Numbered from the stretch's first letter, positions 1 through 64,000 are shown. The stretch is DNA of 64,000 nucleotides from Rhodanobacteraceae bacterium (GCA_031425695.1 JANPJV010000076.1:3261-67260), one strand, 5' to 3'. Notes: a model not told the origin generated them from the letters alone. Numbers and translations: made by a program.

Positions 1-328
1 TGTCATCTGGCGCGCTCTCGCGCCATAGCAGCAGTTCACACCGCTGCATTGGTTCCGGCCATCGGAGTGCAAACTTTTGGGCCTCGACGCGGTACAGACG
101 GTAATAACCGGCGAGGTCTAATTTGCGATCAGCAGTAAATTGCGCTGGCGGTCCTTCTGGCTCTCTTTCCAGAAGTTTTCGGTGTCCCTCCCTGCACAGC
201 TCGGCGCTCCAGCTGTCGCACTTGACGGCAATCGGCAGCTCGAATTCATCGGCTGTCGCTGCCTCGACAAGCGCAGCAACAGACAAGCCCATCTGCTTGG
301 CAGCATCGGCCAACGGCAACCATTTCAT
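1..328 (-). CDS. hypothetical island protein, partial (runs off the window start)
   Basis: Own translation of the minus strand from the ATG at 328: MKWLPLADAAKQMGLSVAALVEAATADEFELPIAV... It stays open to base 1. It is absent from the ORF track because no stop lies in the window. The N-terminus looks like a short HTH. Confidence 0.4.
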   Translation of the reverse strand, partial: MKWLPLADAAKQMGLSVAALVEAATADEFELPIAVKCDSWSAELCREGHRKLLEREPEGPPAQFTADRKLDLAGYYRLYRVEAQKFALRWPEPMQRCELLLWRESAPDD

Positions 329-414
329 TGCGCTCACTCCCAGCTTGGGGACGGATTGCCCGTCCCATTACCGCCTATTGTCAGCCCGCCAGTAATGGCT
401 GGGCCACGCGACAA

Positions 415-606
415 CTACGCCAGGCGCAACCGCGTCCCGGCATGCGTGGCCACGACGCAGCCAGCCTCCCGGAGCTTGAGCAGGGCGTTGCTGACGGTGC
501 CTATCGGCGTCGGGTGTAGAGCGGCATAGAGCGCGCGGTCTTCGATCTCGCCAGCGCGCAGGGCGGCCAGGATGCGGGCTTGCAGTGGCGTAGGCTTGGC
601 GGTCAT
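415..606 (-). CDS. small winged-helix-like DNA-binding protein (island cargo)
   Basis: 63 aa ORF (LQARILAALRAGEIEDRALYAAL...VSNALLKLREAGCV). Its start overlaps the stop of the upstream ORF (TAATG). Confidence 0.45.
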   Translation of the reverse strand: MTAKPTPLQARILAALRAGEIEDRALYAALHPTPIGTVSNALLKLREAGCVVATHAGTRLRLA

Positions 607-1100
607 TACTGATCGCCCGCCACAAGCTCGTTGTAGTGCTCGCTGTCGTAGAACTTTTTGGACCGCGCGAGGCTGGACGCGACCAGTGCGTCTATGTCCA
701 GGCGGGTTGCGGCGCCGATGAGCGCATCGACCAGCACGTCACGGAAGCCAACGGCGGCGCCCCGCCTGGGGTCGTTTGGGTTGTTCTTGGACAGCACCGC
801 AAGCACCACTTCAATGACAGAGGCGACGCTGGTGTGCGTGCCAAATGAGCCCTGGAATTTGCACCACTTCAGAAACTCATGGGCGGCATGGGTGCCGACA
901 AGGTTGCCGACGCCGTAGTTATCGCCCTGCGGCATTTCGGGGACGAACTTCAGCCCGCGTTCGCCCTGATCCATGAAGCTCAGGTACTCGATGCCGGGCG
1001 GCATCATGCGGAAGTGGTGCTCGCGGACGGCGAAAAGCTCGTCGGCCGGCTTGTCGTCATTCGTGACGGACGCAGCGGTGCTATCGTTTCGAGTTGTCAT
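606..1100 (-). CDS. hypothetical protein (island cargo)
   Basis: 164 aa ORF with no recognisable motif. It is coupled to the next ORF and sits directly downstream of the integrase. Confidence 0.5.
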   Translation of the reverse strand: MTTRNDSTAASVTNDDKPADELFAVREHHFRMMPPGIEYLSFMDQGERGLKFVPEMPQGDNYGVGNLVGTHAAHEFLKWCKFQGSFGTHTSVASVIEVVLAVLSKNNPNDPRRGAAVGFRDVLVDALIGAATRLDIDALVASSLARSKKFYDSEHYNELVAGDQ

Positions 1101-1168
1101 GATCGCCTACTCCAAGTGGGCGGTTGTGGAAGTCGTCGCCGGGTGCTGGTAACACTCGGCGGCGGCGC

Positions 1169-2449
1169 TTAACCCGCGATATGCGGGGATTTCTTTAGGT
1201 TCGTGACGTTCGCTCCAGATGCAGGCACGACAGCGAGGAAGCCGGACCACGCCTCCATCAGTTGCCGGCGCTTGGCCAGTAGGTCACCACGGCGATACGC
1301 CGCCTCAACCTTGCTCTTGATTGCGTGCGCGAGCGCCATTTCGATGACGTCGCTGGTAAAGCTTGTGCGCTCGGCCGCCCAGTCTCGGAAAGACGAACGG
1401 AACCCGTGAACGGTGAGCTCCGTGAATCCCATATCGGTCTGCAGCAACTTGCGCGCACTCTCGGGGTTCATGTGCGTGCGTCCGCGCTGGCCAGGGAATA
1501 GGAACGCGCCTTTCTTGGGCAGCTCGCCGAGCATTTTCAGTGCCGGCTTGGAGAGCACTACGCGATGCTCGCGATTGGCCTTCATGCGCTCGGGCGGAAT
1601 CGTCCACACGCCGCCGTCCAAGTCGAACTCCGACCAGCGCGCGGCGGCCGCTTCGCCCACGCGGGTCACGCAGAGAATGACCAGCTCGAGCAGGCGGGCA
1701 CTGAACCCGACGCGGGCCCGCAGTAGCGCCATGAAGGCCGGGAGATCGGTGTAGGCCATGGCGGCCTGATGGGTCACCTTGCTGACCTTGGATTTCTCCG
1801 GCAGCAGCACGTCCAGGTGGCCGCGCAGGCGTGCCGGGTTGTCGCCGAAACGGAACTCACGAGCGGTCGCCCAATCGAGCACAGCCTCTATGCGCTGGCG
1901 CACGCGGCTGGCCGTCTCGGTCTTGGTCTTCCAGATTTCCTGCAGTGCCTTGACTACGAGCGCCGTGCTGACGTCCTGGACCGGGAGCGGCAGCAGGTCG
2001 GCGGCGTAGGTGTCGAGTGTCGAGCGCCATTGCGCCCGGTGCTTCGCATTGCGCCAGGTCGATTCGTGCGCCTCGATGTACTTTTCAGCGCACTGGCCGA
2101 ACGTCATCAGCTTGGCCTTCGCGAGCTTGGCGTCGGTGCGGGCCTGTTTCTTCTCGTCACCCGGGTCGCGACCTTCTCGCAGCACCAAGCGGAGTTTGTC
2201 GGCGTCCTCGCGAGCTTTCTTCAGCGGTACGTCATCGAGTGAACCGAGCCCTATTTCACGCACGCGGCCGTCTCGGCGATCGCGGTAGCGGAACAGCCAA
2301 GACTTTGTCACATGACCCACTTCGGACGCCGAAGCGGCGACGTTGAGCACCAGATTGCCGCCGTCGGCATACCTGCCCGGAAGATTCAAATTTCGAATCA
2401 TCAACGGACTAAGGCGATCTCTGATGCGCTTCGGCACGTTCCCCCACAT
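1169..2449 (-). CDS. int: tyrosine recombinase / phage-type (P4-like) integrase
   Basis: The N-terminus reads LNLPGRYADGGNLVLNV...KSWLFRY (DUF4102-like arm-binding region). The C-terminal catalytic region contains HGFRSSFRDWAAE and LAHAIKSKVEAAYRRGD. The ORF track starts at GTG 2473; ATG 2449 (MWGNVPKRIRD) fits family N-termini better. Confidence 0.9.
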   Translation of the reverse strand: MWGNVPKRIRDRLSPLMIRNLNLPGRYADGGNLVLNVAASASEVGHVTKSWLFRYRDRRDGRVREIGLGSLDDVPLKKAREDADKLRLVLREGRDPGDEKKQARTDAKLAKAKLMTFGQCAEKYIEAHESTWRNAKHRAQWRSTLDTYAADLLPLPVQDVSTALVVKALQEIWKTKTETASRVRQRIEAVLDWATAREFRFGDNPARLRGHLDVLLPEKSKVSKVTHQAAMAYTDLPAFMALLRARVGFSARLLELVILCVTRVGEAAAARWSEFDLDGGVWTIPPERMKANREHRVVLSKPALKMLGELPKKGAFLFPGQRGRTHMNPESARKLLQTDMGFTELTVHGFRSSFRDWAAERTSFTSDVIEMALAHAIKSKVEAAYRRGDLLAKRRQLMEAWSGFLAVVPASGANVTNLKKSPHIAG

Positions 2450-2622
2450 CCTTACCTGCACTGCTTCCCACACAAATTACGCTGGTTTCAGATGGGCGTC
2501 AATGGGGCGCGTTGGCGCGAGTGCTAGCGGTAGCAAACAGAAATGTAGCCATGACAGCTAGTTACGGTGCGGGTTGTGTGGGTTTTAGTGGTCGCCAGTG
2601 GGCAAAAGATTAGGCGGACACC

Positions 2623-2675
2623 CTCTCCGCCAATAAAACAGCCGCCCGATGGGCGGCTTTTTTATTGGCGGAGAG
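2623..2675. terminator. nested hairpin, likely bidirectional rho-independent terminator
   Basis: Outer arms are ctctccgccaataaaa / ttttattggcggagag. They enclose the inner stem gccgccc-gat-gggcggc, with an A-run on one side and a T-run on the other. Confidence 0.6.
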
Positions 2676-2910
2676 CGTGATTTTCGATCGCTTTGCGCGC
2701 GCAGCGCGCAATCGAATCGAACGCACGTCGGCTACGCCCACGGGCCGGATGAGAACGTTCGGCGCACGGGTATCCAAACGAAGGAATGCCGAAGAGCGCG
2801 AGCACGGCGCAGCCGCGCGCAGCCCGCAGGGCATGGGCCATGGATGGCCATGCAATCCTACCCATCCGAAAACTCCTTCCCTACGGCTGTCCATATCGAA
2901 AGGCAGGCCG

Positions 2911-3651
2911 CTACTCGACTGGATAAACCGCCGCAATGGCGCAGCCGTAGCGGTCCGCCGGCGTTTCAAAGCGTCCGGCCCTGTCGGCGTCGGTGGCTGA
3001 GGACAACACCGCCACATCCCCGGGGTGCCCGCATACGAGGTCGAGCCCGACACCCGAACGCAGGGTCAGCGAGGACTGGTATGAGACCTGAGGGCAGGAA
3101 TTCGCAAACTCGATCCGATAGCGGCTGTTTCCGCCCGATCGCCGTTTACCGGTCTCCACGACGATGCCGGAGCCGTCCTCCGACCAGCCCCGGACTTGGC
3201 TCGGGCGCAAACAGTAGTCGTACGAGCCGCGAAAAGTTTGTTTGTCCGAGCGTTTGCCGACGGCTTCGACCGGCGCCAGCAGTTGCGCTTCAGCCAACTT
3301 GGCGTCGGCGCTCCGGGCAAGGCTTGCGTACTCACGTGTAGTCAGTGTCCGCACTGCGAAGATCGGGCAAAGCTCGGTTCGCGTTCTGACGAACTCGCGT
3401 GGCCCGCCGCAAACCCATCCGTGCGTCGCCAGGAACGCGGCGTCGGTGGCCGCATCCGGACACGCACCTCCAAATTGCACCTGATGGCGCGACGTCTCTG
3501 TAGCCACCAGCAGCCGGTCCGGCGTCAGCTGGCGAACGCTCGAAACCTCGCGTGCATCCAGGCATTCCGCATCGGGCGCAGGCATGCGCTCGGGCACCTC
3601 AGCTGCGGCGGCGTGGATCCAGGCGAGTGCGACCATCGATAACGAATTCAT
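2911..3651 (-). CDS. secreted hypothetical protein with two similar Cys-containing halves
   Basis: The start at MNSLSMVALAWIHAAAAE is signal-peptide-like and is preceded by caggag. Both halves share a C...C..C spacing pattern. Possibly a tandem DUF-type domain; unverified. Confidence 0.6.
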   Translation of the reverse strand: MNSLSMVALAWIHAAAAEVPERMPAPDAECLDAREVSSVRQLTPDRLLVATETSRHQVQFGGACPDAATDAAFLATHGWVCGGPREFVRTRTELCPIFAVRTLTTREYASLARSADAKLAEAQLLAPVEAVGKRSDKQTFRGSYDYCLRPSQVRGWSEDGSGIVVETGKRRSGGNSRYRIEFANSCPQVSYQSSLTLRSGVGLDLVCGHPGDVAVLSSATDADRAGRFETPADRYGCAIAAVYPVE

Positions 3652-3828
3652 TGGGGCTCCTGAATTTTGAATGGGCCAGTGGGACACGGGGCATCACTGT
3701 TTAGCTCGTCGGAAGGCGTTGGCATCGATCAAGACAGCAGAGCAGGGACATCGGCAGAACGTAGCTCGTTCATGTTCGGCTCGAGCCTACATACGTGAAT
3801 TGAAGGGAGAGCATCGGAATGCTTCCCT

Positions 3829-3842
3829 TTGACGCAGATCAA
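3829..3842. promoter_or_regulatory. FNR/ANR box TTGACgcagATCAA upstream of hemN
   Basis: Matches TTGAT-N4-ATCAA in 9 of 10 positions. Its centre lies 41.5 bp upstream of the hemN ATG at 3877. Confidence 0.7.
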
Positions 3843-3876
3843 GACGCGCCCAGCATCAGCGGGCCACACTGCCCGC

Positions 3877-5271
3877 ATGCCAGCCATCGCCTTCAGCCCC
3901 GAGCTCCTGCGTCGCTACGACCGCCCAGGTCCACGCTATACCTCGTATCCGACGGCACCGCAGTTTCGCGGTGACTTCGGAGAAGACGAGTTGCGGGCCG
4001 CCGCGCTCGCCAGCAATGGCGACCCGATTCCCCGGCGGCTTTCGATTTATGGGCACATGCCGTTTTGCGTGAGCCCATGTTTTTACTGTGGCTGCAATCG
4101 AGTGATCACCCGGGATGTCGCGCGCGGCGAGCAGTACATCGAGCGCCTGTGCGAGGAGATCGATCTCACCGCGCCACTGTTCGATCGCGACCGCGAGGTG
4201 GTGCAACTGCATCTCGGCGGCGGCACGCCCAATTTCTTCACGCCCGCGCAGATCGGTCGGCTGCTGTCGCGCCTGCGCGAGCGTTTCAGCTTCGCAGCGG
4301 CGGCGGATCTGGAGTGTTCGATCGAGCTTGATCCGCGCTTCATCACGGCGGACGAAGTCCACGCGCTCGCCGCTGCAGGCTTCAACCGGGCCAGCCTCGG
4401 CGTGCAGGATTTCGATCCCGCGGTGCAGGAGGCGATCAATCGGGTGCAGGGCATCAAGGAGACCCGTGCGATCGTGGATGCGTGTCGCGCCAGTGGCATG
4501 GGGTCGGTCAACATCGATCTCATCTATGGGCTGCCACGCCAGGAACGCGAGAACTTCCGGCGCACGCTGGAAACGGTCATCGAGATGCGACCTGACCGCC
4601 TCGCCATCTATGGCTACGCACACATGCCGAAGCTGTTCAAGGCGCAGAAGCAGATCGAGGCTGAGGAGTTGCCGTCCGCCGAGGAGCGTCTCGCGTTGTT
4701 GCAACTGGCGATCAGCGAACTCGGCGCGGCCGGCTATCACCATATCGGGATGGATCACTTCGCACTGCCGCACGATGATCTCGCGCAGGCGCTCGAGCGC
4801 GGTTCGCTGCAGCGCAATTTCATGGGTTATACGACCCACGCGCAGACCGACCTGATCGGGCTCGGCATCAGTGCGATCAGCCAGATCGGCGATACCTACA
4901 GCCAGAATCCGCGTGACCTCACTGGCTGGCAGGGCGCGGTCGAGAACGGCCGGCTGCCGGTATTCCGCGGCATGCGCATGAGCGGCGACGACCAGTTGCG
5001 TGCCGATGTCATCCAGCAGCTGATGTGCCAGGGCGAAGTCTTGATCGCGCCGCTCGAGCGCCGCCACGCCATCGCTTTTCGCTCCTATTTCGCGGATGCG
5101 CTCGCGCGCCTGGCCCCTTTGGTGGCGGACGGCCTGGTGAATGTCCGCCACGACCGCATCCGGGTCAGCGGGCACGGGCGCCTGCTCCTACGTAATATCG
5201 CCATGTGCTTCGACCGTTATCTCGACCAGCCCGTGGCGATCTTGCCACCCTCCTTCTCCCGTGCCATCTAG
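3877..5271 (+). CDS. hemN: oxygen-independent coproporphyrinogen III oxidase (radical SAM)
   Basis: Contains GPRYTSYPTAPQF and the radical-SAM motif CVSPCFYCGC, at HemN length. The ORF-track TTG at 3829 is actually the FNR box, so ATG 3877 is used. Confidence 0.93.
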   Translation: MPAIAFSPELLRRYDRPGPRYTSYPTAPQFRGDFGEDELRAAALASNGDPIPRRLSIYGHMPFCVSPCFYCGCNRVITRDVARGEQYIERLCEEIDLTAPLFDRDREVVQLHLGGGTPNFFTPAQIGRLLSRLRERFSFAAAADLECSIELDPRFITADEVHALAAAGFNRASLGVQDFDPAVQEAINRVQGIKETRAIVDACRASGMGSVNIDLIYGLPRQERENFRRTLETVIEMRPDRLAIYGYAHMPKLFKAQKQIEAEELPSAEERLALLQLAISELGAAGYHHIGMDHFALPHDDLAQALERGSLQRNFMGYTTHAQTDLIGLGISAISQIGDTYSQNPRDLTGWQGAVENGRLPVFRGMRMSGDDQLRADVIQQLMCQGEVLIAPLERRHAIAFRSYFADALARLAPLVADGLVNVRHDRIRVSGHGRLLLRNIAMCFDRYLDQPVAILPPSFSRAI

Positions 5272-5284
5272 TGCGAGGGTGGCT

Positions 5285-6037
5285 GTGAGCGCGCCGGCGT
5301 TCCCGCGCAGCGACGTGCGCATTCTCGCGGACGATGGCGACGCCCTGCATTTCTGCTCGACCTGTGCGTTCTCGCAAGCCTGTATCGCCGAGGGCATGCA
5401 CAAGCACGCACTGCTCGATCTGCATGTGCTGGTCGAGCACGTCGGCCCGCTGCACGCCGGGGAACACATCTTTCGCGAGGGCGACCCGTTCGTCGCGATT
5501 GCCGCGGTGCGCGCTGGCACCGTCAAGACCTATGTGATTGATCCGAACGGCGAGGAACAGGTACTCGGCTTCCATTTTCCAGGTGAGGTCATCGGCCTCA
5601 GCGCGATCGATGGCGACCGCTTTCCGTGCAGCGCGGTGGCGCTGGACACGGTCATGCTCTGCCGCTTCTCATTCCAGAAGATGGCACTGCTGGCCACCCG
5701 CGTCCCCGGCCTGCAGCGCCAGCTCTTTCGCCTGCTCAGCCGCGACATCGGCCGCGCTACGCTGCTCGCCGGCGACTGGGCCGCCGACCAGCGTATGGCG
5801 GCTTTCTTGCTGGCCATGTCGCGGCGCCTCTCCGAACGTGGTTTTTCCGCAGTGCGCTTCCAGCTGACCATGGCACGCACCGATATCGCCAATTACCTGC
5901 GCCTAGCCCCCGAAACCGTCAGCCGCGTGCTGCGGCGCTTTCAGGACGACGGGCTCCTGGTCATCGAGCGCCGCGAGGTGGAGATCGTCGACCAGCCCAG
6001 GCTGAATGCGTTGGCGGGGCCGGTGTTGCGGGATTAG
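5285..6037 (+). CDS. fnr: FNR/ANR-type oxygen-sensing Crp-family regulator
   Basis: Has the N-terminal Cys cluster CSTCAFSQAC (C-x2-C-x5-C) plus the central Cys in FPCSAVA, a cNMP-like fold, and the HTH ETVSRVLRRF. The start is uncertain (GTG 5285 or GTG 5315). Confidence 0.85.
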   Translation: MSAPAFPRSDVRILADDGDALHFCSTCAFSQACIAEGMHKHALLDLHVLVEHVGPLHAGEHIFREGDPFVAIAAVRAGTVKTYVIDPNGEEQVLGFHFPGEVIGLSAIDGDRFPCSAVALDTVMLCRFSFQKMALLATRVPGLQRQLFRLLSRDIGRATLLAGDWAADQRMAAFLLAMSRRLSERGFSAVRFQLTMARTDIANYLRLAPETVSRVLRRFQDDGLLVIERREVEIVDQPRLNALAGPVLRD

Positions 6038-6050
6038 GGGGCGGCTTTTA

Positions 6051-6192
6051 GTAGGTCACGTTGCGCCCGCCCGGTGCCCGGATCGATGGTACCGGACGTC
6101 GGGCGCTACGTGACACTCGCGCGAGGCATTGTCACGTAGCCCGATTTGATACAGCGAAAGCATGCGGATCGCGGGCGCAACGTGACCTACGC
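6051..6192. repeat. REPIN-like composite palindromic element (family A: GTAGGTCAYGTTGCSC)
   Basis: The outer inverted pair is gtaggtcacgttgcgcccgc / gcgggcgcaacgtgacctac. The inner inverted pair is gggcgctacgtgaca / tgtcacgtagccc. The same architecture recurs at about 16044-16196 and 17788-17948. Confidence 0.65.
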
Positions 6193-6271
6193 CAGCCATT
6201 CGGAGGGCATCCAAAGCGGCGCGGAGCGCCGCACTCCAAACTGGTGCGGCCGTCTGGCATTTCACCCTCGC

Positions 6272-6285
6272 TTGATCCAGATCAT
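6272..6285. promoter_or_regulatory. FNR/DNR-type box TTGATccagATCAT upstream of norZ
   Basis: Near-consensus palindrome about 60 bp upstream of the probable norZ start. Confidence 0.65.
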
Positions 6286-6338
6286 GGCCCCGCTCCCCCA
6301 TCCGCTCGAACATGCGCTCAACCACCATGGAGAGCGTG

Positions 6339-8690
6339 ATGAGCATTACCCGAAAACTTTGGCTGGGCCTGAGCGCCCTGCTCGTGGTGTCCTTTTCGAT
6401 TCTGCTGTGGGCCGGGACCGAGATTTTTCGCGTTGCGCCGCCGATGCCGGAGCGCGTGGTCAGTGTCGAGGGCGAACTGGTCTACAGCCGCGCCGATATC
6501 GAGCAGGGGCGGCAGGTCTGGCAATCGATCGGCGGCATGCAGCTGGGTTCCATTTGGGGCCATGGCAGTTACGTTGCGCCCGACTGGAGCGCCGATTGGC
6601 TGCACCGCGAAGCGGTCGACGTACTCGACCAGTGGGCCCGCAGCGAGTACGCCAGCGCCACCTATGCCCTGTTGAATGCCGAGCAGCAGGGAGCGCTGCG
6701 CGCGCGTCTGCGCGGGGTCATGCGCACCAATCGCTACGACCAGGCAACGGCGACGATCACGCTGCCGCGCGAACGTGTAATTGCGGTCTCGAACGTGGCC
6801 GCGCACTACATCAGCCTGTTCGGCAACGATCCTGCGACGGCCGCCTTGCGCGAAGCCTATGCGATGAAGAACGACACGGTCGACACGCTGGAGCACCGGC
6901 GCGCGTTGACCGCCTTCATCTGGTGGACTGCGTGGGCGGCGGGGACTGAGCGCCCGGCCGATGCAACAGCGTCCGCGCACAGCGCAGACCCACCACAGGC
7001 AACAGCGGCCACAGCAGGCACGCCGGTCGCGGCTGCCGTCACTTACACCAACAACTGGCCGAGCGAGCCGTTGATCGGCAACACGCCACCGCCGTCACTG
7101 TGGCTGTGGTCGGTGTTCAGCGTGTTGTTCCTGATTGCCGGCATCGGCGCGCTTGGCTGGTTCTACGCGGTCAGCCATGCCAACGAAGATCGTGACCACA
7201 AGCTGCCGGCGAGCGATCCATTCGCTGCGCTCAAGGTCACCCCGTCCATGCGCGCGACTGCGAAGTATTTCTGGGTAGTGCTGGCGCTGTTCCTGACGCA
7301 GATTGCGCTCGGCGCGATCACCGCGCACTACCAGGTGGAAGGCCAGGAAGCCTACGGCTTTGCGCTCGCCGAATACCTGCCGTACTCGCTCGCGCGCACC
7401 TGGCACACGCAACTCGCGGTGCTGTGGATCGCGGTCGCGTGGCTCGCCACCGGCCTCTACATCGCGCCAGCGCTGTCGGGCCACGAGCCGAAATTCCAGC
7501 GGCTCGGCGTCAACTTCCTGTTCGTCAGCCTGCTCATCATCGTCGTCGGCTCATTTGCCGGGCAGTGGCTCGCGGTGATGCAGAAGCTCGGCCTCGACAA
7601 CAATTTCTGGTTCGGTCACCAGGGCTGGGAGTACGCGGACATGGGCCGCTTCTGGCAGTGGTATCTGTTCATCGGTCTGCTGCTGTGGCTGGGCCTGGTG
7701 GGGCGCTCACTGTGGCCGGTGCTGCGCGGGCCCGCACATGAGTCCAAATCGATCATCGCGCTGATGTTCCTGTCGACCGTCGCGATTGGCCTGTTCTTCG
7801 GCGCCGCGCTGATGTGGGGCGAGCACACGCATATCTCCGAAGTCGAATACTGGCGCTGGTGGCTGGTGCACTTGTGGGTGGAAGGCTTCTTCGAGGTGTT
7901 CGCGGCAGCGGTAATGGCACTGATCTTCACCCGCCTCGGTTTGATCAAGACCTCCACCGCGACCGTGGCCGTGCTGTTCGCCACAATCATCTTCATGGCC
8001 GGCGGCGTGCTCGGGACTTTGCATCACCTCTACTTCGTCGGCACGCCGACCGCTGTGGTTGCGCTCGGCGCCAGCTTCAGCGCGCTCGAAGTGGTGCCGC
8101 TCGCCTTCATCGGCTTCGAGGCCTACCACACCTACAAGCTCGGACAGGCAACGCCGTGGATGGCACGCTACAAGTGGCCGATCCTGTTCTTCGTCGCGGT
8201 CTCGTTCTGGAACCTCGTCGGCGCCGGCCTGTTCGGTTTCTTGATCAACCCGCCGGTCTCGCTGTACTACATGCAGGGCTTGAACCTCACCGCCCTGCAT
8301 GGACACACTGCGCTGTTCGGCGTCTACGGCATGCTCGGCATCGCGCTCATGCTGTTCTGTCTGCGCGGTCTGCGCGGGCAGATGGTCTGGGACGCGCGCC
8401 CACTGAAGGTGGCGTTCTGGTCGCTCAACATCGGCCTGACGCTGATGGCCTTGCTGACCCTGCTGCCGATCGGCGTGCTGCAACTGATCGCCGCAATCAG
8501 CCACGGCTACGCCTACGCACGCTCCGCCGATTTCATGCAGCAGCCGCTGATCGAGCTGCTGGTGTGGATGCGCGTTCCGGGCGACACCATCTTCAGCTTC
8601 GGGGCGCTGGCACTGGCGTGGTTCGTATTGCGCCTTTGGGTGGCACCGAAACGGGAGGCGGTGGTGGCGGGGGAGGTGGTGCCGTCGTAG
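6339..8690 (+). CDS. norZ: quinol-dependent nitric oxide reductase (single-subunit qNOR)
   Basis: About 780 aa. It has one N-terminal TM helix, a periplasmic domain, then a 12-TM heme-copper oxidase core (HHLYFVG, WVEGFFEVF). Possible starts are 6312, 6327 and 6339; 6339 follows GGAGAG. Confidence 0.88.
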   Translation: MSITRKLWLGLSALLVVSFSILLWAGTEIFRVAPPMPERVVSVEGELVYSRADIEQGRQVWQSIGGMQLGSIWGHGSYVAPDWSADWLHREAVDVLDQWARSEYASATYALLNAEQQGALRARLRGVMRTNRYDQATATITLPRERVIAVSNVAAHYISLFGNDPATAALREAYAMKNDTVDTLEHRRALTAFIWWTAWAAGTERPADATASAHSADPPQATAATAGTPVAAAVTYTNNWPSEPLIGNTPPPSLWLWSVFSVLFLIAGIGALGWFYAVSHANEDRDHKLPASDPFAALKVTPSMRATAKYFWVVLALFLTQIALGAITAHYQVEGQEAYGFALAEYLPYSLARTWHTQLAVLWIAVAWLATGLYIAPALSGHEPKFQRLGVNFLFVSLLIIVVGSFAGQWLAVMQKLGLDNNFWFGHQGWEYADMGRFWQWYLFIGLLLWLGLVGRSLWPVLRGPAHESKSIIALMFLSTVAIGLFFGAALMWGEHTHISEVEYWRWWLVHLWVEGFFEVFAAAVMALIFTRLGLIKTSTATVAVLFATIIFMAGGVLGTLHHLYFVGTPTAVVALGASFSALEVVPLAFIGFEAYHTYKLGQATPWMARYKWPILFFVAVSFWNLVGAGLFGFLINPPVSLYYMQGLNLTALHGHTALFGVYGMLGIALMLFCLRGLRGQMVWDARPLKVAFWSLNIGLTLMALLTLLPIGVLQLIAAISHGYAYARSADFMQQPLIELLVWMRVPGDTIFSFGALALAWFVLRLWVAPKREAVVAGEVVPS

Positions 8691-8706
8691 GTCCAACTTG
8701 GCTTGC

Positions 8707-8964
8707 GTGGGTTCGGACCTTGTCCGAACGCTTTTGCTCACCAAGAGCGTCCGGACAAGGTCCGGACCCACGTACGGCAAGGAAAGCTCGCTTTTACTCA
8801 CCAAGAGCGTCCGGACAAGGTCCGGACCCACGTACGGCAAGGAAAGCTCACTTTTGCTCACCAAGAGCGTCCGGACAAGGTCCGGACCCACGTAAGGCAA
8901 CAAAAGTTCGTGCTCCCATCGTGTCGCGCCTGAGCCGAGAGCGTCCGACAAGGTCCGGCACGTG
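8707..8964. repeat. REP family B array: one inverted unit plus three exact-period 60 bp tandem units and a degenerate fourth
   Basis: The unit gagcgtccggacaaggtccggacccacgta occurs at 8745, 8805 and 8865. An inverted copy (gtgggttcggaccttgtccgaacgctt) lies at 8707. The sequence between units is also repeated. Confidence 0.85.
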
Positions 8965-9011
8965 GATACCGGCCTCACCCATCCATCGCCCTCGCGGGCG
9001 CAACGTGACCC

Positions 9012-10241
9012 ATGAACGAATCTACGATCCCTGTCGCCCCACCACTTTCGCTCCGCCTGCTCGGCGCCGCCCCGCATCGTCTGCTGTTCTTCATCGGCGC
9101 GAGCAATCTGCTGCTGGCGATGGCTTGGTGGGCGGGCTGGCTGGTGGCACGACGCGCCGGCATCGTCATGGAAAGCCCGGCGCTGGCAGCAGGCTGGCTG
9201 CATGCCTATGTCATGCAGTACCAGATGCTACCGAGCTTCATCTTCGGATTCTTGCTGACTGTTTTTCCCAGATGGATGGGATTGCCCGAGCTGCAGCGCT
9301 GGCGCTATGCGCCGGTCGGCATCGGGCTCTTTGGTGGTCAGGTCGCGACCTTGCTCGGTGCGGTCGGTTGGGAGGCGGGCATCACCGTCGGCTGGTGGAT
9401 GAGCCTGGCGGGTTGGATTTCCGGCCTGGCCGCGCTGCTGCCGCTGCTGTGGCGCGAAACCGGCAAGACCTGGCACGCGCGCTCATGCGCCCTCGCGCTC
9501 GTCCTGGGACTGTTCGGCCTGGTCTGTCTTGGCGCGTTCCTGCACGGCGCGCCGGCCCTGTGGCTGTTCTCCAGTATCAAGATCGGCAGCTTTGGATTGC
9601 TGCTGCCGATCTACCTGACCGTTGCGCATCGCATGTTTCCGTTCTTCGCGTCGAACGTGGTGACCGGCTATGTTGCGTGGCGACCGCTGTGGCTGCTTGG
9701 CGCGTTCTGGGGGCTGTGCCTGCTGCACCTGGTGCTGGAACTGGTACACGCCTACCAATGGCTGTGGGCTAGCGACCTGCCGCTGCTCGGACTGTCGCTG
9801 TTGGCCTGCTGGCGCTGGTGGCCGCGTGGTCCGCAACCAGCGCTTCTACGCGTGCTCTTCCTTGGGTTGTTGTGGCTGCCCATCAGCTTCGCGCTGTATT
9901 CATCGCAAACCTTGATCTACCTCTTCACCGGCATCTTTGCGCTCGGCCGTGCCCCCGCGCACGCGCTGTTCGTCGGCTTTTTCGGCAGCGTGCTGGTGGC
10001 GATGGTCACGCGGGTGACGCAGGGACATTCAGGCCGGCCCTTGAGCCTGCCACCGATAGCAGTCTTTGCGTTCGCGGCCATCCAGGTCGTCGCCGTGCTC
10101 CGCGTCGGTGCCGAGCTCATGAAAGACGGGCCGCTGTGGCAGGCGGTCGCGGCGGTCGGCTGGCTGATCGCCTTGGGGCCCTGGGTGGCGTGGCTGGGTG
10201 GCATTTATCTGCGCGCGCGTGTTGATGGGAAACCGGGATAA
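9012..10241 (+). CDS. nnrS: NnrS family membrane protein (NO-response heme/copper protein)
   Basis: N-terminus reads APHRLLFFIGASNLLLAMAWW. It is polytopic, about 400 aa, and sits next to the NO reductase. Confidence 0.8.
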   Translation: MNESTIPVAPPLSLRLLGAAPHRLLFFIGASNLLLAMAWWAGWLVARRAGIVMESPALAAGWLHAYVMQYQMLPSFIFGFLLTVFPRWMGLPELQRWRYAPVGIGLFGGQVATLLGAVGWEAGITVGWWMSLAGWISGLAALLPLLWRETGKTWHARSCALALVLGLFGLVCLGAFLHGAPALWLFSSIKIGSFGLLLPIYLTVAHRMFPFFASNVVTGYVAWRPLWLLGAFWGLCLLHLVLELVHAYQWLWASDLPLLGLSLLACWRWWPRGPQPALLRVLFLGLLWLPISFALYSSQTLIYLFTGIFALGRAPAHALFVGFFGSVLVAMVTRVTQGHSGRPLSLPPIAVFAFAAIQVVAVLRVGAELMKDGPLWQAVAAVGWLIALGPWVAWLGGIYLRARVDGKPG

Positions 10242-10245
10242 ACCC

Positions 10246-10281
10246 GTCAAGTAGCCCGCTTCGCGGGCAACATGACCTACG
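10246..10281. repeat. REP family A unit
   Basis: Sequence gtcaagtagcccgcttcgcgggcaacatgacctacg. Confidence 0.7.
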
Positions 10282-10294
10282 AAAGCGAGGATCC

Positions 10295-10699
10295 ATGATC
10301 GAGTTCTACCCGCAGATCAAATCGGTCCATATCGGCGCGGTGATCGCCAGCGGCGGGTTGTTCCTGTTGCGCGGGATGCTGGTGCAATTGGGACGTGACG
10401 GCTTCGCCATGGCGGCGCCCGTGCGCTACCTCAGCTACACCATCGATTGCGTGCTGCTGACGGCGGCGCTGATGTTGCTGACGATCCTGCCGAAGGAGCT
10501 GTTCGCCAATGGCTGGTTGTGGGTGAAGATCGGGCTGCTGGTGGTGTACATCGTGCTCGGCACATTCGCGCTCAAGCGCGGACGCACGCCGCGGGTCCGG
10601 CTGGTTTGTTATGTGCTGGCGCTCACGGCCTTTGGATTCATGCTGACGGTGGCGCGGGGGCACCATCCGCTGGGGGTGTTGGCGGCGTGGTTGGGGTGA
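10295..10699 (+). CDS. SirB2-like small membrane protein
   Basis: 134 aa with 4 TM helices (MIEFYPQIKSVHIGAVIASGGLFLLRG...). It resembles the SirB/YchQ family; the call is by eye. Confidence 0.55.
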   Translation: MIEFYPQIKSVHIGAVIASGGLFLLRGMLVQLGRDGFAMAAPVRYLSYTIDCVLLTAALMLLTILPKELFANGWLWVKIGLLVVYIVLGTFALKRGRTPRVRLVCYVLALTAFGFMLTVARGHHPLGVLAAWLG

Positions 10700-10708
10700 G
10701 CGTTGGAC

Positions 10709-10809
10709 GTAGGTCATGTTGCCCGCGCCAGCGGGCTACTTGACGCTTTGGCGGTCGCCCCGTTCAACAGCCGTCAAGTAGCCCGCTGCGCGGGCAACAT
10801 GATTACGAG
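10709..10809. repeat. inverted REP family A doublet
   Basis: gtaggtcatgttgcccgcgccagcgggctacttgac at 10709-10744 pairs with gtcaagtagcccgctgcgcgggcaacatgattacgag at 10773-10809. Confidence 0.75.
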
Positions 10810-10829
10810 AGCATTTCTCTAAGCGTCGA

Positions 10830-12053
10830 TCACAAAACCCACTCGAGCTGCAACCACAGCTTGGTCGTATTACGCCCGAAACCCTCGCTGCGGTAATCGG
10901 CCAGCTTGAGCATTCCGGTCAACTTCTCGCCCACCGGAAAGCTCAGTGACGCGTCCCACTCTGTGCCATACCGCGCATTGCCCTGGTCGGCGCGGTAGTC
11001 GTGCCAGGCCAGCGCCCATTTCATCTTTGACGACAGCTCGCCGGTGCCCACGGCGCCGCCGGTGCCGAGGTAACGATCCTCGAGACCTCCCGCGGGGGTG
11101 ACGAGAAACTTGTCGGCCCAGCCATTGAACGCATGCAAGGTTGCCAGCGGTGTCTGCAGGGCGTGGCGTCCATTGCCGCCGAGGTGTTCCCAGCCGGCGC
11201 GCCAGGTCAGACCTGCCTGGGTCCAGCTGGGCTCGAGCAGCCAGTAGGAATGGGTGAAATCGAGTGGATTGTCGGCGTGCTCGCGCTGGCTGGCAGCCTC
11301 GACGCGCCAGCCCAGTCCCTTGCCTTCAACGACGCGACTTCCGGTCCAGCGCGCACCGATGGTCAGCGTCGAGGCGGCAGCTACATCCTGATCGTCATGT
11401 GCGATCAGATAGCCGCCGAATTGCTGCGTTCCGTGAGCAAACCCGGCATCGAATACATGCGTGCCGAGATCGCGCTCGCGTGATTGCCGGTCGAGGGCGT
11501 CGTCGCCATTGCTGCGATGCACGCGGTCGATCCAGAAGTAGCGCGCAGTCCACGCGGCCGTCGGTTTCCATTCGGCCGCGATCGCGTCAAAGGTCTGCTC
11601 GTTCTGGCGCCAGCCGCCATTGCCGACCCAGCGCTGGTTGTCGAGCAGGACCCGCTGGCGCCCGAGCGTGCTGGCCAGTTGCGGGTTCCGCCAGCTCACC
11701 CAGGCCTGGTTGAGCTCCGCGCCTTCAGGATCGACGATGCTCGGGAACGCAGTCTCGCCATTGGCGCCACTGTTGTACTCGTCACCCAGCGCGGCGATGG
11801 CTTCGCCTTCGATCAGAGCGCTCCAGCCGGGCGCCGGGTTGGCACGAACGCCGACCCGCAGGCGCAAGGTCTGGGCGGCAGCCTCGCGCGCAAAGCTGGC
11901 GTCGTCGACCGACTCGTGGCGCAACCGCACATTCGCTTCCATGGCCCAGGGCGGCGCCGCCGCAATCGGCGGCGTCGTCTGCGCGCACGCAACGGTGGCG
12001 AGACTGGACAGCACTGCACCAGCAAGTAATCGCTGGATTGGAATCTTGCTCAT
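10830..12053 (-). CDS. outer-membrane beta-barrel, alginate-export (AlgE-like) family porin
   Basis: Has a signal peptide ending VACAQ, the motif GRQRVLLDNQRWVGNGGWRQNEQTFDA, and a C-terminal LQLEWVL. AAGGAG precedes the ATG. Confidence 0.7.
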   Translation of the reverse strand: MSKIPIQRLLAGAVLSSLATVACAQTTPPIAAAPPWAMEANVRLRHESVDDASFAREAAAQTLRLRVGVRANPAPGWSALIEGEAIAALGDEYNSGANGETAFPSIVDPEGAELNQAWVSWRNPQLASTLGRQRVLLDNQRWVGNGGWRQNEQTFDAIAAEWKPTAAWTARYFWIDRVHRSNGDDALDRQSRERDLGTHVFDAGFAHGTQQFGGYLIAHDDQDVAAASTLTIGARWTGSRVVEGKGLGWRVEAASQREHADNPLDFTHSYWLLEPSWTQAGLTWRAGWEHLGGNGRHALQTPLATLHAFNGWADKFLVTPAGGLEDRYLGTGGAVGTGELSSKMKWALAWHDYRADQGNARYGTEWDASLSFPVGEKLTGMLKLADYRSEGFGRNTTKLWLQLEWVL

Positions 12054-12110
12054 CTGCGCTTCTCCTTAAGTCCGTGAGCTCAAGAATCGGCGTAGGTGTC
12101 GTGACGCGCC

Positions 12111-12124
12111 TTGACTTGGGTCAG
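12111..12124. promoter_or_regulatory. FNR-type box TTGACttggGTCAG, oriented for the porin gene
   Basis: Half-degenerate palindrome. Its centre lies 64.5 bp upstream of the porin ATG. Confidence 0.5.
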
Positions 12125-12201
12125 GTCCGATTGACGATCGCTTGGATCACGCCACGGCGACGGCAGGTGGCGCACACACGATCGAGCGGAACCGCGGCGG
12201 G

Positions 12202-12215
12202 TTGACTTGGATCAA
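12202..12215. promoter_or_regulatory. FNR/DNR-type box TTGACttggATCAA upstream of nirK
   Basis: Near-perfect palindrome. Its centre lies 71.5 bp upstream of the nirK ATG. Confidence 0.7.
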
Positions 12216-12279
12216 GGCGGCTGGACCGGCTGACACGCAATCTTCGCTCACGGTCTTTTGGGTCACAGTCGAGGAAACC

Positions 12280-13809
12280 ATGAAACACTTCGCGCGCCAC
12301 GTGCTCCTGCTCACGGCAATCTCCGTGTCCCTGTTCGGATGCGATCAGCAGGCGAGCAACTCAGCTCCCAAAGCGGCGCCGCCGGCCGCGGCAGCGCCCG
12401 CCGATACCGGCGGCTCGGCCAAAGGCGATTTCGGCCCGCCGCAAGGTGAGCCGATCCAGGCGATCCTGACCAGTCCGCCGAATGTGCCGCCGCCGACTGG
12501 CCGCACGGCGCCGGCGAAGGTAATCGTGAATCTGGAAGTGATCGAAAAAGAACTGCCGATCGCCGAGGGCACGACCTACACTTTCTGGACCTTCGGCGGC
12601 ACCGTGCCGGGCAGTTTCATCCGCGTGCGCCAGGGCGATACGGTCGAGTTCCACCTGAATAATCACCCCGATTCGAAGATGCCGCACAACATCGATTTGC
12701 ACGGCGTCACCGGACCCGGTGGCGGCGCTGCATCGAGCTTTACGGCCCCGGGCCATTCCTCGCAGTTCACCTTCAAGGCGCTCAACCAGGGCCTGTACGT
12801 GTACCACTGCGCCACCGCGCCGGTGGGCATGCACGTCGCCAACGGCATGTACGGATTGATCCTGGTCGAACCGCCCGAAGGCATGCCGAAGGTCGACAAA
12901 GAGTTCTATGTGATGCAGGGCGATTTCTACACGGTCGGCAAGTTCCGCGAGAAGGGCCTGCAGGCCTTCGACATGCAGAAAGCCATCGACGAAAACGCGA
13001 CCTACGTGCTGTTCAACGGAGCCGAGGGCGCGCTCACCGGCGACAATGCGATCAAGGCCAGCGTCGGCGAAAGCGTGCGGCTGTACGTGGGCAACGGCGG
13101 CCCCAACTTGGTGTCGAGCTTTCACCTGATCGGCGAGATCTTCGACAAGGTCTGGTACGAAGGCGGCACCCGCTACCAGGAGAACGTGCAGACGACTTTG
13201 GTGCCGGCCGGCGGCGCGATGATTGCCGATTTCCGCCTCGAGGTTCCGGGCAGCTACGTGCTGGTCGATCACTCGATCTTCCGCGCCTTCAACAAGGGCG
13301 CGCTCGGCATCCTCAAGGTCGACGGTCCCGAGAACAAGGCCATCTATTCCGGCAAGGAAGTCGATTCTTCTTATCTCGGCGACAAGGCCGCCAGCATGGC
13401 CGCGGTGTCGGTCGCTGCGCAGTCGACGGCGGCGGGCACGCTGACCCCGGAAGAGCAGAGCAAGGCCGGTCAGGCGTTGTACGCAGGCACCTGTTCGGTG
13501 TGCCACCAGAACAACGGCGAGGGCATGGCCGGCGTGTTTCCGCCACTGGCGAAATCCGACTACGTCGCCGCGCGCAGCCACGATGAACTGATCGCGATCG
13601 TGCTCAACGGGCTGACGGGTCCGGTCAAGGTCAACGGCCAGGACTACAACTCGGTGATGCCACCGATGAGCCAGCTCACCGACGACGAGATCGCCAACAT
13701 CCTCACCTACGTCAACACCAGCTGGAGCAACGCTGGTGGCGCCGTCAGCAAAGAGGAAGTGGCCAAGGTGCGTGGCTCCACCGCACGTGCTGCAGGTGCG
13801 GCGCACTGA
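12280..13809 (+). CDS. nirK: copper-containing nitrite reductase, lipoprotein form with a C-terminal cytochrome c domain
   Basis: Has the lipobox LFGC, copper ligand motifs HNIDLHG and [20 protein letters not shown], and a C-terminal CSVCHQ...MPPM. GAGGAA precedes ATG 12280. Confidence 0.9.
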
Positions 13810-13819
13810 GCCGACGGCG

Positions 13820-14689
13820 ATGAGCGCGATGCTGGATCGCTTGCGTAGCCCGGAGTACGCGCAGCGTTCTCCGGGGATTCGGCTCGCCCGCAACCCCCGG
13901 AGAACGCTTTGCGTACTCCGGGCTACGTGCCTCTCGCTGCTTTCCTGCGGCGCGCACGCCGCTGAACCGGCTTGGCCCGTGCTCCCCGGCAATGCCGAGT
14001 TCAAGACCGTGCTGGCGTACGAGGACACCGCCAGCACGGTCAGCATCCCTTCCTTCGAGTTGCAGCCGCAGCCGGTGACCAATGCTGAGTTTCTGCGCTT
14101 CGTGACGGTGGCCCCTGAATGGCGGCGCGGCACGGCGCCGACGATCTTCGTCGACGCTGAGTACCTCGCGCACTGGAGCGGCCCGTTGAGTCTGGGCAAG
14201 AACGCGCAAGCGGACCAGCCTGTGTCGCAGGTCAGCTGGTTTGCGGCCCAGGCCTATTGCGAGGCGCAAGGCGCACGACTGCCGACCTGGTCCGAGTGGG
14301 AATACGCGGCCGCCGCCGACGCGACGCGCGTCGATGCCCGACAGGATCCGGCCTGGCGCGAGGCCATCCTCGCCTGGTACTCGAAGCCGTCGGGGCAACC
14401 CCTTGCTGAGGTCGGCCAGGCTGCAGCCAATGTCTACGGCGTCCAGGACCTGCATGGTCTGGTTTGGGAGTGGGTCGATGACTACGCGGCAATGCTCGTG
14501 TCGGCGGACAACCGCGACCAGGGCGACGCCGATATCCTTAAATTCTGCGGCGCCGGTGCGCTGTCGACCAATGACCGCGAGAACTACGCCGTGCTCATGC
14601 GCATCGCCATGCTGTCGGCGCTCGAAGCGGTCGATACGACGCGCAATGTGGGGTTTCGGTGTGCGCGGGATTTGGGGGGAAGGCGATGA
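13820..14689 (+). CDS. nirV: formylglycine-generating-enzyme (SUMF1) family protein, NirV-like
   Basis: Contains an FGE-sulfatase-like core (QVSWFAAQAYCEAQGARLPTWSEWEYAA, GLVWEWVDDY, NVGFRCARD) and lies immediately downstream of nirK. The N-terminal region carries an embedded palindrome. Confidence 0.75.
   Translation: MSAMLDRLRSPEYAQRSPGIRLARNPRRTLCVLRATCLSLLSCGAHAAEPAWPVLPGNAEFKTVLAYEDTASTVSIPSFELQPQPVTNAEFLRFVTVAPEWRRGTAPTIFVDAEYLAHWSGPLSLGKNAQADQPVSQVSWFAAQAYCEAQGARLPTWSEWEYAAAADATRVDARQDPAWREAILAWYSKPSGQPLAEVGQAAANVYGVQDLHGLVWEWVDDYAAMLVSADNRDQGDADILKFCGAGALSTNDRENYAVLMRIAMLSALEAVDTTRNVGFRCARDLGGRR
13843..13927. repeat. about 85 bp near-perfect palindrome inside the nirV 5' coding region
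   Basis: Arms are gcgtagcccggagtacgcgcagcgttctccgggg and ccccggagaacgctttgcgtactccgggctacg. Confidence 0.8.
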
Positions 14690-14844
14690 ACATATTTGAA
14701 GTGCGGCGCTCCGCTTTGGCTCATTGGATCTCCGGCAAGTTCACGTCCGGCCCTCGGCATAGCCTCGGGCGTTCGCCGGCGCAGGACGCTGCGCGTCCAC
14801 AGCGCACCGCCTCACGCAAAGCGGCGCGGAGCGCCGCACTCCAA

Positions 14845-15390
14845 ATGTTGCTCGCGCTCTGGACCTGCTCGGCGGCCGTCGCATCCCCCCTCCCCAACGA
14901 TTCCCTCTACCAGCTCGACGCCCAGTTAACCGCTCACGACGCCCGCGATTCCAAACTCGCTGACCGGCGCGGTCGGCCACAGTTGGTGGCGATGTTCTAC
15001 ACCTCGTGCAAGTTCGTCTGCCCGCTGATCATCGACAGCGTCAAGGGGGTCGAGCACGTGCTGACGCCGGCCGAACGCGCCGACATCGACTTTTTGCTGA
15101 TCTCGATCGATCCCGAGCGCGACGATGTCGCCGCGCTCGCGTCGGTTGCAGGCAAGCGCAAGCTCGGCACGCACTGGACGCTCGCGCGTACCGAGGAACG
15201 CAACGTGCGCAAGCTCGCCGCATTGCTCGGCGTGCGCTACCGAGCACTGGCCGACGGCGAGTTCAACCACACCAGCACGCTGTACCTGCTTGACGCCGAT
15301 GGCCGCAAGCTCGCCAGCAGCTCCAAGCTTGGGACGGTGCCTGACGCGGAATTTGTTGCGGCGGTGCGTGCGGCGCTGAGCGCGAAATAA
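14845..15390 (+). CDS. SCO1/SenC family copper chaperone
   Basis: Has the CxxxC motif FYTSCKFVCP and a thioredoxin-like fold. ATG 14845 gives a signal peptide (MLLALWTCSAAVA). An alternative ATG at 14686 overlaps the nirV stop but reads through a REP doublet. Confidence 0.75.
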   Translation: MLLALWTCSAAVASPLPNDSLYQLDAQLTAHDARDSKLADRRGRPQLVAMFYTSCKFVCPLIIDSVKGVEHVLTPAERADIDFLLISIDPERDDVAALASVAGKRKLGTHWTLARTEERNVRKLAALLGVRYRALADGEFNHTSTLYLLDADGRKLASSSKLGTVPDAEFVAAVRAALSAK

Positions 15391-15433
15391 CATCGGTGCT
15401 CCACCGGTCTGCTTGCCGAGAAACCTACCTCGC

Positions 15434-15447
15434 TTGATCCCGATCAA
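15434..15447. promoter_or_regulatory. FNR box TTGATcccgATCAA upstream of azurin
   Basis: Perfect half-sites. Its centre lies 68.5 bp upstream of the ATG. Confidence 0.75.
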
Positions 15448-15508
15448 GGCAGCTTCACTGCTCACGGTTCAAGCTGCCCCTATCTTCTACCCATCCAAGG
15501 AAATACCC

Positions 15509-15949
15509 ATGCGCATTCTCACCACTGCCGGCCTCCTGCTCTTCGCCGGATTCGCCCAGGCCGAAAACTGTGTCATCGATCTCAAAAGCGATGACGCCAT
15601 GAAGTTCGACCAGGCCTCCGTTACCGTGTCGGCGTCGTGCAAGAGCATCGAGATCAAGCTCGCGCATACCGGCAAGATGCCGGTTGCAGCAATGGGCCAC
15701 AATGTCGTCATCACCACCACACCCGACTTCATGCCGGTTGCCCAGGACGGGATGAAGGCAGGCCTGCCGGCGAACTATTTGAAGGCGGGCGATACGCGCG
15801 TCATCACCAACACCCAGTTCGTCGGCGGCGGCGAAAGCACCAGCGTCAAGTTCGACGGCGCCAAGCTCAAGGCCGGCGGCGACTACACCTTCTTCTGCTC
15901 GTTCCCGGGACACTGGGCGATCATGAAGGGCAAGGTGGTGGTCGAGTAA
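15509..15949 (+). CDS. azu: azurin (blue copper protein)
   Basis: The mature sequence AENCVIDLKSDDAMKFD...MGHNVVI...FFCSFPGHWAIMKG carries the azurin Cu ligands. It has a signal peptide, and AAGGAAA precedes the ATG. Confidence 0.9.
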   Translation: MRILTTAGLLLFAGFAQAENCVIDLKSDDAMKFDQASVTVSASCKSIEIKLAHTGKMPVAAMGHNVVITTTPDFMPVAQDGMKAGLPANYLKAGDTRVITNTQFVGGGESTSVKFDGAKLKAGGDYTFFCSFPGHWAIMKGKVVVE

Positions 15950-16043
15950 TCTCGGCCGAAAGTCTTCGACTTTCGCCCGGTACCTAGATTCCGCCCGCGG
16001 AGCAAAAACGTGGTTTTTGCTGCGCGATCACTCGATGCCTTGC

Positions 16044-16196
16044 GTAGTTCACGTTGCGCCCACGCGGCCTTGGTTGCGTCACGGAATTCATCGGGCGCTA
16101 CGTGACAATCGGCGATGCCGCAACGGCGCGTGTCACGTAGCGCCCGAACGTTACCATCGCTCGGCCTTGGAGTTCGCGGGCCCAACGTGACCTACG
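16044..16196. repeat. REPIN-like composite palindromic element (family A), approximate bounds
   Basis: Outer pair is ...cacgttgcgcccacgcgg / gcgggcccaacgtgacctacg. Inner pair is gggcgctacgtgaca / tgtcacgtagcgccc. Confidence 0.6.
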
Positions 16197-16220
16197 GTCA
16201 CGTGACCCAATTCACTCAAG

Positions 16221-16234
16221 TTGACCCAGATCAA
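16221..16234. promoter_or_regulatory. FNR box TTGACccagATCAA upstream of ccoN
   Basis: Near-perfect palindrome. Its centre lies 61.5 bp upstream of the ccoN ATG. Confidence 0.75.
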
Positions 16235-16288
16235 TAGGTCGCCCGCTGGCCTTCTCGATACTGCAATGAACCGCAATCGAGACCGTCC

Positions 16289-17734
16289 ATGGGCGACACC
16301 GCCGCCAGCGATACCTACAGCGACAAGGCTGTCCATCAGTTCACCATCGCGGCCATCGCCTGGGGCGTGATCGGGATGGCGGTGGGCGTGCTGATCGCCG
16401 CCCAGCTGTACTGGCCCGCGCTCAATTTCGACATTGCCTGGTTGAGCTACGGCCGCCTGCGTCCGATCCACACCAACGGCGTCATTTTCGCGTTCGGCGG
16501 GTCAGCACTGTTTGCCACCAGCTTGTATGTCGTGCAGCGCACCTGCCACGTTCGACTGATTTCCGATCGGCTTGCGAGCTTCGTGTTCTGGGGCTGGCAG
16601 GCGGTGATCGTCGCGGTCGTGATCACGCTGGCGATGGGGATCACGCAGGCGAAGGAATACGCTGAGGCCGAGTGGCCGATCGATATCCTGATCACGATCG
16701 TCTGGGTCGCCTACGGCTGGCTGTTCTTCGGCACCATCGCGAAGCGCAAGGTCAAGCACATCTACGTCGCCAACTGGTTTTTCGGCGCCTACATCATCGG
16801 CATCGCGCTGCTGCACATCATCAACAACCTGGTGGTGCCGGTAAGCCTGTGGAAGTCGTATTCGGTGTACACGGGTGCGGTCGATGCGATGGCGCAGTGG
16901 TGGTACGGGCATAACGCGGTCGGCTTCATGCTGACCACCAGCTACCTCGGGATGATGTACTACTTCGTGCCCAAGCAAGCCGGGCGGCCGATCTACTCGT
17001 ATCGGCTCTCAATCGTGCACTTCTGGGCGCTGATCTCGATCTACATGTGGGCCGGCCCGCACCACCTGCAGTACACCGCGCTGCCGGACTGGGTGCAGTC
17101 GGTCGGCATGGTGTTCTCGCTGATCCTGTTGGCGCCATCCTGGGGCGGTGCCATCAACGGCATCCTGACCCTGTCGGGCGTGTGGCACAAACTGCGCACC
17201 GACCCGATCCTCAAGTTCCTGATCGTGTCCTTGAGCTTCTACATGATCGCGACCTTCGAGGGTCCGATGATGTCGATCAAGACGGTCAACTCGCTCTCCC
17301 ACTACACCGACTGGACCATCGGCCATGTTCACGCCGGTGCGCTCGGCTGGGTGGCGATGATCACCATGGGCTCGCTGTACTCGATGTATCCGCGCCTGCT
17401 GGGCCTCTCGTCGATGTACTCGACGCGGCTCATCGACCTGCACTTCTGGGTACACACGGTGGGCGTCGTCTTCTACATCGTCTCGATGTGGATTGCCGGC
17501 ATCACCCAAGGGTTGATGTGGCGCGCCACCAATGCCGACGGCACGCTCACCTACAGTTTCGTCGAGTCATTGGTCGCCACCTATCCCTACTACCTCGGGC
17601 GGCTCCTGGGCGGCCTGCTGGTGCTGGCCGGCATGAGCGTCATGGCCTGGAACTTCTGGCGCACCTGGCAACTGGCGCGCGGCGCAGCAGAGCAGCCGGT
17701 GCTGGTGCCGCATGCGGCGGAGGCGCGGGCATGA
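16289..17734 (+). CDS. ccoN: cbb3-type cytochrome c oxidase subunit I
   Basis: 481 aa, polytopic, with heme-copper motifs ([37 protein letters not shown]). Confidence 0.95.
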
Positions 17735-17787
17735 GGAACGATTGGTCGGGGATGGCGGCTTTCGTGTGGCGCCTCCGAGGAGCCGGC

Positions 17788-17948
17788 GTAGGTCAGGTTG
17801 CGCCCACGTCGTGCTCGACCAAGGCGACACGGGGGAGCGGGCGTTACCTGACAACCGCCAGCATGGATTCCGAAAAAGAGCTGTCAGGTAACGCCCGACC
17901 CATTGCATCGCCACGCCCGAGCGTTTCGCGGGCGCAACCTGACCTACG
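17788..17948. repeat. REPIN-like composite palindromic element (family A) between ccoN and ccoO
   Basis: Outer pair is gtaggtcaggttgcgcccacg (17788) / cgcgggcgcaacctgacctacg (17927). Inner pair is gggcgttacctgaca / tgtcaggtaacgccc. Confidence 0.75.
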
Positions 17949-17984
17949 TAATCAAAAGCAATCGCCCACGCACAGGCGCACGTC

Positions 17985-18602
17985 ATGAGCCTCGGACACG
18001 AGAAAGTCGAAAAGAATGTGGTGCTGATGGGTCTCTTGATCGCCGGCGTGATCTCGCTCGGTGGCCTCGCTGAAATCGTGCCGCTGATGTACCAGGCGGA
18101 GGCAATCGAGCCGTTGCCGGGCGTGGTCCCGTTTCCGGCGCTCGAGCTCGCCGGCCGTGAGATCTACATGCGCGAGGGCTGCGGCAACTGCCATACGCAG
18201 ATGATCCGCACACTGCGCTTCGAAACCGAGCGTTACGGCCACTACTCGCTCGCCGGTGAATCGGTCTACGACCGTCCCTTCCTGTGGGGTTCCAAGCGCA
18301 CCGGTCCGGATCTGGCGCGCGTCGGTGGGCGCTATTCCGAGGATTGGCATCGCGTGCATCTGATCGACCCGCGCGCGGTCGTTCCCGAGTCGAACATGCC
18401 TGGCTTTCCATGGCTGGAATCGGCGCCGGTCAGCGCCGAAGGCGTAGTCGCCAAGATGCGCACCCTGCAATGGATGGGCGATCCCTACAGCGACGAGCAG
18501 ATCGAGAACGCGCCCAAGGAGCTTGCCGGCAAGGACGAGCTGGACGCGATGGTGGCCTACCTGCAGGGCTTGGGCAAGAACGCGCCGAAGACGGGGGGCT
18601 AA
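17985..18602 (+). CDS. ccoO: cbb3-type cytochrome c oxidase subunit II (monoheme)
   Basis: Contains the heme motif CGNCHTQMIR and the typical N-terminus MSLGHEKVEKNVVLM. Confidence 0.95.
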   Translation: MSLGHEKVEKNVVLMGLLIAGVISLGGLAEIVPLMYQAEAIEPLPGVVPFPALELAGREIYMREGCGNCHTQMIRTLRFETERYGHYSLAGESVYDRPFLWGSKRTGPDLARVGGRYSEDWHRVHLIDPRAVVPESNMPGFPWLESAPVSAEGVVAKMRTLQWMGDPYSDEQIENAPKELAGKDELDAMVAYLQGLGKNAPKTGG

Positions 18603-18606
18603 AGCC

Positions 18607-18795
18607 ATGTTATCGGGAATCATCACTGCGGTTTTGCTGGTGCTGTTCGTCGGCGGCTGGGCGTGGTTGTGGCGGCCGGCGCTGAGGGAGCCGTTGGAGG
18701 CGGCGGGGCGGTTGGCTTTGGAGAGTGAGCAAGCAAGAGCGTCCGGACAAGGTCCGGACCCACGTGAGCAGAGCGAGCAGGAGCCGCGCCGATGA
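18607..18795 (+). CDS. ccoQ: cbb3 oxidase small subunit CcoQ-like, with a REP-derived C-terminal tail
   Basis: MLSGIITAVLLVLFVGGWAWLW forms a single TM helix between ccoO and ccoP. The tail ...ASGQGPDPRE is encoded by a family B REP at 18737-18766. The ORF ends in an ATGA overlap with ccoP. Confidence 0.6.
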   Translation: MLSGIITAVLLVLFVGGWAWLWRPALREPLEAAGRLALESEQARASGQGPDPREQSEQEPRR

Positions 18796-19703
18796 GTGCC
18801 TTCTGGATCGGCTTCATCGCCCTGCTGATCCTGGCCAACATCGCGGGTGCGGTTTGGCTGCTGCTGTGGACCGCGAAGCGGCGTCCGGGTGATCCAAAGC
18901 CCGACGACACCAGTCATTACTGGGACGGCGATATCACCGAATTCAACAAGCCGATGCCACGCTGGTGGATCAATGCCTTCTATCTGACCATCGTTTTCGG
19001 CATCGGCTACTTTGCCTGGTACGGTGGCCTGGGAACTTATCGTGGCTGGGGTGGCTGGAGCTCGCAGGCCGAGCATGCGCAGGAAAAGGCGCATTGGGAC
19101 CAAGCACTTGCACAGTCGCTGCAGGTCTATGAGGGCCAGCCAATCGACCGCCTCGCGCTCGATCCACAGGCGCTGGAACTCGGTCGCTCGATCTTCAGCA
19201 ACACCTGCGCCGCCTGCCACGGTTCGTCCGGACAGGGCGCCATTGGCTATCCCAACCTCGCCGACAGTGTCTGGCATTGGGGTGGTACGCCGGAAGCCAT
19301 CACCGCCAGCGTGCTCGACGGAAGGCAGGCGGCGATGCCGGCGTTGGGGGGCGCCGTTGGCGGGCCACAGGGCGTGCGCGAGCTGGCCGTCTACGTGCAA
19401 TCACTGTCGGGCGAATACGCCGATCCGGAACTGGCGGCGGCGGGTTCAGTGCGCTTTGCCGGGATCTGTGCGGCTTGCCACGGCGCGGATGCGAAGGGCA
19501 ATGTGGCTTTCGGCGCGCCTGATCTCACCGATCGCTACACCCTCTACGGGCGCGACGCACAGAGCATCCGCGACACCATCAACAACGGACGCAGCGGGCA
19601 GATGCCGGCGCATGCCGCGCTTCTCGGCGACACCCGAGCGCGCCTTGCGGCGGCCTACGTGTGGTCGCTCTCGCATCCGCCGATGCAGGTTGCCCAACCG
19701 TGA
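18792..19703 (+). CDS. ccoP: cbb3-type cytochrome c oxidase subunit III (diheme)
   Basis: Has two heme motifs, CAACHGSSGQG and CAACHGADAKG, plus an N-terminal TM helix. Confidence 0.92.
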   Translation: MSAFWIGFIALLILANIAGAVWLLLWTAKRRPGDPKPDDTSHYWDGDITEFNKPMPRWWINAFYLTIVFGIGYFAWYGGLGTYRGWGGWSSQAEHAQEKAHWDQALAQSLQVYEGQPIDRLALDPQALELGRSIFSNTCAACHGSSGQGAIGYPNLADSVWHWGGTPEAITASVLDGRQAAMPALGGAVGGPQGVRELAVYVQSLSGEYADPELAAAGSVRFAGICAACHGADAKGNVAFGAPDLTDRYTLYGRDAQSIRDTINNGRSGQMPAHAALLGDTRARLAAAYVWSLSHPPMQVAQP

Positions 19704-20002
19704 TCGAGGATGGCGCCATCGACCACCCGCCGCGGCCGCTGGCGCAGCGGCTCGGGGCGATCCTGTGGCCGTCGTTCTTCGCCGCCGGCGTCGCCACCAT
19801 GGTGTTCTTTGCGCTGGTCGATCCGCTCGAACTGCGCGACATCACCCTGCCTGCGGTCGAGATCACCCGCAGCATGGGCTATAGCATCGGCTTCTTCCTG
19901 TTCTGGGCGGCGACCGCATCCTCGAGCTTGTTCACCTGGTTGCTGTTGCGACCGCCGAGTCGTTTCACCCATCCGCTCGCCGACGAACATCGCGGTGGGT
20001 AG
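19700..20002 (+). CDS. small two-TM membrane protein, function unknown
   Basis: GTG 19700 overlaps the ccoP stop (GTGA). The sequence reads ILWPSFFAAGVATMVFFAL...IGFFLFWAATASSSLF. It lies between ccoP and ccoG. Confidence 0.4.
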   Translation: MIEDGAIDHPPRPLAQRLGAILWPSFFAAGVATMVFFALVDPLELRDITLPAVEITRSMGYSIGFFLFWAATASSSLFTWLLLRPPSRFTHPLADEHRGG

Positions 20003-21623
20003 ACCCATTGCATCGCGGCTGCTCGAAGACGCCGGCTCCAACTATGTTTCCGAGCGCAAGATCTATCCCCGCGATGTCAGGGGTCGTTTCGACCGGCTGC
20101 GCACCTTGGCGGTGTTCTGGCTGCTCGGCATGTACTACAGCTTCGCCTGGTTGCGCTGGGATGGTCGCCAGGCCGTGCTGTTCGACTTGCCCGCACGCAA
20201 GTTCCACATATTCGCGCTCACGTTCTGGCCGCAGGACTTCGTGTTCCTCGCCCTGCTGCTGATCATCCTGGCACTGGCGCTGTTCTTCTTCACCGCGCTG
20301 GCCGGCCGTCTCTGGTGTGGTTATGCGTGTCCGCAGACAGTCTGGACCGAGGTCTTCCTCAAGATCGAACACTGGATCGAGGGCGATCGAGGCGCGCGCA
20401 TGAAGCTTGACGCCCGCCCCTGGAACCGCGACAAGCTGCTGCGCAAGTCTGCCAAGCACATCGTGTGGATGTTGCTGGCGCTGTGGACGGGATTCACTTT
20501 CGTCGGCTACTTCACGCCAATTGCCGATCTCGGCGCGCGCCTGCCGTCCCTGCAGTGGAACGGCTGGGAGACGTTCTGGGTGCTCTTCTACGGCTTTGCC
20601 ACCTGGGGCAATGCGGGTTTCCTGCGCGAGCAGGTGTGCAAGTACATGTGCCCCTATGCGCGCTTCCAGAGCGCGATGTTCGACCGCGACACGTTGATCA
20701 TTGCCTACGATCCGCTGCGCGGCGAACCGCGCGGTTCCCGCAAGCGCGGCCTGCCCAGCGTGCTCGAGCGTGCCCGCGGGCTCATCGATCGGGCACTTGC
20801 CTATGGGTTCGTGTTTCGGGCGGGGCGGCATGTAGCGGCGGCGGATGCGCAGGCGGAGGCCAATGCCAGAAGCATCGCGGCCATGGCCGCTCCCACCCAA
20901 GGCAAAGGCATCGCGGCCATGGCCGCTCCCACCCAAGGCACGAGCATCGCGGCCATGGCCGCTCCCACGGCGCTGATGAGCGACCCGCTGCCGCGTTTCC
21001 TGGGCGAGGAGCTCGGCGACTGCATCGATTGCACCTTGTGCGTCCAGGTGTGCCCGACCGGCATCGATATCCGCAACGGGCTGCAGTACGAATGCATTGC
21101 CTGCGGCCTGTGCGTGGATGCATGCGATTCGGTCATGGACAAGATGCAGTACCCGCACGGCCTGATTCGCTATTCGACGCAGAATGCGATCGACAACCAG
21201 CCGAGCCGCGTCCTGCGCCCACGCATTTTCGTCTACGGGCTGCTGTTGCTGGCGATGACCGCGGGCTGGGCGATTGGCATCAGCACCCGCGATCCTTTGA
21301 TTGCCGAAGTACTGCGCGACCGCAATGCGCTCTATCGCGAAACCAGCGCGGGCATCGCCAACGGCTATACGCTCAAGCTGGTCAACAAGCGCCGCGAGGC
21401 GCGCACGCTGGTGGTGCGCCTGGCCGACAATGCCGCGGGCATCATTCTGGCCGAGGGGCAACTGACCCTGCAGCTGGAACCCGAACAGGTAATGGCGGCG
21501 CCGGTCGAGCTGGTCAGTCGCAACGCAGCCAGTGGACGGCAACCGGTGGTCTTCCTGATCGAAGACACGGATGGGACCTTGCGGGCGCGCATCGACAGCA
21601 GCTTTTTCGGGCCAGTCCGATGA
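19995..21623 (+). CDS. ccoG: cbb3 oxidase accessory ferredoxin CcoG/FixG
   Basis: Contains RLWCGYACPQTVW, CKYMCPYARFQS, and the 2x[4Fe-4S] region CIDCTLCVQVCPTGIDIRNGLQYECIACGLCVDAC. The start is inferred at GTG 19995. A 3x36 bp insertion is present. Confidence 0.85.
   Translation: MGRPIASRLLEDAGSNYVSERKIYPRDVRGRFDRLRTLAVFWLLGMYYSFAWLRWDGRQAVLFDLPARKFHIFALTFWPQDFVFLALLLIILALALFFFTALAGRLWCGYACPQTVWTEVFLKIEHWIEGDRGARMKLDARPWNRDKLLRKSAKHIVWMLLALWTGFTFVGYFTPIADLGARLPSLQWNGWETFWVLFYGFATWGNAGFLREQVCKYMCPYARFQSAMFDRDTLIIAYDPLRGEPRGSRKRGLPSVLERARGLIDRALAYGFVFRAGRHVAAADAQAEANARSIAAMAAPTQGKGIAAMAAPTQGTSIAAMAAPTALMSDPLPRFLGEELGDCIDCTLCVQVCPTGIDIRNGLQYECIACGLCVDACDSVMDKMQYPHGLIRYSTQNAIDNQPSRVLRPRIFVYGLLLLAMTAGWAIGISTRDPLIAEVLRDRNALYRETSAGIANGYTLKLVNKRREARTLVVRLADNAAGIILAEGQLTLQLEPEQVMAAPVELVSRNAASGRQPVVFLIEDTDGTLRARIDSSFFGPVR
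20874..20968. repeat. in-frame 36 bp tandem repeat (2.6 units), each unit carrying the 14 bp perfect palindrome gcggccatggccgc
   Basis: Units start at 20874, 20910 and 20946. The array translates to IAAMAAPTQGKG IAAMAAPTQGTS IAAMAAPT inside ccoG. Confidence 0.9.
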
Positions 21624-22288
21624 GCAAGCCGGTTGCTGAGCGCGCCTGGTCGCAGCCGATTCTTTGGCTGGTGCTGGCGCTGCCGGCGGCGATGGTCGTG
21701 GCCGGCGTGTTCATGGTGCGCAGCGCGATCGGCATGGGCAGTACCGATGCCACCACCGATCGTGTTCTCAAGACTGCACAGGTGCAGACCACGGACCTGA
21801 CGGCCGACCTCAACGCACGCGACGCCGGCCTCATGGCGCAGCTGCAACTGGTGGACGGCTTCATTGAAGTGGTCCCGACCGCCGGCGTGTTTGCACGCGC
21901 GCAGCCACTCACCCTGCTGCTGCGCCATCCGATCGATACGAGGGCCGATCGCGTGTTGCAAATGCAGCCCGACGCGCGTCGTTGGCGGGTCGCGTACACC
22001 GCCGATAGCAAGCACGACTGGCTGCTCGAGCTGCGCCCCGCCGACGGTCGCTGGCGTCTGCAGGGGCGTTGGGTGCGGGGAAATTCAGGGGCGCGATTGC
22101 AGTCATCGCTACGCGTGGGCAGTGTTGCTCTCGTAGGTCATGTTGCCCGAGAACGCGGCAGGAGGGCGGTGCCTTTGGTAGGTCATGTTGCCCGCGCCAG
22201 CGGGCTACTTGACATGTCACCGACGGTGAAAGGCCGTCAAGTAGCCCGCGTTCGCGGGCAACATGACCTACGAGAGCACTCGCGATGA
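21620..22288 (+). CDS. ccoH: FixH/CcoH-like cbb3 assembly protein with a REP-encoded C-terminal extension
   Basis: ATGA overlap with ccoG. It has an N-terminal TM helix (ILWLVLALPAAMVVAGVF) and a FixH-like body ending ...WRLQGRW. The frame then stays open through the REPs to 22288, where it overlaps the ccoI ATG. Confidence 0.7.
   Translation: MSKPVAERAWSQPILWLVLALPAAMVVAGVFMVRSAIGMGSTDATTDRVLKTAQVQTTDLTADLNARDAGLMAQLQLVDGFIEVVPTAGVFARAQPLTLLLRHPIDTRADRVLQMQPDARRWRVAYTADSKHDWLLELRPADGRWRLQGRWVRGNSGARLQSSLRVGSVALVGHVARERGRRAVPLVGHVARASGLLDMSPTVKGRQVARVRGQHDLREHSR
22130..22273. repeat. cluster of three REP family A units inside the 3' end of the ccoH ORF
   Basis: The gtaggtcatgttgccc motif occurs twice in forward orientation, and gtcaagtagcccgcgttcgcgggcaacatgacctacgag occurs once inverted. 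Confidence 0.8.
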
Positions 22289-24762
22289 GCGCGCTCCAAC
22301 CCTGCCGCCACTGCGGCGAACCGCTGCCAGCAGCCGCCACCACCGAGCTCTTCTGCTGTGCCGGTTGCGCTGCCGCCGCGCAATGGATCGAAGCCGCCGA
22401 GCTCGCCGACTATTACCGTCTGCGCACGCAGGCAGCCGGAAAGGTCGACGCCAGCGACCCCGACTTCAGGGTCTGGGACCGCATTGATCTGCAGTCCGAG
22501 CACGCGCTCGAGGTCGCGGGCGGGCGCGAGATTACGGTGCTCACCGACGGCATGCGCTGCGCCGCCTGCGCATGGCTGATCGATCGCGCGCTCAGCCGCG
22601 AACCGGGCGTGGTCGAGTGCTCCGCCAATGCCGTGACCGGACGTATCCGGCTGGTCTGGGATCCAGTGCGCGGGCGCTTGTCGGATGCGCTCGCGCGCCT
22701 CGCCAGTCTCGGCTACCGGCCTTTCCTCGCTGGCGGCGCAGCGCGTGAGCAGGAGCAACGGCGCCAGCGCAACCGGGAACTGGCGCGCATCGGCGTGGCT
22801 GCACTCGGAGCCATGCAGGCGATGATGCTGGCCGAGGTCCTCTATCTCGACATCGATGCCACCATGGACCTGGCGACGCGAGATTTTTTCCGCTGGATCA
22901 CCTTGCTGGTGTCGACACCGGTGGTCTTCTATGCCGGCTGGCCCTTCATCCTCGGTGCCTGGCGCGAGCTGCGTCACGGGCTGCCGGGCATGGACACGCT
23001 GGTCGCGTTCTCCAGTCTGCTGGCCTTGTTCGCGAGCGCCTGGGAGACCGTGCAAGGCGGCCCGCAGGTCTGGTACGACGCTGCCGTCATGTTCGTCTTC
23101 CTGCTGCTTGCCGCACGCATGCTCGAAGCGCGCACACGCTTGGCCGCCAACGCCCAGGTCGATGCGCTGGCGCGGGCGCGGCCGGCGTTCGCCACGCGCA
23201 TCACTGCGGATGGCGCAGCCGAATTGGTGCCACTGGCAGCGCTGGATGTTGGTGATCTGGTGCGGGTTGCTGCGGGCGAAGTGCTGCCCGCCGATGGACT
23301 ATTGCAGGAGCCCGCAGCGAACTTCGAGGAAGCCTTGCTGACTGGCGAATCACTGCCGGTCGCGCACAGCGACGGCGACCTCGTGTATGCCGGGAGCTTG
23401 TGCCGAGACCGCCCGGTGCGGCTGCTCGTCAGCGCGGTCGGCACGCACACGCGGCTGTCGCAACTGGTGCGCCTGGTGGAGCAAGCGCAGGCGCAGCGCC
23501 CAGCGCTGGCGCGGGTCGCCGACCGCATCGCTGCGGTGGTCATCATCGTGTTGCTGCTGTCGTCCGCGCTGGTCTACTTTGCCTGGCGCGCGCATGCGCC
23601 GGAGCTCGCCTTCCAGACCACGCTGGCGATGCTGGTGATCAGCTGCCCCTGCGCGCTCTCGTTGGCGGTGCCGGCGGCCTTTGCTGCCGCGCACGGGGCG
23701 CTCGCGCGCATCGGCGTGCTGGCCGTCCGCCCGGATGCACTGACACGCCTCGCGCGCGTCACCGATATCGTGTTCGACAAGACCGGCACGCTCACGGATG
23801 CGCAGGCGCGGCTCGACCGCTGCGAGATCTTCGGCGACCTGTGGGTTCGGACCTTGTCCGAACGCTTTTCTACCAACCTTTCCGTCGATCAAGCCCTGCG
23901 CATTGCGACTGCGCTGGAACAGGGCGAAACCCATCCGCTGGCAACGGTGTTTCAGGCGCACGAACCTGAGTGCCGGGACTCGGGACTCGGGACTCGGGAC
24001 TCGCGAGCGACATCTGCGACGCAACGCGCGATCGAGCGAAAACTGGTCCCGGGCCAGGGTGTCGAAGGCATCGTCGACGGGCGACACTGGCGCCTCGGCC
24101 AGGCCGGCTATGCCGCTGGCCGCAGCGACGACGGCGCACTCTGGCTCGGCGATGGCGTGCAGGCATACGCACGCTTCTGCATCGGCGAACAGCCGCGAAC
24201 AGACGCCGCATCGGCGATCAATCGCCTGCGCACGCTGGGACTGCGAATCCATCTCGCCAGTGGCGATGCCAACGCGCGCGTCCAATCGCTCGCACGCACA
24301 CTTGGCATCGACGCCGCACGTTCGCGTCAATCGCCGCAGGACAAGCTGCGCTTCGTCCGCGGCCTGCAGGCGCAAGGCGCAATCGTCGGCATGATCGGCG
24401 ATGGTCTCAACGACGCACCGGTGCTTGCCGGCGCCGATGTCTCGATGAGCTTCGGCGCCGGCGCGGCGCTGGCACAGCGATCGAGCGACCTGGTGCTCAC
24501 CGGCAGCCTGCTCGGGCGCATTCCCGAAGCGATCATGATCGCGCGACGCACGCGCCGGATCGTTCGCCAGAACTTTGCGTGGGCGCTCGGCTACAACCTG
24601 CTGGCCTTGCCGCTGGCGGCGACTGGACAGGTCGAACCGTGGCTCGCCGCGCTCGGCATGGCGCTGTCCTCGCTGCTGGTCACTCTGAATTCGCTCCGAC
24701 TCGCGCGCGCACCGCGCGTGGCTCCACCCAGCGTGCATCCCGCGATGGCGGTGGCCACATGA
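22285..24762 (+). CDS. ccoI: copper-translocating P1B-type ATPase CcoI/FixI
   Basis: Contains N-terminal CRHCGEPLP and CAGCAAAAQ, plus CPCALSLAVP, DKTGTLT and GDGLNDAP. It carries a family B REP at 23841-23867 and a heptamer repeat at 23975-24002, both in frame. Confidence 0.9.
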   Translation: MSALQPCRHCGEPLPAAATTELFCCAGCAAAAQWIEAAELADYYRLRTQAAGKVDASDPDFRVWDRIDLQSEHALEVAGGREITVLTDGMRCAACAWLIDRALSREPGVVECSANAVTGRIRLVWDPVRGRLSDALARLASLGYRPFLAGGAAREQEQRRQRNRELARIGVAALGAMQAMMLAEVLYLDIDATMDLATRDFFRWITLLVSTPVVFYAGWPFILGAWRELRHGLPGMDTLVAFSSLLALFASAWETVQGGPQVWYDAAVMFVFLLLAARMLEARTRLAANAQVDALARARPAFATRITADGAAELVPLAALDVGDLVRVAAGEVLPADGLLQEPAANFEEALLTGESLPVAHSDGDLVYAGSLCRDRPVRLLVSAVGTHTRLSQLVRLVEQAQAQRPALARVADRIAAVVIIVLLLSSALVYFAWRAHAPELAFQTTLAMLVISCPCALSLAVPAAFAAAHGALARIGVLAVRPDALTRLARVTDIVFDKTGTLTDAQARLDRCEIFGDLWVRTLSERFSTNLSVDQALRIATALEQGETHPLATVFQAHEPECRDSGLGTRDSRATSATQRAIERKLVPGQGVEGIVDGRHWRLGQAGYAAGRSDDGALWLGDGVQAYARFCIGEQPRTDAASAINRLRTLGLRIHLASGDANARVQSLARTLGIDAARSRQSPQDKLRFVRGLQAQGAIVGMIGDGLNDAPVLAGADVSMSFGAGAALAQRSSDLVLTGSLLGRIPEAIMIARRTRRIVRQNFAWALGYNLLALPLAATGQVEPWLAALGMALSSLLVTLNSLRLARAPRVAPPSVHPAMAVAT
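23975..24002. repeat. heptanucleotide tandem repeat (gggactc) x4 inside ccoI
   Basis: The sequence reads cc gggactc gggactc gggactc gggactc gcg and translates to RDSGLGTRDS. Confidence 0.9.
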
Positions 24763-25094
24763 ATATCCTGCTGCTGCTGATTCCGGTCAGCCTGTTGCTT
24801 CTGCTCGCCGCCATGCTGGCCTTCGTCTGGGCGCTGCGTGCGGGGCAATTCGAGGACATGGATACGCCGGCGTTGGATGTGCTGGTGGAGCCTGTCTTGC
24901 TCCCCTCTCCCCTGCTTCTGGGGAGAGGGGCCGGGGGAGAGGGCGCTTTCTCCTCCCAAAGCGCCCTCTCCGGCCCGCCAGCGCAGCTGCCGGGCGTTCG
25001 AGCTCGCGCGCCGCATGCGGCGCAAGCGTGCCAGCTCTCACCCCCCGACCCCTCTCCCGCTTCGCGGGAGAGGGTAGCAAAACATGCCCCTTGA
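24759..25094 (+). CDS. ccoS: CcoS/FixS cbb3 maturation protein with a REP-encoded tail
   Basis: ATGA overlap with ccoI. MNILLLLIPVSLLLLLAAMLAFVWALRAGQFEDMDTPA is a typical CcoS. The frame then continues through two CCCTCTCCC/GGGAGAGGG REPs (24900-24945 and 25035-25076) to 25094. Confidence 0.65.
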   Translation: MNILLLLIPVSLLLLLAAMLAFVWALRAGQFEDMDTPALDVLVEPVLLPSPLLLGRGAGGEGAFSSQSALSGPPAQLPGVRARAPHAAQACQLSPPDPSPASRERVAKHAP

Positions 25095-25809
25095 CCTCCT
25101 CACCCTCACCGCCGCGCTGCTGAGCGGGTTGCTCGGCAGTGCTCACTGTGCGGCGATGTGCGGTGGCATCGCCACCAGTTTCGCCACGGTGCGCGCGCAC
25201 GGCGGCTGGTGGGTGGCGGCGCAGCCCAATCTGGGCCGCATCCTTGGCTATGGGCTGGCGGGATCGATTGCCGGCGCCTTCGGAAGTGGCATCGTCGCGG
25301 TCGCGCAAGACCCTTGGATCAGCATCGGCGCGCGCGTGCTGGTTGGGCTGGTGATGGTGGTGACGGCGTTGCGGTTGCTCGATCGCCGCGGTCGCCTGGC
25401 GCCGCTGGCCAGGCCAGGCGCACGCCTGTGGCAGTGGCTGCGACCGCTGCAGCGCGCGCTGTTGCCGGCCAACACGGCACCACGACGGCTGGCCCTCGGG
25501 ATGCTCTGGGGCTGGATGCCGTGCGGGCTCAGCACCAGCCTGCTCACCGTGGCCTGGCTGCAGGCAGACGCGGCCAACGGCGCGTTCACCATGCTCGCCT
25601 TCGGCCTCGGCGGCCTGCCGGTGATGCTGCCGCTGACCTTTGCCGGCGCGCGCGTCGGACAGTTCCTGCATCGCGGCGCGTGGATACAATCGTTCGGCGC
25701 GCTCATTCTCGCGGCCGGCCTGCTGACCATCGCCGCACCCTGGCTGATGCATTACCCTGGTCTGCATTCGGCCCTCGTGGCACTGGGATGCGCGCATGGA
25801 CCGGCGTGA
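25084..25809 (+). CDS. TauE/SafE- or DsbD_2-like membrane protein commonly linked to ccoGHIS
   Basis: The N-terminus carries GSAHCAAMCGGIA, followed by about 6 TM helices. Confidence 0.6.
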   Translation: MPLDLLTLTAALLSGLLGSAHCAAMCGGIATSFATVRAHGGWWVAAQPNLGRILGYGLAGSIAGAFGSGIVAVAQDPWISIGARVLVGLVMVVTALRLLDRRGRLAPLARPGARLWQWLRPLQRALLPANTAPRRLALGMLWGWMPCGLSTSLLTVAWLQADAANGAFTMLAFGLGGLPVMLPLTFAGARVGQFLHRGAWIQSFGALILAAGLLTIAAPWLMHYPGLHSALVALGCAHGPA

Positions 25810-27146
25810 TCCTGGGCTCGACTTGACGCGGACTCTTGCGGCCTCAGAATGCGGTCCGATGGCTCCCAAAGTCGCCCCTCTGCGTTCGACTGCGCTGCTC
25901 GAAGCCATCATCGAGTCGGCACCGGTCGCGCTCATCGTGAGCGATCGCGCAGGGATCATGACCCTGGTCAATCGCGAAGCCGAGATCATGTTCGCCTACA
26001 CGCGCGATGAGCTGATTGGCGCGTCGATCGACCTGCTGCTGCCGGCTGCGCTGCGGCATGGACACCCAGCGCTGCGTGCGAGCTTCCTGGCTCGGCCGAT
26101 CGATCGCAAGATGGGGCAAGGGCGAGCGTTATCCGGGATGCGCAGCAACGGCACGATGGTGCCGATCGAAGTCGGGCTCACTCCGATCATGCTCGATGAT
26201 CAGCTGTACGTGCTCAGCGTCATCGCGGACGTCACCGAGCGCCAGCGCCTGCTCGACGAGGTCACCACCGCCAAGGAAGCGCTGGAGGTGCGTGTCCACG
26301 AGCGCACTCTGGCGCTCGAACATGCCAACGCGGAAATGGAAGTCCTGCTCGCCAACCTGCGCCAGCAGGGTTTGGAGCTGGAACGCCTGAGCCGGCAGGA
26401 TCCGCTCACCCGCCTGTCCAATCGCCGCGATCAAGGGACCCTCTGAACAAGTATCGCGGACCGCGTTGCAGCCCAAATCGCTTGCAGCTAGGCGCAGTCC
26501 GCAGGTCGTAGCTTCGCATCTACGGTGCCAAGGACTGGAACGACGCTGCAGGCGATTTGGACCGCAACCCGGAGGGACGGTGGCTAGAACGTCCTCCAGC
26601 TTCGTCAGCCGCCTTGGCCAGAGCGCCCACTATGCCCTGCGGCGGTTTCCTCGCTGGCGAACGTTCTAGCCATCGTCGCGGCCGCGAGACTTGTCCAGAG
26701 GGTCCCTAGATGAGCGCCTCGCTGCGGAAATCGAGCGCTGCATTCGCAGTGACGGTGTGCTCTCGGTGGCCATGCTCGATCTCGACAACTTCAAGGCCGT
26801 CAACGACCGCTTCGGGCATGCACTCGGCGACGTCGTGCTTACCGAGTCCGCCAAGCTGTTTCGCGATCAATGTCGCGTCATCGACATCGTCGCCCGCTAT
26901 GGCGGTGAGGAATTCGTCCTCGTGTTTCCCGGGACCGATGGACACGCCGCAGCCGCGGTGTGCGAGCGCATCCGCACCCATCTGGCCGTGCTGGACTGGG
27001 AGAAGCTCCACGCCGGACTGGCGGTGGCCGTGAGTGCGGGGATCGCGCAATGGCATCCGGGCATGGACGCCAATACGCTCTTGTCCGAAGCGGACGAGCA
27101 GCTTTACAAGGCTAAATCGGCCGGGCGAAATCAGGTCGTGTTTTAA
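25796..27146 (+). pseudogene. PAS-coiled coil-GGDEF diguanylate cyclase gene split by a 272 bp insertion
   Basis: The 5' ORF (PAS then coiled coil) ends ...DPLTRLSNRR DQGTL-stop inside the insert. The 3' ORF resumes at LDERLAAEIERC... with the GGEEF motif. Removing 274 bp restores NRRDLDERL in frame. Confidence 0.8.
26435..26706. mobile_element. MITE-like non-autonomous element
   Basis: Terminal inverted repeats are gggaccctctgaacaagt and acttgtccagagggtccc (17 of 18 positions match). It has internal nested inverted repeats and no ORF. Flanks are AA / TA, a possible degenerate TA duplication. Confidence 0.7.
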
Positions 27147-27194
27147 CGCGGTGTTGATTGTTTGGTGTGGGTGTTTGTGTACAAAGCGGTCCGT

Positions 27195-27420
27195 GCTGCT
27201 GCCACATGATCGATGGCGCGCTGGCGTGATCGAACCATCGACCGGTACCAGGACCAGCTTGCGCACCAAGGCTTCAGGAGCGAGCGCAGCGTTCTCCGGG
27301 CTGGTGCAATCGCTGCGATGCCCGGTCAGCATCGGCATCGGCATCGGCATGCCGGCAGAGCGACCGCGTGGAGACCTTGGTCGCGATCGCGCCACCCGTG
27401 CGCGCCTCCTGGGCGACGCT
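27195..27420 (-). pseudogene. decayed fragment of a tandem-USP gene
   Basis: The minus-strand translation ...IATKV...PMPMLTGHRSDCTSPENAALAPEALVRKLVLVPVDGS...AIDHV (with frameshifts) parallels IATKVVNAVALPVTLVPTPTLTMHQAGRATPENAALAPAGKARRLTLVPVDGSDHANRAIDHV of the USP at 55855-56781. Confidence 0.6.
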
Positions 27421-27424
27421 CTAC

Positions 27425-29635
27425 CTACAACTTTTTTCGCTTGATCGGCAGGCGAATTGTAAACGTCGTCCCTTCATCGATCCCACTTCGGACATCGATG
27501 CTGCCGCCATGCTTCTTGATGATTCCGTAGGACACCGATAGCCCGAGGCCAGTGCCGATGCCGACTGGTTTGGTGGTGAAGAACGGATCGAAGATGCGTT
27601 TGAGATTCTCTGCCGGGATCCCTTTGCCCGTATCCGAGAATTGCAACCAGATATCGTCCTTTTCAGTGCCGGTGCGGATAGTGATCCTGCCGCGCAGCTC
27701 GATCGAATGTGCAGCGTTGACGAGCAGATTCAGAAACACCTGGTTGAGCTGGAATGGGAGGCATTCGATCAGCGGTAGATCCCCGTAGGCCTTGACCACT
27801 TCTGCTTTGTACTTGATCTCGTGCGCGGCAACGTTGAGGGTACTGTCGAGGCCATGGTGGATATCGACTTCCTGCCATTCAGCCTCGTCCACATGCGAGA
27901 AGTCTTTGAGATCGCGCACGATGGCATCGACCCGGGCGATGCCTTCGAGCGATTCCGAAAGGAGGCCGGGGATATCCCGTTGCAGATAGCTGAGCTCGAT
28001 GCTGTCTTTGAACGCCCGCAGGCGCTGCAATTGCGGAGTGTCGGGACCAATCAGCAGTTCGAGCGGCTCATAGACTTGCAGCAGGCGGAAAATATCGGCG
28101 AGATAGCTCTGCAGGCTGGTGAGGTTGGAGCGGATGTAGCCGATCGGGTTGTTGATTTCATGGGCTACGCCAGCGGCTAGTTGGCCCACCGATGCCATCT
28201 TCTCGGATTGCAGCAGTTGGCTCTGGGTTCCGGCCAGTTCCTCGTTCGCCGCTTCCAGGTCGGCATTACGCTGCTTCAGTGCAACCTCGATGCCCTCGCG
28301 CACGGCGATCTGCTCGTGCAGCTCGCGCGTGCGCGCGGCCACGCGCTGCTCCAGTTCGGCATTGGCGGCCTTGAGCGACTCCGCGGCGCGTTTGCGCTCC
28401 AGGCTGTTGGCGATCTGATAAGACACGAAGGTCAGCAATTCTTCGTCGCGCTTGCCGTAATGGACATCGGGTGAATAGCTCTGGACGACGACTGTGCCGA
28501 CCACGCTGTCGCTGCATACCAGTGGCACGCCCAGCCAACAATGCGCGGGGGCGCCGTGGCCATGGACTTCGCCGATCGCCGCGAGCCTGTTGATTTCGGC
28601 ATCGTCGAGCAGCGCAGGCTGGCCTCGACGAATGACGTATTCGGTGCCGCCCTTGCGCAGCGGCCGCGACTCATTCGTGGGCTGCCGTTCGTCGATCCAG
28701 TAGGGAAAGTGCAACTCCTGGCGATCATCGGAAAGCAATGCAATGTAGAAGTTGGTTGCGTTGATCAATTCGCCGACGATCCCGTGCACGGCGGCATAGA
28801 ACTCCTGCATGCTGCCGGCACTGCCGGACAATGCCGCGATGCGAAACAGCGCTCTTTGCAGGCGTTCGCCATGCTCGCGCTCGGCCACCTCTGCCGTGAG
28901 CACCGCGTTGGCAAGAGCGAGCTCGGCGGTACGCCGCATCACTTCGCGCTCGAGCTCGGTGCGCGTCTGTTTCCGGTCGACTGCGGTGAGAATATGGCTG
29001 GCGACGAAAAACAGCAGGGCCTGGTCGTCGGTGGTATAGGGCGGGCGTTCGACATAACTTTGCACCACCAAGACACCGCGCACGCCGCCGCCGCCCAACA
29101 TCGGCACGCCCAGCCAGTCATGACTTTTCGCACCGCGGGACCGGAATGGGCCCGTTACTTGCTGCTTCATCTGGTCCGCGGTCCCCATCAATGCGCGACC
29201 CATGCGAATCACATACCAGGTAGGGGCATGTTCCAGCGTGCTCATCGGCACGTCGATCGCCGCATCGGGCACGGGCACGCTGCTGTCCGCGACGTCGGCA
29301 AAATAGATGAAGCGCACCGCGTCGCGCTCGCGGTCGTAAAGTGCAATGAAGAGATTCTCGGCATACATCAACCCGCCGACGATTCGGTGCAAGCCCTGCA
29401 ACATGGTTGCCATGTCCAGCTCGGAACTGGCCATGTCGGCAATCGCAAATAGCGCCCGCTGCAATCGTTCGGCGCGCTGGTGATCTTGAACCGCCGCGCG
29501 CAGCCGCACCAATTCGAGAGCGTCGGCTTCCCGCCGCGTGTCTGCTGACCCTGACGATTCCTCGGTCAGGACCTGGACAGTCGCAGCTTTCGGCTCTGCG
29601 TCAGCCAGCGGCTTGGGCAAACCGGGCTTGTTCAT
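27425..29635 (-). CDS. cytoplasmic sensor histidine kinase with two GAF domains
   Basis: Two GAF-like repeats are followed by a coiled coil, the HisKA motif [14 protein letters not shown], and HATPase_c motifs (DTGKGIP, GTGLGLS). Confidence 0.85.
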
Positions 29636-29793
29636 CGTGCAGATCCTGTGTCAGCCAGTTCGCACACGCTAACACCGGTCCGTACGAGGTCGCGCCGGAT
29701 GCTCCCCCTACAGGCGGAACGAATTGTCTACAGATGCACGTCGACGCTGACCGACGACGGCCACTGGGGCAGCGCCAAGGCGCAGGGTCGACG

Positions 29794-32700
29794 CTAAGCG
29801 ATACGGACGCGGCTCCGGGTTGTCCACCAACGGCCCACCAGCTTGCGCAACTCGCTGTACCACAGGACGGTACTCGCCATTCCCATGCAAACCAACCACT
29901 GGCTCAAGTCCAACGGCACCGTTCCGAAGGCGCGATTAAGAAAGCCGAGGTTGACGACGGCGATTTGCAGCAGCAGCGAGAGCGCGATCGCCGCCCATAG
30001 CCAGGGGTTGGAGAACGCTCCGGCGAATGCGCTCACGGTCTCGGAGCGCGCATTGAAGGCGTTGAACAGGTGCGCGAGCACCAGCACCGTGAAGCCCGCG
30101 GTGCGCGCCGTGGCCAAATTCTCCGACCCGTCGATGAGTCCGCCGGATAGATAGAAGTCCATCGTCAGCAAGCTCACCAGCGCGACCACCAGGCCAATTT
30201 GAATGACGCCAGACCACATCGCCAAGTCAATCACCCGTTCGGTCAGCGGTCGCGGCTTGCGCGCCATGACGTCGTCGGTCGGTGGATCGACACCCATGGC
30301 CAGCGCCGGCCAGGAATCGGTCACCAGGTTGATCCACAGGATCTGGGTGGCGAGCAGCGGCAGCACGACTTCGCCGCCGCCACTGGAAAGGCCGATCACC
30401 CCGGCGCCGACAACCCCGAGAAATACCGTCAGCACCTCACCCATGTTCCCGGAGAGCAAGTAGCGCAGGAACTTGCGGATGTTGTCGACGATGCCGCGCC
30501 CTTCACGCACCGCCTCGACGATGGTGGCGAAGTTGTCGTCGACCAGGATCATCTTGGCCGCTTCCTTGGTTACCTCGGTGCCGGCAATGCCCATGGCGAT
30601 GCCGATGTCCGCGGATTTGAGCGCCGGTGCGTCGTTTACGCCGTCGCCGGTCATGGCGACGATGTTGCCATCGGCCTGCAAGGCATCGACGATGCGCAAT
30701 TTGTGTTTCGGTGCCACGCGCGCGAACACCGACGTCGCCCGCACAGCATCGGCGAACGCGGCCTCGTCCAGCGCATCCAGCTCAGGCCCGGAGAGGGCGG
30801 CCGCCCCGGCATCGACAATGCCGAGGTCGGCCGCGATGCGCGCGGCCGTGCGCGGATGATCGCCGGTGATCATGATCACGCGAATGCCCGCCCGGCGCGC
30901 TTCGCGGATGGCCGCCGCCGCTTCCTGACGTGGCGGATCGATGATCCCCACGGTGCCGACGTAGATGAGCGCGTGCTCCAGCGCCTCGCCCGGCGCGATT
31001 TCCTCGCCGGCCGTGAGCGGCCGGTAAGCCACGCCCAGGGTGCGCAGGGCCGCGTCGGAAAGGGCCGCCACCTCGCTGAGGATGCGTGCCCGCGCGGCCT
31101 CGTCGAGAGCGACCACGTCGAGCCCTGAACGCACCTGCGTGCAGCGTTCGAGCAAGACGTCCGGGGCGCCCTTGGCGATCAGCACGGTAGTGTTGCCGTG
31201 TTCGTGATCGACCTCGATGGTCGACATCATCTTGCGATCCGAGGTAAACGGGATCTGCGCCATGCGCGTGAAGCGCTGCGCGCGCCGCTCGGACACGCCG
31301 AGCTTGCGTTCCGCCACCAGGAACGCAACTTCGGTGGGATCGCCGTGGATTTCCCACTGGCCATCCTGGCCCTCGCGCAGCTCGGCATTGCCGGCCAGGC
31401 TGCCGCCACTCAGCATCACGATCTGCTCGGCGTGCAGGTCGCCGCTTTCGAGCTTGGCCCCGGCGAGCTCGACCTGCCCGGCGGGTGCGTAACCGACTCC
31501 GGTCACGGCGGTGCCACCTGAGGCAGTCAGTATCTGCACGATGGTCATCTCACCGCGGGTCAAGGTGCCGGTCTTGTCCGAGGCAATGACCGAGGCCGAC
31601 CCCAAGGTCTCCGCCGACGACAGCTTCTTGACGATCGCATGGTGTTTGGCCATCCGCTGCACGCCGAGCGCCAGCACCACGGACAGAATCGCCGGCAGGC
31701 CTTCAGGCACGGCTGCCACTGCCAATGACACGCCGAGCAGCAAGGCGTCGATGACATCGGCAATGCTGCGGCGGTCGGAGAGCAGCAGCACTGTCGCAAC
31801 CACGATGACCGCAATGATCAGCACCGCAACGCCCAGCATGCGGCCGATGTGCGCGATCTCCTTCTCGAGTGGCGTCGGCTCCTCGACCGTCGCTTCGAGC
31901 ATCTGCGCAATCGAGCCGACCTCGGTGTCCATCCCGGTCGCGGTGACCACGGCGCGGCCGGTGCCTTGCGCGACGGCAGTGCCCTTGAACAGCATGTTCA
32001 GCCGATCGCCGAGTGGCACCGACGCGGCAAGCGTCGCCGCATCCTTGAGCACGGCCTCGCTCTCGCCGGTCAGCGCCGCTTCCTGCACGCGCAAGGCGGT
32101 CGCTTCAATCAGCCGCGCATCGGCGCCGACCGCGTCGCCTTCGCCAAGGACCAGCAGGTCGCCGCGCACCAATTCCGCGCTCGGCACGCGCAGCAACTTG
32201 CCGTCGCGCATCACTGCCGAGGTGGCCTGGATCATGCGTGCCAACGCCGCTACCGCGTCGGCGGCCTTGGCCTCCTGCACAAATCCCAGAACGCCGTTGA
32301 GCAGCACGATTGCCGCGATCACCGTCGCATCCACCGGCCAGCCGTGCCGGCCTTCGATCACCCACGCCACCACGGCGATCACAATCGCGGCCAGCAGCAG
32401 ATAGATCAGCGGGTCCTGGAAGTGCGCCAGCACGCGGCGCCAGGTCGCCAGCTTCGCCGCAGCACGCAATTCATTCGGGCCATTTTCCGCCAGCCGACGT
32501 GTCGCTTCTTGCGCCGTCAGGCCGTTCTCGAGATCCGCGGCGTGCTGGGTCGCAACTGCCTGCGCATCTTTGAGGGAAGGATCGTCGGCTGCGGGTTTGG
32601 CGGCCGCCGACTGCACCCTCGGCGGCTTCTTTGGAGCGGCGGCGGTGGCAATTGCGGAGGGTGCCGCTGCAGCATTGGGTCCGGCGACGGCAGGCGTCGC

Positions 32701-33087
32701 GGCCGCTTCGACCACCGGAACGGCGGCATGCGCGTTCGGGGTGGCATTCGATGGTGCGTCTGTGGGGAGCGCTCGCGCCTTTGGCTGCGGCGCCGCTGCA
32801 GCGGCTTCCGGCCGCGGAACGACGGACGGATCGCCAGCAGCGGGCACGGCTGTCGCAGTCTTCGTATCTGGCTCGGGAGCGTCCGCGGCGGGGGCGTCCG
32901 GGATGTGCGCTGAAGACGCCTTCGCCGCTGGGTCCGCCTCACATTCCCGCTGGCGTACCGCGGATTTGATGGCGCCGACTTCCAGCCGGGTTTCGTCGTA
33001 GCGCACGGTGGTGCTCCTGGCGGCAAAGTTGACGGGGACGCTCTCGACACCCGGCACCTCACCGATGCGCCTCTCCACCCCATCCAT
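29794..33087 (-). CDS. P2-type (Ca2+/Mg2+-like) cation-transporting ATPase with an N-terminal degenerate HMA-like domain and an Ala/Pro-rich linker
   Basis: Contains DKTGTLT, TGDGVNDAPALK, MITGDHP and 10 TM helices. The N-terminus reads MDGVERRIGEVPGVESVPVNFAARSTTVRYDE without CxxC, followed by about 150 aa of A/P-rich sequence. Confidence 0.85.
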   Translation of the reverse strand: MDGVERRIGEVPGVESVPVNFAARSTTVRYDETRLEVGAIKSAVRQRECEADPAAKASSAHIPDAPAADAPEPDTKTATAVPAAGDPSVVPRPEAAAAAPQPKARALPTDAPSNATPNAHAAVPVVEAAATPAVAGPNAAAAPSAIATAAAPKKPPRVQSAAAKPAADDPSLKDAQAVATQHAADLENGLTAQEATRRLAENGPNELRAAAKLATWRRVLAHFQDPLIYLLLAAIVIAVVAWVIEGRHGWPVDATVIAAIVLLNGVLGFVQEAKAADAVAALARMIQATSAVMRDGKLLRVPSAELVRGDLLVLGEGDAVGADARLIEATALRVQEAALTGESEAVLKDAATLAASVPLGDRLNMLFKGTAVAQGTGRAVVTATGMDTEVGSIAQMLEATVEEPTPLEKEIAHIGRMLGVAVLIIAVIVVATVLLLSDRRSIADVIDALLLGVSLAVAAVPEGLPAILSVVLALGVQRMAKHHAIVKKLSSAETLGSASVIASDKTGTLTRGEMTIVQILTASGGTAVTGVGYAPAGQVELAGAKLESGDLHAEQIVMLSGGSLAGNAELREGQDGQWEIHGDPTEVAFLVAERKLGVSERRAQRFTRMAQIPFTSDRKMMSTIEVDHEHGNTTVLIAKGAPDVLLERCTQVRSGLDVVALDEAARARILSEVAALSDAALRTLGVAYRPLTAGEEIAPGEALEHALIYVGTVGIIDPPRQEAAAAIREARRAGIRVIMITGDHPRTAARIAADLGIVDAGAAALSGPELDALDEAAFADAVRATSVFARVAPKHKLRIVDALQADGNIVAMTGDGVNDAPALKSADIGIAMGIAGTEVTKEAAKMILVDDNFATIVEAVREGRGIVDNIRKFLRYLLSGNMGEVLTVFLGVVGAGVIGLSSGGGEVVLPLLATQILWINLVTDSWPALAMGVDPPTDDVMARKPRPLTERVIDLAMWSGVIQIGLVVALVSLLTMDFYLSGGLIDGSENLATARTAGFTVLVLAHLFNAFNARSETVSAFAGAFSNPWLWAAIALSLLLQIAVVNLGFLNRAFGTVPLDLSQWLVCMGMASTVLWYSELRKLVGRWWTTRSRVRIA

Positions 33088-33169
33088 GTTCTACACCGAC
33101 ACGATGGCTTGCATCACGTGCTCCGCACAGGGTGGAAAACGATCCTAGTTCGCGCGGACAGTGGGCGAT

Positions 33170-33183
33170 TTGATCTGGATCAA
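33170..33183. promoter_or_regulatory. FNR box TTGATctggATCAA (proximal to the ATPase)
   Basis: Perfect half-sites. The centre lies 89.5 bp upstream of the ATPase ATG at 33087. Confidence 0.75.
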
Positions 33184-33209
33184 GCTTGCATGGCGAATGC
33201 ACTCGGCGA

Positions 33210-33223
33210 TTGACCTGGATCAA
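33210..33223. promoter_or_regulatory. FNR box TTGACctggATCAA (distal)
   Basis: Near-perfect. Its centre is exactly 40 bp from the proximal box centre. Confidence 0.7.
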
Positions 33224-33532
33224 AGATCGAGTTCCCCGAACGGGATAAGTTGAAGCTTCAACAGCCCGTTTTCGGGAGAAGCGAATACGTCGCCAGCAAT
33301 CGCAACCAGCATTCGACCGCAAGCCATTCCCATCCGTTTGCGTCGGTCGCCGCGTATTTCCTTCTCAGCGAACACCGTGCGCACTTCCTCGGGGCACTGC
33401 CGTTCGTGCGGCTGCTCTCCTGCCCGCTAATGCAGGTCTTCATGCATCGCGGACAGCGGCCCGCCAGGGCAAAAGTTCCAGAGCGCTGATTGAGCGCGCC
33501 ATCTCGCAACAGCACCCTCCAAGGACCTGCCC

Positions 33533-34918
33533 ATGGAACGCGCCTTACGACCCACTCTGCAGTTCCTCGGCGCTGCCGGGACCGTTACCGGCTCACGCTA
33601 TCTGATCGAGGCGGCCGGCCAGCGCGTCCTGGTCGATTGCGGTCTGTTTCAAGGCTACAAACAGCTGCGCGAGCGCAATCGAGCCGAATTTCCGGTGCCA
33701 GCGGACACGATCGACACGGTCCTGCTGACGCACGCGCATCTGGATCATTCGGGCTATATCCCAGCGCTGGTGCGCGATGGTTTTCAAGGCAAGATCATTT
33801 GTACGCCAGCGACGCGTGAACTGTGTTCGTTGCTGTTGCCGGACAGCGGGCACCTGCAGGAGGAAGAAGCCAAGTTCGCCAAGAAGAAGGGCTTTTCCAG
33901 ACACGCCGAGCCGACCCCGCTGTACACCTTTGAAGATGCGCAGGCTTCGCTTGAGCAATTCGTTGTCCACGACTTCGAAAAAGAGCTTGAAGTGGGCCCC
34001 GCGCTGCGCGCGCGCTTCCTGCCTGCCGGCCACTTGCTGGGGGCGGCGCAGATCAGTCTGGACGTCGCCGGCACACGAGTGCATTTCAGCGGCGATCTCG
34101 GTCGCGTTCAAGATCCCTTGATGCGCCCGCCGAAACCCTTGGGCTCGGCGGATGTGCTGATCTGCGAGTCGACCTATGGGAACCGCAAGCACAAGCGCAT
34201 CGACTCCGAGGCGGAACTCGCGCCGATCATTCGGCGGGTTGCTGCGCGCAGCGGCGTCATCGTGATCGCGGCCTTCGCCGTGGGTCGCGCACAGGGGTTG
34301 ATGCTGCATCTCGCGCGCCTGCGCCAGCGCGGCGAGATTCCCGCAATCCCGGTTTACCTCAACAGCCCAATGGCAATCGACGCGACCGAGATCTATCACC
34401 GCTACCACCAAGAGCACCATGTCACTGTCGCCGAATGTCAGGCCATGTACGAACTGGCGACCATGGTGCGCAGCGTGGACGAGTCCAAGGCACTGAACTT
34501 GAGGGGTGGCCCGATGATCATCCTCTCCGCAAGTGGCATGCTGACCGGCGGACGCGTGCTGCACCATCTGGAGGCCTTTGGCCCCGATCCACGCAACGCA
34601 ATCCTGATGTCCGGCCACCAGGCCGGCGGTACCCGTGGCGCGCTCCTGGCAGGCGGGGCCGAGCGCCTGCGCATGTATGGACGCGAGGTGCCGATCCTGG
34701 CGGAAGTCGTGCAGCTCGAGAGCTTTTCGGGCCACGCCGATGCCGATGAAATCCTCACCTGGATGGGCGCGGCGAAAGCGCCGCCGCAGATCACCTACGT
34801 CACCCATGGAGAACCGGACGCCGCCGACGCGCTACGTGGGCGAATCAAGCACGAACTCGGCTGGGAAGCACGCGTACCCGAGCATCTGGAGCGCGTCGTT
34901 CTCGATGCGCGCAAGTGA
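33533..34918 (+). CDS. MBL-fold beta-CASP family hydrolase (RNase J/CPSF-like)
   Basis: Contains HAHLDHSGYIP, a beta-CASP-like middle region, and C-terminal SGHADADEI...VTHGEP. Confidence 0.8.
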   Translation: MERALRPTLQFLGAAGTVTGSRYLIEAAGQRVLVDCGLFQGYKQLRERNRAEFPVPADTIDTVLLTHAHLDHSGYIPALVRDGFQGKIICTPATRELCSLLLPDSGHLQEEEAKFAKKKGFSRHAEPTPLYTFEDAQASLEQFVVHDFEKELEVGPALRARFLPAGHLLGAAQISLDVAGTRVHFSGDLGRVQDPLMRPPKPLGSADVLICESTYGNRKHKRIDSEAELAPIIRRVAARSGVIVIAAFAVGRAQGLMLHLARLRQRGEIPAIPVYLNSPMAIDATEIYHRYHQEHHVTVAECQAMYELATMVRSVDESKALNLRGGPMIILSASGMLTGGRVLHHLEAFGPDPRNAILMSGHQAGGTRGALLAGGAERLRMYGREVPILAEVVQLESFSGHADADEILTWMGAAKAPPQITYVTHGEPDAADALRGRIKHELGWEARVPEHLERVVLDARK

Positions 34919-35069
34919 GCGATCGCCATCGCGGTTGGACGCGGCCGAGCGCGTTCGGTCCAACATCACATTGGCGAACGTCATGGGCTGGGTGTAGTCG
35001 ACAAGGGGTCGACCAAGGGTTATGCCTCGGGCATGCCGGTATCCGCTGCGCCACGAAGCAGCTCCATGC

Positions 35070-35378
35070 TCAGAACTTCCCCGGGCGCAGAATCTCGACG
35101 TCCGTGAGAAAAGCCACCATCGCATAGTTGGCGTAATAGTTGGCCTGGACATGAGTGAGCACGGACTCGGCCAGTGCGCGCGGGCAGATCAGCTCGATGC
35201 GGATGTTGGAACTCTCACGCCAGGCGGCGTCGCGCACGCCGCGGCTGCCGCGACCACGCGCATCGGTCACCGTGTAGGCGCGCACACCCAGGCGCTCCAG
35301 ATCGCGCAGCAAAGTGTGCTCGATCGTAGCCTCGGTGATCAGCGTGAGCAGGGTGCGTTTTTCGGTGGGCAGCGTCAC
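35070..35378 (-). CDS. P-II-like signalling protein (SbtB-like partner of the upstream permease)
   Basis: 102 aa with a ferredoxin-like pattern and a T-loop-like GRGSRGVRDAAW. It overlaps the stop of the Sbt-like permease. Confidence 0.55.
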   Translation of the reverse strand: MTLPTEKRTLLTLITEATIEHTLLRDLERLGVRAYTVTDARGRGSRGVRDAAWRESSNIRIELICPRALAESVLTHVQANYYANYAMVAFLTDVEILRPGKF

Positions 35379-36316
35379 GGAGGTGCTCCCACGAGTTGCG
35401 TTGCCAACCGATGATAAAGCGCGATTCCGACGAGGATATTGAATGGGAAGGTCACGCCGAGCACGACGCCGAGCGATAGCGCGGGATTGGCTTGCGGCAC
35501 GGCAACGCGCATCGCTGCTGGCACCGCGATGTACGAGGCGCTCGCCGCCAGAGTAGCCAGCAAGGTCAGCCCGCCGACGGACAGGCCGAGCATCATCCCG
35601 CAGCCCAGACCCAGCATGGCCGACAAGAGCGGCATGCCGACACCGAAGGCGACCAGGAACACGCCATTGCGCTTGAGCTCACCCATCTGCCGGCTGACGA
35701 TCAGCCCCATCTCCAGCAGGAATAGCGCGAGCACACCGGAGAATAGTTCGAAGTAGAAGCTTTTGATCGGGGCGAGCCCCTCCGGCCCGGCGATCCAGCC
35801 GATCGCCATGCCGCCGAGCAGCAGCGTCACGCCTTTGCCCAGAAAGGTTTCGTGCGCCAATAGCTTCCAGTCGGTCGTCCGCCCAACGCCGCGGACCAGC
35901 ACGATGCCGACCATGATGGCCGGGACCTCCATGACCGCGAGAAAGACCGCCATTTGCGATTCGAACTCGATGTTACGGGCGATCAGCCAGTTGACGCCGA
36001 CCGCGAAGGTGGCAACGCTCACCGAGCCATAATGGGCCGCCGTGGCCGCCGCGTCCGCCCGGCCCAGGCGGCCCAAGCTGCGCAGGATGGCGAACGCGAT
36101 CAGTGTTTGCACCACCCCCAGCGCGACCACCGCAGCCAGTTGCGGTAACAGCGGCGCCAGCGCCTGTTTCGCCAAACCCTCGCCGCCCTTCAGCCCAATC
36201 GCCAGCAACAGAAACACCGACAGCGAGTCATACAGCGCTGACGGCAGCTTGAGGTCTGAGCGCGCGAGGCCGGCCGCCAGGCCGAAGAGAAAAAACAGGA
36301 CGACGACGTCGATCAA
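35375..36316 (-). CDS. SbtA-like (DUF897) sodium-dependent bicarbonate transporter family permease
   Basis: N-terminus reads MIDVVVLFFLFGLAAGLARSDLKLP...LLLAIGLKGGEGL. About 10 TM helices, 313 aa. Confidence 0.7.
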   Translation of the reverse strand: MIDVVVLFFLFGLAAGLARSDLKLPSALYDSLSVFLLLAIGLKGGEGLAKQALAPLLPQLAAVVALGVVQTLIAFAILRSLGRLGRADAAATAAHYGSVSVATFAVGVNWLIARNIEFESQMAVFLAVMEVPAIMVGIVLVRGVGRTTDWKLLAHETFLGKGVTLLLGGMAIGWIAGPEGLAPIKSFYFELFSGVLALFLLEMGLIVSRQMGELKRNGVFLVAFGVGMPLLSAMLGLGCGMMLGLSVGGLTLLATLAASASYIAVPAAMRVAVPQANPALSLGVVLGVTFPFNILVGIALYHRLATQLVGAPP

Positions 36317-36360
36317 GTTGCATCGCCCCGACGACAGTTCACGAGAGCCCTTGGTCTAAC

Positions 36361-36636
36361 TCAATCAAACAGGTCCCGCAAGAAAGACTTGCGCGGCTTG
36401 TCTCGATAGTCGTCGTCTCGGTAGTGGCGCTCCTGGCGCTCGGGTCCGCGTGTTCTCTCCGGTTCGTCGCTGTGCGGTCGGCGATCTTGAGCCGCCGGGC
36501 GCTCAGCGCGCTCGAGCAGTTTGTCCAATTCGCCGCGGTCCAGCCAAATGCCGCGGCAGGAAGGACAGTAGTCGATCTCAATCCCTTGCTTGTCGGTCAT
36601 GACTAGATTCGAGTCTTTGCACACTGGGCATTTCAT
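36361..36636 (-). CDS. zf-TFIIB-type zinc-ribbon protein
   Basis: MKCPVCKDSNLVMTDKQGIEIDYCPSCRGIWLDRGELDKLLE is followed by a charged tail. AAGGGA precedes ATG 36636. An alternative ATG at 36690 overlaps the pyrC stop. Confidence 0.65.
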   Translation of the reverse strand: MKCPVCKDSNLVMTDKQGIEIDYCPSCRGIWLDRGELDKLLERAERPAAQDRRPHSDEPERTRGPERQERHYRDDDYRDKPRKSFLRDLFD

Positions 36637-36686
36637 AGGCTTTCCCTTGAGTCTGTTGGTCGAGATTGCATTTGCAGCAGTGGAGT

Positions 36687-37721
36687 TCATGGGTCGGATA
36701 GCGCCCACGCAATCGTCCCTCCTGCGCGCAGCGGCACGCCGGTTTGATTCCCGAAGCGCACCTCTTGGGGCACCGTCCAGTTCCGCTTCTCCAGGATCAG
36801 CGTGTCGCGGTTGCGCGGCAGCCGGTAGAAATCGGGGCCATGAAAGCTGGCGAACGCCTCGAGCCGGTCGAGCGCGCCTGCCGCGTCGAAGACTTCGGCG
36901 TACAGCTCGATCGCGGCATGGGCAGTGTAGATCCCGGCGCAGCCGCAAGCGGACTCCTTTGCGTGGCGCGGATGTGGCGCGCTATCGGTGCCGAGGAAAA
37001 ACTTGGGACTTCCGCCGGTGGCCGCGGCGACGAGCGCGCGGCGGTGCGTCTCGCGCTGCAACAGCGGCAGGCAGTAGTGATGCGGCCGCAAACCGCCGGC
37101 AAACAGAGCATTCCGATTGAGCAGCAGATGGTGGGCTGTCAGGGTCGCCGCAATGTTGCCAGCAGACTCGCTGACGAAGGCGACCGCAGCGTCAGTGGTG
37201 ATGTGCTCCAGCACCATGCGCAGCCCGGGAAACGTGCGCACCAGCGGCGCCAGACGCTCGATGAAGATCGCCTCACGGTCGAAGACATCGATCTCAGCGT
37301 CAGTGACCTCGCCATGCAGAAGCAATGGCAGATCGTGCTCTTCCATCGCTGCGAGCACTGGATAGACGCGCTTGAGGTCGGTCACGCCGCTTTCAGAATT
37401 GGTCGTCGCACCTGCCGGGTAGTACTTGACTGCGTGCACGAAGCCGCTGGCTTTGGCTCGCGCGATCTCCGCTGGCGGCGTTAGGTCGGTCAGATACAGC
37501 GTCATCAGCGGCTCGAATCGCGCATCAGCTGGCAAGGCCTTGGCGATCCGCTCGCGATACGTGCGCGCGTGCTCGACGGTGGTCACTGGCGGCTTCAAGT
37601 TGGGCATCACGACGGCGCGCGCAAACCGCCGCACCGTGTCCGGGAGCACGGCGGCCAGCACCTCACCATCCCGCAGGTGCAGGTGCCAATCATCAGGTCT
37701 GGTGAGGGTCAGGCGCTTCAT
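36687..37721 (-). CDS. pyrC: dihydroorotase (class II, homodimeric type)
   Basis: The N-terminus [19 protein letters not shown] is typical, and the length (344 aa) fits. Confidence 0.9.
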
Positions 37722-38680
37722 GTCCGCACGCTTTTCCGGGTGGCGATCAGGCTGGCGATCATGGAAGTGGCGAGGGTCATGGCCACGATCCCCAGGGCCA
37801 ATCCGATCGGAACTTTGTAGAAGTCGGCAATGAGCATCTTCGTGCCGACAAACACCAACACCAGCGCCAGCCCGTACTTGAGGAGATGGAAGCGATTGTT
37901 CAAATCGGCGAGCAGGAAGAACATCGCCCGCAGTCCCAGGACGGCGAAGACGTTTGAGGTAAAGACGATGAACGGATCGCTGGTGATCGCGAAGATGGCC
38001 GGGATCGAATCCACCGCGAAGATCAGGTCGGAGAACTCGATCAGCACCAGCACCAGGAACAGGGGCGTGAACCAGCGCACACCGTCTTTGATCACGGTGA
38101 AGCGCTCCCCGTGATACTCGGTCGAAATGCGCAGGTGTCCACGCATCCAGCGTAGTAGGGGGTTCTTTTCCAGGTCGGTGTTTGCGTCAGCAAAGATCAG
38201 CATCTTGATGCCGGTGATCACCAGGAACGCACCAAAGAAATAGAGAATCCAATGGAACTTCGCCACCAGGACGGCACCGGCAAAGATCGCGATGCCGCGC
38301 ATGACGATCGCGCCAAGCACGCCGTAGAGCAGCACGCGGCGCTGGTACTCGGGTGGCACGGCGAAGTAGCTGAAAATCATGATGAACACGAATACGTTGT
38401 CGACCGACAGCGACAGTTCAATCAGATAGCCAGTCAGGAACTCCAGCGCCTTGGTGTTGGCGACTTCCCGTCCGGCGCTGCCGTCCAGCCACCACCACAA
38501 CAAACCATTGAAGATCAGCGCCAGGCTGATCCAGGCAAACGTCCAGGCACCAGCCTCCCGGGCAGAAACTCGATGGGGGGTCTTGCCACCCAGGACAAAC
38601 AGGTCGAGTGCCAGCATGACCAAGACAAAGACGATGAACCCGATCCAGAAAACCGGCGGGGCAAATGTGGTCAGTTCCAT
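37718..38680 (-). CDS. TerC family integral membrane protein (copy 1)
   Basis: Contains TerC-type repeats ([31 protein letters not shown]). Confidence 0.85.
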
Positions 38681-39573
38681 TGACGTGTTCCTTCAGAGGT
38701 CAGCGTGCCGAGGGCAGCGATGCGCTCGTCGAGGGGAGGGTGACTGGAAAACAGCGCCATCCAGCCGGGTCGGCCATTGATGCCCGCAGTCGCTACGTTT
38801 TTCGGCAAATCGCCGGCTTCCATGCCACCCAAGCGGCGCAGGGCGGCGAGCATCGGTTGCGGCGAACCTAAAAGCGCGGCTGCGCCCGCGTCGGCCCGCA
38901 ATTCGCGCTGACGTGAAAAGTGCATCACGATCAGGCTGGCGAGAATGCCGAAGACGATGTCGCAGATGACCACGGTCACCATGTAGGCGACACCGGGGCC
39001 TTGTTGCTCGCCGTCCCTGCGCAGCATCGAGTCGACCAGCCAGCCGACGACCCGCGCGAGGAAGATGACGAAGGTGTTCACCACGCCCTGGATCAGGGTC
39101 AGGGTCACCATGTCGCCGTTGGCGACATGGGCCACTTCATGCGCCAGAACGGCCTCAGCCTCTTCTCGCGTCATGCTTTGCAAGAGCCCGGTCGACACGG
39201 CGACCAGGGCCTTGCTGCGGCTCGCTCCGGTGGCAAAGGCATTGGCCTCGCCCTCGTAGATCGCGACTTCAGGCATTGGCAACCGGGCCGTGTCTGCCAA
39301 GCGGCGGACCGTTTCCAACAGCCATACCTCGGTTGCGTTTTCAGGTGTAGTGATGACCCGCGCACCCGTTGACCATTTGGCGATGGTCTTGGACATCCAC
39401 AGGGAAATGAAAGCACCGCCGAATCCCATCAGCGCGGCGAACACCAACAGCCGGCCGAGATCGAGTCCACCGCTGCTGGTGAAGTACTTGTGGGCACCGG
39501 TCAGGGTGCAGACCACGCCGAGCACCACCAAGATGGCGAGATTTGTGCCAATGAGCAGCGCGATCCGTTTCAT
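38671..39573 (-). CDS. htpX: membrane zinc protease HtpX
   Basis: Starts [17 protein letters not shown] and contains the HExxH motif [13 protein letters not shown] 39573 is chosen rather than 39594. Confidence 0.9.
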
Positions 39574-40049
39574 ATCGTTGGCTCGCTCATGCACTCATCG
39601 GAGCTTTCGCGGCGCATCAGCTCCACCAGTTCCGGTCGTCCAAGAAACCCGACGCCGCCTGGGTACAAACCCCAGTGGTCGATGGTGGCCAGCAGTACGA
39701 TGTATTCGCTGCTGTGCACTTGGCCGTCAGCATTGACGACTGCAGTGCACAAGCGCAGCACCAGGCTTTGCAGCGTGGGGTCGTCGATCTCGGCAAACAG
39801 CCCGGCAATCATCCCGGCGTCGATGAGGCAGTCTGTCTCTGCGATGGCTGAGGCAAGCAAGTCAGTACAAAAATCGTGGGTGATGTCTTGCCATTCCTGG
39901 CGCGACAATCCGAGCTGTTCGTGGGCAGCGACTGCCTCGAGCGTGGCCAGTTCGGCCGGCTGCAACTGGCCGTCGGCAAGCATGGCCAAAACCACGATTC
40001 GCGCGGCGGCCTGCGGGCTGTTGCGGGGATACGAGCGCAAGCAATTCAT
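39570..40049 (-). CDS. TerB-like domain protein
   Basis: [24 protein letters not shown] and [16 protein letters not shown] resemble TerB/DjlA-N repeats. The call is by eye. Confidence 0.45.
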
Positions 40050-40417
40050 GTGCGGGGCTCCTCGTTGGCCACGAGGCCAGTTGCAGCTGCAGGCCCGTCA
40101 GTTGTGCACGAAACGCTGTGCAGATGCTTGACGACCGCGCGACCTGCCTGATCCGCAGCGCGATCGATCACTGTGTGCAAATCGTGACCGACGTCCCTGA
40201 TGAGAACGACGGGAGCACCTGTGAGGTGTACCTGGATGCGGCAAAACTTGTTGAATTCGCCGCGCGGGCCGTGCTCGTTTCCCAAGCGCAAAGTGACGCG
40301 CTGGATGCGGTCCCCATAGCGCGCCAATGCGAATTGAAGTCGGCGCCGTGCATGGTCCGACAATGCTGTTGTGCAGAAGATTCCGAGGCCGCGGATATCA
40401 ATGTTCATCAGGCTCAT
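40046..40417 (-). CDS. HPF/RaiA-family ribosome-associated factor-like protein
   Basis: The 123 aa pattern IDIRGLGIFCTTALSDHARRRL...RVTLRL...CRIQVHL...AIDRAADQAGRAV fits the S30AE/HPF fold. Confidence 0.5.
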   Translation of the reverse strand: MSLMNIDIRGLGIFCTTALSDHARRRLQFALARYGDRIQRVTLRLGNEHGPRGEFNKFCRIQVHLTGAPVVLIRDVGHDLHTVIDRAADQAGRAVVKHLHSVSCTTDGPAAATGLVANEEPRT

Positions 40418-40438
40418 CTTCGAACGCCCTGATATGAA

Positions 40439-40520
40439 GGTGGCTCACACTAAGGCTCCCAGCTAGCGGTTAAAAGTCGAATGTTCTTACTGGTTCAATC
40501 GAAAAAACCGTATGATTCAG
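40439..40520. promoter_or_regulatory. 82 bp conserved upstream element, copy A (upstream of the hpf-like operon)
   Basis: About 80 percent identical, without gaps, to 45773-45854. The core is tcgaatgttctt...tcaatcg(a/t)aaaaaccgtatgatt. Confidence 0.6.
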
Positions 40521-40570
40521 AAGCTGCTCTGACGGCGGCGAGAGTGACGGGCGTGCCCCAAAGTTCGGCT

Positions 40571-42493
40571 CTAAATCCGAACCGGCCCGCCGACTTCCAT
40601 CAGGCGATCCGCCGGGATGCGAAAGTAGCTGCTGGCCGCTGCGGCATTGCGGTGCATGAGCGCAAAGATTTGATCGCGCCACCAGGGCATGCCGCGGTCC
40701 CGGCTCGCGAGCACCGTTTCTCGTCCGGTGAGATAAGTGGCCGTGTCCGGATCGAAGTCGAGATCGACAACAGCGCGGAGCGCTGCGAGCGCGGCCGGGA
40801 TATCGGGCGCCTCCATGAAGCCGAAGCGCGCCACGACGATATGGAAAGCGTCGTTGAGTGTTTGAGCGGTCAGGCGTTCTGCGTTTGGCACATAGGGTAT
40901 GGGCAGGATCTGCACGGTCAGGATGAGATTGCGTTCGTGGATCACTTTGTTGTGGCGCAGGTTGAACGCGAGCGCGCGCGGAACGACGGCGCTCTCGGAA
41001 GTCAAAAACACCGCCACTCCTGGGACACGCTGTGGCGAATTCCGCAGCACCGCGGCTGCAAAGCTCGCCAGCGGGGTGCCTTGTTGATGCAGTTGTCCAT
41101 GCAATAAGGCGCGGCCGCGGCGCCAGGTCCGCATGCAGGTGAACGCCACCAGCCCGATCGCCAGCGTCACCCAGGCGCCGGCGCCGCTGAAGAGCTTCGC
41201 GGCGTTGGCAAACAAGAAGGCCAGATCGATCATCAGAAACAGGGCGCAGAGGGGCAACACCCAGACGCGCGCGCGTTGCCAGCTGGTGTAGGCGACGACT
41301 GCCAGTAGCAGAGTGTCCATCAGCATCGTGCCGGTGACCGATAAGCCATACGCGGATGCGAGTGCGCTCGAGCTGCCGTAACCCACAGCCAGGGCAACCG
41401 TCGCCACGAACAGCAAGCGGTTGATCGCCGGCAGGTAGACCTGCCCCATCGAAGCCTGGGACGTGTACCGAATTCGCAGGCGCGGCAAATAGCCCAGATT
41501 GATGGCCTGCGCAGCCATCGAGAATGCGCCAGTGATGACCGCCTGCGAGGCAATCGCCGCAGCTATCGTTGCCAGCGCGATCATTGGAATCTGCGCCCAG
41601 GCGGGAATGGACAGGTAGAAAGGATTGGCGATGGCGGCCGGGTCGCGCAACAACAGCGCACCTTGTCCAAAATAGTTCAACACGAGTGCGGGGAGAACGA
41701 AGCCGAACCAGCCCCAGCGGATCGGGGCTTTGCCAAAATGACCAAGGTCCGCGTACAGCGCCTCTCCCCCCGTTACGATCAGCACCACGGCACCGAGTAC
41801 CAGGAATGCGTGCCAGCCGTGGTTGGCGAAAAAGTGCACCGCCCACCATGGGTTCATGGCACTGAGGATTTCCGGTTCAGACACGATGCTCGCCAGCCCG
41901 AAGCCGCCAATGGCGAGGAACCAGACCAGCATCACCGGGCCGAAAACGCGACCAACGCGCGCCGTGCCGAAGCGTTGGAGGGCAAATAGCCCGGTCAGGA
42001 TCACCACAGTAATCGGCAAAACCCAAGGGGCCAGGACGGGCGCAACGACCTCGAGACCCTCGACCGCGCCCAGGACCGTGATCGGCGGCGTGATCATGCT
42101 GTCGCCCAGGAACAGAGCTGCCCCAAAAATCCCCAGGACGCCTGCGCAATAGCCCCAGCGCGACGTAACACTTAAGCCGCGTTGCGCCAATGCGGTCAAA
42201 GCCATGATCCCGCCCTCACCACCGTTGTCGGCACGGAGAATGACGATCACGTATTTGACGCTCACGACCAGCATCAGCGTCCAGAACCCAAGGGACATCA
42301 AGCCTTTGATCGTCGCGGGCTCCGGCGTCAACCCAAATTGCGGATTGAACATCTCCTTGACCGTGTACAGCGGGCTGGTACCGATATCCCCAAAGACCAC
42401 TCCGACCGCGCCTACGACCAGTGCGGCGAGTCCAGCGTGACTGGAACCTGCCCGATCGGTGGCGGGCTGCAAACTGTCGTTGGTCTTGTTCAT
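40571..42493 (-). CDS. kup: KUP-family potassium uptake transporter
   Basis: 640 aa, with N-terminal VVFGDIGTSPLYT and a typical C-terminal cytoplasmic domain. Confidence 0.95.
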   Translation of the reverse strand: MNKTNDSLQPATDRAGSSHAGLAALVVGAVGVVFGDIGTSPLYTVKEMFNPQFGLTPEPATIKGLMSLGFWTLMLVVSVKYVIVILRADNGGEGGIMALTALAQRGLSVTSRWGYCAGVLGIFGAALFLGDSMITPPITVLGAVEGLEVVAPVLAPWVLPITVVILTGLFALQRFGTARVGRVFGPVMLVWFLAIGGFGLASIVSEPEILSAMNPWWAVHFFANHGWHAFLVLGAVVLIVTGGEALYADLGHFGKAPIRWGWFGFVLPALVLNYFGQGALLLRDPAAIANPFYLSIPAWAQIPMIALATIAAAIASQAVITGAFSMAAQAINLGYLPRLRIRYTSQASMGQVYLPAINRLLFVATVALAVGYGSSSALASAYGLSVTGTMLMDTLLLAVVAYTSWQRARVWVLPLCALFLMIDLAFLFANAAKLFSGAGAWVTLAIGLVAFTCMRTWRRGRALLHGQLHQQGTPLASFAAAVLRNSPQRVPGVAVFLTSESAVVPRALAFNLRHNKVIHERNLILTVQILPIPYVPNAERLTAQTLNDAFHIVVARFGFMEAPDIPAALAALRAVVDLDFDPDTATYLTGRETVLASRDRGMPWWRDQIFALMHRNAAAASSYFRIPADRLMEVGGPVRI

Positions 42494-42783
42494 TGGATTT
42501 TGAAATGCCTAGAGCGCTGGCGATGAGATCGATATCTAGGCGGCGGTGCTGCAGATCGACAGCCGCGGGGATGGATGTGTGAACCGCCACGAGGGTGGCG
42601 ATGTGGGACGCTGACTCGACGCCCGAAGGCCCGAAACGTATCCGATCAACAATCCGCCCAGGAGCATCGCGCTGGCGCGCGCCGGGAACACCTCGTTGAG
42701 CGTCGCCGACAGCTGCCTCGAATCGAGGCACTCGTCATCGGTTGGCGCGCCGCGGTTGGCAGCGCATTGAGCGGCGACGCTGA

Positions 42784-43587
42784 TCAGGGGGCCGCTTCTG
42801 CCGCAAGCGGCGTTTCGCGAACCTCGATGTGCAGCCGTCCATCGCGGGTGGCGGCTTCCACCAGCAGTTGCCGATCGGCCCGGTACAGTGCCTCCAATGA
42901 CCCGTCGCGCTCGCCGATGACTTGCTCGGCGTAGCCGAGTCCCAATAGTTCCCTGCGCAACTCGCTGACCTGGAAGCCGTCGGACTCAGCCACATAGGTG
43001 TACTCCGCGACCGCACCGGCTTCACGAAAACCCACTTGGCGGACGGGCAGCGCGCTCGGCCAAAGCTGTGGATCCCGCCCAGCAACGGTGGTCACTGCCC
43101 GCGTAACCGAATCCATTTTGGCCGTCACTGCCGCGCTGGCTGCCGCCGCGGTGGCGGCCAGGCTACGTGTGGCCTCCTGCCCGGCGGCATCGACGGCGCG
43201 GTCAATGGCCAACTGCGGTTCCGCCAGAACCTCGGCGGCGCGGTCGCGGGTCTGGTCGACTGTCGCCCGGGCGTCAGCGAGGATGCGGGCGGCATCCTGC
43301 GTCGCCGCAGCGGTCGCCCGCTGCAGAGCGGTTTGCGGCTCCACCAGAACCTCCGCCGCTCGCTCACGCGACGTCGCCACCGTCGCCTTAGCGTCTTCGA
43401 TTGCACGCGTGGCTTCCTGGCGCGATTGCGAGACCGATTCAGTCACGCTGGTGAGCGCTTGCGTGCCCCACTCGGTCAGGTGCCAGACCGCCACGGCACT
43501 GACCACGACGAGCGCAAGGATGGTCACTGCAACAATCCCGACGATGCCGAACAAGATGCCGCGGCGATTGGATTTCAGATTTTTCAT
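42784..43587 (-). CDS. membrane-anchored hypothetical protein with a 2x40 aa helical repeat
   Basis: Starts at MKNLKSNRRGILFGIVGIVAV, preceded by GAAGGAGA. It has one TM helix, then the repeat (E/D)A(T/A)R(A/I)(I/L)(E/A)DA(K/R)ATV...R(E/D)RAAEVL(V/A)EPQ twice. Confidence 0.6.
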   Translation of the reverse strand: MKNLKSNRRGILFGIVGIVAVTILALVVVSAVAVWHLTEWGTQALTSVTESVSQSRQEATRAIEDAKATVATSRERAAEVLVEPQTALQRATAAATQDAARILADARATVDQTRDRAAEVLAEPQLAIDRAVDAAGQEATRSLAATAAAASAAVTAKMDSVTRAVTTVAGRDPQLWPSALPVRQVGFREAGAVAEYTYVAESDGFQVSELRRELLGLGYAEQVIGERDGSLEALYRADRQLLVEAATRDGRLHIEVRETPLAAEAAP

Positions 43588-43598
43588 GAGTGTCTCCT

Positions 43599-44603
43599 TC
43601 AAGAACCAGATGAGGTTGAATGGGTCACGGCTTTGCGGGTCCGATAGAGGCTGTAGACGATGCCGCCGCCCAGCAGCGCTCCCGTAACACCGAGCGAGAC
43701 CATTGGCGCGACCTTGCCGTACACCTGCGCCCAGAAAATCTTGGCGCCGACGAAGATCAGCACGAGCGCCAGCGCGTACTTGAGGTAGTGGAAGCGATCG
43801 ACGACTGCGGCGAGCGCGAAATACAGTGCGCGCAGGCCCAGGATGGCGAAGATGTTCGAGGTGTAGACGATGAACGGGTCCTGGGTGATGGCAAAAATCG
43901 CCGGCACCGAATCGACCGCAAAGATCAAGTCGACGAACTCGACCAGCACCAGCGCCAGGAATAGCGGCGTTGCCCACCACACCAGTTTTGCCGAGGGCGA
44001 AGCGTCTTTGGGCGCACGCACGAAGAAGCGGCTCCCGTGCAACGCGGGCGTGACCCGCATCCGCCTTTGCAGGAATCCAATGAATGGGTTGGACGCCAGA
44101 TCCGGCTTGCTATCGACCATCCAGAGCATCTTCACGCCAGTCAGCAGCAGGAAGGCGCCGAAGATCCACATGATCCAGTCGAAGCGTGTAATCAGCGCCG
44201 CCCCGAGCCCGATCATCACCGCGCGCATCACGATGACACCGAGAATTCCCCAGAACAGCACGCGGTACTGGTAAGCCGGCGGGATCGCGAAATAAGTGAA
44301 GATCATCGCGATCACGAAGACATTGTCGATCGCCAACGTCTTTTCGATCATGAAGCCGGTCAGGTACTCCATGCCCGAATTGGCGCCGAGGTACCACCAC
44401 ACCCACGCACCGTACAGCAGTGCCAGGGCGATGTATCCGATCGACAAGACGATGCTCTCGCGAATGCCGATCACGCGATCGTTCCGGTGCAGGACGCCGA
44501 GATCAAAGGCCAGCAGCACCGCGACGATGCCGACGAAACTGAGCCAAAGCCAAGCCGCCTTGCCCAGGAACTCCTGGGCGAGGAACATTTCTATCGAGTC
44601 CAT
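43599..44603 (-). CDS. TerC family integral membrane protein (copy 2)
   Basis: Contains EKTLAIDNVFVI and [19 protein letters not shown]. Confidence 0.85.
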   Translation of the reverse strand: MDSIEMFLAQEFLGKAAWLWLSFVGIVAVLLAFDLGVLHRNDRVIGIRESIVLSIGYIALALLYGAWVWWYLGANSGMEYLTGFMIEKTLAIDNVFVIAMIFTYFAIPPAYQYRVLFWGILGVIVMRAVMIGLGAALITRFDWIMWIFGAFLLLTGVKMLWMVDSKPDLASNPFIGFLQRRMRVTPALHGSRFFVRAPKDASPSAKLVWWATPLFLALVLVEFVDLIFAVDSVPAIFAITQDPFIVYTSNIFAILGLRALYFALAAVVDRFHYLKYALALVLIFVGAKIFWAQVYGKVAPMVSLGVTGALLGGGIVYSLYRTRKAVTHSTSSGS

Positions 44604-44612
44604 GGTGATTCC

Positions 44613-45755
44613 TTAGGCGAGTAAACGAAGCTTTCGGCGCGCTATCAGCGGGTCGAGCCAGGCCAGGGCGACATAGGCGAAGCGTCGGTAGACCCTGGTC
44701 AGCAACCTTGGTGTTTCGCTGCGAAATGGACGCGCGTGCTGCTGAATCTGGTCGACAATGGCGCGCGCCTGCGTAGCGACGCCGGCATCCTCGATCCTGA
44801 GCATCAGGTCGAAGTTGATGCGCAGACTGCGCGGATCGAAATTCGCCGAGCCGAGGTAGACCACGTCGTCGGCAACCACAAGCTTGGCGTGCAACATGGC
44901 TGGAAGGTACTCATAGGCGCGGATGGCGGTCTGCGCGAGCCCCTCCAGCACATGCGCGGAGGCGTGATGTGCGAGCGCCACGTCGCCCGCCGCCGGGACA
45001 ATGATGCGGACCTGTCCGCGCCTGGCGACACCCGCGAGGAGCTTGCGGAGCCGAGTCGTCGGGACGAAGTACGCGGCCAGCACGTCGATGCTGCGAGCGC
45101 GTGCAAGGTCACGGTGCAGTCGGCGGCGATAACGGCGGCCGCCACGACCTGCCCCGGCGAAGAACAGCTCCCAATCTGCCCCGTGGCCGGCTTGCGGCAT
45201 CGTGGCCGCAGTCGGCAAGTGGTCGAAGGGCGCCAGTTCCCACATGTGCGCGAAGGAACGCGCCAGCGTGGCCACGCATTCCGGCTCATGAACACAGACA
45301 CCAAGATCACGCCAGCCTTGCTCGATCCCATCGCCGTCGTACTCGTCGGCCACATTGCAGCCACCGACGAATGCTTGGCCGGCGTCGATCACCACCAGCT
45401 TTCTGTGATTGCGAAAGCTGAGTCGGGTCAAGCGCCTGGGGTTGAACCATTCAAGCTGGACACCCGCCGCCGCCATTTCGCCGAACGTCAGTTGCGCTCC
45501 CTCGCTGCCGAAGGCGTCGAGGAGCACGCGAACTTGGCAACCACGACCGGCTGCCCGTGCCATCGCGGCCCCAAGGCGGTCGGCCAACTGACCAGGCGAC
45601 CAGACGTAGAACTCGACGTCGATCGAGCACCGTGCGCGATCGATCGCCTCGAGAATGGCCGCGAACCATTCGCGGCCCGTTGCGTACCAGGCGAGGGACG
45701 GCGCTACCGAGGTCAGCATGGCAGGGGTGCGCACTGATGAATCAACCAGAAGCAT
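44613..45755 (-). CDS. phospholipase D / cardiolipin synthase-like protein (two HKD motifs)
   Basis: Contains HRKLVVIDAGQAFVGGCN and LHAKLVVADDVVYLGSANFDPRS. The start is placed at MLLVDSS (45755), because the upstream part of the ORF covers the conserved non-coding element. Confidence 0.8.
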   Translation of the reverse strand: MLLVDSSVRTPAMLTSVAPSLAWYATGREWFAAILEAIDRARCSIDVEFYVWSPGQLADRLGAAMARAAGRGCQVRVLLDAFGSEGAQLTFGEMAAAGVQLEWFNPRRLTRLSFRNHRKLVVIDAGQAFVGGCNVADEYDGDGIEQGWRDLGVCVHEPECVATLARSFAHMWELAPFDHLPTAATMPQAGHGADWELFFAGAGRGGRRYRRRLHRDLARARSIDVLAAYFVPTTRLRKLLAGVARRGQVRIIVPAAGDVALAHHASAHVLEGLAQTAIRAYEYLPAMLHAKLVVADDVVYLGSANFDPRSLRINFDLMLRIEDAGVATQARAIVDQIQQHARPFRSETPRLLTRVYRRFAYVALAWLDPLIARRKLRLLA

Positions 45756-45772
45756 CACTTGGCCTCCGCGAC

Positions 45773-45854
45773 GGTGGCTCACCTTAAGACTCCCGGTTAG
45801 CGGTGTAAATTCGAATGTTCTTGGTGTATCAATCGTAAAAACCGTATGATTTAG
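45773..45854. promoter_or_regulatory. 82 bp conserved upstream element, copy B (between the PLD operon and the divergent LysR gene)
   Basis: See copy A. It contains TATGAT 7-8 nt upstream of the regulator start codon. Confidence 0.6.
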
Positions 45855-45857
45855 GTG

Positions 45858-46790
45858 ATGAACCTCAAGCACCTTCAGTACTTCGCGCAGGTCGCCAAAG
45901 CCGGTAGCGTCGTTCGTGCGAGCGAGATCCTGCACCTGACCCCGCAGACCATCAGCGGGCAAATCCAGCTTCTCGAAGAGGCCTTGGGAAGCGCGTTGTT
46001 TGCCAAGAGCGGGCGTGGGCTGGTGCTCACCGACGCCGGGCGCCTGGCTTTGGGATACGCAAATGAGATCTTCTCGCTGGGTGCCGAGCTTGAGGAGGCC
46101 GTCCGCGGACATCAAACCCAGGGACGCGCGCTGGAGTTTCGAGTCGGCGTCGTCGACGTCGTACCCAAATCGATCGCCTACCGTCTGGTCGAGCCCGCGA
46201 TGCAGCTACCGGAACCCGTGCGGGTGGTTTGTCGGGAATGGAAACTTGACAGCCTTTTGGCGGAATTGGCATTGCACCGGCTCGATCTAGTCATCGCCGA
46301 TGCTGCAATCCCGGCCTCAGTCAGCGTGCGCGCGTTCAGTCACCGCCTCGGTACTTCGGCTGTGAGCTTCTTTGCGGCGCCGGCATTGTTCGAACGGCAC
46401 CGCGGGGTGTTTCCGAAATGCCTCGACGGTGCCCCATTGTTGATGCCAGGAGAAGACTCGGCCTTAGGCCAGCGTCTGCGCGCGTGGTTCCTCGATCACG
46501 ATCTGCACCCGCGAGTCGTTGGCGAGTTCGATGACAGTGCCCTGGCGAAGGAATTTGGACGCCGTGGCGCAGGCATCTTCGTCGGCCCATCGGTGTTGGC
46601 GCACGAGATCGAAAAGCAGTACGGCGTGCGCAAGCTGGGCGATGCGGATGGTGTCGAGGACGCGTTTTTCGCGATCTCGGTCGAGCGCCGCATTACCCAT
46701 CCGTGCGTCGTTGCGATTACCCAATCGGCCCGCAACAACTTGTTCGCGTTGTCTTCCAAAGCCAAGCCGCAACGCGCGGCGAGGCGCTGA
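45858..46790 (+). CDS. LysR-family transcriptional regulator, NhaR-like
   Basis: The N-terminal HTH LKHLQYFAQVAKAGSVVRASEILHLTPQTISGQIQLLEEALGSALF closely follows the NhaR pattern LTPQTI(T/S)GQI. Confidence 0.85.
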   Translation: MNLKHLQYFAQVAKAGSVVRASEILHLTPQTISGQIQLLEEALGSALFAKSGRGLVLTDAGRLALGYANEIFSLGAELEEAVRGHQTQGRALEFRVGVVDVVPKSIAYRLVEPAMQLPEPVRVVCREWKLDSLLAELALHRLDLVIADAAIPASVSVRAFSHRLGTSAVSFFAAPALFERHRGVFPKCLDGAPLLMPGEDSALGQRLRAWFLDHDLHPRVVGEFDDSALAKEFGRRGAGIFVGPSVLAHEIEKQYGVRKLGDADGVEDAFFAISVERRITHPCVVAITQSARNNLFALSSKAKPQRAARR

Positions 46791-46869
46791 TCCGAGCTCG
46801 CTGCGATCGGAGAAAGACGTCGCGGCTCGCGGCTGCACACTGTGATGGAAAACGACCATCTGAGCGCGA

Positions 46870-47499
46870 CTAGGCACAGTCCCCGACATCGACTGATCGC
46901 AGCCAGAACACCACCTGGCGCGCCAGCAGTCCGGCGGCCTCGCGCAGTGCTGCGGTTGCCGCAGCCGCATTCCCCGGACCGCCGGCAGCTTCGACGCTGA
47001 TCGGCTCGGAGCTCGCCAGCACGCGCGCGTCGCGTTCGCAGATCAGGCGCAGGGTGATTTGCGCCTGCACCTTGAAGGCACCATCGACATCCTGGATCTC
47101 GAAGGCCTGCAGGTCGCTGGAGAGGCGAAACGGCAGTGCGTACGACGTCGAACCGAGGGCAACGCCGGGCGCGGCGCCGGCAGTTTCGATCTGCCGCGCG
47201 ATCAAGTCTTGCAGCAACTCAGGGGCCGGTGCCGCCCAGCGCACGCCGGGCAGGGTCTGCAGCTCGCCGTCACGTTGACGGACGATGATGTCGACGCCAT
47301 CGAGCGGCGCCAGCGCGCGCGGCAGTTCCACCAGCAGCGCGCCGGGCAGCGTGCCCTTCGCCTGCATCGGTGCCGGCGCCGGAAGCGCGTAGACGGCCTT
47401 TTCCTTGGCCTTGGGCAACAAGCCACCCAGGCATGCCGGCAGCGCCGGCAACAGCGCGAGCAGCACTAGCCAGCGTGCGGAACGCGAAATCTGCATCAT
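46870..47499 (-). CDS. ABC-transport auxiliary lipoprotein (PqiC/DUF330-like)
   Basis: Has the lipobox LPALPAC, is about 200 aa, and lies downstream of the MCE protein. Confidence 0.65.
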   Translation of the reverse strand: MMQISRSARWLVLLALLPALPACLGGLLPKAKEKAVYALPAPAPMQAKGTLPGALLVELPRALAPLDGVDIIVRQRDGELQTLPGVRWAAPAPELLQDLIARQIETAGAAPGVALGSTSYALPFRLSSDLQAFEIQDVDGAFKVQAQITLRLICERDARVLASSEPISVEAAGGPGNAAAATAALREAAGLLARQVVFWLRSVDVGDCA

Positions 47500-48464
47500 T
47501 TGCGCCGGTACTCCCGTGGTCGATCCCGCTGCAACAGATAGTCTGCCGGCGCCGCGTTCAAGCGCAGGGCCACCTTGTTCAAGTTGGTCACCAGCGTGCG
47601 CAGGTCGGCCAGCGTCGCAGTCATTCCGGGCAAGCCCTTCCGTGCAAACTGGTCCAGATGCGCGCCGTTGCGATTGAGCAAGCCATCGAGGCCAGTCGCA
47701 AGCTTTTGCAGGGCCGCAATGGTGCGCTTGAGGTCTTGCGCGGCCGGACCGATGTCCTTTTCGAGCATGCGATCGGCCCGCGCCAGCGTCTTGCTGCCGT
47801 CCCCGATCAATGCGGTCAGCGCCTCGGCCGCACGGTCGATTTTTGCGAAGGCCGCGTCGGCGCTGCGCAGGGTCGTCCCCAGGAGCGCCTTGTCGGCATC
47901 GATTTGAGCCGTGATCGCTTCGATATGCGTCAGGCTCAAGGTGAAGCGTTGTGCGTTTTCCTCGCTCAGCACTTTGGTGACGCGGTCCAGCGCCTCGGTG
48001 ACGCGCACCAGCACATCGCCGCCTTCGCTCATCAGTTTCTGCAGGACGCTCGGGTGCGCCAGGATGACGCCGACTTCGGCGCCTTCGACGATTGCCAGCG
48101 GCGGTGAATCGGACTTGCCGGCGACCAGTTCGATGATGACCACGCCGGTTATCCCGGTAAAGGTCAGGCGCGCGGTGGTGTCGGCTTTGACGGGAGTCAG
48201 CGCGTCGATCCGGATGCGCGCCCAGACACGCGTGACGTCGCTTTGATCCAGGCGCAAGCGGCGCACTTCGCCGACCTGGATGCCATTGAAATTGACCAGC
48301 GCACCCTTGGTCAGTCCCGTCACCGGATCGCTGAAGAGCACATCGTACTCGGTGAATTCATCGTCGAAGCTGGCCTTGGCGACCCACGCCCCAAACACCA
48401 GCGCAGCCAGCAGCGCCAGCAGCACGAAGGCGCCGATCAGGATGTGGTGGGCTTTGGTTTCCAT
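47496..48464 (-). CDS. MlaD/MCE-domain protein
   Basis: METKAHHILIGAFVLLALLAALVFGAW is followed by an MCE domain (VTGLTKGALVNFNGIQVGEV) and a long helical tail. Confidence 0.8.
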   Translation of the reverse strand: METKAHHILIGAFVLLALLAALVFGAWVAKASFDDEFTEYDVLFSDPVTGLTKGALVNFNGIQVGEVRRLRLDQSDVTRVWARIRIDALTPVKADTTARLTFTGITGVVIIELVAGKSDSPPLAIVEGAEVGVILAHPSVLQKLMSEGGDVLVRVTEALDRVTKVLSEENAQRFTLSLTHIEAITAQIDADKALLGTTLRSADAAFAKIDRAAEALTALIGDGSKTLARADRMLEKDIGPAAQDLKRTIAALQKLATGLDGLLNRNGAHLDQFARKGLPGMTATLADLRTLVTNLNKVALRLNAAPADYLLQRDRPREYRRK

Positions 48465-48483
48465 CTGAGAGGCTATCTCGTGC

Positions 48484-49305
48484 TCAGGAATTGGCGGGCG
48501 CGGGGAGTGGTGAGGGCGGCAGCTTTGCCGCTTCGACAGTTTGTGCCTGCACATAGGCCATGCGGCCGCGCGGGCCCTGGAAGCAGTCGCGGATCCAAGG
48601 ATGGTCGAAGTCTTGAACGATCGCTGGCGTATCCACGGCGACCACATGGCCATCGGCGAGCACGGCGACGCGTTCGCAGATGCGATAGACGCTGTCGAGG
48701 TCGTGGGTGATCAGGATCACCGTCAGGTGCAGCGCCTGATGCAAGGTGGCCACCAGCTCATCGAAGGCGGCGGCGCCGATCGGGTCGAGGCCGGAGGTAG
48801 GCTCGTCGAAGAACAGGATCTCCGGGTCGAGCGCGAGGGCGCGGGCGAGGCCGGCGCGTTTGCGCATGCCGCCGGACAAGGTCTCCGGGAACTTGTCGGC
48901 AGCCTCGGGTGGCAGGCCGACCAGGGCGATCTTCATGCGCGCAATGTCGGCGATGAAATCGGGATCGAGCCCGGTGTGCTCCTTGAGCGGCACCATGACG
49001 TTTTCGAGCACGCTCAAGGACGAGAACAGCGCCCCATCCTGGAACATCACCCCGATGCGCCGTTCGAGCAGGCGGCGTGCGCGGTCGTCGAGCGTGGCCA
49101 CTTCCTGCCCGAACCACCAGACCTGGCCCTCCTGGTACTTGTGCAATCCGAGGATCGAGCGCATCAGCACGCTCTTGCCGGTGCCGGAGCCGCCAATGAT
49201 GCCGAGCACCTCGCCCTTGAGAATGTCCAGATCAAGCTTGGCGTGCACGACCTGCTCGCCGAATCGATTGCCGAGCCCGGTCACGCGCATGATCGGCTCG
49301 CTCAT
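48484..49305 (-). CDS. ABC transporter ATP-binding protein (MlaF-like)
   Basis: Has Walker A GGSGTGKS, the signature LSGGMRKR, and Walker B ILFFDEPTSGLD. Confidence 0.9.
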   Translation of the reverse strand: MSEPIMRVTGLGNRFGEQVVHAKLDLDILKGEVLGIIGGSGTGKSVLMRSILGLHKYQEGQVWWFGQEVATLDDRARRLLERRIGVMFQDGALFSSLSVLENVMVPLKEHTGLDPDFIADIARMKIALVGLPPEAADKFPETLSGGMRKRAGLARALALDPEILFFDEPTSGLDPIGAAAFDELVATLHQALHLTVILITHDLDSVYRICERVAVLADGHVVAVDTPAIVQDFDHPWIRDCFQGPRGRMAYVQAQTVEAAKLPPSPLPAPANS

Positions 49306-50417
49306 ACGTCGAGCTTCATGACGAAGATCGCCGCGATCGCGTCGACCAGGATCACCAGGAAAATCGACTGCACCACCGAGGAGGTAGTGTGTCGGCCGAC
49401 CGATTCCGCGCTGGAGCGCACTTTCAGGCCTTCCAGGCAGCCGACCAGCGCGATGATTACGGCAAACAGCGGAGCTTTGGACAATCCCACCAGCAAGTGC
49501 CGCAGCTCCGCAGTCTCCTGCATGCGGGAAAGGAAGACGCCGGGCGAAATGCCGAGCTCGGTGGCGCCGACCAGCGCGCCGCCGACGATCCCGGAGAGCA
49601 CCGCAAGGAAACTCAAGACCGGCAGCATCACGGTGAGCGCCAGCAGGCGCGGGATCACCAGCAGCTCGATCGGGTCCATGCCGAGCGAGCGAATGGCATC
49701 GATCTCTTCGCGCGCCCGCATCATGCCGATCTCGGCGGTGTAGGCGCTGCCGGAGCGCCCGGCGATCATGATCGCGGTCAGCAGCACGCCAAATTCGCGC
49801 ATGAAGGAGAAGCTGACCAGCTCGACCGTGTACACCTGTGCGCCAAAATCAGCGAGCACCGTGGCGCCGAGGAAAGCCACCACCGCGCCGACCAGGAAGC
49901 TCAGGAGGCAAACGATCGGAACCGCATCGAGGCCGGCCTGTTCCATGTGATGGACCGCGCTGGTCCAACGCAGCCGCTGGCGCCCGGTGACGATGGCAGC
50001 CATGGTGGCCAGGGTCTGCCCGCCAAAACCGAGCAACTGCAGCAGTTGGCGCCAGGCGTTTTCACTGGCGACGCCTACCCGCTCGGCCATGCGCGCGAGG
50101 CCCCAGGGCTGGCGCACGCGTGTGCGTGGCGTCGACAGATGGGTGCCGACCAGGTCCAGCAACACCTGGTCCGCGGGCTTGAGCCCGGTGATGGCCGGCC
50201 ATGGCGGCGGGCCGAGCCAGCGCTGAATCAGCAGCAGGGCCCCGGCCGTATCCAACGCGGCCATTTCCGTCGCATCCACCGTCGTTGGGCGCGGATCCTG
50301 CTCCGTGATCTGTGCCTGCGAGCTGCGCTCCGCCGCTGGCAATCCGGCCACCGTCCAATCGCCGCGCAAGCGCAGTGTCTGATCCGAGGGTTCCAGACTG
50401 TATTCGGCCGCGGCCAT
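49302..50417 (-). CDS. MlaE-family ABC permease with an N-terminal STAS-like extension
   Basis: The start is at MAAAEYSLEPSDQTLRLRGDW. The C-terminal MlaE core contains EIDAIRSLGMDP. Confidence 0.8.
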   Translation of the reverse strand: MAAAEYSLEPSDQTLRLRGDWTVAGLPAAERSSQAQITEQDPRPTTVDATEMAALDTAGALLLIQRWLGPPPWPAITGLKPADQVLLDLVGTHLSTPRTRVRQPWGLARMAERVGVASENAWRQLLQLLGFGGQTLATMAAIVTGRQRLRWTSAVHHMEQAGLDAVPIVCLLSFLVGAVVAFLGATVLADFGAQVYTVELVSFSFMREFGVLLTAIMIAGRSGSAYTAEIGMMRAREEIDAIRSLGMDPIELLVIPRLLALTVMLPVLSFLAVLSGIVGGALVGATELGISPGVFLSRMQETAELRHLLVGLSKAPLFAVIIALVGCLEGLKVRSSAESVGRHTTSSVVQSIFLVILVDAIAAIFVMKLDV

Positions 50418-50546
50418 GGAGTTCCCGATCAACCCGCGCGAACGACCAGCACTGGCAACGTGGCCTGGGACAGCACTTTCCGCGTTTCGCTGCCGGGCAG
50501 TAGCGCACTCCACCCGCGACGGTCGTGCGAAGAGATCACCGTCGGC

Positions 50547-50996
50547 TCACGCGGTACGGACTACCAGGACCGGCAGCTTGCCGTGCGCCAGTACTTTCTG
50601 CGCCTGGCTTCCGAGGAAGAGGGCGCCCAAGGTGCTGCGACCATGCGAGCCCATGCAGATGAGATCGCAGCTGCGTTCGAGCGCGGTGGCGAGAATCAAC
50701 TGGTGCGGACGCGAATCCACGGCATGCGCCAGCTCGCACTCGACCCCAGCCGCGTGGCACGCACGGGACACGTGCGCCAGTACACCCTCGGCCTCGATAT
50801 TCGCCAGGCGCAGGTATTCCTCCCGGCTCGGGTATGCATAGGACTGGAAGGCAGAGTCCAGGGGCGGGAGGAAATCCGGGACGGCGTGCACGCCGGTGAT
50901 GCGGGCGCCGAGCGTTTTCGCCAGGGCGACTGCATGCTCAATCACTGTCTGGGAGGACACCGAGCCATCGATCGCGATCAGGATATGCCGGTACAT
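50547..50996 (-). CDS. universal stress protein (single domain)
   Basis: Contains MYRHILIAIDGS and ...GSHGRSTLGALFLGSQAQKVLAHGKLPVLVV. Confidence 0.85.
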   Translation of the reverse strand: MYRHILIAIDGSVSSQTVIEHAVALAKTLGARITGVHAVPDFLPPLDSAFQSYAYPSREEYLRLANIEAEGVLAHVSRACHAAGVECELAHAVDSRPHQLILATALERSCDLICMGSHGRSTLGALFLGSQAQKVLAHGKLPVLVVRTA

Positions 50997-51051
50997 TGAA
51001 TTTCCCTGTGGCCGAAGTGCCCAACTGTACGCGTAGGCCGGCGGCACCGAA

Positions 51052-51065
51052 TTGACCCGGATCAA
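51052..51065. promoter_or_regulatory. FNR box TTGACccggATCAA upstream of the USP gene
   Basis: The centre lies 62.5 bp upstream of ATG 50996. Confidence 0.7.
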
Positions 51066-51089
51066 CTGCATCAGCATCGCCACCGCTGC

Positions 51090-51300
51090 CGCTGGGACGA
51101 GCCCCGATGACTCGACGACGCGACACTTGAAGCGATCTTTCCGCCCGGCGTGCCGCAGTTGTTCACCCACTGCCGTCCGGAGCCGTAATCTTGGCGACGA
51201 GCGGCACATCGACAGCGGCCCACAGACCACGCGCGCGCTCGGCTACATCTATCGGGCCGGCCGATGAACTAGCTGCCTTGCGTGGACCCGGCAATCCAGC
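51090..51300 (+). pseudogene. relic of the 3' end of a phosphoketolase-family paralog
   Basis: LDDATLEAIFPPGVPQLFTHCRPEP-stop, then a frameshift, then IDSGPQTTRALGYIYRAG. This parallels LDDAALEEIFPTGVPRVFITHTRPEPYLGALRRIDSGPQTTRALGYINRGG at 60580-60730. Confidence 0.7.
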
Positions 51301-51379
51301 GGTCTTGTTGCGGGCTGAATGACGCAGGTCGCGTTGAGTTAGGATCGCCCGTTCCCGGTTCCGCGAGAGGTACTTTCGG

Positions 51380-52099
51380 GTGACCGACCCGCCCCATCTG
51401 CTGGTAGTCGAGGACGAGGCTGAGATCGCCGAGATGCTGCGCCGTTATTTCAGCGGCCAGGGCTTTCGCGTGAGTCTCGCCAGCGACGGCACGCAGATGC
51501 GTGCAGTGCTGGCGCGGGAGGCGATCACGCTGGTGCTGCTCGATCTCGGCCTGCCTGGCGAGGATGGTTTCGAGCTGACGCGGCACCTCACCAGCGAATG
51601 GCGTGGGCCGGTGATCATCGTCAGCGGCCGGGGCGACGCGTTTGATCGGGTGGTGGGCCTGGAGCTTGGCGCTGACGATTACGTGACCAAGCCGTTCGAG
51701 CTGCGCGAACTGCTCGCTCGGGTGCGCAGCGTGCTGCGTCGCAGCGCGACGCTGCCGGCACCGCCGGAGCCTGAGCACAGCAGCGTCTTCGAGTTTGAGG
51801 GATTTCGCCTGCGTCTCGATGCGCGCTCATTGATTGACGCCAGCGGGCGCGAGGTGGCGCTGACCACCGGCGAGTTCGAGCTGCTCCATGCGCTGGTGTC
51901 GCAACCCAACCGGGTGCTCTCCCGTGACCAGCTGATGAACGCGCTGCACCGCCGCGACGCGGGGCCGTTCGATCGTGCCATCGATGTCCAGATCGGCCGG
52001 CTGCGGCGCAAGATCGAAGCCGATCCGGCGCAGCCGGCGATCATCAAATCGGTCCGCGGGGCCGGCTATCTGTGCGCCGCGCGCGTGCAGCGCGGCTGA
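51380..52099 (+). CDS. OmpR-family response regulator
   Basis: Receiver domain (LLVVEDE...LLDLGLPGEDG) plus a winged-helix C-terminus (IKSVRGAGY). GTG start. Confidence 0.9.
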   Translation: MTDPPHLLVVEDEAEIAEMLRRYFSGQGFRVSLASDGTQMRAVLAREAITLVLLDLGLPGEDGFELTRHLTSEWRGPVIIVSGRGDAFDRVVGLELGADDYVTKPFELRELLARVRSVLRRSATLPAPPEPEHSSVFEFEGFRLRLDARSLIDASGREVALTTGEFELLHALVSQPNRVLSRDQLMNALHRRDAGPFDRAIDVQIGRLRRKIEADPAQPAIIKSVRGAGYLCAARVQRG

Positions 52100-52112
52100 G
52101 CTGGAGTTCTAC

Positions 52113-54101
52113 ATGGAATACGGCACGGCGATCTTCCGGGCGCTGTTCGAGACCGCCCCCGATGCGATGCTGGTGGTCGATTCCACGGGCAAGATCGTCC
52201 TCGCCAACCCCCAGGCCGCGCGCCTGTTCGGCCACGAGGACGCCGGGTTGACCGGTCACCCCATCGAAGTGCTGATCCCGGATGAAGCGCGTTCGGCCCA
52301 TATCGGTCATCGCAATCGCTACATGGCTCATCCGCGTGTGCGCCCCATGGGAGCGGGCCAGGAGCTGACCGGCTTGCGGCGCGACCAGAGCCGCTTCCCG
52401 ATCGAAATCGCGCTGAGCCCGATCGAAGCCGATGGTGAACGCCTGTTCGTCGCTTCCATCCGCGACATCTCCGACACCCAACGCGCCCGCCAAGCGCTGG
52501 CGCGTGCACGCTACGACACCTATCTCGCCCAGGCAGGCCAGCTGGCGCTGGAATCCAGTATCGAGGCCACGCTCGACCGCCTGCCAGAGATGCTGGTCCT
52601 GGCATTGGAGACCGACGCGGCGCTGGTGATCTTCGGCCACGAAGGCCAGGTACCGCAGGTGCGCGCGGCGATCGGCGTGCGCGAGCATGAGCTCGATCCC
52701 CTGCTGGCGGCGCTCGGCAGCGCTTTGCCGCCAGCGGCTGCGTCCGGCGGCTCGCGGGAAATCGAATGGCCGGCGGCGGATGTGGCGATGGTGGGATTCA
52801 CCGCCGGCATCGCTGCGCGCCTGTCAGATTTCGATCGGTCCCGGGGCTCGATCAGCGTACTTTCGCGCAGCCCGCGCGAATTCGACCGCGAGGCCGCCCA
52901 CTTCCTGCAATCGGTCGCCAACCTGCTGTCGGCCGCGCTGCAGCGCGACCAGAGCCAGGAGCAGCTTGCGCACGCCCAACGCCTGGAAGCCATCGGCCAG
53001 CTCACCGGCGGTATCGCCCACGATTTCAATAACCTGCTCACCGTGGTCTCCGGCAACCTGCAACTGGTCGAAGCCGAGGTGGGCGAGCAACAGCCGCAGA
53101 CGCTCGAGCTGATCGGCAGCGCCCTGCGCGCCGTCGGCCGTGGTGCCGAGCTCACCCGCAAGCTGCTCGCATTTGCGCGGCGGCAGCGGCTCAGCCCGCG
53201 CGCGATCGATCCCGCGCAATTGCTGGGCGAGCTCGCGCAGATGTTGCGGCGTACGCTGGCCGAGCGCGTCGAGCTGGAACTGGTGTGTGCACCCGAGACT
53301 CCGCCGGTGTTCGCCGATCCGGCGCAGCTCGAGGCGGCGCTGATCAATCTCTCGCTGAATGCGCGCGATGCCATGCCGCAGGGCGGCAGGCTGCGCATCG
53401 AGGCGCGCGCGCATCGCCCCGAGGACGACGTGGCGGACGATGCGGGGATGGACGGCGAGCACGTGATGTTCGAGGTCAGCGACAGCGGTACCGGCATGAG
53501 CCCGGAGGTGCTGGCGCGCGCCTTCGAGCCGTTCTTTACGACCAAGGAGCAGGGCAAGGGCAGCGGGCTCGGCCTCAGCATGGTGTACGGCTTCGTCAAG
53601 CAATCCGGTGGCTTCCTGCGCACCCGTTCGCGTGTCGGCCAAGGTACGCGCATTGCGTTGGTCTTGCCCCGGGCACGGCAGGCGCAGACGGCGGCGGCCA
53701 CGGTGAAGGGCGCACTCCCGCGCGGGGACGAGCGCGTGCTGGTGGTCGAGGACGAACCGGATGTGCGCGGCATCGCCGTCGCCTTCCTCAAATCCCTGGG
53801 CTATCGCGTCGAGGCCGCGGCGAGCGCCGACGAGGCTGCTGAATTGCTCGGCAAGCACCGAGATATCACGCTGCTGTTCTCCGACGTGATCCTGGGCTCC
53901 GGGCGTACCGGGGCCGAGCTGGCGCGGGATCTTTGCCGGGAGCGTCCACGCCTCGCGGTCTTGCTGACCTCCGGCTACGAGCGTCCCGCGGCCGATGCCG
54001 ACGAGCAGCCTGGTCGTGAGTTCGAGCTGTTGCGCAAGCCCTACAGCCGCGAGCAACTGGCGGCCGCGCTCAGGCGCGCCTTGAGCGCGCTGCTGCCGTG
54101 A
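52113..54101 (+). CDS. hybrid sensor histidine kinase (PAS, GAF-like, HisKA, HATPase, receiver)
   Basis: PAS domain (FETAPDAMLVVDSTGKIVLAN), the HisKA motif GGIAHDFNNLL, HATPase motifs DSGTGM and GSGLGLS, and a C-terminal receiver (VLVVEDEP...). Confidence 0.88.
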   Translation: MEYGTAIFRALFETAPDAMLVVDSTGKIVLANPQAARLFGHEDAGLTGHPIEVLIPDEARSAHIGHRNRYMAHPRVRPMGAGQELTGLRRDQSRFPIEIALSPIEADGERLFVASIRDISDTQRARQALARARYDTYLAQAGQLALESSIEATLDRLPEMLVLALETDAALVIFGHEGQVPQVRAAIGVREHELDPLLAALGSALPPAAASGGSREIEWPAADVAMVGFTAGIAARLSDFDRSRGSISVLSRSPREFDREAAHFLQSVANLLSAALQRDQSQEQLAHAQRLEAIGQLTGGIAHDFNNLLTVVSGNLQLVEAEVGEQQPQTLELIGSALRAVGRGAELTRKLLAFARRQRLSPRAIDPAQLLGELAQMLRRTLAERVELELVCAPETPPVFADPAQLEAALINLSLNARDAMPQGGRLRIEARAHRPEDDVADDAGMDGEHVMFEVSDSGTGMSPEVLARAFEPFFTTKEQGKGSGLGLSMVYGFVKQSGGFLRTRSRVGQGTRIALVLPRARQAQTAAATVKGALPRGDERVLVVEDEPDVRGIAVAFLKSLGYRVEAAASADEAAELLGKHRDITLLFSDVILGSGRTGAELARDLCRERPRLAVLLTSGYERPAADADEQPGREFELLRKPYSREQLAAALRRALSALLP

Positions 54102-54812
54102 TCAATGCGCGGTCGCACCCGAGCTTGCCAGCTCCGACAGCGCCTGCGCATCCAGGATGCGAATCTCGCGGCGCGTGACATCCAGCAGGCCACGTTCGCG
54201 CAGGTGGGAGATTGCACGGGTGACGGTTTCGAGTTGCAGGTTAAGAAAGCTCCCGATCTCGGCGCGCGTCATGCGCAGGACGAAATGCGTCGCGCTGAAG
54301 CCGAGTGCGTGCAGGCGACGCCCGAGATCGAGCAGCAGCGTCGCCACGCGCTGTTCGGCGCCGAGCGTGCCGACCGACAGCAGCCACTGGCGCTCGGCGC
54401 GGACCTGGGCCGAGAGCTGCAGGGTCATCGCGGCCTGCAGCTCGGGCTGGCGCGCGGCCGCGGACATCAGGTCGCACATCGCGATTTCCCAGACTTCACT
54501 ATCCTCGAGCGCGAGCGCGTCACCCTCGTGGGTGCCTGCGCCGATCGACTCCAGCGCCAGCAGCTCGCCACGCAGGTGAAACCCGGTAACGCGTTCGCGA
54601 CCATCGCTCGAGGCGAGCACCGATTTGATGCAACCGGCATTGACGAAATAGACCGCGCGCAGCACTTGGCCGGCCCGATATAGCGCCTGGCCGGCACTGA
54701 TCCGGCGTCGCGCAAAGGCGACCGAGCGCTGCAGCAGCTCCTGGCTGATCCCGGCGGCAATCAGCGGCTGTGCCAGGGTGCGGACACTGTTGAGCGTGCG
54801 GGTAGCGAGCAT
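54102..54812 (-). CDS. Crp/Fnr-family regulator lacking the FNR Cys cluster (DNR/NNR-like)
   Basis: cNMP-binding fold plus the HTH ETVTRAISHLRERG, with no N-terminal cysteines. Confidence 0.8.
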   Translation of the reverse strand: MLATRTLNSVRTLAQPLIAAGISQELLQRSVAFARRRISAGQALYRAGQVLRAVYFVNAGCIKSVLASSDGRERVTGFHLRGELLALESIGAGTHEGDALALEDSEVWEIAMCDLMSAAARQPELQAAMTLQLSAQVRAERQWLLSVGTLGAEQRVATLLLDLGRRLHALGFSATHFVLRMTRAEIGSFLNLQLETVTRAISHLRERGLLDVTRREIRILDAQALSELASSGATAH

Positions 54813-54929
54813 TCTGGGGCATTCCGGCGAGTCAGTGAGATCAGCTTAGGCAGTGGTCGCGACGCCACGACTTCACTCGGTAACGGCTCGGTAACAGCGT
54901 GTTTCAGCGTGCTCCATGCAGCTCGGGAG

Positions 54930-54943
54930 TTGATCCGGATCAA
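54930..54943. promoter_or_regulatory. FNR box TTGATccggATCAA between the Crp/Fnr gene and the tandem USP gene
   Basis: Perfect palindrome in a divergent intergenic region. Confidence 0.75.
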
Positions 54944-54999
54944 CTCCCGTTCGACGCATCCATCGACAATGGTCGCTGACGATCAAATTCCTCCGGACC

Positions 55000-55806
55000 G
55001 TGAGCGTGCAGGACATTCTTCTTCTCTCCGGGCTGCCGCTGTCGAAACCGACGGTGCGCTATGCCGCTGAGCTCGCCGGGCTCTGGAATGGCCAGCTCAC
55101 CGGCCTGCACGTGTGCGCTCCGCTGAGCATGCAGCTCGATCCGGCGCGCCCGGCGGCGATGAGCATGCAACTGCAGTGGGAACAGGACCGGCTCGCGCGA
55201 GCCCGCGCCGCCGCCGATGACTTTGAGCGCTGCGCGGGTACGGCAAGCCACGGCCGCTGCTCCTGGAAGACCGCCACTGGCGCGCTCGCGGAAGTCGTCG
55301 CATCGATAGCGAACTGGCATGACCTGCTGCTCGTGCAGCGCGGAGCCGAGCTTCCGGGAGGGTCGATGGCATCGCTGGCGCAGTTGATCCTGACCAGTGC
55401 GGTGCCGGTCATGGTGCTGCCACCGACGGCCGAGCCGCTACGGCTGGGGCGCATCGCGGTGCTCTGGGATGGAACGCCAGAAGCCACCCGAGCGCTGCAC
55501 GCCGCGCTGGCGTCACTGCGGACCGCGACCGCGGTAGCCGTGTTTGCGAACGCCGGCGACGAAGCTAACCGTGGCAACTTCAATCTGGCCCAATACCTGC
55601 AGGCCCACGCAGTTGCGCACTCCGTTCACGCCATTGATTCAAGCACCCTGACCGCCGCGCGGGTGCTCACGGCCATCGCCGAGTTCCAACCCGACCTGTT
55701 GGTGCTCGGCGCGCGCGGCAACGGCCGTTTCGGTGAATGGAGACTCGATGGGTTTTGTGGCTCGCTGATTGAAACCGCTCACATTCCGGTGCTCACCGCG
55801 AGCTAG
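55000..55806 (+). CDS. tandem-domain universal stress protein
   Basis: Two USP-like halves, with a C-terminal GARGNGRFGEWRLDGFCGSLIETAHIPVL. GTG start. Confidence 0.75.
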   Translation: MSVQDILLLSGLPLSKPTVRYAAELAGLWNGQLTGLHVCAPLSMQLDPARPAAMSMQLQWEQDRLARARAAADDFERCAGTASHGRCSWKTATGALAEVVASIANWHDLLLVQRGAELPGGSMASLAQLILTSAVPVMVLPPTAEPLRLGRIAVLWDGTPEATRALHAALASLRTATAVAVFANAGDEANRGNFNLAQYLQAHAVAHSVHAIDSSTLTAARVLTAIAEFQPDLLVLGARGNGRFGEWRLDGFCGSLIETAHIPVLTAS

Positions 55807-55854
55807 CAACCGTCGCGTTTCCAGCCTGGTGGCGTAGAGCTCACAGCCGGTCCA

Positions 55855-56781
55855 CTACTTGACCAGCGTCACCGGGACATTCACCAGGTGCAGCACGCGC
55901 TTGGCAGTGGAGCCGAATAACAGTTGCGCGATGGCACCGGCCCCGCGGGTACCCATGACGATGCGCGTGGCGGCCAGCTCTTGCACCGTTCTCGCAATGC
56001 TCTCCGCGGGCTCGCCAATGACCACGATTGGACGAAATGACAGCCCCGCCGCACTCAGGCGCGCGGTCGCGGTGCGCAGCTGCTGCATGCCTTCCTGCTG
56101 CTGCGCGACGTCCACCGCGCCAGCCAGTTCGGCATTGCGTACGATCGCATTCGGGTAGGGGGCCTGGACGTTGAGCAGGACGAGGTCGCCGCCCGCGCCA
56201 CGACCGGCTTCGGCGATGACGTGGTCGATCGCGCGGTTCGCGTGGTCAGAGCCGTCGACTGGCACCAGGGTGAGCCTGCGCGCTTTACCGGCCGGCGCCA
56301 GCGCGGCGTTTTCCGGCGTGGCGCGCCCGGCCTGGTGCATGGTCAGCGTCGGCGTCGGTACCAGCGTGACCGGCAACGCGACCGCATTGACCACCTTGGT
56401 GGCGATCGACCCGACCAGCACCGAGCCGAGGACACTGGTGCCGCGCGTGCCCATGACGATTTCGGCATAGGCACCGGTGGCGGATTGGTCAAAGATGACG
56501 CGGCCGGGATCCCCGAAGGCTATTTCCGTCGTGTACTCGACGGCCGCCTCCTTCAACACGGCAATGACCGGCGCCAAAGCCGCGTGCCCCTGCTCTTCAG
56601 CGTATTCATTGATCATGCCGGCCGAGACCAGCTTGGCCAGGGCGACGTGGACATGCGGCCGATACTGGACATTGAGCAGATGCAGCGCGAGCGCTTCTCC
56701 GGCATGCATGCGATCGGCCACGTGCGTCGCTGCGAACTGCGAGCTGATCGAGCCGTCCACGGGGATCAGGATCCTGCGCAT
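55855..56781 (-). CDS. tandem-domain universal stress protein
   Basis: Contains MRRILIPVDGS...MGTRGTSVLGSVLVGSIATKV, then LVPVDGS...MGTRGAGAIAQLLFGSTAKRVLH. Confidence 0.88.
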   Translation of the reverse strand: MRRILIPVDGSISSQFAATHVADRMHAGEALALHLLNVQYRPHVHVALAKLVSAGMINEYAEEQGHAALAPVIAVLKEAAVEYTTEIAFGDPGRVIFDQSATGAYAEIVMGTRGTSVLGSVLVGSIATKVVNAVALPVTLVPTPTLTMHQAGRATPENAALAPAGKARRLTLVPVDGSDHANRAIDHVIAEAGRGAGGDLVLLNVQAPYPNAIVRNAELAGAVDVAQQQEGMQQLRTATARLSAAGLSFRPIVVIGEPAESIARTVQELAATRIVMGTRGAGAIAQLLFGSTAKRVLHLVNVPVTLVK

Positions 56782-56969
56782 CGTGTTCGGAACCTCGAGT
56801 CAGTCAATGCCGAGAGTGTAGCGAAAGTGCGGCCGGCCACCAGCGGCCTGCCAGTCCGTGCAGCTCGGCCGGTCGCGCCGGCAACAATCTCCATCGGCGC
56901 GATAGAATTGGCGCGATATCGCCGTCAGATCACTTCGGTGCAGACCCCGTCACGACTGAGAACCCGAGC

Positions 56970-57461
56970 ATGAGCAAGAAATCCAAAGCCACCGGTATCG
57001 ACATCGGCATCAGCGGCAGCGATCGCAAGGCGATCACCGACGGCCTGTCGCGTCTGCTGGCCGACAGCTACACGCTGTACCTGATGACCCACAACTTCCA
57101 CTGGAACGTCACCGGGCCGCAGTTCAACAGCCTGCACATGATGTTCATGACCCAGTACACCGAGCAGTGGACCGCCCTCGACCAGATCGCCGAGCGCATC
57201 CGCGCACTCGGTTATCCCGCGCCCGGGACGTACAAGGAGTTCGTCGCGCTGGCGTCGATCGAGGAAGTCGAGGGCGTGCCGAAGGCCAATGCGATGGTGC
57301 GGCACCTGATCAACGCACACGAGAGCACGGCCCGCACCGCGCGCTCCTTGTTCAACGCGGTCAACGCCGCCAATGACCAGCCGACCGCCGACCTGCTGAC
57401 CCAGCGCCTCGAGGTCCACGAAAAGACGGCATGGATGCTGCGCAGCCTGCTGGAGGAGTAA
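56970..57461 (+). CDS. dps: Dps (DNA starvation/stationary-phase protection ferritin-like protein)
   Basis: Contains LLADSYTLYLMTHNFHWNVTGPQFNSLHMMF and ...DLLTQRLEVHEKTAWMLRS. Confidence 0.92.
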   Translation: MSKKSKATGIDIGISGSDRKAITDGLSRLLADSYTLYLMTHNFHWNVTGPQFNSLHMMFMTQYTEQWTALDQIAERIRALGYPAPGTYKEFVALASIEEVEGVPKANAMVRHLINAHESTARTARSLFNAVNAANDQPTADLLTQRLEVHEKTAWMLRSLLEE

Positions 57462-57923
57462 TCAAGGCATCGACCGAGTGTGCCCACGGGCCGGCTCGAC
57501 TTGATTCGCGTCGATTTCCCCGGCGCCGCTTTGGCGCAGCGCGCCCACTTCGCCGCGCAAGCTCAGGATCTCGGTGCGCAGTTGGCCGATGGCATGCAGG
57601 AGGTCGCGCTCGATCTGGCGTTCTTCGGCCTGCACGAACATCGCGGCCACCGAGGCCGTGACCAGTGAGAGCACGGCCAATCCCAGCAGGACGACGAGCA
57701 CCGAAAACACACGCGATGCGAACGTGGTCGGGACGATGTCGCCGTAGCCCACCGTGGCGGCGGTGGTAAACGCGAGCCACAGGCCATCGCCGAAGCTTTG
57801 CGCGCTCGGCTCGATCAGCCAGAAACCCAGCCCGCCCAGCCCGAGGATCAACAGGCACAGGAGCAGCGGGTAGACCAGTCCGTTGCGGGTAATCAGGCGC
57901 TTGCGGTGCGGTGATCGTTTCAT
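57462..57923 (-). CDS. two-TM potassium channel
   Basis: Has the selectivity filter TVGYGD flanked by two TM helices, and a C-terminal coiled coil. Confidence 0.85.
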   Translation of the reverse strand: MKRSPHRKRLITRNGLVYPLLLCLLILGLGGLGFWLIEPSAQSFGDGLWLAFTTAATVGYGDIVPTTFASRVFSVLVVLLGLAVLSLVTASVAAMFVQAEERQIERDLLHAIGQLRTEILSLRGEVGALRQSGAGEIDANQVEPARGHTRSMP

Positions 57924-57957
57924 CTGCCGACGCTATGCGCCCAGGCGCATGAGCATT

Positions 57958-57971
57958 GTGATCCAGGTCAA
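57958..57971. promoter_or_regulatory. FNR-like box (minus-strand reading TTGACctggATCAC) upstream of the K+ channel
   Basis: One mismatch in the right half-site. The centre lies exactly 41.5 bp upstream of the channel ATG. Confidence 0.55.
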
Positions 57972-58141
57972 TTCGCGACCAAGCCGCGACCCCGGCGGGC
58001 CGGTGGCGCGCGTCGCGGCTTGAAGCCCTCGGAAAGTGACGTGGTAAGGGACAGGTCCTGACCATCCGGGTGCCGGAAGTTTTAAATATGCGCGTCAGGG
58101 TCTGAACGCCATGGCGGCTCAAGCGGGCGACCAGCCGTGAG

Positions 58142-58155
58142 TTGACCTCGATCAT
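58142..58155. promoter_or_regulatory. FNR box TTGACctcgATCAT upstream of the phosphoketolase-family gene
   Basis: The centre lies exactly 41.5 bp upstream of an in-frame ATG at 58190. Confidence 0.6.
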
Positions 58156-58372
58156 CTGGTCCATCCATTGGTTGCACTAAAGTGCCCGCATGTCTCGACG
58201 CCTGCGTCGGAGCAGGAAGGCTGCGATGCTTTTCCCGGCTCGCCGAAGAACCAGAACATCGCGGCCTTGGCTGCTGCCACAACTTCTCCCATCGGATTCC
58301 TCGCCGATCGCTGCGCGACATGACGCCGATAGCGGGATGTTCGAACTACTTTCCCCAGGATCGAGGAATTCC

Positions 58373-60901
58373 ATGACCGCAGCATCGGTGAGCGAGCACG
58401 TCGACACGCACGTCAGCGCGGCGACCAGTGACGATCTGCCTCCCGCCGTGCGGGTCGAGCTCGCGCACCGCGCCGCGCAACTGCGTGCGGCTGACGCGGT
58501 CTTTGCGTCCTGGGCGGCGGGCTACGGGTTGATCCAGCACGATGTGCTGACGCAAGTGCGTGTGTATTCGATGGTCCGAAGACTGGTCACCGACAACCAG
58601 GTCGTCGATGCTGCCACCGCCTATGCGCGGCTTTCCGCCGCCGATCGCGTGGCCAGTGCCGGCATGTGGCTGGTCGCGCACATGAGCTATGCCCAGCGTG
58701 TCCGGCTGGACGGGGGGCCGCTGGTGGCGGGGGACTTCAAGGCGAATCCCGAGGGTCACACCGGCGGTGCGCTCAACATGGTGCCGGCTTACGTCGCCTA
58801 TCTCGCCATGAACGCGCTCGACGGCCGCACGCGCAGCTGGATGATGGGGCAGGGCCATTGCGTGGCTGCTATCGATGCGCTCAACGTGCTGGTCGGCAAC
58901 CTGCATCCGGAACAGGCAGCCCGCTACCCGATGGACGACGCCGGACTCTCGCAACTGGCGTCGGATTTCTACGGTTACGCGATTGGCGCGGACGGCATGC
59001 CGTCTGCACCGCTCGGTAGCCACGTGAACGCGCATACCGCCGGGGGCACGCAGGAAGGCGGATATCTTGGCTTCACCGAGCTGCACTACGTGCATGCGCC
59101 ATTGCCCGGTGAGCGCCTGGTAGCCTTTCTCAGCGACGGCGCCTTCGAAGAACAGCGCGGCAGCGACTGGGCGCCTCGCTGGTGGCGGCCTGAGGACTCC
59201 GGAATGGTCGCGCCGATCATGATCTTGAACGGTCGTCGCATCGAACAACGGACGCTGATCGAGCAGCAGGGTGGCGAATCGTGGTTGCACCGACACCTGG
59301 AGCTCAACGGCTTCGAGGTTTTTGGCCTGGATGGGCGCGATCCGGCGAGCATGGCCTGGGGCATCCATGCAATGGAGGCGCGCCTGGGCGAACGCATTGC
59401 TGCAGTGCTGGCGGGGCGGCCGGATCCGACGCGTCGGCTCGGCTATGGCATTGCCGAGACCATCAAGGGTTTCGGGTTGCCCGGCGCGGGTGGTAATCGC
59501 GCCCACAACCTGCCGCTCGGTGGTAATCCGTCAAAGGATGTTGCTGCGCTGGAGGAGTTCAACGGCGCGGTCGCGCGCCTGCATGTTCCGGCGGTGGAGC
59601 TGCGCGCGGCGATCGTGGACCTGGCGACGCACGCCGAGCAGGCGCGGTCACTGGAGCGCGATCACGCGCTGGGCCGGCGTGACGTGGCAAGCCCGCATCT
59701 GCCAGCGCTCGAAGACGCGTCGAGCGCAAGCGATGGTTCGCCGATGGCCGCCCTCGATGTGCGCTTCAGCGCGATCCTGGCTGCCAACCGTCACTTGCGG
59801 GCGCGCATCGGCAACCCCGATGAGTTGCGCAGCAATCGGCTCGACCACACGCTCGACCTGCTGAAGCACCGGGTGTTCGAACCCGAGGCCGGCGTTGCCG
59901 AAGCGCGCGGCGGCGGCGTCATCACCGCCCTGAACGAAGAGGCCGTGGCATGCGCGGCACTGGGTAACAAAGGTGGCATCAACCTGGTCGTGACCTACGA
60001 GGCCTTCGCCCCGAAGATGCTCGGAGCGTTGCGCCAGGAAATCACGTTCGCGCGCCAGCAGCGGCAGGTCGGGCGCGCGCCGGGCTGGCTGTCAGTGCCG
60101 GTCGTGCTCACCTCGCACACCTGGGAAAACTCCAAAAACGAAGTCTCGCACCAGGATCCGACCCTGGCCGAGGCGCTGCTAGGCGAAATGGCCGACAGCG
60201 TCTCGGTGGTGTTTCCGCCCGATGCCAACGCCACGGTCGCGGCCCTCGATCACGCGTACAGCTCGCATGGGCGCATCGTGGCGATGGTCGTGCCCAAACG
60301 TGCCGTCGCCCATCGGCTGACTGTTGCGCAGGCGCAGGCGCTCGCGTCGCAAGGGGCGTTGACACTGATTCCGGCAACCGCAGCGGAGCAAGCACCGCGC
60401 CATCATGGCGCGGGCATCAGCGCGCCGCAGTTGCTGCTCGCGGCCAGCGGCGCCTACCAGTTGGCCGCAGCTGTGCGCGCGCATGCGCGCCTCAGCGAGC
60501 GTGGTATCCGCTGCGCGCTCATCGTGATCGGCGAGCCGGGGCGCCTGCGCACTCCGCGCGACGCGCTCGAAGCGCGCCACGTGCTCGATGATGCGGCGCT
60601 CGAGGAAATCTTCCCCACAGGCGTGCCGCGAGTGTTCATCACCCATACCCGCCCGGAGCCCTATCTCGGCGCGTTGCGGCGCATCGACAGCGGCCCGCAG
60701 ACGACGCGTGCACTTGGCTATATCAACCGCGGCGGCACGCTCACCGTCGACGGCTTGCTGTTCGCCAATCGCTGCAGCTGGGGACATGTGGTCGAGGCGG
60801 CGGGTGCGGTGCTGGGTCTTTCCAGCAGCAGCCTGCTCCGTCCCGACGAGCTGGCCGCGGTCCGCGGTGAGGGCGACCCAACGGTGTTGTGGCGAAGCTG
60901 A
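58373..60901 (+). CDS. phosphoketolase-family (TPP-dependent) enzyme, divergent
   Basis: The pattern FKANPEGHTGGALNMVPAYVAY...MMGQGHCVAAIDALNVLVGN...YPMDDAGLSQLASDF parallels the XFP N-domain (GHWGT..., GPGHGGPA...). The C-terminus reads LGYINRGGTLTVDGLLFAN. ATG 58373 follows AGGATCGAGGAA; the frame is open from 58190. Confidence 0.6.
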   Translation: MTAASVSEHVDTHVSAATSDDLPPAVRVELAHRAAQLRAADAVFASWAAGYGLIQHDVLTQVRVYSMVRRLVTDNQVVDAATAYARLSAADRVASAGMWLVAHMSYAQRVRLDGGPLVAGDFKANPEGHTGGALNMVPAYVAYLAMNALDGRTRSWMMGQGHCVAAIDALNVLVGNLHPEQAARYPMDDAGLSQLASDFYGYAIGADGMPSAPLGSHVNAHTAGGTQEGGYLGFTELHYVHAPLPGERLVAFLSDGAFEEQRGSDWAPRWWRPEDSGMVAPIMILNGRRIEQRTLIEQQGGESWLHRHLELNGFEVFGLDGRDPASMAWGIHAMEARLGERIAAVLAGRPDPTRRLGYGIAETIKGFGLPGAGGNRAHNLPLGGNPSKDVAALEEFNGAVARLHVPAVELRAAIVDLATHAEQARSLERDHALGRRDVASPHLPALEDASSASDGSPMAALDVRFSAILAANRHLRARIGNPDELRSNRLDHTLDLLKHRVFEPEAGVAEARGGGVITALNEEAVACAALGNKGGINLVVTYEAFAPKMLGALRQEITFARQQRQVGRAPGWLSVPVVLTSHTWENSKNEVSHQDPTLAEALLGEMADSVSVVFPPDANATVAALDHAYSSHGRIVAMVVPKRAVAHRLTVAQAQALASQGALTLIPATAAEQAPRHHGAGISAPQLLLAASGAYQLAAAVRAHARLSERGIRCALIVIGEPGRLRTPRDALEARHVLDDAALEEIFPTGVPRVFITHTRPEPYLGALRRIDSGPQTTRALGYINRGGTLTVDGLLFANRCSWGHVVEAAGAVLGLSSSSLLRPDELAAVRGEGDPTVLWRS

Positions 60902-61031
60902 TCGGCCAGGCGTGCCGTGCGCGTTTAGACTTGCAACTCCATGTTGATCGCGGGCCACGGCTGGCGGTCAGGCGCGCGACCAGGCTGGCGAGGTGGCAGA
61001 TGCGAGCTCATCCGGAATTTCGGCACACGCA

Positions 61032-61571
61032 ATGAGTCATCGTTTCGAAGCGAAACTGCTGCGTCCCGAGGCAATGGGGAAAGACGTGCCCTGGGCCTTT
61101 GTCGTGCTGCCGAAAACTGTGAGCGCCGAGCTTCCTCGGCGCGGCAGGACGACCATCGAGGGCACCATCAATGACTGCGGCTTCGAATGCACGCTGGAGC
61201 CCGATGGCCAGTTGAGCCATTGGCTGAGGTTGGACGACACCCTCCTGCAAGCCGCCGGCGCGCGCATTGGCGATTCCGCGACGTTCCAGATCAGGCCGGT
61301 CGAGCAGGAGCCGGAGCCGGCGCTTCCAGCAGATCTCGGCAAGGCGCTGTCGTCATCGCCGCAAGCCACCGCGATGTGGGACGACACGACCACGATCGCG
61401 CGCCTGGACTGGATCCATTGGATCACGTCCGCGAAGCAGGCCAAGACCCGTGCACAGCGCGTACAGAACGCCTGCGAGATGCTTGCGTCCGGGAAACGCA
61501 GGGTCTGCTGTTTTGATCCGTCGGGCTACTACAGCAAGGCTTTCAGCGCGCCAAAGGCAGCCGACCAGTGA
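61032..61571 (+). CDS. DUF1905 / YdeI-like domain protein
   Basis: MSHRFEAKLLRPEAMGKDVPWAFVVLPKTVS (DUF1905-like) is followed by a C-terminal ...IHWITSAKQAKTRAQRV (YdeI/OmpD-associated-like). Confidence 0.6.
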   Translation: MSHRFEAKLLRPEAMGKDVPWAFVVLPKTVSAELPRRGRTTIEGTINDCGFECTLEPDGQLSHWLRLDDTLLQAAGARIGDSATFQIRPVEQEPEPALPADLGKALSSSPQATAMWDDTTTIARLDWIHWITSAKQAKTRAQRVQNACEMLASGKRRVCCFDPSGYYSKAFSAPKAADQ

Positions 61572-61713
61572 TGCACGGAGCTGATCCGCGGGCATTGGCA
61601 GCGAGAGACGGACTATCTCACCGCGGTTGCCGGCACCGCCCGAGAGCAGTGGGTTGCGGGGCTCCGGCTGGAGGGCGGCGGCCAGCGCCGCCCTCCAGAC
61701 TATCTGCGGGAAT

Positions 61714-62187
61714 CTACCAATCGCCGCCTTCGAGACTTGCGACGCCGTTATCGATGATCACGCGCGAGCCTTCGCGGATGCCGTTCAAGCGATACTGCTC
61801 GAACGTCACGTAGCGGCCGTTGTCCATCCGCACCGAGATCTCGTAGACCTCTTCATTGTCGCGATTGCGCTCGATGTTGTTGCCGGCCACGCCGCCAATC
61901 ACGGCACCGGCGACGGTGGCGGCCCTGCGGCCATCTCCCTTGCCGAATTGATTGCCGATGGCGCCGCCGACCAATGCCCCGACCACCGCGCCGCCACCAC
62001 TCGTGCGGCGGTCGCCGTAGCTCACGCGATTGATGTCCTGGACGGTGCCGCAGGAATCACAGCGCTGCGCCTGGCCATAGCCACGCGGACCCGTGTCATA
62101 GGCGCTGCTGTAATAGCCGGAATCAGTGGCGCAGCCGCCAAGGGCGAGTGCAAAAGTGCTGATCAACAACGTGCTTTTAAAATTCAT
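61714..62187 (-). CDS. glycine-zipper outer-membrane lipoprotein (SlyB / 17 kDa antigen-like)
   Basis: Has the lipobox LALGGC and the glycine zipper GGGAVVGALVGGAIGNQFG...AGAVIGGVAGNN. Confidence 0.8.
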   Translation of the reverse strand: MNFKSTLLISTFALALGGCATDSGYYSSAYDTGPRGYGQAQRCDSCGTVQDINRVSYGDRRTSGGGAVVGALVGGAIGNQFGKGDGRRAATVAGAVIGGVAGNNIERNRDNEEVYEISVRMDNGRYVTFEQYRLNGIREGSRVIIDNGVASLEGGDW

Positions 62188-62420
62188 GGTTGTCTCCCAA
62201 TCGACGTTAGTACGGAGGGAGCTGCAAGCTTCGGGCCACTCGGTGCCCGAGTGGGTTCATACAACCTATTGAATATAAAGGTTAATCCGCAATTCAGGAT
62301 AGTCTGGCGGTGCAGCCTGCATGAGCTGCACCGCAGGCGGCTTGCACAATGCGCGAACGCTCATCCCTGGAATGAGCGGTCGCGAATCAGGACGGTTGAA
62401 CGTCGGCCGAGGGCATCGGC

Positions 62421-64000
62421 TCAGCCGGGGCCCGGTTCGGCGTCGGTGGGCGCACTCTCACCTTTGTCCCCGACCGGGAAGGCGCGATCGCGCAGCAGCG
62501 CGTCGATGGTTGCGTCGCGGCCGCGGAAGGCTCGATAGGCTTCTGCCGGATCGGTCTTGTTGCGTGCGGCGAACAACTGCTCGACCATCTTTCCGGCGAG
62601 CTCCTTGTCGTAGAAGCCACCCGGCGCTTGCGCAAAGGCTTCGGAGGCATCGGCGGTCAGCACTTCGGCCCACAGGTAGCCGTAGTAACCCGCGGCGTAG
62701 CCTTCGCTCGAGAAGACATGGCTGAAGTGCGGGGTGCGATGGCGCATGACGATCTGGCTCGGCATGCCCATCGCGGTGAGCGTATCGCGCTCGAAGGCGT
62801 CGGCATCCAGGTTCGTCGGATCGATCATGTGCAGCTTGAGATCGATCAGTGCGCTGGCGAGATACTCGGTGGTGTCGAAGCCCTGGTTGAAGCTCGCCGA
62901 GCGCTTCAGTTTGTCGATGAGCTCGGCCGGCATCGGCTCGCCGGTCTTGACGTGGCGGAAGAACTGATTGACCACGGGTTCGGTGAGCAACCAGCGCTCT
63001 AGCAGCTGCGACTGGAACTCGGTGTAGTCGCGCACGCCGAAGTTCTGGCTCGGATAGTCGGCCTTCGACGCCAGCGCATGCAGGGCATGGCCGAACTCGT
63101 GGAAGAAGGTGACGGCGTCGTCCCAGCCGACCAGCAATGGCTCGCCCGGCGCACCCTTGATGAAGTTCGAATTGTTGCTGGACAGCACGCTCGGCTCGCC
63201 GCGCACGCGCTCGTGGTTGCGGTAGCTCGACGCCCACGCGCCCGAGCGCTTGCCTTCGCGCGCAAACGGATCGAGGTACCAGAGCCCGACCAGCTTGCCG
63301 TCGGCACGCTGCTTCACCTCCCAGACCTTGACGTCGGGGTGGTAGACGGCGACGGTGCCGTCTGGGACCGGGGTGAAGTCGAAGCCGAACAGCTCGCCGG
63401 CAACGTAGAACATCGCCTGGGTGAGCTTGTCGAGATCGAGATAGTTCTTCACCGCTTCGCTGTCGTAGGCATAACGCTCGGTGCGGACCTTCTCGGCGTA
63501 GAAGCGGTAATCCCACGGCTCGATGGTGATCTTCGCGCCCTCGGCGTCGGCGATCTTCTGCATGTCGGCAACTTCTTCCTTGACCCTCGCGACCGCCGGT
63601 GTCCACACCGCCTCCAGCAACTCGAAGGCACGCGCAGGCGTCTTCGCCATGCGGTCCTGCAGGCGCCATTCGGCGTAGTTGTCGAATCCGAGCAGGCGCG
63701 AGCGCTCGTGGCGGAGCTTCAGGATTTGCGTGATCAACGCATTGTTGTCATGCGCGTCGCCGTTGTCGCCACGGCTGTAGAAGGTGCGCCAGACTTTTTC
63801 GCGCAGGTCGCGCTCGGTCGAATAGGTCAGGAACGGGTGGATCGAGGAGCGCGTATTCATCACCGCGAACTTGCCCTGCTGGCCCTTGGCTTCAGCAATC
63901 GATGCGGCCGCTTTCGTGAAGGAATCTGGGAGGCCGCCGAGCTGGCTCGGCTCGAGGTAGGTCACATAGCCTTCTTCGTCCGCGAGCACGTTGTTCGCGA
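62421..64000 (-). CDS. dcp: M3-family peptidyl-dipeptidase (Dcp-like), N-terminus outside the window
   Basis: Has the zinc motif FFHEFGHALH and M3 C-terminal conservation. The reading frame is open to the window end. Confidence 0.8.
   Translation of the reverse strand, partial: ANNVLADEEGYVTYLEPSQLGGLPDSFTKAAASIAEAKGQQGKFAVMNTRSSIHPFLTYSTERDLREKVWRTFYSRGDNGDAHDNNALITQILKLRHERSRLLGFDNYAEWRLQDRMAKTPARAFELLEAVWTPAVARVKEEVADMQKIADAEGAKITIEPWDYRFYAEKVRTERYAYDSEAVKNYLDLDKLTQAMFYVAGELFGFDFTPVPDGTVAVYHPDVKVWEVKQRADGKLVGLWYLDPFAREGKRSGAWASSYRNHERVRGEPSVLSSNNSNFIKGAPGEPLLVGWDDAVTFFHEFGHALHALASKADYPSQNFGVRDYTEFQSQLLERWLLTEPVVNQFFRHVKTGEPMPAELIDKLKRSASFNQGFDTTEYLASALIDLKLHMIDPTNLDADAFERDTLTAMGMPSQIVMRHRTPHFSHVFSSEGYAAGYYGYLWAEVLTADASEAFAQAPGGFYDKELAGKMVEQLFAARNKTDPAEAYRAFRGRDATIDALLRDRAFPVGDKGESAPTDAEPGPG

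Follow-up and report, generated by a model that had tools for sequence, protein, structure and literature searches.

An 85-bp element before two TerC-containing operons is probably a recently duplicated NhaR promoter/operator module

Introduction

Two minus-strand operons in a Rhodanobacteraceae bacterium, each with a gene of the TerC family, are preceded by nearly the same stretch of intergenic DNA, one copy of which also adjoins a LysR-type regulator gene. This raises the question of whether the two operons share a switch and, if so, how they came to share it. A preliminary description of the locus proposed that one NhaR-like regulator controls both operons through a duplicated operator/promoter. 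Here, we follow up this proposal by computational analysis of the whole 64,000-nt stretch of DNA (referred to as the window) and of related loci in other genomes.

Results

An ungapped repeat occurs exactly twice in the window

A repeat search of the 64-kb window defined the element (repeat family D6) as an ungapped repeat in which 70 of 85 nt are identical (82%), i.e., slightly longer than the duplicated element of about 80% identity originally placed at 40439-40520 and 45773-45854. Even with three mismatches tolerated, its 41-nt core, TCGAATGTTCTTNNTGNNTCAATCGNAAAAACCGTATGATT, has exactly two occurrences in the window, and it has none in 100 shuffles. A profile of the family finds these two sites alone (E 5e-12 for copy B and 2e-11 for copy A), the next match having an E value >2. 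Other short palindromic repeats are also present in the window (families D2, D8, D14, D15, and D20).

The copies are 5.3 kb apart, and only copy B adjoins the regulator gene (copy A is 5.3 kb from nhaR), its other end lying 3 nt short of the nhaR ATG (45858). The statement that both copies lie at the same distance from their operons is approximate at best, since 14 nt separate copy B from the PLD ATG (45755) while copy A ends 18 nt from the first HPF-like ATG (40417) or 27 nt from the ATG at 40408. The latter may be the true start, as it better suits the N termini of homologues (M-x-I-D-I).

Table 1. Features of the locus, with positions in the window; promoter boxes, binding sites, and transcription starts are predicted
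Feature	Position	Strand	Evidence or remark
Module copy A, promoter/operator before HPF-like-led operon	40436..40520	-	Repeat family D6; profile match 40450-40518, E 2e-10 (all loci), 2e-11 (window)
Copy A -10 box TAGTGT	40447..40452	-	Aligns with family-conserved TAGATT/TAGAGT block, profile columns 1-6; transcription start ~40440
Copy A -35 box TTTTAA, weak (3/6), 17 nt from -10	40470..40475	-	Aligns with family-conserved TTTACA block, columns 24-29
Copy A promoter-proximal block TCGAATGTTCTT, ~-36 to -47, candidate activation-binding site	40477..40488	.	Identical in both copies
Copy A dyad TTCAATCG-N7-CGTATGAT, centre ~-65, candidate NhaR recognition site	40494..40516	.	Core TCGAAAAAACCGT at 40499-40511; matches E. 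coli NhaR motifs
Module copy B, divergent promoter/operator between PLD-TerC operon (-) and nhaR (+)	45770..45854	.	Repeat family D6; profile match 45785-45853, E 7e-11 (all loci), 5e-12 (window)
Copy B -10 box TAAGGT	45781..45786	-	Transcription start ~45774
Copy B -35 box TTTACA, 17 nt from -10	45804..45809	-	Alignment to family profile
Copy B promoter-proximal block TCGAATGTTCTT, candidate activation-binding site	45811..45822	.	Family consensus ttcGAtT.aT, against -35 box
Copy B dyad ATCAATCG-N7-CGTATGAT, candidate NhaR site	45828..45850	.	Core TCGTAAAAACCGT at 45833-45845; centre 45839 = -65 from predicted start 45774
nhaR, LysR-type transcriptional activator	45858..46790	+	Pfam HTH_1 + LysR_substrate; NCBIfam NhaR equivalog NF008284, 246 bits vs cut-off 219
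HPF/S30AE-like small protein, first gene behind copy A	40046..40417	-	Pfam PF02482, E 1e-6 (weak); TIGR00741 27 bits < cut-off 40.9
TerB-like protein	39570..40049	-	Pfam PF05099
M48/HtpX-type membrane protease	38671..39594	-	Pfam PF01435, E 5e-38
TerC_A, TerC/Alx-family membrane protein	37718..38680	-	Pfam TerC; TIGR03718, 414 bits
Dihydroorotase, pyrC type	36687..37721	-	TIGR00856 equivalog, 464 bits
Zinc-ribbon protein	36361..36948	-	Pfam PF13453
Sbt_1 (SbtA-like) transporter	35375..36316	-	Pfam PF05982, E 4e-110
P-II-like protein	35070..35378	-	Pfam PF00543
PLD/cardiolipin-synthase-like protein, first gene behind copy B	44613..45755	-	Pfam PLDc_2 + PLDc; start codon checked
TerC_B, TerC/Alx-family membrane protein	43599..44603	-	Family models; 49% identical to TerC_A
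Membrane/coiled-coil protein, last gene of PLD cassette	42784..43587	-	60% identical to gene after TerC_B in L085/L086
Kup K+ transporter, inside 5.25-kb block between module copies	40571..42493	-	Pfam K_trans + K_trans_C

The module adjoins an NhaR-type regulator gene

The LysR-family gene adjacent and divergent to copy B passes the cut-off of the NCBIfam NhaR equivalog, and its homologues bear the name NhaR in Rhodoferax, Polaromonas, and Rubrivivax; these family assignments make the regulator an orthologue of NhaR. Both operons contain the genes first described for them (Table 1). As listed, the zinc-ribbon ORF overlaps pyrC, so its actual start is probably further downstream. The PLD gene has a GGAGG ribosome-binding site (45763-45767), and the NCBIfam cardiolipin synthase models stay below their cut-offs on its product, while the protein encoded at the end of the cassette (42784-43587) has no Pfam or NCBIfam match above cut-off. 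Both TerC proteins fall in the subfamily that NCBI names "R_switched_Alx." Pfam and NCBIfam find no NhaA-family protein among the genes behind either module, and with a predicted regulon that lacks an nhaA gene, the sensed signal may differ from that of Escherichia coli NhaR.

Both copies show the layout of a LysR-type promoter

Read on the minus strand, the module presents a predicted -35 box (TTTACA), a 17-nt spacer, and a predicted -10 box (TAnnnT), with an AT-rich block abutting the -35 box. This promoter-proximal block (family consensus ttcGAtT.aT) immediately adjoins the -35 box, and what is conserved in it is sequence alone. Further upstream, near -65 from the predicted start, a dyad of the T-N11-A form is present in copy A, copy B, and the family profile. 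In both window copies, the right half of the T-N11-A box reads CGT, not CGA (the 13th base is T, not A). The AATCG-N11-ATGATT dyad reported earlier is present, but as part of the larger dyads listed in Table 1. A consensus promoter scan flagged neither copy because it requires at least 9 of 12 matches. Promoters that depend on an activator are typically weak in this way.

The right half of the copy B dyad is the TATGAT sequence (45845-45850) that had been pointed out just before nhaR, 7 nt before its ATG, and the site therefore probably serves autoregulation too.

The dyad core, TCG(T/A)AAAAAC (TCGTAAAAACCGT in copy B, TCGAAAAAACCGT in copy A), matches the published NhaR motifs of E. coli, TcgtaAaAAac and TCgaAAAAatCtA (PRODORIC, Krol; PMC6307784). 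The recognition-site columns of the profile also match the sequence upstream of E. coli nhaA, TCGTAAAAAACGA, about 100 nt before the start codon (E 0.004 in 1.7 kb). On the strength of the layout, this motif match, and the conservation described below, we hold with good confidence that the 85-bp repeat represents a promoter/operator module of the LysR type (NhaR), of which a recent duplication has left two copies.

The module accompanies nhaR in Burkholderiales

An iterated profile located the module no more than 120 nt before nhaR in 68 of the 80 loci from Burkholderiales; it accompanies nhaR from Comamonadaceae to Cupriavidus and Rhodocyclaceae. Its homologues in 80 other genomes are always at the nhaR cluster and show position-specific conservation, with conserved blocks separated by free spacers: AaTcTAggg, ~14 nt, cgtGtAAAttcGAtT.aT, ~8 nt, and AT..ttCGaaaAAAccg.A..ATt. 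On the minus strand, these correspond to TTTACA, 17 nt, and TAGATT, preceded by a TCGAtT block at -36 to -45 and a dyad, ATnnTTCG-N7-CG(A)AnnAT, centred at -65.

The gene divergent from nhaR encodes an HPF-like protein in 44 of 72 informative loci (TerC in 16 and TerB in 2), and copy A thus fronts a conserved partner operon of NhaR. The search of relatives for further copies, which had been suggested, also revealed second modules near nhaR in some genomes, before HPF-like, Bax1-I/YccA-like, and Usp genes. These second copies keep 85-100% of the conserved columns (59%, or 13/22, in L062, a weak match) and 17-59% of the free ones, which points to selection on the putative binding positions. In L062, the second module adjoins a gene for an Mnh/Mrp antiporter subunit.

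A recent copying event with a base-exact junction

At the 28 free columns, the two copies agree 20 times (71%), against a mean of 31% between loci, and a value as high as theirs is seen in only 0.7% of pairs. Such agreement at freely varying positions points to a recent duplication or conversion and indicates, as far as alignment can tell, that the likeness of the copies reflects recent common descent beyond shared binding sites alone. The copies differ at 3 of 25 conserved columns and 8 of 28 free columns, a difference without statistical significance; with so recent a duplication, the binding positions kept by copy A are alone no proof of function.

Homology to the PLD cassette of two relatives (L085 and L086) begins at 45770, the exact end of the repeat. 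The position of this boundary places the fusion of the PLD-TerC cassette to the module exactly there, 15 nt before the PLD ATG. By synteny, nhaR had the HPF-like operon behind copy A as its divergent partner in the ancestral arrangement, and the PLD-TerC-membrane protein cassette stems from another cluster, one that has an NhaR-like regulator of its own (~50% identical). The two operons are consequently not paralogous, as had been supposed. In L085 and L086, kup does not follow the cassette and is thus outside it. A 5.25-kb block (40521-45769) comprising kup and the PLD-TerC cassette now parts the HPF-like operon from nhaR, with a module copy at each flank, and a second operon for a TerC membrane protein was probably brought under NhaR control by copying of the module.

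Alternative explanations of the element

It might be that NhaR-dependent promoter activity resides in one copy alone, the other being an undecayed by-product of the rearrangement whose operon is transcribed by read-through or from another promoter. The copies are young by both measures (82% overall, 71% at free columns), so that their retained binding positions could reflect lack of time alone, and the -35 box of copy A (TTTTAA) is poorer than that of copy B. All genes from PLD down to that of the P-II-like protein are on the same strand, with no convincing terminator between them, which makes read-through possible. We nevertheless find this explanation unlikely. Copy A fronts the conserved NhaR partner operon and copy B adjoins nhaR, where relatives have the module, so each copy holds half of the ancestral arrangement. 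Moreover, the older second copies in relatives keep their conserved columns in spite of diverged spacers, which argues that such duplicates are maintained.

That the module is the shared promoter of another regulator or of an alternative sigma factor, its adjacency to nhaR being mere synteny, seems to us more doubtful still. Such AT-rich blocks can be bound by nucleoid proteins as well, among them H-NS, which works together with NhaR at nhaA of E. coli (PMC6307784). However, the conserved dyad has the T-N11-A form of LysR sites and matches both the E. coli NhaR motif and the sequence upstream of nhaA, the module accompanies nhaR across 68 loci, and a more distant NhaR-like regulator (~50% identical) has a similar box, CATCGAAAAATACGAAC, in the same position.

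A cis-acting RNA leader for the TerC genes, e.g., a riboswitch, is a very improbable reading. While the subfamily name of both TerC proteins and the position of the element upstream of TerC-containing operons would suit it, an Rfam search of the whole window gave no family at the gathering threshold and chance-level matches in the two regions (E 3-7), single-sequence folds of the module are no more stable than those of shuffled sequence (z -0.9 to +0.6), and RNAalifold on 18 diverse modules yields 0 pairs. In addition, transcription is predicted to begin downstream of the conserved blocks, and TerC is the second or fourth gene of its operon, never the first. Equally remote is a dispersed repeat (REP/MITE-like) landed by chance at two intergenic sites, which the other palindromic repeats of the window might suggest, given that the element has exactly two copies in 64 kb, no match in an exact-pattern scan of the metagenome collection, homologues in 80 genomes that are always at the nhaR cluster, and no terminal inverted repeats. 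The possibility of a dispersed repeat at unrelated loci, raised at the outset, has thus been checked in these sequences, and the proposal of one LysR/NhaR regulator, two TerC operons, and a duplicated operator/promoter receives computational support from the equivalog assignment, the 68 loci, the layout, and the E. coli motif.

Discussion

A model of NhaR control

Taking the element as an NhaR promoter/operator module, we propose that each copy carries a sigma-70-type promoter made up of the boxes in Table 1, which would start minus-strand transcription at the positions given there, and two upstream blocks, namely TCGAATGTTCTT at the -35 box and the dyad (A/T)TCAATCG-N7-CGTATGAT at about -65. 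NhaR from 45858-46790 would bind both copies, a LysR tetramer resting on the -65 recognition site and the -35 activation site and recruiting RNA polymerase upon a signal. Two operons would thereby be co-activated, HPF-like/TerB/HtpX/TerC/PyrC/Zn-ribbon/Sbt/P-II and PLD/TerC/membrane protein, while overlap of the copy B recognition site with the nhaR TATGAT box would provide for autoregulation. Candidate signals are Na+, alkaline pH, and related ion stresses; the membrane-stress role put forward earlier is likewise an inference.

As a gene switch, the module is of a kind common in bacteria, its history can be traced, and it leaves the general picture of LysR-type regulation unchanged. Its value is for annotation and experiment design: it offers a testable model of the NhaR operator outside enterobacteria, i.e., the dyad at about -65 plus a TCGAAT block against the -35 box. 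Across Burkholderiales, it ties NhaR not to nhaA but to TerC/Alx, HPF-like, and Sbt/P-II genes, a link for which our literature search found no describing paper. It is also a base-level record of a regulon gaining an operon, in which a duplicated module was joined to that operon 15 nt before a start codon.

A broader reading, to which we give an even chance, is that instead of activating nhaA, Burkholderiales NhaR governs a conserved, undescribed ion/envelope stress regulon (HPF-like, TerB, TerC/Alx, HtpX, SbtA-like, and P-II-like proteins, joined in some genomes by Bax1-I/YccA, Usp, and Mrp), in which a protein activator replaces the enterobacterial Mn2+/pH riboswitch of Alx and which grows by copy-and-paste of an 85-bp promoter-operator cassette. 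If so, the window has caught one such event with base-exact junctions, re-wiring a PLD-TerC cassette bereft of its own NhaR-like regulator.

Comparison with known systems

The E. coli NhaR operator lies at the nhaA promoter, and NhaR operators are also found at osmC and pgaA. The operator at nhaA is likewise of the T-N11-A form and differs little in sequence from those in the window (TCGTAAAAAACGA vs. TCGTAAAAACCGT and TCGAAAAAACCGT). The setting differs, however, since in E. coli nhaR follows nhaA within a single operon and its product activates this Na+/H+ antiporter gene, whereas in the window nhaR is divergent from its predicted target, in a cluster without nhaA. The predicted targets (HPF-like, TerB, HtpX, TerC/Alx, Sbt/P-II, and PLD genes) are likewise unlike those of E. 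coli NhaR.

In classical LysR-type divergent promoters (CbbR/cbb, BenM/ben, and OccR/occ), the recognition site is at -65 and the activation site at -35. The module resembles them in its divergent regulator gene, its interrupted T-N11-A dyad about -65 from the predicted target start, its second block against a weak -35 box, and the overlap of its candidate recognition site with the regulator's own promoter. Unlike these promoters, it occurs in two copies 5.3 kb apart, one without an adjacent regulator, and its positions are predicted from sequence.

TerC/Alx genes are usually under a yybP-ykoY manganese riboswitch. This control (the PRE element) of alx in E. coli also responds to alkaline pH, a condition linked to NhaR. 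The targets in the window are of the same TerC/Alx type, but their control would differ in being transcriptional and exerted by a protein activator.

A further parallel is the second NhaR-like cluster (in L087, L089, and L090), where a LysR2 gene is divergent from HPF-TerC-PLD-TerC-membrane protein genes, i.e., the same gene families as in the window, and a similar box, TCGAAAAATACGA, lies directly upstream of the regulator gene. Orthology links the PLD-TerC_B-membrane protein cassette of the window with the distal genes of that operon, the PLD proteins being 67-87% and the TerC_B proteins 83-96% identical. The regulator of the second cluster is ~50% identical to NhaR of the window, where the cassette has lost both that regulator and the proximal genes and has a copy of the NhaR module instead.

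A repeated module precedes two minus-strand operons

The preliminary description reported an ungapped element present twice at roughly 80% identity, and our alignment bears this out: 40436-40520 (copy A) and 45770-45854 (copy B) are identical at 70 of 85 positions (82%). The repeat is real and well above chance; with three mismatches tolerated, a search for its 41-nt core gives these two sites and no others in the window, and none in 100 shuffles. The similarity ends at 40520, and an nhaR remnant sought to the right of copy A was not detected past this point.

Family searches upheld the genes that had been assigned to both minus-strand operons, as well as the NhaR-like LysR gene, nhaR, next to copy B (table). 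Each operon encodes a TerC/Alx protein. The two proteins (TerC_A and TerC_B, behind copies A and B respectively) are 49% identical overall, while their genes are 78% identical over 245 nt (37836-38080 vs 43738-43982), for which a conserved core, or gene conversion acting locally on the paralogues, could account. The stress-type NhaR operon behind copy A includes a dihydroorotase gene, placed after TerC and before the gene for the zinc-ribbon protein; a tblastn search of 80 fetched nhaR loci found no match to it, and no such gene occupies that operon position there. No gene is assigned to the 290 nt (42494-42783) that separate the stop of the membrane-protein gene (42784) from the start of kup (42493). 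A 171-residue ORF (42216-42731), which overlaps the kup 5' end by 278 nt and matches no family, is probably not a gene.

Features of the two modules and of the adjoining genes, in window coordinates; promoter elements and dyads are predictions
Feature	Position	Strand	Remarks
Copy A, -35 box	40475-40470	-	TTTTAA
Copy A, -10 box	40452-40447	-	TAGTGT
Copy A, predicted start	~40440	-	
Copy A, candidate recognition dyad	40494-40516		core TCGAAAAAACCGT, 40499-40511
Copy B, -35 box	45809-45804	-	TTTACA
Copy B, -10 box	45786-45781	-	TAAGGT
Copy B, predicted start	~45774	-	
Copy B, candidate recognition dyad	45828-45850		core TCGTAAAAACCGT, 45833-45845
Copy A operon	35070-40417	-	
Gene 1		-	HPF/S30AE-like, weak match
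Gene 2		-	TerB
Gene 3		-	M48/HtpX protease
Gene 4		-	TerC/Alx family (TerC_A)
Gene 5	36687-37721	-	pyrC-type dihydroorotase, full-length, pyrC equivalog 464 bits
Gene 6		-	zinc-ribbon protein
Gene 7		-	Sbt_1 transporter
Gene 8		-	P-II-like protein
Copy B operon	42784-45755	-	
Gene 1	ATG 45755	-	PLD/cardiolipin-synthase-like; GGAGG at 45763-45767
Gene 2		-	second TerC/Alx protein (TerC_B)
Gene 3		-	membrane protein
nhaR	45858-46790	+	LysR family; NCBI NhaR equivalog model, 246 bits (cut-off 219)

Module architecture and predicted promoters

An nhmmer profile seeded with both window copies and iterated over the 80 nhaR loci converged on a 75-column module. In 68 of these loci it is found upstream of nhaR, at most 120 nt away; several of the others have no upstream DNA. 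Conservation across the family falls into blocks, that is, AaTcTAggg, some 14 free positions, cgtGtAAAttcGAtT.aT, some 8 free positions and AT..ttCGaaaAAAccg.A..ATt. On the strand opposite nhaR, the first two blocks read as a predicted textbook sigma-70 promoter, with a -35 box (TTTACA), a 17-nt spacer and a -10 box (TAGATT). The boxes in the window were identified solely via this family alignment, and a consensus promoter/terminator scanner gave no hits in either region. When transcription starts are placed 7 nt past the -10 boxes, the TCGAtT block occupies -36 to -45, adjoining the -35 box, and the family dyad, ATnnTTCG-N7-CG(A)AnnAT, is centered at -65. With these predicted starts the module shows the geometry that is canonical for LysR-type activators, whose recognition site is at -65 and whose activation site is located at the -35 box. 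The -35-proximal block, a candidate activation site, is TCGAATGTTCTT in both window copies. The right half of the copy B dyad coincides with the TATGAT box, 7 nt ahead of the ATG of nhaR, as would be expected under autoregulation. Transcription of nhaR itself is predicted to begin at about 45857 on the plus strand, leaving little or no leader.

Age of the duplication and copies in relatives

At the freely varying columns of the module, copies A and B agree in 20 of 28 comparable positions (71%), against a between-locus mean of 31%; no more than 0.7% of the pairs between loci are as similar. This indicates that the two copies share recent ancestry, through duplication or gene conversion, and did not merely converge on binding sites. 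Their differences (3 of 25 conserved and 8 of 28 free columns) point, as expected, to stronger constraint on the conserved columns, but not significantly. An exact-pattern scan of a metagenome collection gave no matches to the window version of the module, so no near-identical relative was found for dating the duplication.

A search of relatives for additional copies, proposed in the preliminary description, did find them near nhaR. They lie in front of HPF-like genes (loci L061 and L071), Bax1-I/YccA-like genes (L053 and L057, both near 8200-9020, and L062, 8336-9755, where the copy is between the Bax1-I gene and the gene for MnhE, a subunit of the Mnh/Mrp Na+/H+ antiporter) or a Usp gene (L023), and ahead of a 66-residue N-terminal nhaR fragment, 62% identical (L076, 4453-4727). 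Except for a weak hit in L062 with 59% (13/22) of the conserved columns, these older copies have kept 85-100% of the conserved columns but only 17-59% of the free ones, which speaks for selection preserving modules once duplicated. It also argues that such copies arise when the region next to nhaR is duplicated as a segment; the L076 module with its nhaR fragment is a probable intermediate showing modules that spread in this way.

Origin of the arrangement in the window

In 72 of the 80 nhaR loci there is enough DNA upstream to tell which gene is divergent from nhaR. It is HPF-like in 44 (usually followed by Zn-ribbon, TerB, TerC, Sbt and P-II genes), TerC in 16, TerB in 2, a Zn-ribbon gene in 1 and something else in 9. 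Since an HPF-like gene holds this position in 44 of the 72, the copy A operon is the ancestral partner of NhaR, yet in the window it is 5.3 kb away from nhaR.

PLD adjoins nhaR in none of the 80 loci. Its homologues are rare, as judged by a protein search and contig look-ups, and a peptide-pattern search of JGI metagenomes confirmed no relatives. In L087 (5239-10952), L089 (5492-10852) and L090 (5193-10448), PLD lies within a single HPF-TerC-PLD-TerC-membrane protein operon, divergent from a second NhaR-like regulator that is ~50% identical to the window NhaR and has, just upstream of its gene, its own T-N11-A box similar to that of the module (CATCGAAAAATACGAAC / TCGAAAAATACGA). One of these loci comes from a Rhodanobacteraceae genome. 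The nearest PLD cassette (PLD, TerC_B and membrane protein genes), found in L085/L086, has a PLD 87% and a TerC_B 96% identical to those of the window; ahead of it are just degraded pieces of HPF and TerC, and no module. On other contigs of these samples, nhaR (85% identical) sits beside the HPF operon, the ancestral arrangement. Alignment of the window with L085/L086 reveals that homology starts at 45770 (CGCGGAGGCCAaGTGATG), the exact base where the A/B repeat ends, which indicates that the module was fused to the PLD cassette at a point 15 nt ahead of the ATG of PLD. On either side of the 5.25-kb block 40521-45769, comprising kup, the unassigned stretch and the PLD cassette, there is now a module copy, the two in direct orientation. 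Candidate routes to this arrangement are duplication with differential loss, insertion, and gene conversion.

Other repeats in the window

Three tandem 60-nt units (8729-8908; 92-98% identical), each with the palindrome GTCCGGACAAGGTCCGGAC, fill part of the gap between ORFs 6312-8690 and 9012-10241 and look like a REP-type intergenic array; a fourth, diverged unit is at 18721-18780. A short palindromic family, GTAGGTCATGTTGCCCGCGCCAGCGGGCTACTTGAC (D8, D14, D15, D20), occurs in direct and inverted orientation at 6044-6074, 10244-10275, 10709-10744, 10771-10802, 16037-16067 and 22128-22267, two copies 11.5 kb apart being 100% identical. Three tandem 36-nt units, CCAATGCCAGAAGCATCGCGGCCATGGCCGCTCCCAC (20860-20968; 86% identical), lie inside long overlapping ORFs and possibly encode a 12-residue protein repeat. 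A 74-nt direct repeat (D7; 51188-51261 vs 60663-60736, 78% identical, 9.5 kb apart) is probably paralogous coding sequence.

Proposed regulation and alternatives

We consider it probable that the module is an NhaR-dependent promoter/operator. In both modules NhaR would bind the dyad at -65 and the block next to the -35 box, would activate both minus-strand promoters on signal and, at copy B, would also limit its own synthesis. By analogy with E. coli NhaR, the signal may be Na+/Li+ or alkaline stress. Such a signal would fit the cargo: in E. coli, alkaline conditions induce TerC/Alx, transporters of the SbtA type are coupled to Na+, and one relative has an Mrp antiporter beside a module.

The main rival, that only one of the copies is functional, is improbable, and binding of a different protein to the module is less probable still. 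An RNA leader is very unlikely: Rfam found nothing in the whole window at the gathering threshold and only chance matches in both regions at E up to 10 (trypanosome snoRNA, JUMPstart), MFE z-scores of four minus-strand fragments (-0.9 to +0.6) are no better than shuffled controls, and RNAalifold over 18 diverse homologues yields 0 base pairs, which rules out a known RNA family or stable RNA structure. A dispersed repeat, which the preliminary description had named as a refutation of its own reading, is rejected just as firmly, with two copies in the 64 kb by both mismatch-tolerant pattern and profile searches and none in the metagenome scan.

Comparison with known NhaR sites

The nearest relatives of the window NhaR are Burkholderiales NhaR proteins (Rhizobacter, Methylibium, Rhodoferax, Hydrogenophaga, Cupriavidus and others). 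Krol (PLoS One 2018, PMC6307784) derived a T-N11-A motif, TCgaAAAAatCtA, and quoted the PRODORIC NhaR matrix TcgtaAaAAac. Upstream of nhaA in E. coli K-12, ~100 nt before the start codon, is TCGTAAAAAACGA, which the Burkholderiales profile, restricted to its recognition-site columns, matches at E 0.004 (1.7 kb searched). Together, the motif and this match suggest that the NhaR operator proposed here is of the same type as experimentally studied NhaR sites.

The literature searched contained nothing relevant that links NhaR to TerC/Alx or to Burkholderiales. Also absent from it were the consistent pairing of NhaR across Burkholderiales with HPF-like/TerB/TerC(Alx)/Sbt/P-II genes, not nhaA, the control of Alx-type TerC by a protein activator in place of a riboswitch, and a base-exact case of regulon growth through module duplication. 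The finding helps annotation and is easily tested, though conceptually ordinary. As predicted from its sequence, the element is of a known kind, sharing the layout of LysR-type divergent promoter/operators and carrying an NhaR-type box.
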